Shown: piece after piece, positions 1 through 64,000 of the stretch
Layout of the letters: each line of letters begins with the position of its first letter
How positions within the stretch are numbered: the first letter of the stretch is position 1
Assembly (NCBI GenBank): GCA_001643675.2
Contig: LSRY02000008.1
Location: 1,116,001 to 1,180,000, forward strand
DNA length: 64,000 nucleotides
Reading direction: 5' to 3'
Source of the DNA: Monocercomonoides exilis PA203
Taxonomy: Eukaryota; Protista; Preaxostyla
The notes under the pieces: model-generated
Database searches by the model: none
Seen by the model: only the letters and a program-made list of their open reading frames with translations
What the model was told of the DNA's origin: nothing
Program-made: the position numbers and the translations under genes

Positions 1-859
1 TGATGGATGGATGACTGATGCACTGTTTGCTCGCTATGCTGAAGAGATACTACTGCCTGGAATTGTCCGAAGAAGAAAATTGCTGGATATGTACGAAGAT
101 AGATGCATGCTTCTCTTGGATTCTCATCCTTCAAAAGCACAGCCAGATATTTGGCAAAAATTTGCAGATTCATCAATTGACGTGGTGACATTTATTCCAC
201 ACAGCACTCATCTTACACAGCCACTTGACTGCGGAGTTTTTGCTGTGTTCAAAAGATGTTTCAATTCAAACTATGTTGTTCCATCTTCTTCTTCGATCGC
301 ACTCAGACGAAAAGCAGTTGCAAATGCCTTGCCACAGGCTTTGCAAACTGCATTGCTTCCTTCATCAATTCACTCTGCATTTGAAAAGAGCGGAGTGTTG
401 TCTGGGCAGTCCAATACTGTATTGGTGAAGTTGCCTGACACTCCTTCAGTTCAGCTGAAAAAAAAAACCCATCGTTTCAATTTCCATGGAAAAAATATTA
501 CCGACCAAGCATTTTTAGATGAATGGAAAGAATACAAAAAGATGAAAGATGAAAAGAATATTGATGATTCTGCTGAAGAAAAAATTGAAAAAGATTTGTT
601 TTCTGAGGACAAGCCGAAAAAAAGAAAAATATCAAAATCCCAAATTTTAAAAGATGATGATTTTGAAGATGATAATGAACGAAGAAATACCAGAAAAATT
701 ATTAAAAGAGAATTGATGGATTATATTTACTATTGATTGTTGCGTTTTTTCGAAAATTTCAACATGCGATTTATAAAAAAATATTTTTTTTTCTATCAAA
801 AAATAAAAATTATGTCCGGATAAAAAAATCACCCTATAAAATTATAGGTTGGACACCCT
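1..859 (+). mobile_element. Right part of a pogo/Tc1-mariner superfamily DNA transposon
   Basis: The transposase ORF is followed by a candidate terminus ...ATAGGTTGGACACCCT|TA (860-861). On the reverse strand this is TA|AGGGTGTCC, resembling Tc1/mariner ends. The left TIR is not in the window, so the end is unconfirmed. Confidence 0.55.
2..736 (+). CDS. pogo/Tc5-type DDE_1 transposase, C-terminal part (5' end outside window)
   Basis: The frame is open from the window edge and reads DGWMTDALF...LLLDSHPSK...VVTFIPHSTHLTQPLDCGVFAVFK. This matches the GWM, LLxD.H.S and P.S/T..LQPLD..F..FK motifs of DDE_1 endonucleases. Confidence 0.88.
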   Translation, partial: DGWMTDALFARYAEEILLPGIVRRRKLLDMYEDRCMLLLDSHPSKAQPDIWQKFADSSIDVVTFIPHSTHLTQPLDCGVFAVFKRCFNSNYVVPSSSSIALRRKAVANALPQALQTALLPSSIHSAFEKSGVLSGQSNTVLVKLPDTPSVQLKKKTHRFNFHGKNITDQAFLDEWKEYKKMKDEKNIDDSAEEKIEKDLFSEDKPKKRKISKSQILKDDDFEDDNERRNTRKIIKRELMDYIYY

Positions 860-2873
860 TATTTATTAACCAAACAATAAATGAATGTTTTATTGCCCTT
901 CGTCTTGCCTGTTTTGAGGCAAAAGAATGAAAACGTTGCAGAGGAATAAGTTAATGATTGTGCATCTTCAGGCATTTTATAATATTTTTGACTCTTTTGA
1001 AGTAGATGTTCCTCCAACATTCAGAAAATGAATCAATATGTTGCTTCATCTTGATTTTTCCGAAGGCAGCAGGACCAGCAACAAATGTTTTATGGTGTGC
1101 ATGGGGCATTGCTGAATCACTGCTTATGCGATTTTATCTGTTCTTTTTTTATTATTATGAAAAAAGAAATTTTTTGTTGACTTTTGAAAGGGGCTTGGGC
1201 GATTGAACAATTTGAGGGACCTGGAGCAAAAAGAGAAAAGCGAAGAAATGGATGAAATACGGGAAGATGTGAGATTTGAAGAGACGTGTGCGATTTGTGG
1301 AGTGGGTTGTTGAAAAGATAATAGAGAAAATTGTGGATGGAAAGGGATTGGAGTTGGAGGATGAAAATTGTGTGTTGGAATGTTGTGGGATGTTAAAAAG
1401 AGCCAAAGGTTCAAAGGGACGATGGATTGCTTTTCTTTGAAGAGGAAAAGATACAAGAAAAAGAATTTTGATAAAAACAAGAAGAACGAAAAATAAATGG
1501 ATGAAAGACTTCTAATGGAATGTTTGCAATGGAACTTAATTCTGAATGAAGGCCTTTCAGTGGAATTGGTGTTGATTTGTGTGGCTTGCCTGCTGAAAGG
1601 TGTGTTGGAGAAAGAAGGAAAGGGAGGAGACTCAAAAAGAAGTTGAAATGAGTTTGCTGCGAGAGTCATTTTCACACAACATTCAAACGTGTCTTTTGTT
1701 TTTTTTCAATTTTTTATTTTTTTTTTTTTTGAAATGTATTTGAATTGAATAGGAAACAGATAGCGAGTGATGTTTGAAGGAAGAAGCAGGAAGCATCAAG
1801 AGGGATCAGAAGCAGCACACTTTGAGTGTACTTGCGAATGGATGAGTTTTGGAGAAATTGATGAAGGGATTGATAAAGTGCAGAGAGATGGGGGAAGTGA
1901 GTGTGAATGAGCTGGGTTTTGGTAGAGAAGATTCAAAAGAAGTGGGAGAGATGGGAAAGGATGTGGATTGGAAGAGAAAATATGATGAGAGGATGAGAGA
2001 AGGGAGAGAATGACTGAACCCTGATGGGTGTGATTGAAAGAAGATGAAGTAGAGGAATTTGAAGAAATCAACATTTTCAGTTTCTGAGGGGAAAGAGGAG
2101 GCAACCACTCAAGAACAGTCAATGAACAGTGGACATCCAATTCAATTGGTATGCATCAATCTGTTTGTTGAATATTTTGTGATTATGTTTTTCTTATCAA
2201 TATGAAGTTCACTTATCAAATACAATATTTTATCTCAATGACAACATCACATGAACCCTTTTCATCATCTTCTTCAGAAACATCATTCAATTGATTGCAC
2301 ATTTCTCTTTTACTTCATTTCTTCTTCTTATTCTTCTTCACCATCTTCTTCTTCATTTAACAAAAATGAAGCAATTCTTCAATTAAACAGTGCTTTCTCC
2401 AAGTATCTTAATTTTTCTGGAAAATGTTTTTTTCATCTTTCAACGTAACTTATGTTTATTCTTTTTCTCTTTCAATAGTGTCTGTTGAATTCTAAAAAAT
2501 TGCTTGTATTGTTTCAAAACCATGATATATTTTGTTCAATTGTCAGATGAATTGATTATTAAACAAATAACAAAAAGTGATGAAATGTTCATGTTATCAA
2601 AAAATGAAAAAGAAATAAAAATTGGAAAATATGTGAACTTCAAAAAAGTTTTTTGAAACATAAAAACAAATTATAAACGATATTAAAATGACAACGAATA
2701 AATGAAATAAAAATTCGATGAAGAAGATGCAGTTTCAGATACATTTTTTAAAGGTGAATTGTTTCTATTTCTTGTCGCGCTGGTGGGCTTTTAGCATTTT
2801 CATGAGTCTTCTTCAGAAATTTCTCAAGCTCGTTGATATTTTTCAAAACATTTTAATGTTGAAATAAATAATA

Positions 2874-3386
2874 TGAATATGGTTTTTCATTTCAAAAAAT
2901 GCATTTTTATTTAATCATAAAAAAAAATATTGAATATATACATATTTATTTTTAAGACTCAATAAAATACAAAAACCAAAAAAAAGACAACATTTCATGA
3001 AAATATGTCAAATTGAAAATCTCGATCACAAAAGTGGTCACTAATTTTTCTTCAGATTTTGCAACAAACAGACATAAAAAGATGTGGGGAAGCGGTTTGT
3101 GCGGAAATCTGAGAAAAAATTAGTGACCACTTTTGTGATCGCCAGTCATTTCAAGTTTCAGTTTTATAATAGTTCCGATCGTTCAACGGATCAAATCTGA
3201 TGAGAACCTTAATAAAAGTGTTTTTCAAAATGACTGGCGATCACAAAAGCGGTCACTAATTTTTTCTCAGATTTCCGCACAAACCGCTTCCCCACATCTT
3301 TTTATGTCTGTTTGTTGCAAAATCTGAAGAAAAATTAGTGACCACTTTTGTGATCGAGATTTTCAATTTGATATATTTTCATGAAA
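2874..3386. repeat. Left TIR: 119-bp outer segment, 159-bp arm (2993-3151), 76-bp loop (3152-3227), inverted 159-bp arm (3228-3386)
   Basis: Read directly. Each arm contains the ~36-bp motif GATCACAAAAGTGGTCACTAATTTTTCTTCAGATTT and a near-exact reverse complement (e.g. 3024-3059 and 3105-3140). Confidence 0.93.
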
Positions 3387-3667
3387 ATTTTCGTTTAGAA
3401 ATATTTATTTATTATTTATATTTTTTTTTCATATATTTCTTTATGATTTATTGTTATTATGTTATTAACATTAGTTTTTATGAGAAACATTTATGCGTTG
3501 ATTTTTGGAAAAAGACAAAAAAATTGTGATTTCAGTTTCCAATATCAATTCATCATTTTGATAAAATCAAATTGCATAAATACTTATTTTTTGTGTGAAA
3601 CATGGTGTTTTTCACCGAAAAAGAAATGTGACTTTTGTTCCATAATAAATTCAGAAAAATAAAAACA

Positions 3668-4702
3668 ATGAATATTTCCAAACCTCAATCGACTCTATAT
3701 TCTCGATACAAAGTATTATGGAAAGAAATTGAACGCATCCGTGGAGATGATGTGGATTCATTGCTTGTCTATCAATTTTACAACTACAGGCAATCATCTT
3801 CAGTAATTAACGATTTGTTGAAGTCATTAAACGGTTTGATTATTATTTTGTCTTGTTTTATATAGAAAAATTTATGGACTGTCATTGTTGTCATTTTCTT
3901 ATTTATTTGCGAATTTTTTATATTCTTTAACAGAATATCACATAAAGCTGCTGGAAGACCTGTCTGTGGTGTTCAACAACGCTCCTTTGCACACTCAGAC
4001 AGTAATGCTGCAAGCGCTTTCCCGCAACACATCATTATCCGATTTACAAGACTATGGATATGATGTCACAGAGGGAAAATTTATTTACGCGAAGCAAACG
4101 CTGAAGAAGAATCAAGGTTTTATCATTCCGCCACAAAAACCTCATCTCCCTTCTTGCAAAAGTGGTTTGTTTTTATTTGAATTTTTTTTGAATAATTTTC
4201 TCTGATTATTTTAGGCTTAAATGAACAGGATTGGGAAAAGGGCAATAGCTGGATGTTAGCCCATTCCACTGAAGCCTCAACTTCTCTTCAATCAGCAAAG
4301 AAAAAGCAGCGAGCTGAGCCAGATTACACAAGATTTATTGATGAAGATGCCTGGGAAAATAAAATTGTTACAGAAAACTCTTCTTCAAATAAAAAACAAT
4401 CTTCTTCTTCTTCGATATCATCTCAACAAAACAAAAAATCTGATACCATTTCACATGAAAATTCTCCTTCTCAAGCTGTTGATGCCCCAATCAGTACTCC
4501 AATAAGAAGAGAAAGTAGCTCGACAAAAAATCAAAATAAAAATTCGAATCACAAACGTCACTCTTCTCCATCTCCAATACCAATTCACAAATTTTTCAAA
4601 ACAAAACAATAATCAACATCTTCTTCTTCTTCTCCTCTTCCTCCTTGTTCTCCTATTCGTTCTTCCTCTTCTTCCTCTTCTTCCTCTTCTTCCTCTTCTT
4701 CC

Positions 4703-4737
<35 letters not shown>

Positions 4738-5014
4738 ATCTTCTTCATCTTCTTCTTCTTCTTCCTCTTCTTCATCTTCTTCATCTTCTTCATCTTCTTC
4801 ATCTTCTTCATCTTCTTCTTCTTCTTCATCTTCTTCATCTTCTTCATCTTCTTCATCTTCTTCATCTTCTTCATCTTCTTCTTCTTCTTCATCTTCTTCA
4901 TCTTCTTCATCTTCTTCATCTTCTTCATCTTCTTCATCTTCTTCTTCTTCTTCATCTTCTTCATCTTCTTCATCTTCTTCATCTTCTTCATCTTCTTCAT
5001 CTTCTTTTTCTTCT

Positions 5015-5049
<35 letters not shown>

Positions 5050-7044
5050 ATCTTCTTTATCTTCTTCATCTTCTTTATCTTCTTCTTCTTCTTCATCTTC
5101 TTCATCTTCTTCATCTTCTTCATCTTCTTCATTTTCTTCATCTTCTTCTTTTTCTTTTTCTTCTTCTTCTTTCTCTTCTTCCTCTTCTTCTTCTTCTTCA
5201 TCTTCTTCTTCTTCTTCATCTTCTTCATCTTCTTCATCTTCTTCATCTTCTTCATCTTCTTCTTCTTCTTCATCTTCTTCATCTTCTTCATCTTCTTCAT
5301 CTTCTTCATCTTCTTCTTCTTCTTCATCTTCTTCATCTTCTTCATCTTCTTCTTCTTCTTCATCTTCTTCATCTTCTTCATCTTCTTCATCTTCTTCATC
5401 TTCTTCATCTTCTTCATCTTCTTCATCTTCTTCATCTTCTTCATCTTCTTCATCTTCTTCTTCTTCTTCATCTTCTTCATCTTCTTCATCTTCTTCTTCA
5501 TCTTCTTCCTCTTTTTATTCTTCTTTTTCTTCTTCTTCTTCTTCATCTTCTTCATCTTCTTCATCTTCTTCCTCTTCTTCTTCTTCTTTTTCTTCTTCTT
5601 CTTCCTCTTCTTCCTCTCCTCCTTCTCCTTCTCCTTCTTCTTCTTCTTCTACTTCTTCTCCTCCTCCTTCTCCTTCTTCTTCCTCTTCATCCAAAAAGCA
5701 ACAAAAAATGACAATCAATTCTTCATTAACTAGCAAGTCTTCTTCATATTCGAGAAATGAAAATGATTGGGTGAGCGAGCAATTGCTTGAATATGTCACT
5801 TCTCCCACTCTTGTTCCTCCACAGGCATTTCAAGATCTTCTATCTTCATTTGCAAAAGACAGCAACACTTCTCCGTCTCCTCAAGACACACATTCAGACG
5901 AAAGTTGTAATTCAAATTGTAAAAATAATATGAATATCATTTCAAATAATTACACAATGAATTTTCTTCCCGCAATTCAATCTCCTTCTTCATCAATATT
6001 TTCGAACAAGAATGAAGATTCCAATTCGTCATCAAAAACAGTGAAAGGCTTGCAAAATCTTGGAAACACTTGCTATCTTTCCTCTCTCCTTCAATGTGTA
6101 TCTTCAATCACTTCACAAAAACAATTAATAATTAAAACCATTTCATTTCAAAACAATTTATCTTCTCGAGTATTGAGTGTTTGTCAACAACTTACCAAAG
6201 ATGGAATGATAGTGCGTTCATGGGTCCCATCACTGATCAACAAATGGGAAGACTTTTGTGGATATAGAAGCAGACAGCAACAAAATGTCATCGAGGCGTT
6301 TGACAATCTTCACCAACTTCTTCAAAAAGATGAGTTAATAAACAAGGATACCTTCAATCCTGTTTTAATCACACATTTCAAATGCCAAAAATGTCAAAAA
6401 ATCACATCACACTTCAATGAAATTTGTTACAATGTCGTTATCAATTCTTCTTCTCCTCACAACGGCCTATCTTCTCTTTTTGCGACTGAAGTTTTAAACG
6501 GAAAGAATTGTGTTTATTGCGATAAATGCAAGGAAAAATGCTGTGCTGCGAGATGGGAGGAAATGGCTGCATTTCCAGAGGTGCTAGCCCTCTGTCATGA
6601 ATGCACTGATTCTGCTAGTTCAGCACCTTCGAGAACATTACTAATGGAAACAAACAGAGTCAATCAACGCACGTTTTGTAAAGGGTTTTCTTCTAAAGAT
6701 ATTCAACATCTTCAAAAAGATAATCAAGAAACCATCATATATCATTTTTCTGGACAAATACTATTCAAACGTCTGGATCGACAAAACGGACATTACATCG
6801 CAGTTGTGAAAAGAAAAAGTGGAATCAATAGTTTTTGGAGTATTTGCAATGATAAAAGTGTTTCTGAATTCGATAGTGACAAATGGAGTTCTTCATGGAA
6901 AGATCTTTACTCACAAGGTTTCACTCCTTCCCTTTCATTTTACACAAAAGAAAAAACAAAGCCAACATTTTCAACAATTCAGTTCGGTGGTTCCTCTTCT
7001 TCATCTTCTTCAAAAACATCTAATAATAACACTTCAAATAGCAT

Positions 7045-7076
<32 letters not shown>

Positions 7077-8449
7077 TATCATCATTCATCACACCACCTC
7101 CTCGAACAGCTTCCATTCCACAACTTTCTTCATCAATAACAACTTACTATGGATTGGAAGCTTTGAAAGAAAGAAGAAAGAAAACGGGCATCTTTTCTCC
7201 CAATGAAAAGAGATTAATCTTCAAGCCCAAGACGAAATTATGGAAAGAGTTTACAGATGAAACAAACATCAAAGTTTCATTATCTCACTTCTACAAACTC
7301 ACCACCAACTTCTCAAAAGCGAAAAGGCGTACTGACCTGTGTGGAATGTGTGAGAAGTTGAGCTATTTGGAGAATAAACTCAAATCTTCACAAAACAAAA
7401 ATGGACTTTCTTCTGCTGAGTTTCATACACTCAAACTTCTTCGTCAACATCGTCTTGTTGCAGAAATGCAACGAAAACATTATCAATCAACAGTTGATAA
7501 TCTGAAAGAGGGAGAAGCAGTCTTCGTCTTCGACTTTAAAGAAAAATGGAAACTCCCCATAAGAAAAAATCAACTTCAACAAGAATTCTTCAATTATCAA
7601 CAAGTCTCTCAATTCACAATCATCTCTCTTCAAAAAATAAAAAATCAAAAAATAAAACGAACATTCAACTTCTTCTCCGATTGCCTTTCAAATGATCACA
7701 GATTTGTTATTGAGTGTCTGGAATCTGTGATCAAAAGACACTTCTTCTCAGACACTCACACTTTTAAGTTCTTCTGCGATTCGGGTCCACACAACCGAAA
7801 TCGCTTCCTTCTTCACTTCATCCTCTCCAAACAATCGAAACTCCTGAAAAAGAAAAATACTCAACTCAACTTCTTCGCTGAGCACCATGGAAAGAATATT
7901 TGTGATAGTGAATTTGGTGCGTTAGTTAATGCAATTGACAACAATCTTTCGACTGAACACATCACAACACTTCATGACTTAATCAACTTCTTCGAAAACA
8001 ATACGAATGTTTCATCATCTGTTTCATCATCTTCGCAATTGTATATTTTTGAATCATCCTCATCAAACAACTCCCCATCGTCATCATCTATCAAGGAGTG
8101 TGTACATGAGAGGTACTTTGAAGAGTACGTACCATCTCAGCAAATTTCATGGCCATCACTGTCAGTCCCTCACATGAAGGACTACTTGTATTTTGAGTGC
8201 AAGGGCTCATTTGTCTGCGCATCTGCTGTTGGATATCTTCCTCAACGCTCTCTGGTTGCCCTCGAATCTTCAACAATGAAAGAAAAAGTTCAACGTCCAA
8301 GAAAGTCATTTCACTCTGATATCACATCATCTAACTCTTCTCTTCTTTCTCAATCTTCTCAAGATCTTCTTCCAAGGAGATTTGAGCTTCTTCTTGACTC
8401 TTCTTCTTTTAATGAATCTCAAAATTGTATTTATGGTGTCTCTTTTTAA
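3668..8449 (+). CDS. Transposase (Sola-like DDD) with internal poly-Ser tract and USP/peptidase C19 domain; join(3668..3833,3934..4164,4215..8449), one in-frame TAA at 4610-4612
   Basis: Two phase-1 GT-AG introns (3834-3933, 4165-4214) join the ORF-track pieces in frame. USP motifs: Cys box GLQNLGNTCYLSSLLQC (Cys 6071), QQNV, CxxC/CxxC, His box NGHYIAVV (His 6791), WxxCND. Transposase motifs: RTDLCGMC...H...A, VFDFKEK (D 7532), FCDSG (D 7778), FFAEHHGKNICDSEFG (D 7904). Confidence 0.82.
4619..5690 (+). repeat. ~1.07-kb (TCT/TCA/TCC)n trinucleotide tract encoding poly-Ser in the transposase frame
   Basis: The Ser frame is the same frame as ORFs 4253..4612 and 5708..8449. The Phe/Ile and Lys/Met ORFs in the track are shadow frames. 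Confidence 0.9.
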
Positions 8450-8474
8450 GAAACTAGTTGTTGTGTATGCTTAG

Positions 8475-8570
8475 CTGGCACTCTATCGGAAGGGTGCTGG
8501 ACATGACTGTTCGTATTAGATATTGCAGCCTTCGGGCTGCTTTATCCGGACCTGGATACAACGAACAGCC
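8475..8570 (+). ncRNA. Putative structured RNA element in the transposase 3' region
   Basis: A 10-bp stem 8475-8484/8491-8500 has 3 G-U pairs. Stem 8507-8514/8561-8568 encloses GCAGCC-UUCG-GGCUGC (8525-8540) and a second hairpin (8543-8558). The segment is a GC-rich island in AT-rich DNA. Confidence 0.5.
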
Positions 8571-9346
8571 TCCCAGGTGCACAATAGTTAGAATCCGATT
8601 GTTTTCTTGTAATTTTTGTCCCTATAATGTCCCCATTATTAAATTGGTTATTGTCCCGCTTATATCTGTATATATCGAGATTCATTAGAAGAGAGAGTTA
8701 TGAGGGAATTCATTGATCTATGTGTGAGGTTTTTGGAAGGGAGAGTTGTTGAGAGTGTGAAGTGATGTTTTATCATTGTGTCTGTCTTTTTTCTTTGTTG
8801 AATTTGATCTTTTTGAGTCAAAGAGAGAGAAATATCAGAAAGGGGAGAGTGGATGGAAAACAGATGGAAAATAGACAAGTTAGTTTTTGAACTTTTAATA
8901 TAAGTATTCTTTTTTGTTAGGAATTGTCTTTGATACCATGAATTTGTTGAAATAGTGCTATTTCTTCTTATATTTTTCATTGTTCAAAATTGTTGATATT
9001 TAGTTGATATTTGGTGATTGTTTAATGATAATGTGATTGAATTATGTTTCTTTTGAAAGTTGATGAATCTGATTAGAAAATTTCTGACTGTTTTCAATTT
9101 TTTTAATGATCAATATTGTGAAGTACTTTTTGTTTTTTATGTCATTTTGATTGCAAAACGATTGTTATTTTTTAACGTATATTTTTCACTTTTCATAGTG
9201 AATTTTTCCACTTGTTCACCAAACAATTTATCGATAAACATGTTATATATTTATTAAGATATCAACAAAAATAAAATTTTCATAATAATAGATAATATTA
9301 CAAAACAAATTTCAATAATATCTCATCATACAACAAAAAGCAAATA

Positions 9347-9859
9347 TTTCATGAAAATATATCAAATTGAAAATCTCGATCACAAAAGTGGTCACTAATT
9401 TTTCTTCAGATTTTGCAACAAACAGACATAAAAAGATGTGGGGAAGCGGTTTGTGCGGAAATCTGAGAAAAAATTAGTGACCACTTTTGTGATCGCCAGT
9501 CATTTCAAGTTTCAGTTTTATAATAGTTCCGATCGTTCAACGGATCAAATCTGATGAGAACCTTAATAAAAGTGTTTTTCAAAATGACTGGCGATCACAA
9601 AAGCGGTCACTAATTTTTTCTCAGATTTCCGCACAAACCGCTTCCCCACATCTTTTTATGTCTGTTTGTGTGGAAATCTGAAGAAAAATTAGTGACCACT
9701 TTTGTGATCGAGATTTTCAATTTGACATATTTTCATGAAATGTTGTCTTTTTTTTGGTTTTTGTATTTTATTGAGTCTTAAAAATAAATATGTATATATT
9801 CAATATTTTTTTTTATGATTAAATAAAAATGCATTTTTTGAAATGAAAAACCATATTCA
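9347..9859. repeat. Right TIR: arm 9347-9505, loop 9506-9581, inverted arm 9582-9740, outer segment 9741-9859
   Basis: The outer segment is the reverse complement of 2874-2992. The arm-loop-arm cassette matches 2993-3386 at offset 6354. Confidence 0.93.
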
Positions 9860-10069
9860 CATTTAATGACAATTATAAAAGCGACAATAATAGCAATCAG
9901 TGCGATAATTTACATCAAAAATGTGTCAGCCCGCGAATGGAATATCAATGAAAATGAAAAAATTTTAAATACACATTCAGAAATTTATATGAAAGCGATT
10001 CTTTTTTTCATGAGTATTTTTTTGTGATTCAACTCGTAAACATCAAATGCTTGCTGTTCATTTCGTATG

Positions 10070-13000
10070 CAGCACAAGGCACATATTGCAATCTGTTCTA
10101 TGCATCGAACGCAAACTCTGAAGCGAATATAAACCGAATATTAGTGGATGAAAAGCGAGAGACGAACGACACGCTTTTTCGGATGCAAACACAACTGTAT
10201 AATTCTCTCGCAAGTTCCACTTACCGGACAGTCTGTACACATACAATGGGAGAGAGTGTGGCAGCTTTATGGGGTCATATTTTGGATGTAACACATTGCT
10301 GATTCAGATTAGTGTGGTGTAAGCAGTGGAAAAAGAGGAGGCAATGGTTTCATCCAAGGGCTTAACATGACAACTTTAACATGTTCAAATTGACATCGTG
10401 TGTGGCAGATGCGCTGGAGAAGGAGAAGATCATCCGGCCGAATGAGATTGTGATTGTGGAGCAGACGCAGTGCATGTCACTTGAAGAGGAGGTATTTGAA
10501 GAGGCGAAGCTTGATGCGCCCAGAACAGTTAACTTTGTGTACCAGCAAGTGAATACAGCTATTTTCGGTAAATTTTAGTTTTTTTCTTTCAAGATTGCCT
10601 GGATTTTCGAAGGAGAGGGAGGTCAGGAAAACAGAAAAGAAGAAAAGCAAAATATTTTGAGCTTGATTAAAGAAAAGAAAAAAATTTCAAACAGATCGTC
10701 TTATGCAATGGTGAAGATTTGAAGCAATGTGGTATGTTAAAATTTTCTTTTAATCATTGCAAATAATTTTTGTGTATTTATTTTAATATATATTTTTTTT
10801 TCATTTTTGTAATTTTTAGTACTTTTTTTTCATTATTCATTATGAACTTCCTCTTTTTCTCGTGAGTTGATCGCAACGGCCATTTTATGAATTTGTACGT
10901 TGGCAACATGCATCGAATTGCCTGTCTGAACTGTATCTGCATTGATATCATTGATGCGCTTGATCTTTCCAGCTGTTTGGACTCACACAATTAACAACCA
11001 ATAAGTTTCGTGCAAGAAGTGATGAAAGAGCAATTTTTCATTTTATAAGGTTTGCACTATTTTTCGATAATTGTTACAATTGTTTAAATCATATTTCTTA
11101 TTTTTCTTTTTTTAACTTTTTCAAACTCTAATTATTATTTATTCAATCAATTAATACAAAAAAATATGAACCATCCCTTTTCATGTTTTTATTTCATTCA
11201 ACCTTTTCTTCTAAGTTTGGGTGATGTGTCTTTTCCATGTGCTCTTTCCAGCGTTTTTATTGCCATTGGAAACAGAACAGATAAAAAAGACTGAACAAGG
11301 AGTTATCTACCCCACTCTATCTGCTTCCACTGCTATTACAGTGACACAGCTGACTGCATCCTCCCCGCGCACACCGACTTCATCTCCTCATAAGCTACTC
11401 GAAATTAACTCTCTTCATCATCATCGCCTTGTTCTTCTTCTCCTTTCTGAGATCAGTCATCCGCAAGCAGCTTTGATGCTTCCATGATTGAGTCAATTAA
11501 GCGCCCTTCATATTCAGCAAACATCCTTTCATATTTCTAACAAGAGACCTCCTCTTCTGCTTCACCGCCAATTATGTTTTGAGAATATTTCTTCTCCATG
11601 AACCTTCAGATCTCCTTCTCCTCTTCCTCTCAACAGTTCCATTTGGTATCGATACTTTGTATTAGCTCCCACAAAATGCTCTCTTGCATATTACAATCTC
11701 TTTTGATGGCATCTCTTTCATGAACTTCATCGCAGCAACAACCAAAGCTGAAAAATGCTCACACAGCACGGACCTTAACGAATCTTCAACGTCTTCCAAC
11801 TCATCAAAATGTTCTTTTTCTTCTTTGATGTCCTCCTCCTACTGAAGGGATATCAATAAACAGATCGCTTTATTCTGTCCATCGTAATAAACCACTTTCA
11901 CGTCTGTTTCTTGCTCCTAAATAAATAAAGTTGTCTCTTTCTGCCTTTCCACTACCGCTGCTGGGCTTGTGTTCTTCAAATTTGAGATTTGCCCCTTCGT
12001 GTGTATAATCTGCAGAAGTCAACATTAACTTAAGTGGAGCTTCCAATTCTTCTTCTGAAGGAACAAACTATTTATCCTCTTTGAAGCATCAATAGATGTT
12101 TGGGTTGGATGAGAGGCAATGCTCCTGCTCTTCTTGTCTCGCATTATAAGTCGACAACTCCTCTTATGGAGCGTGTTGGATGCAAATATGGGAACCCATT
12201 TACAAATAAACCACAGATAGGGAAACGGGGTCATTTGCGTTGCATAACTACAATCTCCTGTGAAAGTTTCAGATGGGAAAAAGAATTCGTTATTGTTCCC
12301 GTACGAGATATTCGTTAACGATATGGAGGTTATTTGGAGAAAGAAGGAGAAAGAGAGAAGGAGAGAAAGATGGAGACTTCAATAGAATAGGAAATGAAAA
12401 TGACAAAAGAAGATTCTCGCCTTTGGAGATATACGGAGAAACCTTATTGAGTTATTCATCTTCCTCATCTTCCTTATTGAAGGCAAAGACGCTTAAGCGT
12501 TTAACAGGAGGAAAAGAATTATTTATTATAAGAGATGCAAAGACAAGGACTGATTATCCTGTGACAACTTCACGTGACTGCCTATTGTCTTCGATGTCGT
12601 CTGAGCGGAAGTGAAACAGAGATATCATGCACTCAATTGCAAAGAAGAGAGACAAAAGAGGAAGTGGCAGCAGAGGGGAAGTGAGCGGGACTTGGAAAAA
12701 AAAAAGTTTTGTGTTCTCCTTCAACCACTCATTATCGGGAAATGTGCAGCTCCTCTCTTCGCATGTTCTGCCAACTGCATCGTCAGCTGCATCTTTTATA
12801 GCATTATTTATTTCTTTGTCCAAGCTCATCGTTTCGTCTTCTGCTAATTCCGTCGTTTGCATCAGGCAAGCATCTGGAAATACATCCTCCTCTTCACATT
12901 CTTAACACGACAATAGGAGTAACTTAGCGGAATTACTGAATTATCAATTTTCCGTCTCTCCTTCCTCAAAGATTCTTTTTGCAGGATAGCCTTCATTCTC

Positions 13001-16000
13001 TTTCATCTGATCGCTCAAATCCTGGTCACCTAAGTGGTAATAAAATGTTAGAAAGATTGCGTTATCCATACGAAAACCGTCTATCTTATTGTTCTCCTCC
13101 TCTTCATCTTCCTCATCTTCTCCAGCAGAAACAGAATTCTCTATCCATCCAAAACCGCCTCATCGTTCTGAAATTGCTATGGCTCGCAGCATAAGAGCAA
13201 TGCATCCTCTCCTCCGCCGACGCCATCTCAATCGCTGTGCGCAAGTAGCTGCTGCTTCTAGCGCTTCACGTTCTTCTTCTTCTTCCTCTTTTTCCTCTTC
13301 CTCTTCCTCTTCCTCGTTGCTTCGCTCTTCTAGAAACAGATTTCTGACAAGCGAAGAGCAGCAGATGAGGAAGATGCAGCAACAGTTCGGAAGAAGAAGG
13401 AAAAAACAATATTTTGTTCTCCCTCCCGATGTGTTTGAGGCGCTGCCGCTGTTTGCAGAGTTTCGGATAGTGGAGCGGTATGCGGAGAATCTGGAGAATA
13501 GGAAGAAGTTGAAGTCGATAAAGATGACTGAAAAGAAGAGGATCAAGAAGTGATTTTGGAGGATTCAAAGAACAACCGCAAAGAAGTTGCTTTTAAAGCA
13601 AAGACAATAAAAAAGAAGCAGAAAAGAATACAAAAGCAAAAGAATCTTTACAAAACGACATTAAAGGAGAAACGAACAATGATGAGCCATAATTAGAGCC
13701 TTTTTCATAGGAAAAGCAGAAAAAACAACTCCCTTTCCCCCACCTTCACATTCACCTTCTCCTCAACCTATGCAATACTCTACAGAACGAGGCGCCTTTG
13801 GAACAATACACTTTACGCGAGGGAAGCGAATGGACGGTGGATGAAGAGGAGTCGGAGGGAGAGCGTTGATTGCGTACAGCCAAGAGATGGAGATGGGAAG
13901 AGGAGCTGTTGGTGCTCCGACAACTCCGCTATCACCTGCTGTTGGAGGAGGAGGAATAGGAATTGGAATAGGAGGAGGAGGAGGAGGAGGAGGAGGGGGA
14001 GGAGGAGGGGTGACGTTGGGTGTGATGGGGATGAAGGATTTGAACAAAGAAGTGACAAGGGCGATGCAAGATGAGTTTCAGAATGGGAAAGGGAAAGTGG
14101 ACGATGAAGATTCGAAGGTTACGTTTTATTCATTGGAATTTGATGATCAGAGAGAAAAACTATTTCTGCTGATGAAGCTACAGGAAATACAAAAGAAGAA
14201 GGAGAAGGAGAAAGAAGAAAAAGAGAGGAGGCTGAAGAAGAAAGAAGAGAGAGAACTCAGGAAAATGGAGAAAATGACGAAGAAGATAGAGGAAAAAGAC
14301 AAGAATCTGTTTAGCAGCGTCCAAGAAATATTACAATCACACCTTGGGACAGGCACACAGATCAACCAGAAGGGGAACAAAATGGCAAGCGATGCGCCAC
14401 AAGAGGCGAAAGAAAGCAAAACGCCAATTTTGACAAGAGAGCGGAAATTGGACTGAACGCTGAATGATTTAGCGAATTCTGACCTGGAAGATTTGAGCGA
14501 TGAACTGGATGTGCCTTTCCGCTATGTGCGAATCAAAAGCGAGGAAAATGGGCAATTTGTGTTAAAGATGCGGAAAATGCCTGTGTTAGCAGCAGTCGAC
14601 GCGAGGCAGACCAGAACGCGGTTGGATCTAATGAGCGCACTGAAGAGCGGCTTGAGACAGAGCAGGGCGGAGTTGAGAAGAGGAAGAGGGATGAAGTGGA
14701 GGGGCTGGTGGTCGCACAAAGAGGAAGCAGAAGTGACACACAGGAAGGGAAGGAAAGGAGCAGGGAAAGGATCACCTTTTCTGTTCCAGAAGGAGAAAGG
14801 GAAAAGAACATTCAGTCAGAGCAGCGTGTATGGAATAAAAGATGTGATGTCAAAACTGTTTTCTTCGATGTTGTTCTCAAAATTGAAGTCTTTCTTCACG
14901 TAGCAGAATTCAATGGCAATGGATCTGATGCAGAAATACCCTGCCCTTAATTTGGTTGCGCCTTTTGATTCAGCTGCAGATTTTTCTGCAAATACAAACA
15001 TTGCTCTTCATCCTCTTTCTCATTGTCCTTCATCACTTGTAAATTCGTCATTGTTTATGAACGTCCAACAACAATCTTCTCCTTCTCTTTCATTCCACTC
15101 TCCCTCAAGTTTTGTCTCTTCGCTTCATCAATCTTCATTTCTCACAACAGAAAAAAGAACTCAATTTCTTCTGTTGGCCCTGAAGACTTTGGATGCTCAT
15201 CTCAAAAAGGATCACAAAATAGACTCAGAATCACCAGCTCTTTCAACCTCTTCACCAAGTTCGGGTGCTTCTTCTCCCGCTATTCAACCTCAGTCCATTC
15301 CTATTCGAACGAAGGAAAATGAAAAATCCGCAACTCAGCAAACTTCTTCTTCTTCTTCGTCTTCTTCGTCATCATCTTCATCTCCTGGTTGTGCCTCTGC
15401 TTCTTCTGCTTCAACTCCTCATGCTATTCGTCCACTTGCCCTGGAAAGAGGGAAAAGTCCTTCGACTCCAAACAAACTGCACCTTTCTTCGTCTGCACAA
15501 ATCGCATTTGATCCTTTGGATGCTGTCAACCAGGAGAAAGAACAAGTGCAAAAGACAGAAACAAACAGAAAAGAGGTTTCACCAAAAGAACAAGCAGGAA
15601 ATCTTCCTATTGAAAATGTGAATGAATCAGGAGTTGTTCAAAAGAGGCCATTGATTTCAGATGCGTTGCTTCCGCGTTCCAGTTCAAGGCATTCGTTTCC
15701 TGTGTATCCTGTTCCCTCTCAACAGCAAGCAGTCGCAAAGAAAAAGAAAACTGCTTCAATGCTGTCACCAAAACCGCAGCGCCTGCGAAGAGAAATGTGG
15801 CTGGGTGAACTGATAAAAGAGTGGCTTGTGTATGAAGATGCTGACCAGGATGCGTGGAATGAGATGAGAGAGGCTGCTGCAAAGGAGAACGAGGAAGGGT
15901 TTGAGTCTGAAAGTTGCAGTGATGATGAAGAGGAGGAAGATGTGGGAGATGAGGATGGAGCTGAACCGAAAGATAGATGAGAAGAATGCTTTGACAAGCG

Positions 16001-18100
16001 TAATGAAGATAAGCAGAATGATTCTTGAAATGGAGAGAAAAGAAGAAGTTTTGAAAAGGTTCTATTTGAAGCTGAAGCAGAAAGCGTAAGAGAACAAAAA
16101 TGATGGATGGGATTTTTTTGAGGCTTGTGAAAAGAGAAACATATTCAGAAATGAGAACAAATACAGGAAGAAAAGAAAGTGGAAGTTTCAATTCTTTAAG
16201 TTTGAGTTAGAAGACCCTGTGAAAAAGCAGAAACATTTTTTTATGAACAATTTAATGTTCTGTTGGAAAACGTTGTGGAATAGTTTGAAAATACATTGAC
16301 AGCGAAGAATGAAAAAAGTTTTATTCAACCGGAAGACAAATATCATCCAGCTTTTTGCTAAGAAGCAATGGAAGATGAAGCTTAAGTTTAAAGAAACAGC
16401 TCAGAGCAGGAAAAGGATGAGGAGAGAAAAGATCAGTGTGCATGTGGAGAATAATCTGTACAAGAAAAGAGAATAATTTTATTAAGCCCATTATGCGATG
16501 AATGAGAAAGAGAAAGAAAAAAAGGCTTCAACATGAAAATTATTTTCAGTAAGAGAAAAATGGAAATTTCTAAAGTAAAGTTGACAGAATGAGCCATTTG
16601 GAGTTATTTGATTAAGGCAGAACATCTCTTGTAATTCCTTCCTGCTGAAATGGCTGTCATATGGAAAATTAGTGGAACACAAAGACTATTTGGGTTTTAT
16701 TTCGCAATGAAGATAAGCAGAGGTAGGCAATGCGAACTTAATGGAAGGTGCTAAAGAGGAGATGGACTATTTTTTGTGGAGGACGAAGAGAACGAAGAGA
16801 GAAGGAAAAGCGAGCTGAGAGTGCTATATGGCAGCTCGTCAGAAGAATCGAAATCAGTTTGAAGAAAGCAGGTGCGCTTGTGATACGTCTTCAGTGATTT
16901 TATCATTATCATCATCATCTTCTTCTTCTTCTTCTTCAAAGCCTCACTCACACTCTCATTCCTCAAAGTCATCTCATTCAAAATCCAGCTCGTCAACAAC
17001 AACCTTATCTCCTTCCTCAACAGCTGTACCAACTGCATCATTATCATCACCTTCTTCTTCAACTTCTTCTATTTCATCTTCTTCATCAGCCTCTCAAAAT
17101 ACATCTGTTATCAAACAATTTTGTCATCCCCTCCAGCCACTTGCACAGACACACAAGAAGCACAGCGATCGCACCCTCAAACCGATCTCTATTACATATC
17201 CACTCTCGACTCTCTCGCAAAATGCAGCTGAAATCAAAAAACAGAAAAGGAAGCCAGCATCAAGTCAGTAGAGGAACTCATCTCTATCACCATCTTCTTT
17301 GATGTCATCTTCTTCCACTGCTTTTTCCTATCCATCTTCATCTTCATTGTCCTCTTCTCCATCTTCAAGTCTGCTCTCTTATTCTGTTTCTTCCAAAAAG
17401 AAAACTGAGAATGGAAATGAAAAAGAAAAGAAAAGAAAAGCGAAAATGAAGCCAAAATAGCAGAAACTCACGGCTCTTTAACAATAACTCACGATGAAAA
17501 CGAAGATGATGCAGAGGATCAGCCAAATGGTATTATTACTTCTCATCAAAATGCCTCTTCGAAACCAGATAGAAAAGTATTTCCATCTTCTTCAGTATAA
17601 ATTCGACTGACTATTTCGACATCGTCTCCATATTCAGACTCAGTTATATATTCTTCTTCTTCTTCGTTTTCTTCCTCTTCCTCTTCTTCTGTTCTTCAAG
17701 AAATACAGTGCTCGCTCCATTTCACTCTTCCTTCTCTTCTCCACCACTGGGTCGGCTGTGCTGAGACTTGCGGGCAGAGAAGCACGATGGAAGACAGAGT
17801 GTTGATGCTGCCTGTTGATGGATGGGGCATAGAGAAGCTTGTGTGCGACGGAAAAGAGGGGATTTTGGCTTGCATACTGAAATATCCGCAGGAGCTGAGG
17901 TTCACTGAGAAAGGAATGAAGGCACTGGAAGACAGAGAGGCTGAGATCTGGGCAAGGAGTATAAGAGAGAAGGAGAGAAGGAGAGAAAGAAGAAGGAAAG
18001 AATGGAAAGAAAGAGAAAAGATTGGAGAAAGAAAATAGAGAAAGGAAAGAGAAAGAAAAGAAGAAGAGGATGATAAATCCAGAAATAAGCTAAATACAAA
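10070..18100 (+). pseudogene. Fragmented large Ser/Glu/Lys-rich hypothetical gene(s), unrecognised family
   Basis: A chain of + strand protein-like ORFs (10381, 13089, 13866, 14493, 14913, 16828, 17787) broken by stops and frameshifts. No domain recognised; boundaries approximate. Confidence 0.4.
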
Positions 18101-19199
18101 CATAGAAGCAAGTGATGTTGAAATTAACTCACAAACGTTGCCTTCATCTTCTCTTTCGTCGTCATCTTCTTCTTCTTCAACTCCTCCAACTTTTTCAATG
18201 CCATCTTCACTCACTTGGAGTTGAATCAGAATTTCAACCATCTGTTGCATTTATTCCATTCAATTCGATAGAGCCACAAAATTGAACGGAAAATTGTTTC
18301 ATTTCCTTTCCTTCGTCTCTTCAGTCAATCGATAAAAGAGCTTTCTTTTCATTTTTCAATCACGATTCTAATGATGAAAAAAGGCAATTTGAATGAATTT
18401 ATTTGATTTCATTCAAATCAACTTCTTCTTCAACTCCTTCTTCGATGAACAACAAAACTGAAACTGTTTTTTTCATTTCATTCAACTCCCGTTAAATTCA
18501 GTGCCAGACCTCATCTATCGTTGCTCTTTGGAAGCACAAACAAATACTCATTCTTTCACGGAATAACAGCTAATGTTATTTTACAAAGGAAGTTGTACAA
18601 TGTTTAACCAAGAAAAACTGATCATCAGGCATTCAACAGAAAATGGAGATCGAATCTGACTTTTTTGATTTTGAAGATCAAGCATCTGAAGTGAAAAGGA
18701 AATGGTATTGAAGCAATTCATTTATGAAATGGATGTGTTCCTAAATAGCCTTCTGCAGATTACACAGATACGAAACTGGAGCAAATAGTAGAAAAGGAAA
18801 AGAAAAGGAAAATCTTGAAGAGCATGCTGATATGAAAAGAAATGATATGAATTCTATCGCTAATTGGATACGAACAAGTTGAAATCGGAAAGGTGAAGAA
18901 AATATAAACTGAAGAAAATTGCCTGATATACATGAACATATTTCTTTTGAAGATACGACAGCAATGAATCTTTTTTCATGAGCTTAATTTGTAGTTGATG
19001 GAGAAGAAAAATTAGATGAGGTAATGACGAAGAAATATTTTTGTCTTGTTGATGGTATGGATTTTGATAAAATAAGTGTTGATAAATGCTTCAGTTGAAT
19101 GTGATATGAAACCTCAAGGATGTTTCAATGATATGGAAAAAGTTGAAAATTGGAAAATGAAAGTAATAATAAACGTATTAGAAAAAGATCATAACAATA

Positions 19200-19386
19200 A
19201 GTGATTTTTGTGTCAACCGCGTTGAAGGTGAGTGTTTGAGAAGGAATAAATATTAAGGTGAGGAAGGTGAGGGAGGAGTCTTTGAGGAGGGAAATGAAGC
19301 CAGTGAGGGCATACTCGATGGTGGCACATGGGGTCTGTTGTCTGCCACAGGCATCAGCATCTGTTTTATTGTTAGCAACAGTTTTA
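19200..19386 (-). pseudogene. Isolated fragment of a beta-helix surface-protein family member
   Basis: The minus strand reads KTVANNKTDADACGRQQTPCATIEYALT, the D-x3-CG-x4-PC-x-TI motif repeated in the 33493-42558 protein. Confidence 0.55.
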
Positions 19387-20370
19387 TTTTAAGCAAGAAG
19401 ATGGAGACAGCCATTGAATTTGGCTTAATCCAATATACAGCTTTATCTGTTTCTGTTTGATTTATCCGATGAATCGAATAAAAGGAATGGAGATTTGTTG
19501 GCTATTCAAAGGTGAGGGGAAAAAAAGAAAAATAACAATTATAGTAAAATTGGTTTCAATAGTATTGTTTTCTTTTTTTCATTTATATTCTTCTTTGTAA
19601 ACTTTTTCTTTGCAATATTTTGTTTTACCAATTATGAAATTTCAGTTAACCTTTTAAAGATAGGTTTTTCAATTTTTTACTCTTTTTAAAATGAACTTGA
19701 TCAACAAATCTTTTTCACAAAAAACATAAAAAGGTATGCTTTTTTTTATATTAATAAACAAAATACACATAAAACATAGCTTTAAAAGCTAAATGCAATA
19801 AAAAAATCAATTTGACTCTTTGATCAATAAATACCACAATAGAATTTATTTTTTCGATTTTTGATCTTTTTTTATGATTTCAAAAAAAATCACCCATATT
19901 TCTTCATATGAATATTTATCTGAATAAAGTTTTTGTGTATCTCTCAGGGCAACAGGCGGAAATGAAAGAGATATGGTATTCCCGCTATGGATCCATCTCG
20001 ATTAGGTCATTCAATAATATCGATTTATGAATATCATGTTGTAGTTATCATCTTGAATTATAAGTTGAATAGGCAATGATTATAAGATAGAGATCGAGAG
20101 TTGTTGCTGATATTCTTAGGGGGTTATCATGATTTGATTTTCAGTGAAGTTCGATACAGAAGGAGTTATTGATAAGTGTTATCAAGATATATCTATTGCC
20201 GATATTCCATATCTCCAAGAAGAAGAATTAGCTAAAAGATTAACTGAAAGATTAACTGGAGTTGTGTTCAAGTTGGTAAATAAGTGGTGAATTTGTGTGT
20301 TATCGTTGGTGTGATCGTTGATGGAAATCGCAAATAAAAATAATTGATTTTGTTTTTTGTTTTATAGTAA

Positions 20371-20589
20371 ATGGGTTGGAAGAAGATATACGCAACTGTG
20401 GAAGAAGCTAAAGCGGCTTAACAGAAACAAATTAAACAGTTTCAGGAAAAACGCAAAGAAGAAACTATGTATTACAACGAACATGTTACTGAAAAACAGA
20501 AGAAGTTGATTAAGATATTGAGGAGAAAGCTTATCGAAAATGATGAGCTGTTAGATGAGTAGACAGAAAAGTTAATGGTTATTGCCTGA
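20371..20589 (+). pseudogene. Small basic/coiled-coil ORF of the helicase element (mirror at 31095-31313, minus strand)
   Basis: MGWKKIYATVEEAKAA*QKQIKQFQEKRKEE...LLDE*TEKLMVIA*. Protein-like with two internal stops; convergent with the helicase gene. Confidence 0.5.
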
Positions 20590-21090
20590 ACAAGCTTGAT
20601 TGGGATAAATGTGTTAATTAATGAAATATAACTGACTGAACACGTTAATTGAATCGTTGATTGTTAAGGACAGTGGTCCATGATGATGTTATAGTTGATT
20701 TCCAACAACAATATTTTTTGAACAAATGGCATTGTTGTGGATCGCCAACGTCTATATTTTTCCTCGGAAAAAGTGTTAATCGGAAGTCAGGATACCAAAT
20801 TTTGGAAATATCGAGATGCTTGGGGAAGGGAAATATTTGCTAAATCTCTGTGCTGGAAGCGTACACTAGTGTCCTGGTGGACTGGATCTTTTAATTTCAT
20901 CTGAAAAGAGCTGCCAACATTCCATTTCTGCTAACATGGATGCTTTTCCCTTTATTTGGCATGACTTTGAGGGTTTTTATTTATTTTCGACTGTATCATC
21001 ATTTTGACACATTGCCACGTGGTATCGTTGGTAGCACACATCAGTTGTATTGTTTTTGTAATAATGATTTCCAAAAAAAAACGAATATGT

Positions 21091-22953
21091 TCAGTTAATT
21101 TCCACGGAACGGTCCATGTCGTCTTCATCTTCTCGTTGTTTGATGAGTTGTTCACACTCTGGCTTGAGTTTGTAATGCAATACTCGGCCTTCTTTTCCAC
21201 CCATTCTCTTGTGCTCACATCTGTCTTTAATTGCCAGTTGGAATGATCGATAATTCTTGTATTCAACTTGTCTGAAACATAGTGCTTCAGAACGCCTCAA
21301 CCCATCTTTGAGTTTGTTGTTATGCTCCTGACAGAACACATCGATGACAGAGAGTGATGCTGCAATGATATCTTCCTTTGCCTCAGTTGTTGGAATAGCC
21401 CTTGTGTTGAAATTGGTGAGATCTTTGCTGAGGAAATAACAGAGAAGTTGTTCATAGAATTCATTATCGAAAGAGTTAGTGAAATCCTTGAAGAATGTGA
21501 GATTGTTCTTATATTTTGAGTTTCAATCACAAACAACATATCTTCTGTCACAAATCTCAATCTTTACTGGGTATGTGTGATTTGTCACAAATATGAAATT
21601 AGCTACGTTCTCAGCTGTTCTTCTCGGCTGATTCTTCTCATTGATTCTGTTTGTTGAATCCGTGATTAGACTCTTCAAGGCGTCAAAGTTAACTGTTCGA
21701 TCATCTCAAACATTCTTCAATTCGTTAAGAACAATCAGCATTTTCACTTCAACGATGGAGTTGAACTGTCCTGTCAGTTCTGCAATCTCTGTGACATTTG
21801 GACATGAATATCCAGCCAACAGTTCAACAAGAACATTTGTCCAGACATTCTTTCCAATCCCTTGCAAACCTTTGAAAACAAGTGATGTTTCTGCTTTTTT
21901 ACCAGGATTTTGAACAATTGACGAAATGCAACAGAGGATGAATTGATGGAGTTCTTCGTTGTCGTTAGCGAAAACTTCTCGTGTTAAATCAAGGAATGGT
22001 CTGATGATTTCGTTGTTTTGTTCGTTTGTCATTAGATATTTGAACCAATGTCTCAGAGAGAATATTCGAGGGTTATCTGACTAGAACTTCACCCCATCGA
22101 TCGATAGAACATGAGAGTATTGATCGAAAGCTGTCTCAACTGTGATAGTCTTTTTGTCATCATGCCGGAGTTTTATTGTTTTGAACAGTTTATGCATTAC
22201 TGATTTTGCATTGAATGATATCGAATAACAAGAGGGGTGAATGTCAAACTTTGTCACAATGAATTCCATCCTTGCTTCAACAAATCTCAGCACTTTTGTG
22301 AGATCTTCAGCGACTTCAGACAGTGAGGAGTATTGTTTTCGACAAGCTTTATCCCTGATTTCGGAAATGAGAACGATGAGTTGAGATCTATTTCATGAAC
22401 AGAAATCTCTCGTGGATGTTCTTCCTTTTGATCATTCTCTTTTCTGAGGAGTGGAATGATCACATCGTTGTAATATGATGGACTCCATCTCTTGACAATC
22501 TTTTGTAGAACAAATGGATGTGACTTGCAATCCCCGTACCTGTTTCGTTTCTTTTCATGGTGAGTGATTGCATTTGCTGTTTACGCGGCTGTGTCTTTTT
22601 CTTGAGTGAAAAGAAAATCTATCGATTGGTTGTGAAAACCCTTAATGTTGACGAAAGAGTTGAGGGCTGCAAATAACGGCAAAAGAGTTAACTCAGAATC
22701 AAGTGAAAGAGAACCTGTGTCGTTATGTATTTCAACATCTTTAGTCCATCGACAAGAACAAGAGCGATTATTGGAGACATTTCAACGATTCCATCTTGTG
22801 TGAAAAGATTGTGTGGTTCAGCTGCCATTGTTGCTGATGTATTCTCTGTTTTGAGGTCAATACCGAATACGTCAAGAACACTCTCAAGTGATGAAAGATC
22901 TCTGAGCTCTCTGTAATTGTTGAGGTGAATGTATTTGGGTCATTTTTTTTCAT
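21091..22953 (-). pseudogene. D5-like SF3 helicase, disrupted (mirror copy)
   Basis: Same motifs and same stops as 28730-30593, plus an extra 1-bp deletion near 22742. Confidence 0.85.
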
Positions 22954-23752
22954 ATCGTAACTTTGTTCGAAGAAAGATTTTTTTTTTAATAATTGTGGTA
23001 TGAGCAATTAAAAGCTCAAATATGTGTTTATAAATAAATAGAAAAAGAATCTTGATTGAAATTTTGAAAATCAAGTTAATTTGAGAAAATTTTGAAAATT
23101 CCATTATAACATTTAATTTTTGAGCTATTTCATTTATTTGAATTATGTGGAATCACAACAACTAACAAGTCCAATTATTGTTTACAGATAATTATAATTT
23201 GAATATGATTTAATGACACTTCTTTTTTTAAAGCTTCGAATTAACTTTCATTTGAAAATGAATGATTGATTGATTTACAAAATTTGGAAGCAAAATTGAT
23301 GAATCTAATATTTTTAGTTATATTTTTTTAAACTTAAGTTATGTTATGAACGATGAACATTCGATTAAGTGCGATTTGAGAAGTATTAAAATATAAAATT
23401 GATATGGAATTTTGAAACAAATGAATGAGATAATGGAATTAAATGTGAAAAGAAATATAAAATGAAAGATGAAAGTTATTGATCAGTTTATGAAAAGAAA
23501 TGAAATATGAATAGCATGGTAACTACTGTTTTTTTGATAATTTCTCTTTGTTTTTCATCGTTTTCTTCATATTTCTTCGAATAAAACATTTCACATTACT
23601 TACTTTGTTGAGAAATTTATTGTTTTTGAGATGTGCACTTCATTTTTCATTGAGAATAACAATAATCAATCTGAATTTTCAAGAGATCTTTTCCTTTTTT
23701 AAGAAGTTTGAAAGAAGAACTCGAAAAACAAAAAACATTAAGTTGATGTTTA

Positions 23753-25752
23753 GGCATAGGTTCAAACGCGTTCCTTTTGCAATTTGCGTTTATAAACCAT
23801 CAGATTATAACGAATTAATAGATAATAATTATTTAAAAACTTTTTATGGACCGATTTTTCGAAAAAAATTTTTCTTGTTGAAAAAAATGACTTTTGAAAA
23901 ATGACCCATAAAAACATGAATTTCAATAAAATTTATTCAAATTTAAAAGAAAACGAGATTTTTACACATCCAATGTGCTTTTATAATAATATAAATTTAT
24001 TTTATTAATTAATTTTCATCAAAAAAATATAAATCATAAATAAAAAATTTAATTAAATATCTTTGATCTAACCTACAATAAAATTTTTAATATCTGGAAA
24101 ATTTGAATATGCTGTTTTAGTTAAAATAGAACCTAAAAGTGTGTAATTCGTTCACTTTTATATGTTAATATAAGTATATTATTATATGCTAACTTGTATA
24201 ATATTGAAAACAGATTTTCTTCACAGTTTCATTAAAGTGTGCTTTTTGACTTTAATTTTCATTAGCGTGCAGATGTGTGTGATTATTTTTGACATCGTAA
24301 TGATTCATTCAAAAAATTCGGATGAAAATAGTTCCTTGAATATCTACAAAAGAACGCTGAAAAGAGAAAAGGCTTGTGAAAGACGTCGTCATATTTTTTG
24401 AATCAAAAACTTTTGTTTTGAAAAGAGTTGTGATGCTTTTTACATGAAAATGCAAAATATCTTTCCAATGACAACCAACCTTTGAAAAATCAACACTACG
24501 AAAAAAGTTATGATTTCAAAAATAATCACCCATGTTAATTTCAAAATTGGTTTCAACGGAACGCAAAAGGTATTATATGATTCATAATATCAAATAAATA
24601 TTCATTTTGTTTTTTTCTTTCAAATATTTTCTTTTCCTTTGATATGTTAATGTATTTTTTTATTAGACTCGATCAAAACATGCGTTTATGAATTAATCTT
24701 GCAAAAATTAACAATAATCACACAAAATAATTCAATGTCGAATTATAACAACAATGAACTTTATAAAAGATTGTCATTTTTATGTTTTTTTTAAAAAAAA
24801 TGAAAAATGAGATTGATTTTGTTTTTCAATCTGAATTGTTTTCATTTCATTTTCCATTTTCATATTTTCCATCCATTTGCACATCATTTGGCATGGTTCT
24901 TCTTCACTTCCACATATTACAACATCTTATCCACTTGAAAAACAAAATCAATCTCATTTTTCATTTTTTTTAAAAAAAACATAAAAATGACAATCTTTTA
25001 TAAAGTTCATTGTTGTTATAATTCGACATTGAATTATTTTGTGTGATTATTGTTAATTTTTGCAAGATTAATTCATAAACGCATGTTTTGATCGAGTCTA
25101 ATAAAAAAATACATTAACATATCAAAGGAAAAGAAAATATTTGAAAGAAAAAAACAAAATGAATATTTATTTGATATTATGAATCATATAATACCTTTTG
25201 CGTTCCGTTGAAACCAATTTTGAAATTAACATCTGCACGCTAATGAAAATTAAAGTCAAAAAGCACACTTTAATGAAACTGTGAAGAAAATCTGTTTTCA
25301 ATATTATACAAGTTAGCATATAATAATATACTTATATTAACATATAAAAGTGAACGAATTACACACTTTTAGGTTCTATTTTAACTAAAACAGCATATTC
25401 AAATTTTCCAGATATTAAAAATTTTATTGTAGGTTAGATCAAAGATATTTAATTAAATTTTTTATTTATGATTTATATTTTTTTGATGAAAATTAATTAA
25501 TAAAATAAATTTATATTATTATAAAAGCACATTGGATGTGTAAAAATCTCGTTTTCTTTTAAATTTGAATAAATTTTATTGAAATTCATGTTTTTATGGG
25601 TCATTTTTCAAAAGTCATTTTTTTCAACAAGAAAAATTTTTTTCGAAAAATCGGTCCATAAAAAGTTTTTAAATAATTATTATCTATTAATTCGTTATAA
25701 TCTGATGGTTTATAAACGCAAATTGCAAAAGGAACGCGTTTGAACCTATGCC
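23753..25752. mobile_element. Non-autonomous foldback transposon, ~818-bp TIRs, 105-bp loop, 8-bp TSD
   Basis: 23753-24276 plus 24532-24829 are the reverse complement of 24935-25752. Termini are GGCATAGG...CCTATGCC. GATGTTTA lies directly on both sides (23745-23752, 25753-25760). Confidence 0.92.
24277..24531. mobile_element. 255-bp MITE with ~24-bp TIRs and 4-bp ATGT TSD
   Basis: GTGTGATTATTTTTGACATCGTAA...TTATGATTTCAAAAATAATCACCC is flanked by ATGT at 24273-24276 and 24532-24535. The opposite foldback arm has the empty site with a single ACAT (25229-25232). Confidence 0.9.
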
Positions 25753-25983
25753 GATGTTTATTAAAATATATGACTTGCAACAGCAATAACAATTTTTCAA
25801 TTTCCATTTATTTGCAAATATGAAAAATGAAAAGAAAAAGATAAAACAAATAAAAAAGGTGAGGAAAAATATGTTAAATCAATGAAAGTCAAAAAGAATG
25901 CATCTTATTGATAAGCTTCGTTTTATTCACAAACGTTTGGCATATTTATTGTTCCATTCAGTCTGCTCCAGAAACCTGAAAAG

Positions 25984-26703
25984 TTAACAAAAAAACATTT
26001 TTCCATAACCACTTGCTTTGCATTTCTGGAACTCGCACCCACTGATCCTGACACATGACGAAATCGAATAAGTATACATTCCTCCACCACCATAATTTTG
26101 GGCAGTACATGTATTGAACGAATTGTTCTCAATATTGATTGAACTGATCGAACGGCACATAATTCCTCCGCCATCATAATGCGCATAACAATCATTGAAC
26201 GAACAAAACTTCACTGAAAGTGTTCCTGATGTCTTGCTATACATGTAAATTGCTCCACCATTTGAAGCTCCATCTGAATAAGAAGTTCCTGACCCAGTGG
26301 TTTTTGACCCATTCCACACACACCAAGTGAATGAATTTGCCCCATTGTCTGTCTGATTCTGTCTCGCTGGCTTCGATGGATTTCCTTCGCTCCCGTTGAC
26401 TGCAACATTCTGAGACCGATAGCACCTGACAAACGAGGTATTCGAGGCAGCCAACGAAGATGAAGGGCTGTTCAGCGAGGGGACAATTCCCCCATCATAA
26501 ACATCCCACACCGACACAAATTCACATCCACTCATCAGAAATGATGTTTGACCCAACTCTTCATCCAGATGTGATATTTTTGGTGGATTTGTGGAGATGT
26601 TGAAGAAGGTCAGCTGGGTGAGAGATACGAGGCGTGTCAGGGGAGGTGCCAGAAACGGGGCTGAAGATACACAAAAAGATGAGAAATGAGTCTCTCTCAC
26701 CAA
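25984..26703 (-). pseudogene. Truncated N-terminal beta-helix module of the receptor family
   Basis: FCVSSAPFL...YDGGIVPSLNSP...GANSFTWCVWNGSKT...GGAIYM...VRISGCEFQKC is collinear with the 33493-42558 protein. No signal exon, TM or kinase part is present. Confidence 0.8.
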
Positions 26704-28304
26704 TACACTCCCTCCTCTTTCGCTTTCTTCTTCTCTTCCTTCTCCTCTTCCTTCTCCATCTCTTCCTTCACCTCCTCGCTGTCCTCATCTCTCTCTTCCT
26801 TCATCTCTTCAATGTGATATTCCTTGGTAACCAAAAATATGCCCAAATCCCTTTTCTTGTCTCTTTCTGCTGCATATGTTATGAATCTCATAAAAAAAAT
26901 ATAACAGACCTTCGCTGTCAGTGCATTTTTATAATTAATAATCCTATAAAGCTCTTTCCCAAGTTGTACCCACCGATTGACCTTCAGTAGCCATCTTCTG
27001 ATGTTATTCTGCTTTTCTTCGCCACTTTTGGAAAATGCCTGCAAAAACACTTTTGTCTAAGCAAGTGAAATAATAATAATAATAATAAAATCAAAGGAAA
27101 AATGCTGCCAAATAAAAAAACGCACACACATAAAGAAAATAAAATTTATTCCTTTATTGCTCGTCAATCTCTACTTCTTCTTTGGTCAAAGAATCGACAG
27201 ATTCATTGTCCTCCTCATTGCTTCTATCATCTCCAACAAAAACAAAGTGTGCTATTATCTCCATTCTCAAAGATTATTCTTTTAATTAATATTCTGAGGG
27301 ATGTCCTCATCTTCTTTTTCAAACTTTCCCCAAATTTTTGAATTTTATCAGAATAAAATTCATTTCTCCAAAATTTTCATCTAAAACCCCTTCCCTTTCA
27401 TCCATCTCCTCTTTTTATTTCTTTTCTCTTGATTCATCTCCTCATCTCCTCATCTCTTCATCTCTTCATCTCTTCATCCCATTCCTTCCAATTCACATCC
27501 CCATTCCCTGCCATATTTCCTCTCTCCAAATTCGAAAACATTCCATCTCTTCTTCGACCCATCCAAAACCATCAATGCACTCCCCCTTTTTCGCCCTTCT
27601 TCTCCCAAAGCTTCATCAAATTAAAAGTCTTTTCATTCCATTTGCTCGCAATTTGGCTAAACTTCAACCGCAGCTGCAGAGGCTTGAACATTATTTTTCT
27701 GCTGAAAAAAAAACATATAACGAGTGCAATTTTACGTTTTTTAGCTCCAAATCGAAAAGCGCAGAATCATCGTTCTTATCTTCTTTGTTAAAGTTCAATG
27801 GCTGTTCGGCGTCTGCTGCAGCTGTATTTTTTTAAACAAACCAAAGGAGAAGAAGAAGAAGAGGAAGATGACGAAGACGACAATGAGGAAGAGAAAGAAG
27901 AGGAGGAAGAAGAAGCTGATGAAGAAGCAATGAAGATGAATGTATAAATAATCTTGGTGGAATAGCCTGTTTTGTCTCTTCGGGATTAAGTCCGAGTGCT
28001 TCTCAGCTCCTCCATTCCTTTGCAACCATCCTTCCAAAGCTCCTCCTTTCCATCGCTCTCTCACATGGACTATTCCTTCTTTTCTCTCTTTGCTCCTCTA
28101 CACCCGACTGCAAAACCACGCAGCGTCTATCTGCGTTTTCATCATTTTCCCAGGAATCCCCTTTAACTTTGCCTCCTTCTCCATTTCTCATTCAACATTC
28201 CCTCTTCATCTCCATCCATTTCTTGCCACTGCTCAGCGCTCAAAAAGCTTGTAACCACCCCAACCTTCATTTCCGCCTTCCATTTCTGCTTCTCCAAAAT
28301 TTCA

Positions 28305-31300
28305 CAAATCGCACTTAATCGAATGTTCATCGTTCATAACATAACTTAAGTTTAAAAAAATATAACTAAAAATATTAGATTCATCAATTTTGCTTCCAAA
28401 TTTTGTAAATCAATCAATCATTCATTTTCAAATGAAAGTTAATTCGAAGCTTTAAAAAAAGAAGTGTCATTAAATCATATTCAAATTATAATTATCTGTA
28501 AACAATAATTGGACTTGTTAGTTGTTGTGATTCCACATAATTCAAATAAATGAAATAGCTCAAAAATTAAATGTTATAATGGAATTTTCAAAATTTTCTC
28601 AAATTAACTTGATTTTCAAAATTTCAATCAAGATTCTTTTTCTATTTATTTATAAACACATATTTGAGCTTTTAATTGCTCATACCACAATTATTAAAAA
28701 AAAAATCTTTCTTCGAACAAAGTTACGATATGAAAAAAAATGACCCAAATACATTCACCTCAACAATTACAGAGAGCTCAGAGATCTTTCATCACTTGAG
28801 AGTGTTCTTGACGTATTCGGTATTGACCTCAAAACAGAGAATACATCAGCAACAATGGCAGCTGAACCACACAATCTTTTCACACAAGATGGAATCGTTG
28901 AAATGTCTCCAATAATCGCTCTTGTTCTTGTCGATGGACTCAAAGATGTTGAAATACATAACGACACAGGTTCTCTTTCACTTGATTCTGAGTTAACTCT
29001 TTTGCCGTTATTTGCAGCCCTCAACTCTTTCGTCAACATTAAGGGTTTTCACAACCAATCGATAGATTTTCTTTTCACTCAAGAAAAAGACACAGCCGCG
29101 TAAACAGCAAATGCAATCACTCACCATGAAAAGAAACGAAACAGGTACGGGGATTGCAAGTCACATCCATTTGTTCTACAAAAGATTGTCAAGAGATGGA
29201 GTCCATCATATTACAACGATGTGATCATTCCACTCCTCAGAAAAGAGAATGATCAAAAGGAAGAACATCCACGAGAGATTTCTGTTCATGAAATAGATCT
29301 CAACTCATCGTTCTCATTTCCGAAATCAGGGATAAAGCTTGTCGAAAACAATACTCCTCACTGTCTGAAGTCGCTGAAGATCTCACAAAAGTGCTGAGAT
29401 TTGTTGAAGCAAGGATGGAATTCATTGTGACAAAGTTTGACATTCACCCCTCTTGTTATTCGATATCATTCAATGCAAAATCAGTAATGCATAAACTGTT
29501 CAAAACAATAAAACTCCGGCATGATGACAAAAAGACTATCACAGTTGAGACAGCTTTCGATCAATACTCTCATGTTCTATCGATCGATGGGGTGAAGTTC
29601 TAGTCAGATAACCCTCGAATATTCTCTCTGAGACATTGGTTCAAATATCTAATGACAAACGAACAAAACAACGAAATCATCAGACCATTCCTTGATTTAA
29701 CACGAGAAGTTTTCGCTAACGACAACGAAGAACTCCATCAATTCATCCTCTGTTGCATTTCGTCAATTGTTCAAAATCCTGGTAAAAAAGCAGAAACATC
29801 ACTTGTTTTCAAAGGTTTGCAAGGGATTGGAAAGAATGTCTGGACAAATGTTCTTGTTGAACTGTTGGCTGGATATTCATGTCCAAATGTCACAGAGATT
29901 GCAGAACTGACAGGACAGTTCAACTCCATCGTTGAAGTGAAAATGCTGATTGTTCTTAACGAATTGAAGAATGTTTGAGATGATCGAACAGTTAACTTTG
30001 ACGCCTTGAAGAGTCTAATCACGGATTCAACAAACAGAATCAATGAGAAGAATCAGCCGAGAAGAACAGCTGAGAACGTAGCTAATTTCATATTTGTGAC
30101 AAATCACACATACCCAGTAAAGATTGAGATTTGTGACAGAAGATATGTTGTTTGTGATTGAAACTCAAAATATAAGAACAATCTCACATTCTTCAAGGAT
30201 TTCACTAACTCTTTCGATAATGAATTCTATGAACAACTTCTCTGTTATTTCCTCAGCAAAGATCTCACCAATTTCAACACAAGGGCTATTCCAACAACTG
30301 AGGCAAAGGAAGATATCATTGCAGCATCACTCTCTGTCATCGATGTGTTCTGTCAGGAGCATAACAACAAACTCAAAGATGGGTTGAGGCGTTCTGAAGC
30401 ACTATGTTTCAGACAAGTTGAATACAAGAATTATCGATCATTCCAACTGGCAATTAAAGACAGATGTGAGCACAAGAGAATGGGTGGAAAAGAAGGCCGA
30501 GTATTGCATTACAAACTCAAGCCAGAGTGTGAACAACTCATCAAACAACGAGAAGATGAAGACGACATGGACCGTTCCGTGGAAATTAACTGAACATATT
30601 CGTTTTTTTTTGGAAATCATTATTACAAAAACAATACAACTGATGTGTGCTACCAACGATACCACGTGGCAATGTGTCAAAATGATGATACAGTCGAAAA
30701 TAAATAAAAACCCTCAAAGTCATGCCAAATAAAGGGAAAAGCATCCATGTTAGCAGAAATGGAATGTTGGCAGCTCTTTTCAGATGAAATTAAAAGATCC
30801 AGTCCACCAGGACACTAGTGTACGCTTCCAGCACAGAGATTTAGCAAATATTTCCCTTCCCCAAGCATCTCGATATTTCCAAAATTTGGTATCCTGACTT
30901 CCGATTAACACTTTTTCCGAGGAAAAATATAGACGTTGGCGATCCACAACAATGCCATTTGTTCAAAAAATATTGTTGTTGGAAATCAACTATAACATCA
31001 TCATGGACCACTGTCCTTAACAATCAACGATTCAATTAACGTGTTCAGTCAGTTATATTTCATTAATTAACACATTTATCCCAATCAAGCTTGTTCAGGC
31101 AATAACCATTAACTTTTCTGTCTACTCATCTAACAGCTCATCATTTTCGATAAGCTTTCTCCTCAATATCTTAATCAACTTCTTCTGTTTTTCAGTAACA
31201 TGTTCGTTGTAATACATAGTTTCTTCTTTGCGTTTTTCCTGAAACTGTTTAATTTGTTTCTGTTAAGCCGCTTTAGCTTCTTCCACAGTTGCGTATATCT

Positions 31301-31720
31301 TCTTCCAACCCATTTACTATAAAACAAAAAACAAAATCAATTATTTTTATTTGCGATTTCCATCAACGATCACACCAACGATAACACACAAATTCACCAC
31401 TTATTTACCAACTTGAACACAACTCCAGTTAATCTTTCAGTTAATCTTTTAGCTAATTCTTCTTCTTGGAGATATGGAATATCGGCAATAGATATATCTT
31501 GATAACACTTATCAATAACTCCATCTTTATCGAACATCACTGAATATCTAATCATGATAAACCCCCTAAGAGTATCAGCAACAACTCTCGATCTCTATCT
31601 TATAATCATTGCCTATTCAACTTATAATTCAAGATGATAACTACAACATGATATTCATAAATCGATATTATTGAATGACCTAATCGAGATGGATCCATAG
31701 CGGGAATACCATATCTCTTT
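28305..31720 (+). mobile_element. Decayed virus-like (D5/SF3 helicase) element, copy 2
   Basis: Near-identical inverted copy of 19965-23378, flanked by TTCA on both sides (28301-28304 and 31721-31724). Confidence 0.75.
28730..30593 (+). pseudogene. D5-like/NrS-1-type primase-associated SF3 helicase, disrupted
   Basis: QNPGKK...LVFKGLQGIGKN (Walker A), GQFNS...LIVLNE (Walker B), NFIFVTNH (motif C), DRRYVV (Arg finger). In-frame stops occur in DTAA*, KF*SD, KNV*DD and VVCD*N, plus frameshifts. Confidence 0.85.
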
Positions 31721-33492
31721 TTCATCCAAAAAAATTGAATGAAACCAAATCATACTATTTAGGAGTCAAACCTCTTGTCAAACATTACACACTTATCAAC
31801 AACAGGTATTCTTTTAAATCGCATTGCAACATTTCAATATGAGAATTAAGAATGTCTTTTTCAAAATATAACGATTCAGAAGTTGAATTCTTTGAATATT
31901 AATGTATTTGATTAGCAATGACCAAATATTTATTGACATGAAACCAAAAAGTGTTGGAATAAGCGAGTAGTTAATGAAAAATACAACATCAGCCATTATC
32001 ATTCATAACTGGATGTCATTCAAATGATCATTATTATCATTTCTGACATTTTGAATTCAAAATTGAAATTTCATTTCAATGTGCAACAGCTTTTGAAAAA
32101 TTACAGTTTTTCACAAATGAAGTGTTTTTGAAATGTTGGCGAAATGTCAAAACCATGAAATAAAACTTTTCTCAAAATATAAGTATTATTAATGAAAAAG
32201 AAATGTGAACCTGCAAGAGTTACATGAAATGCAGTCATATTGAATAGCTCTTATAAATCAGAGCATTCCATTGATTACAATATAATAAAAAAAAGTCAGG
32301 GGGAAAAAAAATGATAAGCTCCATTTCAGAAATATCGAAAATAGAATAAATATTCACAGAAACAATTCTTTCTTGGATTTTCAAACAATTTGTTTGTTTA
32401 TTGAAATTTTTGAGTGCGTGTTAATCGAAATATAATGGAAAAAATTCACAAAAATAAATTATTGATTCTGTTGACTCATTCTCTAAAAAAGAAAAAGAAT
32501 AAAAATAAAATAAAAAATAAAAAAAAAAAAATAAAACCAAGGAGTTGAAAAGGACCGAATTTGCGAAGTGAAAGAAACCAATAAATAAACAAACAAATAA
32601 AAAAGAAAGCATTTGTCTTTCTGTATTATAGAATCATATGTTGAATAAATCAAATGGAAGGTTTCAGTTGGCTGGTGAAATGCTAAAAATTATTCAGTTA
32701 GGAACCCTCTCCCTCCCCCTCTTCTATTTTTTCCCCCTCCACAAATACCTGGCCTTTTTTGTCATCTCAGAAACAAACAGTTTCAATTGTGATTAAAATG
32801 TTTCTTGTTCCAACCAGACAAATCAAATGCACCAGATCGCCAATAATCCGAAATCTTGAAAAGAAACTTGATGCTCCAATAATAACTTTCGAAAAGGCTC
32901 GTTTTCAAAAAATATTGCCCAACTGGATCACCATTCATAATGTCAATGCAGCTGACCCTTTCTTCGTTCAAACTTTTCGATGATCCAAAATTTCATGTTT
33001 TGACAATCAAATAGAGAAGCGGTTGCCAGAAATAGCTCTGTCATTCATTTACACACTTGAAGATGGCGGGAGGGAAAAATAGATGGATAAAGAGAGAGAA
33101 AGAAAGAGAGAGAGAGAGATCAGGTTTGCTCCTTTGAGGATGTCTTGCCGAAGGACAAAGAAAAGAAAAGAAAGAAAAAATTCTTGCACCTGAAAATGAG
33201 CTGATGGTGCAAACTCAAATCACACTGAAATGATGCTCAAAGCGAATAGTGACTTCCATTCTGCACAGAATGGAAAAACGGGCAATGTCTCACACATGCA
33301 GGCAAATGAGTGCTGAACATTTCTCTTGGCTGTCTGACAAAATTCGTTTTTGAATGACTTTTCCGAATATGTGCGACTATTTCGCTCACTTGCCAGAAAT
33401 CTTCCAAAAATGTATCAGCTGTAAACCAGAGCCTCGTTGTTGAATGCAAAAGAAATAGATCCTCAATTATTGTTCAATTATTCTCGCACTTT

Positions 33493-36400
33493 TTATGCAA
33501 CTTCATCCCTCATAATTTCTTTCATCCGTTTTTTCACCTCTCCCAGCGTGGGCCTTCCCCTCGCATCATCCATCCACATCCTCTCCATCACCTCAATCAG
33601 CTCCTCTCCCTCAATCCCTTCCGTCAGCGGACGCACCCCATCCCTCATCATCTCCTGCGCTTCCTCTGCATCACACTCGCTCAACGGCTCTTCCCCTGTT
33701 GTCATTTCATGGAGAATCAGTCCAAGTGTGAAAACAACTGCTTTTCCAATTCCCTCATCTCCCACTTCCTCTTCATCATCTTCATTTTCGCTGTTAAGTT
33801 CAGGCGCCTTCCATCGCTTCATTTCTTCCTTCTGCTTTTCATCCTCCAATTCTTCATTCAATAGGTATATTTCATTTTCGTTCCCTTCTTCAACAAAGAT
33901 TGTATATGGACACAATTGTTTCCCCATCATTTCCACCCTTTCGTCTTTAACTGATATCAAATGCTCAAATACCTCTGCAACTGCCATCACCACTTCCTTC
34001 CCATCAACAACATCCATTGCTCTTGTTCCCAGTGTGAAATCCCCTTCAACAGAATGAATCATCGAGTATAATGTTTTGATGTTCTTTTTCTCTTTCTCTC
34101 GAAATGGCTTCTTTGCTGATATCACATTGAGTGAATGAGATTTTGGTGCCCCAGCAGCAGAATCATTCTCGGAAAATGGCAATGAAGATTCCAAATCTGG
34201 AAGATCGTTTTCATTCAGTATTTCATCATTGTTCATTGACGGAGGCTCTGGAAGATCTTCTTCATCGTTGTCAATGAGAAGCGGAATTTGGCTTGTCATC
34301 CCTTCCAGCAATGTCGATGGCATTTCACTCATCTCAAAGCTTCTTCCATTGTTTTCCCTTCTTCTCCTCTCCATCTTCTGCATTATCTGCTCATTTTCCA
34401 AAATTTCTTTCTCAACTTTCTTTTCCACTTCTCTTAGTTTCCTTCGCAAAAGCACAACAACCACAACAAATAAACCAACAAAAATTAAAAGAGCAGCAAT
34501 GCACCCAATAAAGGCAAATAAACTCCATTCAATCCCGCTCACTCCTTTACAATCTTTGCAGCCTCCTTCTGAAATTCTATCATCTCCAGTTGAAGGAGAA
34601 ACAGTTTTATTTATCACAACCAATTTATTAGAGGATAATGAATTCCCTTTCCCAAACAGAATGCTCATGCTCACTTCTGTTTTCTTTCCCATCACTTCCA
34701 CCTGCTCTGACGTGATAACCGAATGAATTTCGTTTTCTGAAACACACTCATTTTCTTCTATCTTTTGTGTTTGGATCAGTTCAACGTCCCCGTCTTTCAT
34801 GCTTATCTTCAGCGACAAGTTGCACGGAAGAAGCAGCTTCCCCCGGATGCTCAAGTCCATGCCCCCACTCGCCTGTGTTGTGTTCTTCACTTCTTCCAGA
34901 ACTGGGATGAAAAATGATGATGTTCTTTCACTCGCTATCCCTCCCAATTGACATCCTTCGTCCAAAATCCAAAGCGATGAGTTATCTTTCAGTCCGTCTC
35001 CACCTTTCACACTTGCAACATTCAGCTCGCTGTTCCCTGTGCAGATCACATTCCTTCGCGCTGACGGATATCCCTCAACAGATGGATTGTTGTTCTCAAA
35101 CTTGCTGTTTTCTATCATCAAGCTGCCTCCACTCACCCACAGCCCTCCTTCTTTGCTCTTCATAACTGTTGTTTCCTTCATCTCCACATTGCTGTTTTCA
35201 ATGTCAATCAACGAGCCGCTCCATTCGCATAATTTCTCTCCTCTTCCTTGTTCTTCATTCACTGTCTCTGCTTCTTTCTCCTCTTTTTCTCCATCAAACA
35301 CACATATCTCAACCTTCACTTCCTTGGATCGCCTTATCTGCATCATGCTTCCCTTCTCCACCGAATTCGCGCTTTTTTCAAACGAGCAGTTCAGCACACT
35401 CACCTCCTGTTCTGCGTCTTCCATCGCAACAACACATCTTTCTGATGCTACACTCACATTCTCTATCCTCATGATCTTCATCACCACCTTCGCTTTTCCT
35501 CCAACACTCACAACATCTCCCTCACTTTTGATATTTGAAATGCTCGTTTCAAGCAGCGTCACATTCGATTCTCTGTTGAATAATAATATTGACCCTGTTG
35601 AGTGCAAATCTCTAAATGCTGAATCAAATATCCTCAGCTCTCCGCTTTCCACGCTCACAACCGAACTGCTCAGCTTCATGTCTTCTGCTGTTGCTGATGA
35701 GTAGAACTCGCATTTTTGGATCTCCATTGACCCGTTCTTCACTTTCATGATGTAGCTGTGAGAAGCCTCAAACGTATCTTCAAACTCGAATGAGCACCTC
35801 TCCACAGCGCTTTCATTTATAAACTCCATGATGCAATCCTTCTCTGCCGATTTCTCAATCTTAGATTTCAGCTTCACAATCGCCTGTGTCTTTTTGTATG
35901 AGTTCACATTCAGATCTCCAATCACACATTCCTTTGTCACAGTCCCTTCTCCGTCAATCAGAATCGCATTCATCACTCCTTGCTCAATGTGGTCAATCGC
36001 TTCGTTGATGCTGCTGCATGGGTTGCCCTGAGCTCCGCATCGTCTGCCATCATCCCCCGACCCATTCAAAAACACTTGAAGACCTTTGAAGAATGTGATC
36101 AGCGGAATAACATCCATGTCAGTTTTCCCCTCCGAATCACTCCCGCAGATGGAGTTGTTTGTGCCCAATGATTCCTGGTTGTAGTTCAGCGAGAACAGTG
36201 TTTCGTTGATCTGGTGCCCAATTGAATGGCATTTGATGAATATGTCTTTCCCCACAAATGCGTCGTTCAGCCTGAACAAGATATTCACAATCTTGAAATT
36301 CAGTGATGGAATCTGACTTTCATCATCAATGTTAACATTTCGTGGGTCTGCTCCATCGATATACAGCCCTCCACCGCGCCCTGATCCCGTCGAGCATCTG

Positions 36401-39400
36401 CATGTCGAAAATGAGCTGCCATTCACCTTCAAAACCGATTCTTCACTCATTAGCACCAATTTCATTCCTCCTCCTTCTGTGTTCGAATCGCTCCTGCACG
36501 TGGACATTGTGCAGTCTTCGATCGTGCATTTCATCGCATAATCAAACGATCCCAATTCAATCGCACTTGCTCTGCTTCCTTCGTTTATGATGTTTTCAAA
36601 CGAACAGTACACAACTTTCAACACAGGCTTGTTGCCATTCAAACGAGTGTTTTCATTTCCATTCATCTGGTTTTCCTCTTCTATCATCGAAGTCAGGCTA
36701 TTTTCTTTCAAAGTCGCTGATGAAATGTTCACATTCTGGATCGTCACCTGGCTCGCAGTTTGGCTGAATGCAATGAATCCTTTCAATTCGTTGATCTTAT
36801 TCAAAGTGCAGCTCTGAACTGCTGCGCTCCCTCCGTTCACTTTTATCAGGCAACACTCAAAACTTTCAACATTCCCGCCAGCTGACCCAAATGAGCAGTC
36901 CGTAACTGACAAGACTGAATTCGTTCCTGATGATTCAATGAATACTGCATGATTGGTGGTTGTGCTGGGTTTGGTGAACGAGACATTCACAAACGACAGA
37001 CTCACATTCGATGATATCATTGAATCTTTCAGATCATTCCCATCTTCATCAGATATTGTCACAGCTGTCCCTTTCTTTGTTCCTTTTATCACAACTGCTG
37101 GAGCCTCTGAATCTGGCAAAGTTGGCAACGAAGACAAGAATGATATCGAATGGCTCAGCAACCCTGAATCCCCAATGCTGATCTGGGATTCGCCTTTTCC
37201 AAGTGTCGAATATCTCAGTGATATCAGGTGATTGATCGATGAACACGGTGCTTCAGAAAAGCCACACCCACTGAAGTCTCCTCCTTTTTCATTCGATACA
37301 AACCCATCTTTGCTCCAGTTCCTCCACAAATACACAACCAATGGAATCACATATCCCTCATCTGTGCTTGCTCTCTCCCATCCACACAGCTCATCCAATG
37401 ACTTCTCATCACTTGCACTCAACCCCCATTTCAGTTGTTCGTTTGACATAACATCGTCCAGCTCATTTCCCGATATGAACACTTTCTTCCCTTTCCAAGC
37501 ATTGCACCTGCTGAATGTCACTCCTTCCATCTGAAATGATCCCATTGTATCTGCCAATTCAACAAACATCCCTCCTCCCATTCCTCTTCCTTTCTGCAAG
37601 TTGTCTTCTGCTGGCACCTGGCATCCTGTGAATGTTGCGCTTTTGATCTCCAAACTTCCTCCGTTCTCAGCTGAAATCATCATCCCTCCTCCTCTCATCC
37701 CACCTCCACCTGTGCATGTTGTTGAAATGCTGCAGTTATCCACAACTGCGCTTCCTCCTTCTTTTATCGCAGCACTGATGCAACCTCTTCCTTCTACGCT
37801 CCCACCTTCCACCGTCACTCCACTCACTCTGCTGTTCTTTATCTCCAGCTTCTCTCCATTGCTTATTGTTATTGGTGATTTGCCGTTCATCGTCAGTGTC
37901 GTTACACTTTCCATCATCAATCCATCCACAATCAGTTCTCCTCCCGCAACATTCAACACGTTGTATCCTATCTTTCCACCCGTAAATGCTCCACTTTCAA
38001 ATGACACTGAACAGCTCGCCAGACGCAGTGTTGATGATGAATGGATGAGTGCTCTTCTTCTCGAACTCAACTGTCCTTTCACAACAAATGAAATACTGCT
38101 TATAGTCAGAGAATTCGAACATCCGACAAACCAATCTTGTGTGCTTGATCCTTCTTCAACCACATTCACTTTCACCCTTGTTATCTCTTCTCCTGCTGTC
38201 ACTTTCCCCGAAACACTCACATCGAATGAAGGCCCGATGACTTCATCCTTTATTGATGATTCAGAAGAAACCTCAACTCTTTGGAAGCCTTTCGGAACTC
38301 GAGTGCTCATGCAATAATTGATTGTTTCACACCCAAACTTCTCAAATCCACAGTAGCTGTGATCCAATGCCCTCTCTCCGCTCCCATCGACAGTCAGCTT
38401 CGATTCGATGGTGAACAAATACACAAACAACGGAATCACTTTCTCTCCATTCCCATCCTCGCTCCCGCACAACTTCAGCACATCTGTTGGTATTTCGCTT
38501 GAATCAAAAAACTTAAATGTTGTTGCATCTATTTTTGAGTCCAACAGCACACCACTCCCACAGCTCACAAACACGTCTTTCCCATATTTTGCTTTGTTAA
38601 AAAATGAAGATGAAAATTTAACTTCTGATGCAATTTCCAACTTGCTCTTCGTGCTCAGCATCTCCAGCTGCAATCCTCCCCCTGTCCCTTCATTTGCTTC
38701 AAGCTTATTCGCCTCGCATCCATCGATTTTCGTCGATCCATTCACAACAACACTTCCTTCTCCCGTCACACTCACACACAACCCTCCTCCTCTTCCTTCT
38801 TTTCCGTCTTTTCCATGGCATTTGCAATTTTTAACTGTGCACGTGTCTATTTCAACTCTTCCATTTAGCCCAGCCCCTCTGTCCACACCAACTGTTCCAA
38901 CAACCCATCCTCCGTTCCCATATTTCTTTTCCACGCTTGAGACTTTGCATTCTGAAAAGCGCACAAAGTTCACGCCCCCGACAAACTGAACCAACGAGCT
39001 GCTTTCAAACACCAATGTCCGATCAATCAACAATTTTTCCAATATCATATCTCCTCCAATCGCCTTGACAAAGACATATCCAATTGAGTGATCCCCATCG
39101 TCATTCGATGAACAGACAACTGAGCATTCTGAGAGCGTAAGGAGCGTGGAATTTGCTAAAATCAGCGATGGAGCACCTGACAGAACCGTCGGAATGCTGA
39201 AATCGATGCTGCTGATGGAACATTCGCTCTGCACATCAATCAAATATTGAAGTCCAGTAGTTTCTGGATCAACAACCTTCACACTCTTTTCATTTCCGGT
39301 GCAAAAGATCTCCCATTTGTAAGCATCGCTCATCGACACTACTTCTGCCAGCTCCAATCCTGAATCAAGCTCGATTTTTTTATTCACACCTGCATATCGC

Positions 39401-42400
39401 AACTGAGCAGCGTGGGTGATGGTGGCACACGGATAATAAGCAAATCCGCAGAATTGCGAGTCATATCCTCCCAATTGGTTCTTTGCCTTCCCCACATGTG
39501 CAGCAGCCGGAAATGTGTCCAGAAACACATTCAGTGGGAATTTCTTCATATCTTCATCACTCCGATCGAATCCCTCCAGCTCGTCGAATGCCGATGTGTT
39601 TCGCGGAACATTAAACTTTGAAGAGGAGATGCCCCATTTCACACAATTGCTCCCATTCACAAACAGAAATTTCCCCCCCAATGTTGCTGTACAGCCTGAA
39701 AAGTCAACAGCCATCATCGAGATATCGAAGGCAGAACTTTCCCCGATATTTTCCAGATACAGCATCATCCCTCCTCCATATTTGTTACACTTGCATCTGT
39801 TCAATTTTGTTTCCTCGTTTGCCGCGGCTGTTGAACTCCCCACCCGCAACTTGCTTGAAGATGATTCCAACTCGACCTTGATCCCACCACCACTTCCACC
39901 CTTGCACTCGCATTCTTCGATTGTCACATTCTTGACCACAAACGTTTCTCCTGCCTTCACACTCTTTGCCACAACCACCCCATCTCCTTCAGTCAACTTC
40001 ACATTCGTCACCTTCACATTTGCCAGCACGCTGTCTCCTGATGCTGTGGCTGTCAGATACAGTGCAGATGACGACAATGACGACAATGAAGAAGAAGAAG
40101 GAGAAGAGAGATTCGGCTCAGAGAACAATGATTTTGAGACATTCATATTTATGATCTCCACATCGGTCATCAACAGCTGCGACAGCGGCACCACAAACAC
40201 TGACGACGACATCACATAGTTTCCTGAAGAAACACTCGTGGTGATCACAACATCCTCCAATGAGAGTGACCCACCCCCATCAGACACCGCAACCACGCTC
40301 GGCGAAGAAGGATTTGCATTTGAGTTGCAATCAACCTTCATGTGCAATAAACCAAGGTTTCCTGTCGTCACACTGAACAGCGTTCCTACCGATGAAAGGG
40401 CTCCTGTTCCAATCGAACATTTCTCTTTGTCTTTCCCAATGACAGAAATCTTCTTTGTCCCAATCTCAATCGTTGTTGTCTCGCTCGTGTGACTCCCTTC
40501 CAGCAGCGTGACTGACAGACTCACTTGAATCACGCTCCGAATGACTGCAACACCAATGGTTCTGCATGCGCTTGACTCATCCAATCCACACAGATCATCT
40601 TCACCACCACCACTCACTGCCACAAATCGATTGAGAATCCCTCTTTTCAGCCATTCCTTCTTTTCCGTGTGCTGGACTGACCACACGTTTGCATTCGAGA
40701 AGTTGTATGCATAGCACACTCTTTTGTCATCTGTGTTTGTGGTGTAGCATTCATAGAAAGGATTATTAGAAGATAAAAAGACGCTGTAGTGATCATGATA
40801 CATTACATCATGGCCGTAAGATGGGTTGTTAGAGCATTTGCACTCGTGGAAGAAAAGGAAATAACAATAGATTCCATCATCAGGTGCGGTTTGTCTGTAT
40901 GGATACAATCTCATTCCTCCACCATATGCAGTTGCAGAGCAAGAAATAAACTGAATGCTCCTCATTTTGAATTGTTCAGGTGCACTTCTACAAAACATAC
41001 CTCCGCCATAATTGTTCGTAAGTGAACATGAAGTGAAACTGCAGTCAAACACACACGCACTCTCCCCTCCTCCATTTTCTTCTCCAATGCATCCTGTTCC
41101 TGAAACCTGAAAATTATTAAGATGAAGACCTCCTCCATCGTGGTGTGCCTGACAATTCTGGAATTCACATCCGCTGATCCGAACACAAATTGTAATTGTT
41201 AAAATGCACATCCCTCCTCCAATCCATGTTCGAGCAGTGCATGAGTCGAATGTGTTATTTGTGATATCAACCGATTTGATGTTGTAGCAATGAATGCCTC
41301 CTCCCGAATAATACGCTTCACATCCACTGAACGAACAGTGCTTAATTGAAATTATAGCATTTGATTGACTGTACATGCAGATTGCACCACCACTTGACAC
41401 TCCGTCTTCCCATTTATTTTCTGTTCCAGTCGTCCTCGATCCGTTCCACTCGCACAAAATAAATGAGTTTGCTCCATTATCCGTTGTATTTTGTCTCTCT
41501 GGGTGTTTCTTATTAGTTTCAGTTCCAGTGTATTCGACATTTCTTGTTCGACAACACCCAATGAATGATGTGTTCGAAACAGATAAGGAAGCCAAGGGGC
41601 TGTTCAGAGAAGGAACAATCCCGCCATCATATGCATCACAAACAGACGAAAAGGAGCAACTATTCATCAAACAAGTGGTTTGGGTTAACATTGTGGTTGA
41701 AGGTGAACATGCCTCATTTGCTGTTGAGATGTTGAAAAAAGTGAGTCTGGAGAGGGATACAAGGGGTATAGAAGGCGATGAAAGGAATGGGGCTGATGAG
41801 ACACAAAAAGAAGTGAAGTGTGATTCACTCACCGAAATACTCCCTTCAATATCTTCTCCATATCCATCTCCTTCTCTTCCTCTTCCTCTTCCTCTTCCTC
41901 CCCCACCTTCTTTCTCACTCCCCGTCTGCCCCATCCTCCCCTCTCCTCCAAACAGTCTCCCACACACATTTCCTCCCCTTCCAACCCCTCTCAGCGTGAT
42001 GTTCCAAAACACCCCTCTGCACCCGCCCAGCTCAAACACCCCCGCCTCCTTGCTTCTCCCCATCTCCACACCACATCCCTTCACCACAACCACACTCCCC
42101 CTCATTCCACACACCTTACTCCCACACTTGCCTCCCATCAGCTCAATCTCCTTCAACTCAATTGATGAATTAATCAACTTCATCTTTCCGATGATTTGGC
42201 TTTGCTCACTTATTCGTCCATAATCTTTGAAAGAAAAAAGAGAATTTGAATTTCTGTATTTGATTTGTTTGATGTGCTTCACTTCATCCAGATTCTCATT
42301 ATTCTCTCCGTTTTTGAGCAATTCTTCATTGCCAAATGAACATGCATCTGAAAATGATAATTACAGGTTCACATCATAAAAATATTTAAATGGTAGAAAT

Positions 42401-42558
42401 TGCATACTTTCTTTCGATGCGTACTCATTCATATCACTGTTTTTATCATTGAAAACAACATTCGAACCAGGCGAATGATCGACTGTCGCAAATTGGCTGC
42501 AATGATATAAATTAATAATGTAAATAAATGCACATATTGATGCAATCAAATAGCTCAT
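33493..42558 (-). CDS. Giant single-pass receptor-like protein: signal peptide, parallel beta-helix (GG[AG]x/FxxC repeat) ectodomain, TM helix, C-terminal degenerate kinase fold; complement(join(33493..42347,42408..42558))
   Basis: An 8.8-kb uninterrupted ORF. A phase-1 GTATGC...TTTTCAG intron (42348-42407) joins a hydrophobic first exon (MSYLIASICAFIYIINLYHC). TM: WSLFAFIGCIAALLIFVGLFVVVVVLL (~34448-34527). Kinase C-lobe motifs: RWKAPE, VFTLGLILHEMTTGEEPL, RPTLGEV. Confidence 0.9.
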
Positions 42559-43156
42559 GCAAAGTGTGAAATGCACAATCAAAAAATAGAATAATAAAAT
42601 AATGGAAGCGATGAATAATTTTATTTTCTTTTCCACAAATTTGATGTTAATCTCTTTTAACTCTACTAATTTATTTCTTTGTATGTTTTATTTTTATTTT
42701 ATTTTAAAGATCTGAATCATTCATTTAAAAAATATATTTAAGAAAAAAGTTTCTTAAAACTTCTAAAAATGAATATTAAACATTAAAAAGATAGACGAAT
42801 TGAGTGAATTTGAAAAAAAATAAAAACAAAATGAGCCAATTCATATCTCAAGTGCCATTAAGAAAGAAATATCAAAGAATCCATTCATGCTTCTCATTCC
42901 AATCATCATCAATGTTGTTTGATATTCATTAAATATTGAAATTTATTCTTTTTCCCTTTCTTTTTTTTCCCCTTTTCTCTCAATCTGTTTTGCCAATCTT
43001 CTTCACTCCACTCTCATCTCTCCTCTTCCATTCGCCTTTCTTCCCTCAAATTTCTTTCTGGCTGATATTCCTCTTCCTCCTCTTCTGTCTCATTCACTCA
43101 CCATTCTCTTTCTCTTACTTTCTTTTTTCTTTTCTTTTCTTTCTCCTCCTTTTTCA

Positions 43157-44650
43157 TTGAATTTTCAATCAATTTCTTTTAGTTTCTCTTCTTCTTCTTC
43201 TTCTCCTTCTTTTACAATTTTCTCTCCTCTCTCTTTTTCTCTTTCTCTTTCTCTTTCTCTTTCTTTTCTAAATATTTCTTCTTCTTCTTCCTCTTCTTCT
43301 CTCTTATTGAACACAGACAACAGAGGAGGAAGAGAGAAAGGCGAAGTCACATCCAACAAGATCAATGATTTGTGCTTGAAACCAGCTGAAATGAGAGAAA
43401 GAGGAGGAAACGAAGAAGAAGATGATGAAGAAGATGAAGAAGAGGAAGAAAGAGAAGGAGAAGAAGAAGAAAGAGAAGGAGAAAATGATGAAAGAGAAGA
43501 AGTTAATGAAGAAGAAGAAGAAAGAGAAGAAGAAGATGATGAATTTATTGAAGAAGAAGAAGAAGAAGAAATTATTGAAGAACTAATATTATTTGGAGAT
43601 TTTGAAGAGGGAGAAGAAGAAATTTTCGAATTTGAAGAAAGAGACAAAGCAAAAGGAGATATATGCATCCAAAACAGAGAAGCAGGAAGAGAATAATGTG
43701 AAGAAAGATTTATTTCTGATAGTTTTTCAACAGAAAATGAAGAAGAAGAAGAAGAAAAAGAAAAAGGAGAAGAAGAAAGATCAGAAGAAGAAGATGAAAG
43801 AGAAAGAGAAGAAGAATTTAATGAAGAGGAAGAAGAAGATGATGATGATAATGAAGAAAGAGAAAGAGAAGAAGATGAAGAAGAATTAGAAGAAAATGAC
43901 GATGAATCAGAAGAAGAAGAAGAAAAAGAAAAAGGAGAAGCAGAAGAAAGATCAGAAGAAGAAGAAGAAGAAGACGAAAATGCAGAAGGTATTGAAGAAA
44001 GAGGAGAAGAAATTGAAGAAAATGAGAAAGAAGTTGAAGAAAATGAAGAAGATGTTGAAGAAGAAGGTGAAGTGGAAGAAGAAGAGGAAGAAGAAAAAAG
44101 TGTTGTGCGCAAAATATGTCTATTGGAGAAATTGAAGCTTTCGAATTGCATTTCTCCGAATGAGAATGTTCTAATGGGCTTATTTTGGAACTCATGTGAA
44201 GAAGAAGAAGATGATGATGATGGGCTGAAGAATAAAACAGCAAGGGAAAGGGGAAGAAGAAGAAGAAAGAGGAGGAGGAGGAGGAGGAGGAAAAGAAGAA
44301 AGAGAAGGAAGAGGAGAAGAAAAAGAAGAAAGAGAAGGAAGAGGAGAAAGGGAAGAAAAAGAAGAAGAGGAAGAAGTAATATTTGGTTGTTGTTCAATTT
44401 GTGTATCTATTTTGTTGTTTGATTGAGAAATTGTTTCCTTCGGAGAAATAGAAGAAGAATCCGGAGAAATACAAAGAGAAGAAGAGGAAGAAGAAGGTAA
44501 AAAAGAAGGTGAAGAGGAAGGTGAAAATGAAGGAAAAGAAGAAAAAGGAGGAGGAGAAGGAGGAGGAGGAGGAGGAGGAGGAGGAGGAGGAGGAGGAGAA
44601 GGAGTTGAAGAAGAAGGAATAAACGATGATGACGAACAAATCGGATAAGT
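43157..44650 (+). repeat. GAA/GGA-rich low-complexity region (acidic-protein-like, interrupted)
   Basis: Purine-rich trinucleotide runs give poly-E/poly-S/poly-K shadow ORFs with stops. No domain recognised. Confidence 0.6.
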
Positions 44651-44824
44651 TGATAGAAGGTTGAAAAATGTGAAGGAAAATGATAACAAATAAAAACAGA
44701 GAGTTTCGATGAAATTTCTATTTTTCATTTTTTTCTTCTTCTTCCTCTTTTAATTTTGCGTGTTCTTCTTCTTGCAAACAAAAACCCTCCAAATATTTTT
44801 TTCGCATTCATCTCAACCATCTTC

Positions 44825-44830
<6 letters not shown>

Positions 44831-44874
<44 letters not shown>
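44831..44874. repeat. (CA)22 microsatellite
   Basis: Read directly. Confidence 0.95.
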
Positions 44875-44875
<1 letters not shown>

Positions 44876-45975
44876 CCCCATCGATGGTGCTGTCCTCCCC
44901 AACCTCAACAGCCCATCCACCTCTCTCTCTCTATCTCTCTCTCTGCCTTCAATGCCTCTTTTCTTCACCAAACACGCTCTTCACCAAATGCTGCTGTAAA
45001 ATATAACGGATCCTAAACCCAAAGAGCGAAACCTGTAAGATTGTTTGATTTTGATGATAACAGCCACAAATTTGAGTGGTGCGAATGGAATGATTCAAAT
45101 GGTGAATCATTGCCAGGAGGTGCTCTGAAAGTCAACTGCACAAACGCAAATCTCGACATCATTTCTTGTTCATTCATCAATTGCTCATGTAATTGGGATG
45201 GCGGAGCAACACGTTGCGATTACCTGTTGAAAATTGAAGCCACAAAATCGAAATTTCACAAGCTGTTCTTCATTACACGGAGGAGCAATTTGTGTAGATG
45301 AACAGCAATCATCTTCCGTTTGTTCATTTTCTGATAACAAAGCAGAAAATTGTTCATTCACAGGTAATGGATACAGTGGCGGGGCATTATCCTGTGATAG
45401 TTTGTTGAAAATCAACATGACAAAATCGAAATTTCACAAGTTGTTCGGCTGCTCATGGAGGAGCGGTCACTTCATGGCATCCACAATCAAATGCCGTTTG
45501 GACATTCCAAGATAACAGAGTGGAAAGTTGTTCAATCACAAACTGGTGCGGAACTGGTTGGTTTTTTGCTATTGGCACCTTATCTTCAAACGGTCAATTT
45601 TTGTTTTCTGAATGAAAGTGTATTTCAAATTCTGGTGGAGATTCTGCTGGTGCTCTAGCATTCAATGATCCTCCAAGCAACAAATCAAATCAATTTTTGG
45701 TCAATGATTTCCATTTTATAAACAAAAAAGTTGAAAATCCAACTACATATGGAGGTGCTGCGCTTTGCTGTGCAAGAACATATGATTGGATTAATGAAGA
45801 AAAATTCATCACTTTCTGTTTCTTCGATGGCAACACTGCCAAAAACGGAAGAGGAAACGATGTGTTCTTCAGTGGCAATGCAATCACCCAATCTCCGTTT
45901 GAGAATTGTGGATCAACAACCCCAACACAAAGAGTGTGGAATAAAAATAAAGCTGAAAACGCTGGTAAAAAATGA
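44875..45975 (+). pseudogene. Frameshifted, more divergent beta-helix family fragment
   Basis: IDGAVLPNLNSPSTSL (cf. YDGGIVPSLNSP), FEWCEWN, GGAL/GGAI repeats and FCFFDGN...GNDVFF are spread over several frames. Confidence 0.7.
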
Positions 45976-47929
45976 CCGAGTCTAGCTTTTCTTTCCAAAT
46001 TCTCCAAATACAATGCATTTCTTGTTTCCGTCTCTAATTTTTGCTTTCTTTATCATCGCCTCTCATCTCGTTCCTTCTTTTCTCTCTTTTTTGCCATAAC
46101 TTTTGATTTCTCCTGTAATTCAACGTTTTGTCTTCTTTGTTGTTCCGCTTTTCAATTTTTCCCGCTTCTCAAGCATCCTCCTTTTCTTATCCAAATAATC
46201 TCTTTTGTGCTGTTCAACCTTCCTTCTCTTCTCAAATTTAATTTCCAACTCATATTTGAAATTCATTCATCTTCTTCCTTTCATTCAAAAAATATCTTAC
46301 ATTATCTCTATTCTATTTCCTTTCCAGTTCTCCTCTCAAAACACGCTCTTCATTCTCTTTCTCTTTCTCTTTCTCCTCTTCTTTCATTCTTCTTCTTCTC
46401 ATTTTAATTTATATAATTTCCTTCATCTGCAAATTTTCTTCTTACTCTTTATTTCTCTCTTAATCTCTGATGATGAAACAGATCATGAAGAAATTCATTC
46501 TGTTGAAGTGAATGAAAAAGAAAAAGAAGAAAAAGAAGAAGAAGAAGAAGAAGAAGAAGAAGAAGAAGAAGAAGAATTAAATGATAAAGAAGAAAAATTA
46601 ACAGAAGAAGAAGGAGGAGGAGAAAGAGAAGAAGAAGCTGTGTGAAATGTTGTTGATATATTTGAAGAAGAAGAAGAAGAAGAAGATGGTAATGATGAAT
46701 GGATTGAATGAGATTATTAATTGTTGAAAATTGAGAAGATGAGAGACAATGAATATCAACGGAGAAATTCATTGAAACTCTTTTCTTCAGGATTTTGTCT
46801 TCTGGCAAATAATATCCTTTGAATTCATAACAATTTCAATTTGATTCTTCCTCTCTCTCCAACAAAAAATATGAAATATTGAGCGATCCCTTTTTCATTC
46901 CATCTCTTCTTCTTTCACTTCCCCTTTTTTCACAAAAAAATCTTCTTTCCTCAAAAATAATCTTTGCCAAAGCCCAACTCCAGGCATCTTCGAAATTTCT
47001 TGAATTTCATCTGTCTGTCCTATTTTTCCTTCAGTGGTTTTCTCTTTCTTCTTCAAAGCCATCCAATCCTTCGCTCCTTCAACATCCTGAATGAAAAATT
47101 AATAATCACTTCAAAAAAATAACAACAAACCTTCAGAACCTGTGTTCAAGCCAATGTCCATATTTTATCCTATTGGCAACTGTTTTCTTCAATTCAATTT
47201 CATTATTCCTTCCTTTTTTCAAATATTTCAGCCTGATTCTCCATTTATTTTTTTCCAATAGTCGTATTTCCCTCGAATGTTTCGATTTCTGCACCTTCTG
47301 ATAAATGTGAGATTCGTGTTGTTTGTTCATTAAATTATTCATATTTCTTCGCTTTGGAAAGGATACAGATGGAAATATCTTCACAACAAATAGAACAACA
47401 AAAAGTACATGCACAATGTCTTTTGTGTCATTAATAAAACTGTTGAATTTCGCCGGTTAATCAATCTCCAAAAATCATGTGGTAAAATTTCAAAACCGAT
47501 GCATTACCATCATTGTCTGGCTCTTCCACAAGAATTAATATTCCAAGTTCAATAGGTAATGTTCATTCACGGATTTCTCAATCGGTGCATGAATATTTTC
47601 GATTCTTGAATGATAAATGATCAAAAAATCCATAACATACAATTTTATTGATCGGTTTAATTGGAATTTTGTAGAACTTTGACAAAATCTTTTTCTTTTA
47701 CTGTATGATGTCTATGCAAATATATTGAAACTTTTTTGAGCTTTTTTTGTTTTTCATGCATTTCTTCTGACAAAATAATTGCTTGTCAAATATGAACATT
47801 CAAACGCCATTTTTTTGAATTCAATACTATTTTTTTAAGATGCAGAGAAAAATCATTTACAGCAAATTTGATGGTTTGCAGATATTGTTGAACTTGAATT
47901 CTTGTTTATAAAAAATTTTTTATATGAAA

Positions 47930-48630
47930 TTTAGAATTATTATCTGAACTTGAGAAATGCAATGAAGAAGAACAGAAAAAGAAAATCGAAGAGATGAATG
48001 AAATAATTGATAGAATGGAGAAAGAAGAATTTATATTTGTTTTTTCAGAAAAACTGTTCAACAAAATCAACAAAATGATTGAAATAAAGAAACTATCAAT
48101 AGAAAATGCAATTTTGTTGCTAAAGATAGCATTGATGAAGCAATTTCCTATGAGCTTCGTTTTGGGAGTGGCATTCCAAAAGAATTGGAAGATTTGATTG
48201 AAAAAACAAAAAAAATTCAAAAAATTGAAAAAATTGAGAATCAGAAACAAAAAGGAAAAAAATGAAGAATCGAAACAGAAGAAGAAGAGCTTCTGTTTGC
48301 AAGATGGTTTGATTCAATGAATTGAATTTCATTTTCGGAGGAATATGAAATTGAACAATGTGTTGGAGTTATTAGCAGATTTGCAAGGCTGTTTCGAGAA
48401 GCAAATGAAAATTTCAGAGAAATTTATTATCAGTGTATAAATCTATTAGGAAAAATAGCAGGAAAATATTATGTGACGTTTGATAGAATACTGAAAGGGA
48501 AGGCATTTGAAACTGTTTTTGAGGACATTCAGCAACCAACATTTGAAAATAGAGTCGCATTTGATTGCTTGCATTTTTTTAGATTTTTTGCATGGTGAAT
48601 GAAAAGAAAGGATAAAAACGAAGGGAAAAT
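47930..48630 (+). pseudogene. Relic of a helical-repeat hypothetical protein family
   Basis: ELEKCNEEEQKKKIEEMNEIIDRMEKEEFIFVFSEKLFNKINKMIEIKKLSIENAILLLK followed by broken frames. It resembles an expanded oxymonad family (recalled, unverified) and ends at the 48636 element. Confidence 0.55.
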
Positions 48631-48635
48631 GAATA

Positions 48636-49883
48636 GTGTCAGCTTTTTAATGGGACTTTTTTTTTTATTGGCACTTTTTTTATTTTCGACAACAAAAAGC
48701 TGAAAAGTGTAAAGTGACTTTCAGCATTTGGATAACCGATTTTAACAAAGTTTATTCAATTTATTACCGGTTTGTTTTTTAATTTTTGTTTATTATTTAA
48801 CGAGATATTACGTTTTTTTGATAAATTTGAATTGGTTTTTCCCACTCAACCAAGCATTTCCAGAAAATGAAAAACACTGTTTTCAAAAGCACTAACTTTT
48901 ATCTAACTGTTTTTTAATTCTTTTTTTTGGCAAACAATTTTTTCTTGATTTTTTCACATTTCAAATTTTCATCAACATGCTAACATAAAACTGATTATTT
49001 CTTTATTAATATAATGAAATGAAAAAAATAAAAATATGATATGAAAAACAAACACTTTCATACAGATATCGCACAAAATACCGGACATCGCACAAAATAC
49101 CGGACAAGATCGATATCTCAATAACTGCAAGAGGAAGAATTCTGACAATTTTCCTCAAAATATATCTCTTCAATACAAACTCAATTGATAAATGTGACTT
49201 TCTAAACAGCTTCATTTGTGCTCAGAAAAATTAATTATTCAAATCTTGAGAAACTCAAAATCCAGTTTCTCCGAAATTTCTTCAAAATAATTTTTATGAG
49301 CACAAATGAAGCTGTTTAGAAAGTCACATTTATCAATTGAGTTTGTATTGAAGAGATATATTTTGAGGAAAATTGTCAGAATTCTTCCTCTTGCAGTTAT
49401 TGAGATATCGATCTTGTCCGGTATTTTGTGCGATGTCCGGTATTTTGTGCGATATCTGTATGAAAGTGTTTGTTTTTCATATCATATTTTTATTTTTTTC
49501 ATTTCATTATATTAATAAAGAAATAATCAGTTTTATGTTAGCATGTTGATGAAAATTTGAAATGTGAAAAAATCAAGAAAAAAGTGTTTGTGAAAAAAAG
49601 ATTTTAAAGATTAATAGTTCGAAGCAAATGCTATATAAAACATGTCCCCAATTTCTTGAGCGATTCCCAGCTGGCTAGAAAAAGTCCTTTGAAATTAAAC
49701 AAAAAACGAAATCTCTCGATGTGTTATAAGTTAAAATATAAAAACAAACTGCAAATAAATAGAACAAAACTTGTTAAAAAGGATTTTTCAAATGCTGAAA
49801 ACTACTTCTCATTTCTCAGAATTTTGCAAGCAAAAACAAAAAAAGTTCCAATTACGGAAAAAGTCCCATTAAAAAGCTGACCC
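48636..49883. mobile_element. 1.25-kb hairpin (foldback/MITE-like) element with TA TSD
   Basis: TA|GTGTCAGCTTTTTAATGGGACTTTT...AAAAGTCCCATTAAAAAGCTGACCC|TA. Self-complementary along its length around ~49260; 48938-49224 and 49297-49583 appear perfectly complementary. Confidence 0.85.
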
Positions 49884-50329
49884 TAAAACTAATTGGTCGG
49901 AGAATGACCGCTTCGAAATGGAAAAACCAAAAAGAACAGAATTGAAAAGAAAAATAATTGAAAAAATGGAAGAAGAAGGATACGAAGATATCGTTCCAAG
50001 CTTTCATGAACTTATTGATTTTTTGAACGGAGATTTCCATCCTTTTTTTGTCGTTGGATATTTCAGATTATTTTGTTTATGTTTTGTGAAATGAAACTCT
50101 TTGAATATTTTTTGAACTCAAAAATGATTTCTTTCTTTCTTTCTTTCTTCATTTCACATTTCAACAAACAATTATGTTATTTTGAAAATGATTATTTATC
50201 AAAACTTCGAAATGGAGCAAAACAATTTTAAAAAAAGGAAAAAGAAGAACAAAATCACACAAAAAAGGATAAACATTTTTGAATCAAAAAATAATCAACA
50301 GGCAATTTCAATCAGATTTTCCAAATATT

Positions 50330-51408
50330 TAGAGAAGAAGAAGAAATAAAGTTGCTGTTGAAGATGGCCTCATATTCCAAAAAATGCTGCAATCAAATAG
50401 AACCAATGAAGGCAGGGGAAGGATGTTCATCATTGATTGAATGGCAAATGACAGTCTCGTTGTCTTTTCATATCGTTTCTTTGGTAGAGTTTCTCCACTG
50501 AGGCTGAAATAGGTGGTTGAGCAATGAATGTGGTGAAGAAACATGTAGAATTTCTTTGTAGAAGGACAATAATATGCTTGGAAGAAAATCATGTTCTGAG
50601 GCTCCAACAACGCTTCTTTGGAGAGAACGGAGAATTATTCAAAAGGATCAGTGAAAAATCATCAAGACTCAATCTGCAAAAAGGCTTGCGAAAAGCTTCA
50701 TCAGCTCAATCCATGATACGAATTGTTGCATTTTGCTCATTTTTGGAGACAAACAAATCGCTCTGTTCAAGTCAATGGAGAAATTGTGACAAGCAACCAA
50801 AAAATCGTCATCGGCTCAAGTCGGCAAAGGCATTGAAGAGAAAATATCCGATATATGCGAGGCCGTGTAACAATGCTCCGAGTATTCTCACTCCACGTGG
50901 TTTGTGAGAGATTCGGTTCCGCATTGTTTTGTAAAAAAAAAATAATAAATTCAAATTCAGCATCGGTTGTCGTCCAAAAAAAATAGTGCATGAATTCCAT
51001 GTGGCAGGATTCATGTTTGGCAACATGCAACCGGTATTTCGAGCAATCGCACTCAATCTTGAATGTTCATGAAAACATCTCGTTTCTTGTCGTTTCCCCT
51101 CCTTTCACACAAAATACAAATTGGAAAGATTCCGTGAAGCTGCTCATGCGCCAGACTCTGTTGGCGGACGCCCAGTAACTGCGAGTGTCTTTTTGTGGAA
51201 CAACTGCGGAAACAATGAGAATGAGGAAAGTTGGTGATTTAGATGCAAAACTGTTCATTGTTCGTGCCAAAAAAGACATGTCATTTTCGGTAATGAAGCA
51301 CCTGGCGAGCCTCTCCATTCTGCTCGCGATGTCACATCGTTGCTCAAGAAGTATTCGGTGTTTCTGGAGAAAAAAAATAAGTTTTGTTCTCACCAAATCA
51401 CATTCCAA
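50330..51408 (-). pseudogene. Degenerate hypothetical gene
   Basis: Higher-complexity protein-like ORF pieces with stops and frame changes. Family not recognised. Confidence 0.3.
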
Positions 51409-52406
51409 CTTATATTTCGATCAATAAATTCGAAAAAAATGATTCATTCCACTTGAGTTGAACAAAAAAATAAAGATAATAAATTATTTTTTTTTGTGAT
51501 TGTTGTTGATTGTTGTTTGGTTGCAAAAAGCGAGATTTGAATTGGTTTCTTTTGGGGAAAAAAATATGTTTGAAAAATACGAAATATTTATCATTTCAAG
51601 GAATTTGGACAAGAAAACAGTGCATCCACGAACAATGATATCAAAAACTCTTTGTCTGACTATTTTGTTGATTTGAACAAAAAAAATCATATTTTTCATT
51701 TTTTGATTTGAAAGTATAACAGTGATTCAGAAAATAAAACATTCTTCAAAAAGAAGAATAAAATGATTTGAATTAAAAAGGCAAAATCTATTTGATTTGA
51801 ATGATTCATTGAACCGAGAACATATTTCCTGATAAAAATCCATTAGAAATTGAAATTTTGTACTCCGCCGAGTTCAGTCGAATTATCTCTTCAAGGTTGA
51901 AGCACTTTTTCATTTCAGTCAATGATATGGAGAATGAATGTCTGCCATAAATGGGGGAAAAGTGTGAAACTTCAATCGATTGCAATAAAAAAATACGAAT
52001 TGTGAATGAATTTTTTGTTTTCAATAAAAATACACTTAAAATAAAAATTGTTTGAAAAACACATATTTCTTGTTTCCAAACAATATTTTATCACAGTTCA
52101 TGTATTTAATAACAAACATGAAAAAGAAATTTATTCATAATTTCCAGCCAGAATGTTGAATTTATTTGGAGAAAAGAAGTTATGATGAATTGTGCAGAAA
52201 ATGTTTGAAAAACGAAAATTTTCCTGTATTCGGATATTTGTTTTGCACCTGAACTGATGACTGGAAATATTGGTGATTTCAACAAAAATGATTGTTTCAC
52301 AGAAAATGAAGATTTCCTTTGAAGGACTCAACACACATTCACCCATTTGTTATTCAAAAGAAAAAGTCAAACCAAACAGATTAATTCTTTTCATAATTTG
52401 GAGTGT

Positions 52407-52661
52407 GGGTGATTCTTTTTGATTTCATATTTTTCCTATCAAAATTTTCGAATTAACAATTTGTCGCAAACACTTAGAAATCTATCATATGTTTATATTG
52501 AAATCTTCAATGTGCTTCTCTATCTTTCTGTGATCACATGCATTTGGAAGATAATAATTTGAAAACATATTACGCTTTTTTGAAAATTCTTTTGCAAATA
52601 ACTGCGAATCAGAAAATTACACATACTCCAAAAAATGTCATGATTTTAAAAATAATCATCC
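52407..52661. mobile_element. Diverged 255-bp MITE related to 24277-24531
   Basis: GGGTGATTCTTTTTGATTTCATA...CATGATTTTAAAAATAATCATCC, the same length as the 24277 copy. TSD is degenerate (GTGT/ATAT). Confidence 0.65.
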
Positions 52662-53769
52662 ATATTCTCATTTGAATGCTTTCCTCAATTTCATCGTTTA
52701 TGTTTTAATTGAACCCTTGTGTTTCAGTTGAGCATTCGAAAAGCAGTGAAAAAAAGCAAAAACACTCAATACATAAAAATAATCTCAAACAAATCACAGA
52801 AAACATTTTCAACTCAATGAAAGATTCAGCCAGGTTTTTTGGGTGATTATTTTTGAAATCATGATTCTCATCCTGGATTGTCATTCAACAAAAATAACTC
52901 AATTCGAATGAATCCTCATCATTTCTTTTTGCTGAATGTTTTTATTAAAAGTTATTCTATTATGGACATAACTCAATAGATGATTTGAAAAAAAAAAAGA
53001 AAAAAAACGTTGGAAATATTTATTTTTCAAAAACAAAGTGATGAAATCTCATGAAGTCTGTAACAATAATTTTTATTCTGAAAATGTTTCAATATTTCAT
53101 TCTGTAGTTTTATCTTTTGTTATTTTTTTTCGTCCTTCTTTGAATTTACGTGTTTAAAAAATTTAAGAAACAAGAAACAAGTTTATAACTTTATTTTTTC
53201 CCATTGAAAACAGGAATAATTCATTGAAATATCTCTTCTTTGATAAAAAAAGGAATGAAAGATCACATTTGAAAATTCAATAAAACAAAAGAATAAAAAG
53301 AATAAAAAGGATAATGATTTAAACAAAAATACAAGAAATGAGATTATTCTGTTGAAGATGAACAAGATTATTTGACAAAGAATTCCAATCACATGCCTAT
53401 GTGTAATATTCACAAGATGATGAACATTTCATGAAAAAGAATAACTTGGGATATTTCTTTTTCAACAATCTTCTCTCTTTTCTTGAACTCAAAAAAAAGA
53501 CATTGAAGAGGTTTTTCTTCTTTCCTTCCTTTTTCATTTATTCTTAAAAATAACAAATATTTGAATTTTTGAAAAATTATTTCTTTTTTCTATCAAACAG
53601 AAAAATCCATAAAAATTATAATGAAATGAAAACAATATGCATCTGAAAACAAAACTCCAAATATTTAAATAAAAGAAATGTGCAAATCAAATCTTTTTTG
53701 TAATAAATATGTGTATTTTTTATTTAATATTTTACTCCATTTCTCATTTGACTAATTTGCTTCTAAACT

Positions 53770-55599
53770 CTATGAAAATATTACACTTCCATCAGATACC
53801 ACAACCACATTCGGCGAAGGACTTAAATTTGAGTTGCAATCAATTTTCATGTGCAATAAACCAAGGTGACCTGTTGAAACACTGAATAGCGTTCCTACCG
53901 ATGAAAGTGCTCCTGTTCCAATTGAACTCTTATCTTTGCCTCTCCCAATGACTGAAATCTTCTTCTCTCCAATATCAACTGTTGTTGTCTCGCTTGTGTG
54001 ATTCCCTTCCATCAGCGTGACTGATGAGCTCAGCTCTTCCAAGCCCGTCTCCACTGCATGTCCCACCGTCTGGCATGGAGCCGATTCGCCCATTCCACAC
54101 AGCCCACTCGAGTCGCTTCCATTTACCCCCACAAACAGAACCTTTGTCCAACCCTTCAGCCACACCTTTTTTGATGTTTGGTTATATGACCAAGCTTTTG
54201 CACTTGCATAATTGTATGCATAGCACACTCTCTGGTCATCTGTGTTTGTTGTGTAACACTCTTTGAACGGATTTCCTGTGCTCAAAAAAACATTGTTATA
54301 ATCTGCAAATTCTAAATCATGCCCATATGGATTGGATGCATCCCTGCATTTGCATTCATGAAAGAAAAGGAAAAAACAATAAATCTTATCATCTGGTGCA
54401 TTTTGTCTATCTGGATTAAAATGAAACCCTCCTCCATATCTCATTGCAGAGCATGAGATAAATTGAACGCTCCTCATTTTGAACTGGGGAACAATATTGA
54501 AACAGCACATGCCCCCACCGCAATCACCAGAAATTGTACAAGAAGAAAAGCTACAGTCAAACACACACGCGCTCTCTCCACCTCCATTCTCATCTCTAAC
54601 ACATCCTGTTCCTGAAACCTGAAAATTATCCAATCTCAACCCCCCTCCTTCTCTGTTTGCTTTACAATTCTGGAAGTCACATCTGCTGATCCGAACACAT
54701 GTTGAAATTCCATATGCATACATTCCTCCTCCATATTGATTTTGTGCTGTACAGGCATTGAACACATTATTTTCGATACGCACAGATTTGATTGTATGAC
54801 ACATAATCCCACCGCCTCTACAATATGCATAACAGTCGTTGAACGCGCAATGAGAAACTGTTAGTTCTCCATTTCCCTTGTTGTACATGTAAATAGCTCC
54901 TCCACTTGACACTCCATCAGTATACGAGTCACTTTCTCCTGTTGTCCTCGATCCGTTCCATTCACACCAAGTGAATGTGTTTGCTCCATTGAATGTTTCA
55001 TTCTGTCTGTCTGGTTTCAATGGAATCTCTGTTGTTCCTTCACATTTAACATTTCTTGTCCGATAACATCCCACAAACGAGGTGTTCGAGACAGTCAAAG
55101 AGGCAAAGGGGTTGTTGAGGGAAGGGACAATCCCGCCATCATATGCATCGCAGACCGATGAAAATGAGCAACTGTTCATAAAACATGTGATTTGTGTTGA
55201 CATTGTGGTTGAAGGTGAGCATGCATCATTTGCTATTGAGATGTTGAAAAATATTAGTTTGAAGAAGGATATAAGGGGAATGGAAGGTGAAGAAAGGAAT
55301 GGGGCAGAAGATGAGATGAGAGATTTGCATATTGAAACGCTTCCTTCTCTTTTAATTTTTTTATCATGCACCTGTTTTGCATCTCCGCGCCATGTAACAG
55401 AATATTTCCAAAAGTCAGATCCTTTCACTATCTCTTCTGCTGCCTCTGAAAACCATGTTGTTAAAAATGGAAAAGCATCTTTTTTCTTCAACTCCGCTGA
55501 ACGGAAACAACATTCCAACATTCTTCCTCCTCTATTTCTTTGATAATCTCTTTTTCTCCCATTTCCATCTTCTGCCTTCTTTCCATATTCCATTCGCAT
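53770..55599 (-). pseudogene. Truncated N-terminal beta-helix module of the receptor family (open ORF)
   Basis: Collinear with the full gene from SSAPFLSSPSIPL to VVVVSDG, then stops. No signal exon, TM or kinase part. Confidence 0.82.
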
Positions 55600-55922
55600 T
55601 CATTGCTATCAAAGACTTCTGAAAAGACTCTAGCATCAACAGAAAAATAGAAGAGAATAAATGAAAAGGATATTATTGAAATATCAAAAACAAAATAACT
55701 TCAACAAATTAAAAAAAAAATACAATAAAATACAATAAAATACAATGTGGCAATAATTAGAATCTTTTCATAATTAACAATCTTCACACACCTCTTCATC
55801 TTTCGCTTTTCAAGATATTGTTCCTTTCTGTGAACGCACCCGCTGCCACATCTCCATCTTCCATCATTCAATCAACAACATTGCTTCTCTTTTGCTCCAA
55901 AAATTGCTGCTTATTTCCAATC

Positions 55923-57530
55923 TCAGCTTCGCTTGCACTCCAACAACTCACACAAAAAAAATCTTAAAAAAAATTGACGAGTATGATGAAGAAAGCGAAG
56001 AAGACGAAGAAGACGAAAATTGTTGAATAAAGGGAAAACAGCTCCTGTTCCAATCGAACTCTCCGTCCTCCCTTTCCCAATGACCGAAATCTCCTTTGTC
56101 CCAATCGCAATCGTTGTTGCCTCGCTTTTGTGATTCCCTTCCATCAGTGTGATTGTCAAGCTTATCTGCACCTCACACATCTCAAGCGCCTTCTTCACCG
56201 TTTTGCACGGATTTGACTCATTTGACCCGCATAGCTCATTCAGGTCATTCCCATTCACAGAAACATAGATCGTCTTGTCTTTCAGCCAATCCTTTTTCAT
56301 TGTTTGATCATATGTCCAAACACTTGCATTCGAGTAGTTGTATGCAAAGCAGATCCTCTTATCATCTGCATTCGTTGTGTAACATTCATAGAATGGATTT
56401 CCTGAATCCAAATACAGATTGTATGTATCTGCAAATTCAGCATCATGCCCACGTGGATTGGCTGCATCTCTGCAACTGCATTCATGAAAAAATAAGAAGA
56501 AGCAATATAATTTATTATCAGGTGCTGTTGCTCGATTTGGATGCAAACATAATCCCCCTCCCTCTTGCCGTGCTGAACATGAAATAAATTGGACGCTCCT
56601 CATTTTGAATTGTGTGGCAGGAATATTAACACAATACATGCCTCCACCAACAGTATTTGTGACTGAGCATGAAGTGAAACTGCAGTCAAACACACACGCA
56701 CTCTCCCCTTCTCCACTTTCTGTTGGAATGCATCCTGTTTCTGAAACCTGAAAATCATCCAGTCTCAAACCTCCTCCCCAGCCATTTGCAGAACATTTTT
56801 GAAATTCACATCCGCTGATCTGAACACATGATGAAATCGAATAAGCATGAATTCCGCCACCTGTATTTGCTTGTGCTGTGCAGCTGCTGAATGTGCTGTT
56901 CTCACACACAATTGTCTTGATCGCATGGCAAAATACACCTCCCCCATATGCGTCGGAATAGCAGTTGTTGAACTTGCAAAATAAAATAGATAACATTCCT
57001 TCTCCCAAATTGAACATGCATATCGCTCCCCCGCTCGATGTGCCATCTGCCCATGAATCGCCTTTTCCCGCTGTTTTCGACTCATCCCATTCGCACCAAG
57101 AGAATGTATTCGGTCCATTCTCTGTTATATTCTGTCTTCCTGGTTGTTTCTTATTTCCTGAAGTTCCAATATATTCAACATTCCTTGTCCGACAACATCC
57201 CACAAACGAGGTGTTTGAGACAGTCAGAGAAACCAAGGGGTTGTTGAGGGAATGAACAATCCCGCCATCATATGCATTGCAAACCGATGAAAATGAGCAA
57301 CTATTCATCAAACAAGTGGTTTGTGTTGACGTAGAGGTTGAAGGTGAGCATGCATCATTTGCTGTTGAGATGTTGAAAAATGATAATTTGGAGAGGGATA
57401 TTAGGGGTATAGAAGGTGATGAAAGAAATGCTGTTGAAGATGAGATAAGAGATTCGCATGTCGAAACACTTCCATCTTCGCCTCCTTCTCTTTCCCTTGC
57501 CTCTTGGTGAAATTTCACAAAATACCTCAA
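55923..57530 (-). pseudogene. Truncated N-terminal beta-helix module of the receptor family (open ORF)
   Basis: Collinear from FLSSPSIPL to ISVIGKGRTESSIGTGA, then unrelated sequence. Confidence 0.82.
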
Positions 57531-58899
57531 TATGGCCGTATCCCTTTTCCCATCTCTTTTGCCCCTTCTTCATCGTCTGCTTTCCCCATATCCCTTTTTC
57601 TTCTGTTGCAATCTTCTGCTTGTTTTCAAAAATCCTTTTTCTTTCATCGATTTTGAATGTTCGCGCAAAAGCTCCTGCTATCATTTAAAAAATATATTTA
57701 ATAAAACAAAAAAATTCAATATAAAATTAGAAATTAAACACAAAAGAAAAATATCAAAAATATGAAAAAACTAAAAATATATAAAATGAATTATGAAAAA
57801 TCAGTATCATATTCTTTTCTCAATCTTTCGCTTCAACATCCGCTTTTGTGTCTTTTTCTTTTCGAATTTTTGTCAAATTTCTCCTTCAACCATTTCTTCA
57901 ATTTCTCACATTCTCTCTTTTATCGCTTCCCCTCCTTCTTTTCAAAATACCTTTTCCATTTCGCAAATCCCATCTTTTCCATTCATTTCATATATTTTCT
58001 TTGATTAATTCCTCCGCACGCCCTAAAATTGTTTCAACTGTGTTTCCAAAAGTGCTCAAAAAGCCATCTTTTCTCAACCCTTGCGCTTTTATCCAATGAA
58101 GATATTCTTCCAAAAAGATCCTAAGCAATATTAAAGAAAATATATTGTAAAATTTTTGAAAAAATGTTATTTCTTTTATATGAAAAAAACATATATTCAT
58201 GCCTTTAACAATCTCCATTCTTCACTGTTTCTGTCTTTCTGTCTTTCTTCTTTCTTCTTTCTCCTTCTCCAGATTATTTTTCCTTTCTGCAAAAGCACCC
58301 ATTTCCCCCATCTCATTCTTCCGTCATTCAATCAACAGCTTTGCTTCTCTTCTGCTCCTCCAAAAATTCATCCCATTTCCGTCCTCCTGTTCTGCTTCCA
58401 CTCAAATTGCTCCTTCAACTTGTGTTTTCAAAAATAGGCGAGGACGACTGAGAAGAGGAAGAAGTTGAGAAGAATAATGAGACGATGATGGCCAAGAAGG
58501 GCAAATCGAAGGAAAAAATGAAATTGTCAAATTAAGAGGGGTAGATAATGGCGAAGATGGCGAAGAAGAATGATAGAAGAAGAAGAAGAGGAATAAGGCG
58601 AAGAAGGCGAAGAAGGCTTGGAGGAAAATGAAGAAGAATATTAGGAAGAAGAAGAGGAAGACAAATATGATAATGGATAAGTAGGATAAAATTATATTAA
58701 ATTTTAATTGTTGAGGAGATGCATTTGAAAATAATGACGAAGAAGAATTCGATGAAGGAAATGAAGGGGATGAAGATGAAGATGGAGATGGAGATGAAGA
58801 AGAAGATGATGACAGCAATGATGGCAATGACAAAGAAGAAGATGATAAAGATGGTGAATGCGATGTTATTGTCAAGTTTGAATACTATATATTTTCTGT

Positions 58900-59640
58900 C
58901 AGAAGATATTCTCAGCATCACAGTCTCGTTCTCTGCTCTTGTGAATAACGTTTCAATGATAGAAGGCTGAAGACAAAGGTCAAATGACTCAAAGTCCATT
59001 TTGCCTGTAATCCACTCCAAGCTTCTTGTATAACGCCAAACTTTCTGATTTTCTCGTATATTTGGTTCAAAAGCCAAGTAATCAAATCCAGTTCCATCGC
59101 TCCCCCCGGTCCATAAAAGCAATGTCTTGCCCTTCTTATTCCAAGAAATGCGCCTTGTTCTGCTCCAACTGCCTCCAATATCCTGTTTCAGTTATTTGCC
59201 CCAATCTCCCCAACAAAATTTTTCTGAAAATATCCCCGCCATCTTCAAAAAGGTTCCCTATTCGGGCAAATCTTTCAGATTTCCTTTATAGCTTTGAACA
59301 TTTTCCAATACCGTTGATTTCTGCTCCATTAAAATTCATTTTTCATCAAATTTCTATCCAGAGCATGTTGAGTCCATAATAAGAAGCATAAACATTCGTA
59401 ACAAAACACATCTAGGCTCTAGTAATATATTTGTAAGATAACATTTGGCTCCCTTCCTCTCTGTCTTGCTCTGCATGGAATAAATTGTCCATTTTTTATA
59501 AATCGTCTGAATCACGACTTTGGAGAGGTTACGGATGGAAATATCTTCACAACATATAGAACAATATAAAATACATACATTGAAAATTCTTCATTTCCAT
59601 CGAAAATATTGTTGCTCCACAGCATTCCATCAATAAATAT
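58900..59640 (-). pseudogene. Degenerate gene relic paralogous to 47133-47600
   Basis: Shares VLYVVKIFPSVTSPK with VLFVVKIFPSVSFPK at ~47350-47400. Multiple stops; function unknown. Confidence 0.4.
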
Positions 59641-61691
59641 GAACAATTTCATCTTCCATCAAGCGGATATTCTTTGTAATACCCAACCCTTTCACTAAAA
59701 ATATTTCACTTAGTCAACCTGTCTTTGTTTTAGCTTCTGAATCTGACCCCGTTGGCAGTTTCTGAGCATTTGGCATTTCTTGATCATGTTCCATAACGAA
59801 TTAGAGCCACAAAAGAAAAGAAAGTCCTACTCGATGTGCCGTGGCTGAACGGGCATATGAAGACAATGCGATTGTAAAAGGATGGATTTATGGTGTGGAG
59901 TGATGGGGTTGAGTTTTTGGAGGAGACAAGGTTTTGAGAGGGAAAGGAGCGATAAAAGAATGTTTTTTGTGGAAAAGAGGTGTTTTTGGGAGGTTTAAGA
60001 GGCAAAATGGATGCGTGGGAGATGGATAGGGATGGAGTTTGGGAGGGGTTATTTTTTCGATTTTTGTGAGTTGGAAGGTGTGGAAGTTGCGTTTATTATT
60101 TGAAAAATGGAATTTGTTGTGTTGAAGGTGGGGCGAGGAGGGAATAGAGGGGGAAAAGATGGGTGGAGTGAATGGAATATATTTTTTGGAGGTGAGGATT
60201 TGAGATGGAGAAGAAATGGGGAGGAGATGTGATTTTTTTCAAATGCAGGGAGAGAGAAGAGGGCTCATATGAGGCGGAGCAAGAGGGAGAGTATTTGCGA
60301 GTGAGTGTTTGATAAGAAGGAAAAGTGGGGTTGAAGAAGAAAAAAAAAAGAAAGAATATTTTTTTATCATTTTTTATTTTTTATTGAAAGGACCGTTTGG
60401 ACGCTCCTCTCATTTGCGGGGCAAGTGTTGGAGGCGGAGGCAGAGGAAGACAGGAAGAAGGAACATCAGCGCTGGCGCTTTGCATTGGAGGTGTGGAGGC
60501 AGAGGAAGATGAGGAGCTGATTATGGGAGGTGTTTTGCAATGGAAAGAGACAGAAAAAGGATGGAGATATTTATATTTTTTTGGTTGGAAGAAGGGGAAT
60601 GGGAGCTGGGGGGACAGGGATTGTGATATTTAGTGGGATAGTATTGCTGTTGTTTTGAGGGGAAATGGAGAGAAGAAGAAGAAGATTTGGGAAAGAGATG
60701 GGAAAGGATTCTTCAGATGGAATCTTCTTCATTGCTTGCATTTTTATGGAATGGAGTTTGTGGAGGTAATTCGAGAGGAAGCAGAACAGAGGATTGAGCT
60801 TTTGTTAATATTTAGGAGAAGTGGAAAAGAAACGTAGCCGGGATAAATGAATTTTGCTGACAGAAAGGAACGATATTTTGGGGAAAAAAAAGGAAATGAA
60901 GAAGAAAGGACGAATTAGAAAAAGTGTGTGAAGAAAATTCATTATAAAATAGTTTGTTATTATTTGTTTTGTTTTGTTTTTTAAAAATATCTTTCACATT
61001 TTTTTTTTACAAATTTGTATATTTTCTTAAATAAAAATTTCATGATATTTTTTATTTGATACATATTTTTATTCAGAATATTGAGTGAATTGCCGAAAGA
61101 TGCGCGGAAAGCCATCATATGTTGCCTGAGGGATGTCGATGGAGCGCAGACTGTTTATTCTTTTAATCCTTGCTTGAAGAATGAGCAGAAGATGGGAAGA
61201 AGAGATATTCTATATTTTTTTTTGGTTGAGGGCTGGATGGAGGAAGAAGGGAAGAGAAGAATGGTGAAAGTGAGGTTGAATGGGCAATGGAAGAGAGTGT
61301 GAAAACAACATATTATTTTTTTTTTTGGAATTGGATTTGAAAAGCGAAGGCGTGGTGTGGTGTGGTGCTTGGAGTGGATGATGTTGGGGTGAGAGTTAAT
61401 TGGAGAGAGGCAAACAGGGGATGAGGGGAGTGAAGGGAAATGAAGATTTGTGGAGGTATTTTATTCTTGTTTGTTCATTTTCTTCATGTTCCATTTTTTA
61501 TTTTTATTTGTATTTTTTTTGATTTGATTGATGTGTGATGCGATCAGGTGTTGCCAGAAGCGCTGGGGGAGCATGAAACATGGGATGTGGAAACACTGCT
61601 TTTTTTTCTGGGCATTCCTGGAAGAAATTGGGAGAAAACAGCAGCAGAAGAGTGTTTGGCAGAATGAGCCAGGCGGAAAAAACTGAAGAGA

Positions 61692-63256
61692 ATGGGAAAA
61701 GATATTTTTGTGGAATTTTTTATTTACAAAAATTTTTTTTGGAAGCAGCAGCAGATGAGGCAGGAAAATGGATACAGCTGCATTGGGATATTTTACGATA
61801 TGGCACAAAGGATCATGTGGCAAATAAGTGAAGGGAAAGGAAGAACTTCTGTGAATGAATTTCATTTCTCTTCTTTTTGCCAATTTTTCTCATCACCTTC
61901 TATTCCCCTTATATCCCTCTCCAAATTATCATTTTTCAACATCTCAACAGCAAATGATGCATGTTCACCTCAATCCGCTACGTCAACTCAAACCTCATGT
62001 TTGATGAGCAGCTGTTCATTCTCATCAGTTTGCGATGCATATGATGGCGGGATTGTTCCTTCTCTGAACAACCCCTTGGCTTCCTTAACAGCCTCAAACA
62101 CCTCATTTATTGGGTGTTGTCGAACAAGGAATGTTGTATGTGAAGGAAATGCAGATGGAAAGTTGACTCCAGGGAGACAAAATACAACGGATAATGGAGC
62201 AAACTCATTCATTTGGTGCGAATGGAGCGGATCGAAGACGACAGGAGAAAGTGACTCGTGGGCTGATGGAGTGTCAAGCGGAGGGGCAATCTGCATGTAC
62301 AATCAGTCATCTGCCACTGTTTCAGTTTCGCATTGTGTGTTTTGTGAGTGCGTTGCGCATTGGTGCGGTGGAGGTATTAATTGCTACAACATTAAATCAG
62401 TTGAGATTGTGAATAACACATTTGATTCATGTAATGCGCAAAATCGATATGGAGGGGGGATGTTCATTTATTTGATTTCATCGTGTGTTCGGATCAGCGG
62501 ATGTGAATTCCAGAATTGCAAAGCAAATAGCTATGGAGGAGGACTTTATCTAAATGATTTCAAGGTTTCAGTACAAGGATGCATTGAAGCAGAAAGTGGA
62601 GGAGGGGAGAGTGCGTGTGTGTTTGACTGCATTTTCACTTCATGCTCGGTCACAAGCACTGACGGAGGGGGCATGCGTTGTGTTAATATTCCTGCCACAC
62701 AATTCAAAATGAGGAGCGTCCAATTTATTTCATGCTCAGCAGCGGCGTATGGCGGAGGGTTGGAGCTGTATCCAAATCGAGCAACAGCGCCAAATGATGG
62801 ATTTTATTGTTTCTTCTTATTTTTCATGAATGCAAATGCAGAACAACCTCCAATCCATATGGGCATGATGCCTATTTTGTAGATGCATATAATTTGTATT
62901 TATCATCAATTAACCCGTTCTATGAATGCTACACGACAAATACAGATGATAAGAGAGTGTGCTATGCGTATAATCCATCAGGGACCTGGATATATGACCA
63001 AACATCAAAAAGGGATTGGCTGAAGGACAAGACGATCTATGTGTCAGCGAATGGAAATGATAATTTTGAGTTGTGTGGGGCAAATACAACATTTCCGTGT
63101 CAGACAGTGAAGAAGGCGTTTGAGATGTGTGAGATACAGATTAGCTTGACAATAACGCTGATGAACGGGAATCACACAAGCGAGGTGACAACAATTGAGA
63201 TTGGGACAAAGAAGATTTCAGTTATTGGAATGGGCAAAGAGAAGAAGAAAATCTGA
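61692..63256 (+). pseudogene. Truncated N-terminal beta-helix module of the receptor family, one frameshift at ~62820
   Basis: Collinear from SSPSIPL to KKISVIGMGKEK. A -1 frameshift in a T-run at CFFLFF/HECKC links ORFs 61692 and 62807. Confidence 0.82.
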
Positions 63257-64000
63257 TTGGAGGTGGATTTGTGTTGTTCATCCTTCTTCATCTTCTTCAT
63301 CTTCTTCATCTTCTTCATCTTCTTCATCTTCTTCATCTTCGCATTTTTTGTTATCTTTGTTTTTTTCTTTTTCTCTTCCTATTTTTTTTATTAACGAGAC
63401 ACATCTTCATCGAATTCTTCGCCTTTGACTTCTTCTTTGCCATATTCTATTTCATTATCATCTAATTCTTCTTCGCTTTTAAAAAGAAATCCATTGATTC
63501 TTTTCGTCATCTTTCTCTTTCTCTTTGCCATCATTAGCCTCTTATTTTTTTTTTTGTTTTGTTTTATTCAGGTTTTCGTTCCCCTTCTTTTTCATCTTCT
63601 TTTTCATCTAATTCAGAGATTTGGGATTTTGGAGTTCTTGGAGAAGAAGGAAATGTGAGGATTGGAAAGAGAAAATGTTTCAGGAGAAAAGGAAAGGAAT
63701 GAGATTGACAATGAGATTGGAATCAAAGGCGAAGAAGATGGATGAGGTGGAAGAAAGAATCAATATTAGAAGAAGAAGAAGAAAGAAAAAGTCAGTGAAG
63801 AGGAGCGAATGAAAAAGGCATGAGTTTTTATTTATCATAATAATAGCATCTTATCTTGTAATTTCTTTTCTTTCTTTTTTTTGTATATATATATTTATTT
63901 AAAAGAGATTAGGATTTTAGAAAAGGAGGGGAAGCGACAGAAGAAAGAGCGAAAAGCTGATGAGATGACAAAAGAGGGAGTCTGAAAAGAATTTGAGAAA

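What the first reader, a model, noticed from the sequence alone, without database searches (positions are those of the whole stretch)
2874..9859. Nested-hairpin TIRs with a flip-flopped loop
Seen: each 513-bp TIR contains a 159-bp/76-bp/159-bp palindrome, and each arm is itself a hairpin. This gives four alternating copies of a ~36-bp motif per end. The outer segments and an outer SNP (G3007/C9726) are inverted between ends, as expected for TIRs. The 76-bp loop and an inner SNP (C3250/C9604) are instead in direct orientation, so the loop of one end has been inverted by exchange within the arms. Established: such isomerism is known from parvovirus/AAV hairpin termini and invertible switches. 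Inference: the ends may extrude branched cruciforms, pass through hairpin intermediates, or behave as an invertible segment next to the transposase promoter (ATG ~280 bp from the left TIR).
Basis: partly seen in the sequence, partly recalled or inferred. Interest (0 to 1): 0.8.

Follow-up and report, generated by a model that had tools for sequence, protein, structure and literature searches.

The report
Flipped loops in transposon inverted repeats
In the protist Monocercomonoides exilis, a transposase gene cassette is bracketed by two 513-bp inverted repeats, each holding a highly conserved palindrome whose 76-bp centre points either way in different genomic copies; this is most likely ordinary recombination between the palindrome arms, not a programmed switch, and the repeats are not the ends of the mobile element.

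Summary
Window 2874-9859 has 513-bp inverted ends. Each end is an outer 119-bp segment plus a 159/76/159 palindrome with four copies of a 47-nt motif. The outer segments are mirrored (119/119). The loop is in direct orientation (76/76) inside a 308-nt block that is identical in direct register.

1. **Not transposon termini.** The sequence beyond both ends is repeated with the cassette in every copy examined: more than 5 kb on the left, beyond a 2-kb pogo-like insertion, and at least 5 kb on the right. Earlier follow-ups of this scan, on other pieces of this genome, called this cassette family the gene core of giant Sola2-type transposons. They did not note the loop flips.

2. **The flip is real and recurrent.** Among 14 full copies all four isomers occur. 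At least 6 flips map onto the copy tree, and close sister copies mostly share their state.

3. **Other products of the same repeats exist.** One cassette is inverted relative to its flanks, and there are cassette-less solo palindromes.

4. **The arms co-evolve.** Twenty mirrored double substitutions were counted. The palindrome is the slowest-evolving part of the cassette.

Best reading: homology-driven exchange or gene conversion in the arms, on an evolutionary timescale. No recombinase was found.

The parts
2874..2992 (+). Outer segment O of the left inverted repeat; mirrored at 9741-9859
   Evidence: 119/119 complementary to 9741-9859. 29 matches in the genome.
2993..3152 (.). O-proximal palindrome arm of the left end: motif, 25-nt spacer, inverted motif
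   Evidence: Arm-to-arm complementarity is 97.5% in this end.
3153..3228 (+). 76-bp loop of the left palindrome, state A (same strand as O). This is the derived, flipped state in this clade.
   Evidence: 76/76 direct identity with 9507-9582. The 3' ends of all clade relatives are state B, while the 5' ends vary.
3229..3386 (.). Interior-proximal palindrome arm of the left end
3008..3315 (.). Block 100% identical in direct register to 9362-9669; it contains the flipped segment
   Evidence: It is bounded by the mirrored outer SNP (3007/9361) and by the 3316-3319/9670-9673 difference.
3668..8449 (+). Cassette gene: three conserved upstream exon-like frames (3668-4609), an expanded TTC/9-nt repeat (about 4610-5700), and a 913-aa ORF (5708-8449). 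The ORF has a USP/UCH domain (aa 114-392) and an RNase H-like DD(D/E) transposase domain (aa about 500-780).
   Evidence: Pfam UCH E 7e-12. 659 relatives of the C-terminal domain. Invariant D140, D222, D264 and CxxC. AF2 pLDDT 82.6. Foldseek top hits are Hermes, IstA and Mos1. Exon frames are open in most copies.
9347..9506 (.). Interior-proximal palindrome arm of the right end
9507..9582 (+). 76-bp loop of the right palindrome, state B (opposite strand to O')
9583..9740 (.). O-proximal palindrome arm of the right end; carries a private GTGG variant at 9670-9673
9741..9859 (-). Outer segment O' of the right inverted repeat
836..2873 (+). Left arm of the larger repeated unit, co-repeated with the cassette. 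In this copy it is interrupted at 836 by a pogo-like insertion of about 2 kb and resumes at C80:1113308-1113755, outside the window.
   Evidence: At least 16 colinear copies, all starting at query position 835/836. Other copies continue at least 1.5 kb further left. The upstream piece was located.
9860..15000 (+). Right arm of the larger repeated unit, colinear with the cassette in other copies; its far end was not determined
   Evidence: Colinear matches 1-4365 at 89-91% in C63, C8 and C53, continuing to the end of the query. Also.
1..836 (+). 3' part of a pogo/Tc5-like transposon inserted into the left arm; not part of the feature
   Evidence: Pfam DDE_1 E 3.8e-10. At least 20 separate copies in the genome.

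Best explanation
Window 2874-9859 is the gene cassette of a much larger repeated unit in Monocercomonoides exilis. Earlier follow-ups of this scan call that unit a giant Sola2-type DNA transposon.

The cassette encodes a USP-deubiquitinase/DD(D/E)-transposase fusion. It is bracketed by inverted repeats of 513 to about 676 bp, and each repeat contains a palindrome of about 394 bp (159-nt arms, 76-nt centre).

A palindrome pairs with itself, and with any other copy of itself, in two registers. Homology-driven events in the arms therefore invert the centre. Such events could be:
- intrachromatid non-allelic recombination;
- template switching at a hairpin or cruciform during replication or repair;
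- gene conversion from the other end or from another copy, taken in the 'wrong' register.

In this copy the central segment of the left (5') end was inverted. That segment is at least 122 bp and at most 364 bp, with exchange points between 3007-3129 and 3250-3372.

Shown: the anatomy, the isomers, the exchange brackets, the co-evolution of the arms, and the non-terminal position.

Inferred: the recombination route, the absence of a dedicated enzyme, and the view that the flip itself is neutral. The strong conservation of the palindrome suggests it is a cis-acting site, for example for transposase binding or for expression of the cassette gene. That function works in either orientation and is untested.
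For: - **Isomers.** 14 full copies were scored, with states given 5'/3' relative to the gene: A/B x2, B/A x2, A/A x5, B/B x5. Gene direction is unknown for one A/A pair (L035+L036) and one B/B pair (L044+L045).
- **Recurrence.** At least 4 flips at the 5' end and 2 at the 3' end on the copy tree. L033 (A/B) differs from L031/L032 (B/B) although the three are nearly identical in the USP half.
- **Speed.** The sister pairs L031/L032 and L039/L040 share their states. The 3' state carries phylogenetic signal (p 0.026). The process is therefore slow.
- **Exchange inside the arms.** Two SNPs private to this copy occur at both ends. The outer one is mirrored and the inner one is direct.
- **Arm co-evolution.** 20 of 158 arm-to-arm pairs show mirrored double changes. 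Median arm-to-arm complementarity is 95.6%.
- **All predicted recombination products of this repeat layout are present.**
  - Loop flips.
  - A cassette inverted relative to its flanks: L034 against its sister L037.
  - Seven solo 'O-palindrome-O'' units; those whose flanks were compared lie between the same flanks as full copies.
- **Length dependence.** The 25-nt spacer inside each 47-nt hairpin keeps the same orientation in every arm where it was detected. This fits a requirement for long homology.
- **No recombinase.** Pfam finds only UCH in the main ORF and nothing in the three upstream exon frames.
- **Known analogue.** Recombination between palindrome arms inverts the spacer in primate X palindromes, in about 50% of comparisons between species (PMC8327919).
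Against: - A 76-bp centre is too short for two 159-bp duplex arms to synapse easily within one molecule. The simple intrachromatid crossover is therefore mechanically awkward, and the actual route remains open. Template switching and inter-end or inter-copy conversion avoid the problem.
- The palindrome is 93-100% identical between subfamilies whose USP region is 76% identical and whose outer segment is 80% identical. Neutral recombination does not explain this. It points to a function that could include catalysed processing.
- The 5' state is no better than random on the tree (p 0.47), so flipping there may be faster than I assume.
- No reads could be examined.
- Copies are mosaics, so flip counts on a single tree are approximate.
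Confidence: 0.68

Rival explanations
1. The flip is a catalysed or programmed event. One version is a transposase-made hairpin or cruciform intermediate at the motif array, a eukaryotic analogue of parvoviral flip/flop. The other is an invertible regulatory segment next to the cassette promoter. In both cases the loop orientation would be set actively.
For: - The palindrome and its loop are the most conserved part of the cassette.
- There are four ordered motif copies per end.
- The left palindrome lies 282 bp upstream of the conserved first ATG.
- The 5' end flips more often than the 3' end (4-5 against 2), and its state is near-random on the tree.
Against: - The repeats are internal, not physical DNA ends.
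- Pfam found no serine or tyrosine recombinase in the main ORF or the three upstream exon frames.
- The sister pairs L031/L032 and L039/L040 share their states.
- Intact-looking ORFs occur with all four isomers.
- The same palindrome also sits at the 3' end of the gene.
- The ssDNA fold is a plain hairpin.
Confidence: 0.12
2. A and B are two old variants of the end. They were redistributed among copies by recombination or gene conversion between whole ends of different copies, or of the two ends of one copy. They would not arise by repeated inversion in place.
For: - Copies are mosaics. L033 is nearly identical to L031 in the USP half but has a 4% private branch in the transposase half.
- Both ends of a copy share private variants, so end-to-end conversion does happen.
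- In the window, one direct-register conversion tract covering the inner SNP and the loop would explain both the flip and the shared SNP.
Against: - This is still homology-driven exchange within the arms, so it overlaps with the best explanation and does not exclude it.
- It needs at least one original inversion.
- Markers cannot separate the two routes.
Confidence: 0.15
3. The direct orientation of the right-hand or left-hand loop is an assembly or polishing error at this locus.
For: Palindromes in a multi-copy family are hard to polish. Reads could not be checked.
Against: - All four isomers recur in 14 copies, and the sister pairs L031/L032 and L039/L040 agree.
- The private inner and outer SNPs form a coherent pattern of one clean inversion.
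- A read of a few kilobases spans the whole 400-bp palindrome, so long-read consensus should not invert a 76-bp centre.
Confidence: 0.05

Closest known systems
[quoted passage not shown]
   Same: The arms are kept nearly identical, with mirrored substitutions. The spacer is found in both orientations among related copies. The exchange lies inside the arms. Deletions cluster at the centre of symmetry (PMC8327919).
   Different: The scale is 100 to 1000 times smaller: 159-bp arms and a 76-bp spacer. The palindromes come in pairs flanking a transposase gene, are multiplied with a transposon family, and are more conserved than the coding sequence.
Long inverted repeats that flip the segment between them (plastid inverted repeats, herpesvirus genome isomers, yeast 2-micron plasmid)
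   Same: Four isomers arise from two invertible parts. The whole cassette is also inverted in one copy, L034.
   Different: Those systems reach equilibrium within a cell population, and the 2-micron plasmid uses its own recombinase. Here the states are fixed per locus as far as the assembly shows, and no recombinase is encoded.
Parvovirus/AAV and poxvirus flip-flop hairpin termini
   Same: An imperfect palindrome whose asymmetric centre exists in two inverted forms.
   Different: Those palindromes are physical ends of linear DNA and are flipped by hairpin transfer at each replication. Here they lie inside chromosomal DNA, at least 5 kb from any end of the repeated unit, and sister copies L031/L032 and L039/L040 keep the same state.
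Sola2-type DNA transposons with a USP-fused transposase in M. exilis (as classified by earlier follow-ups of this scan) and foldback-type elements
   Same: A DD(D/E) RNase H-like transposase with an upstream CxxC. A USP domain lies in the same ORF. The inverted repeats are long. Short foldback derivatives exist (L061-L063).
   Different: Membership in Sola2 could not be tested here because no reference sequences were available. The repeats studied here bracket the gene cassette, not the element.

Membership tests
Terminal inverted repeats of a cut-and-paste transposon | Inverted repeats at the two borders of the unit | tested here: met
   513-bp repeats. Outside the flipped centre, the ungapped mirrored comparison of 2874-3151 finds only 5 mismatched positions.
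Terminal inverted repeats of a cut-and-paste transposon | The repeats mark the border between repeated and copy-specific DNA | tested here: not met
   Flanks are conserved with the cassette in every copy of each subfamily: more than 3.5 kb of arm sequence on the left and at least 5 kb on the right.
Terminal inverted repeats of a cut-and-paste transposon | Target-site duplication directly outside the repeats | tested here: not met
   No direct repeat at 2873/9860 or at the repeat borders of L043, L038 and L037.
Sola2 superfamily | RNase H-like transposase with a DDD triad | tested here: inconclusive
   Invariant D140, D222 and D264 in 50 relatives. The fold matches Hermes, IstA and Mos1 only weakly. 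7 of 50 relatives touch Pfam DUF7869.
Sola2 superfamily | Sequence similarity to reference Sola2 transposases; 4-bp target-site duplication | not testable with these tools
   No Sola2 reference or profile was on hand; Sola RNase H-like domains have no Pfam match (PMC5751038).
Palindrome with arm-to-arm conversion and recombinational spacer inversion | Arms co-evolve: mirrored substitutions and high arm identity | tested here: met
   20 of 158 pairs have changes on both sides. Median arm identity is 95.6%.
Palindrome with arm-to-arm conversion and recombinational spacer inversion | Spacer in both orientations among related copies, with exchange points inside the arms | tested here: met
   Four isomers and at least 6 changes on the tree. 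Exchange brackets are 3007-3129 and 3250-3372.
Flip-flop hairpin termini (parvovirus, poxvirus) | The palindrome is a physical end of a linear replicon | tested here: not met
   The palindromes are internal to chromosomal contigs and to the repeated unit.
Flip-flop hairpin termini (parvovirus, poxvirus) | Both orientations present in roughly equal amounts within one population | not testable with these tools
Site-specific invertible DNA switch | A dedicated serine or tyrosine recombinase encoded nearby | tested here: not met
   Pfam on the main ORF and the three upstream exon frames finds only UCH. Flank ORFs have no hit except the pogo DDE_1.
Site-specific invertible DNA switch | A fixed short crossover site at the border of the inverted segment | tested here: inconclusive
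   Only a 122-nt bracket could be set in this copy. The other flips lack asymmetric markers.

The most novel reading that the evidence does not exclude
The paired palindromes are functional cis-elements of a giant-transposon gene cassette. They could be inner transposase-binding or hairpin-forming sites, or a bidirectional expression or silencing element. Selection would keep them more constant than the transposase gene itself. Their centres would be inverted by a catalysed, structure-dependent process (cruciform or hairpin processing), giving a eukaryotic chromosomal counterpart of viral flip-flop termini.
Probability: 0.12. Interest if true: 0.8.

Novelty: new variant of a known kind. Interest (0 to 1): 0.45.

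Why it matters
- **A small-scale example of a known process.** Spacer inversion is known from 10- to 100-kb sex-chromosome palindromes. Here it operates on 160-bp arms inside a transposon family. One genome supplies many natural replicates: four isomers, one inverted cassette and several solo products.
- **A correction to the annotation.** These 'TIRs' bracket the transposase cassette of a much larger unit, so annotation that treats them as element ends will mis-size the family.
- **An open question.** The palindrome evolves more slowly than the transposase gene. A cis-acting role is likely and can be tested.

Tried and rejected
- **Reads test.** I did not try another route.
- **True ends of the larger unit.**
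  - No inverted match to the left boundary region was found within window 9860-45000. That boundary later turned out to be a pogo insertion point.
  - A search with window 14200-26000 was swamped by other repeat families.
- **Gene context from public annotation.** The look-up of encoding contigs holds no record.
- **Superfamily naming.** There is no Pfam hit for the transposase domain, only a weak link to DUF7869. The Yuan and Wessler paper is not held.
- **Branched cruciform.** Rejected as the favoured fold.
- **Independent flipping of the 25-nt spacers.** Not seen in any arm where the spacer was detected.
- **Other scans.** The bacterial-type promoter/terminator scan is not meaningful for a eukaryote. 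Rfam found nothing in 1-16000.
- **An oddity dismissed.** All seven solo palindromes have the loop on the minus strand of their contigs. Relative to their flanks they are mixed, so I treat this as chance.
Full report
**What is in the sequence**

- Left end: outer segment O (2874-2992), arm (2993-3152), loop (3153-3228), arm (3229-3386).
- Right end: arm (9347-9506), loop (9507-9582), arm (9583-9740), O' (9741-9859).
- O and O' are perfectly mirrored (119/119).
- The loop is identical in direct register (76/76) and unrelated in mirrored register (22/76).
- The directly identical block runs 3008-3315 = 9362-9669 (308 nt, 100%).

Each arm is motif, 25-nt spacer, inverted motif. The 22-nt motif core occurs eight times in the 64-kb window, against none expected.

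G3007/C9726 stay with the outer side. C3250/C9604, with partners A3129/A9483, travel with the loop.

As single-stranded DNA the end folds into one long arm-to-arm hairpin (dG -196 kcal/mol, z -35.7). Across copies, arm-to-arm complementarity has a median of 95.6%, while the hairpins within the arms reach only about 84%. The 'nested' level is therefore real but decaying, and a branched cruciform is not the favoured form.

**Organism and gene**

The window lies in an 82.3-Mb, 101-contig assembly. The only close protein relatives come from Monocercomonoides exilis, an oxymonad.

The 913-aa ORF (5708-8449) has two parts.
- A USP/UCH domain at aa 114-392 (Pfam E 7e-12).
- A C-terminal domain with 659 relatives in the 1.84-billion-protein library and no Pfam family of its own.

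The C-terminal domain has these features.
- An alignment of 50 relatives shows invariant D140, D222, D264, HGK and an upstream CxxC.
- The AlphaFold model is confident (pLDDT 82.6).
- Its best structural matches are Hermes, IstA and Mos1 transposases. The matches are weak, but all share the RNase H-like fold.
- A language-model search and 7 of 50 relatives point weakly to Pfam DUF7869.

Three upstream frames (3668-4609), beginning 282 bp from the left palindrome, are open in most copies.

Earlier follow-ups of this scan call this protein a Sola2-type DDD transposase with a built-in deubiquitinase. I could not test that name, because no Sola2 reference was available.

**The repeats are not the ends of the mobile unit**

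The DNA outside 2874 and 9859 is repeated together with the cassette.
- Window 836-2873 has at least 16 colinear copies.
- The apparent boundary at 836 is the insertion point of a pogo-like element of about 2 kb (DDE_1).
- Other copies continue at least 1.5 kb further left.
- This copy's own continuation lies at C80:1113308-1113755.
- On the right, colinear homology runs at least to window 15000.
- A second subfamily (L038-L042, L046) has different arms that are likewise shared.
- No target-site duplication sits at the repeat borders.

This agrees with earlier notes of the scan that the 'long-TIR' stretch is the gene cassette of a transposon of about 17-22 kb (s1-470993, s1-470996). I verified only the part about shared flanks.

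**Loop orientation across the family**

I scored each end as A (loop on the same strand as its outer segment) or B (opposite strand), and oriented the copies by the gene.

| State (5'/3' of gene) | Copies |
|---|---|
| A/B | the window copy, L033 |
| B/A | L039, L040 |
| A/A | L034, L038, L041, L042, L035+L036 |
| B/B | L031, L032, L043, L046, L044+L045 |

Gene direction is unknown for L035+L036 and L044+L045, because their interiors were not fetched. All four isomers exist.

- On a tree of 13 cassette ORFs, the 5' state needs at least 4 changes and the 3' state needs 2. Trees of the two ORF halves give 4-5 and 2.
- L033 and L031/L032 are almost identical in the USP half yet differ at the 5' end, so at least one flip is recent.
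- The sister pairs L031/L032 and L039/L040 share their states.
- The 3' state carries phylogenetic signal (p 0.026). The 5' state does not (p 0.47).
- In this copy's clade all 3' ends are B, so the left (5') loop is the flipped one.
- The 25-nt spacers inside the arms keep the same orientation in every arm where they were detected.

**How the flip happened in this copy**

In a loop-normalised alignment, two variants private to this copy are present at both ends. The outer one is in the mirrored arrangement and the inner one is in the direct arrangement.

Either of two events explains everything:
- a single inversion of the centre, with exchange points between 3007-3129 and 3250-3372;
- a conversion tract of that extent, copied from the other end in direct register.

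**Further marks of recombination**

- The arms co-evolve: 20 of 158 arm-to-arm pairs carry mirrored double changes.
- One cassette (L034) is inverted relative to the flanks that its sister L037 keeps.
- Seven solo 'O-palindrome-O'' units exist. Those whose flanks were compared lie between the same flanks as full copies, as expected from exchange between the two palindromes read as direct repeats.
- Several palindromes carry central or arm deletions: L033 5', L032 3' and L037 3'.

**Mechanism**

The simplest account is homology-driven exchange in the arms. The same principle inverts the spacers of sex-chromosome palindromes, where about half of between-species comparisons differ (PMC8327919).

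A 76-bp centre leaves little room for two duplex arms to pair within one molecule. I therefore consider two routes more likely than a classical intrachromatid crossover:
- template switching at a hairpin;
- conversion from the other end or from another copy in the alternative register.

The data cannot separate these routes. Nothing points to a dedicated enzyme: Pfam finds only UCH in the main ORF and nothing in the three upstream exon frames.

**What remains odd**

The palindrome is the slowest-evolving part of the cassette. The figures below are DNA identities between this copy and copies of the other subfamilies.

| Region | Identity |
|---|---|
| Palindrome | 93-100% |
| Transposase half of the ORF | about 90% |
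| Upstream exons | about 82-84% |
| Outer segment O | about 80% |
| USP half of the ORF | about 76% |

Arm-to-arm conversion cannot protect the loop. Subfamily-specific mirrored changes also show that the subfamilies are not simply homogenised with each other. A cis-acting function is therefore likely. It tolerates either loop orientation, and it is untested. This is the basis of the novel reading, to which I give 12%.

**Limits**

I rate the artefact at 5%, because the pattern recurs coherently in many copies.
- Copies are mosaics, so flip counts are approximate.
- The ends of the larger unit and its Sola2 membership rest on earlier, unchecked notes.

Noticed in passing
window 1-836, continuing upstream to about C80:1113756: A pogo/Tc5-like transposon of about 2 kb (Pfam DDE_1) is inserted at a TA in the left arm of the larger unit. 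The junction is unique to this copy and would make a good anchor for long-read tests.
   Followed up: partly
window about 4610-5700: A TTC-rich array with 9-nt periodicity lies between the upstream exons and the 913-aa ORF. In this copy the distance from the left repeat to the ORF is about 770 bp longer than in L031. It is not known whether the array is coding (poly-Ser) or intronic.
   Followed up: no
L034 (C8:603100-611200) against L037 (C63:233200-241100): Sister copies in the same flanks, with the whole 6-kb cassette in opposite orientation. This is the product expected from exchange between the long inverted repeats.
   Followed up: partly
L053 (C80:918499-919067), L047 (C53:67384-68016), L051 (C17:511225-511854), L052, L055, L056, L057: Cassette-less solo units of about 570-630 bp (outer segment, one palindrome, outer segment). 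Those whose flanks were compared sit between the same flanks as full copies. They resemble solo LTRs, but arise from palindromes read as direct repeats.
   Followed up: partly
L061:817-1759 (C42:283916-284858): A 943-bp foldback with 450-nt arms (99% complementary) and a 43-nt centre. It is built from a divergent outer segment and a single motif-spacer-motif hairpin, lies outside the usual flanks, and has no clear target-site duplication. L062 and L063 are similar loop-less forms.
   Followed up: partly
window 2993-3386 and 9347-9740, against the rest of the cassette: The palindrome is 93-100% identical between subfamilies whose coding regions are 76-91% identical. It is more conserved than the transposase domain at the DNA level.
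   Followed up: partly
window 2772-2873 and 9860-9994: The sequences directly outside the outer segments come in two unrelated versions, X and Y. This copy is X on the left and Y' on the right; L034 and L037 are Y/Y'; L043 is X/X'. The inverted repeat is thus 100-135 bp longer in some lineages.
   Followed up: partly
ORF 5708-8449, compared across copies: The two ORF halves have different histories. The USP half separates the subfamilies deeply (76-93% identity). The transposase half is about 90% identical in all comparisons with this copy and gives a star-like tree, and L033 is mosaic. This suggests recombination between copies.
   Followed up: partly
window 3024-3039 and the other seven motif copies: Each 47-nt motif starts with a mini inverted repeat (GATCAC, four A, GTGGTC). 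This is a third level of nesting and a plausible protein-binding core.
   Followed up: no
window 8475-8570: Another first-stage note flags a structured-RNA candidate just after the stop codon. Rfam finds nothing there at gathering thresholds.
   Followed up: no
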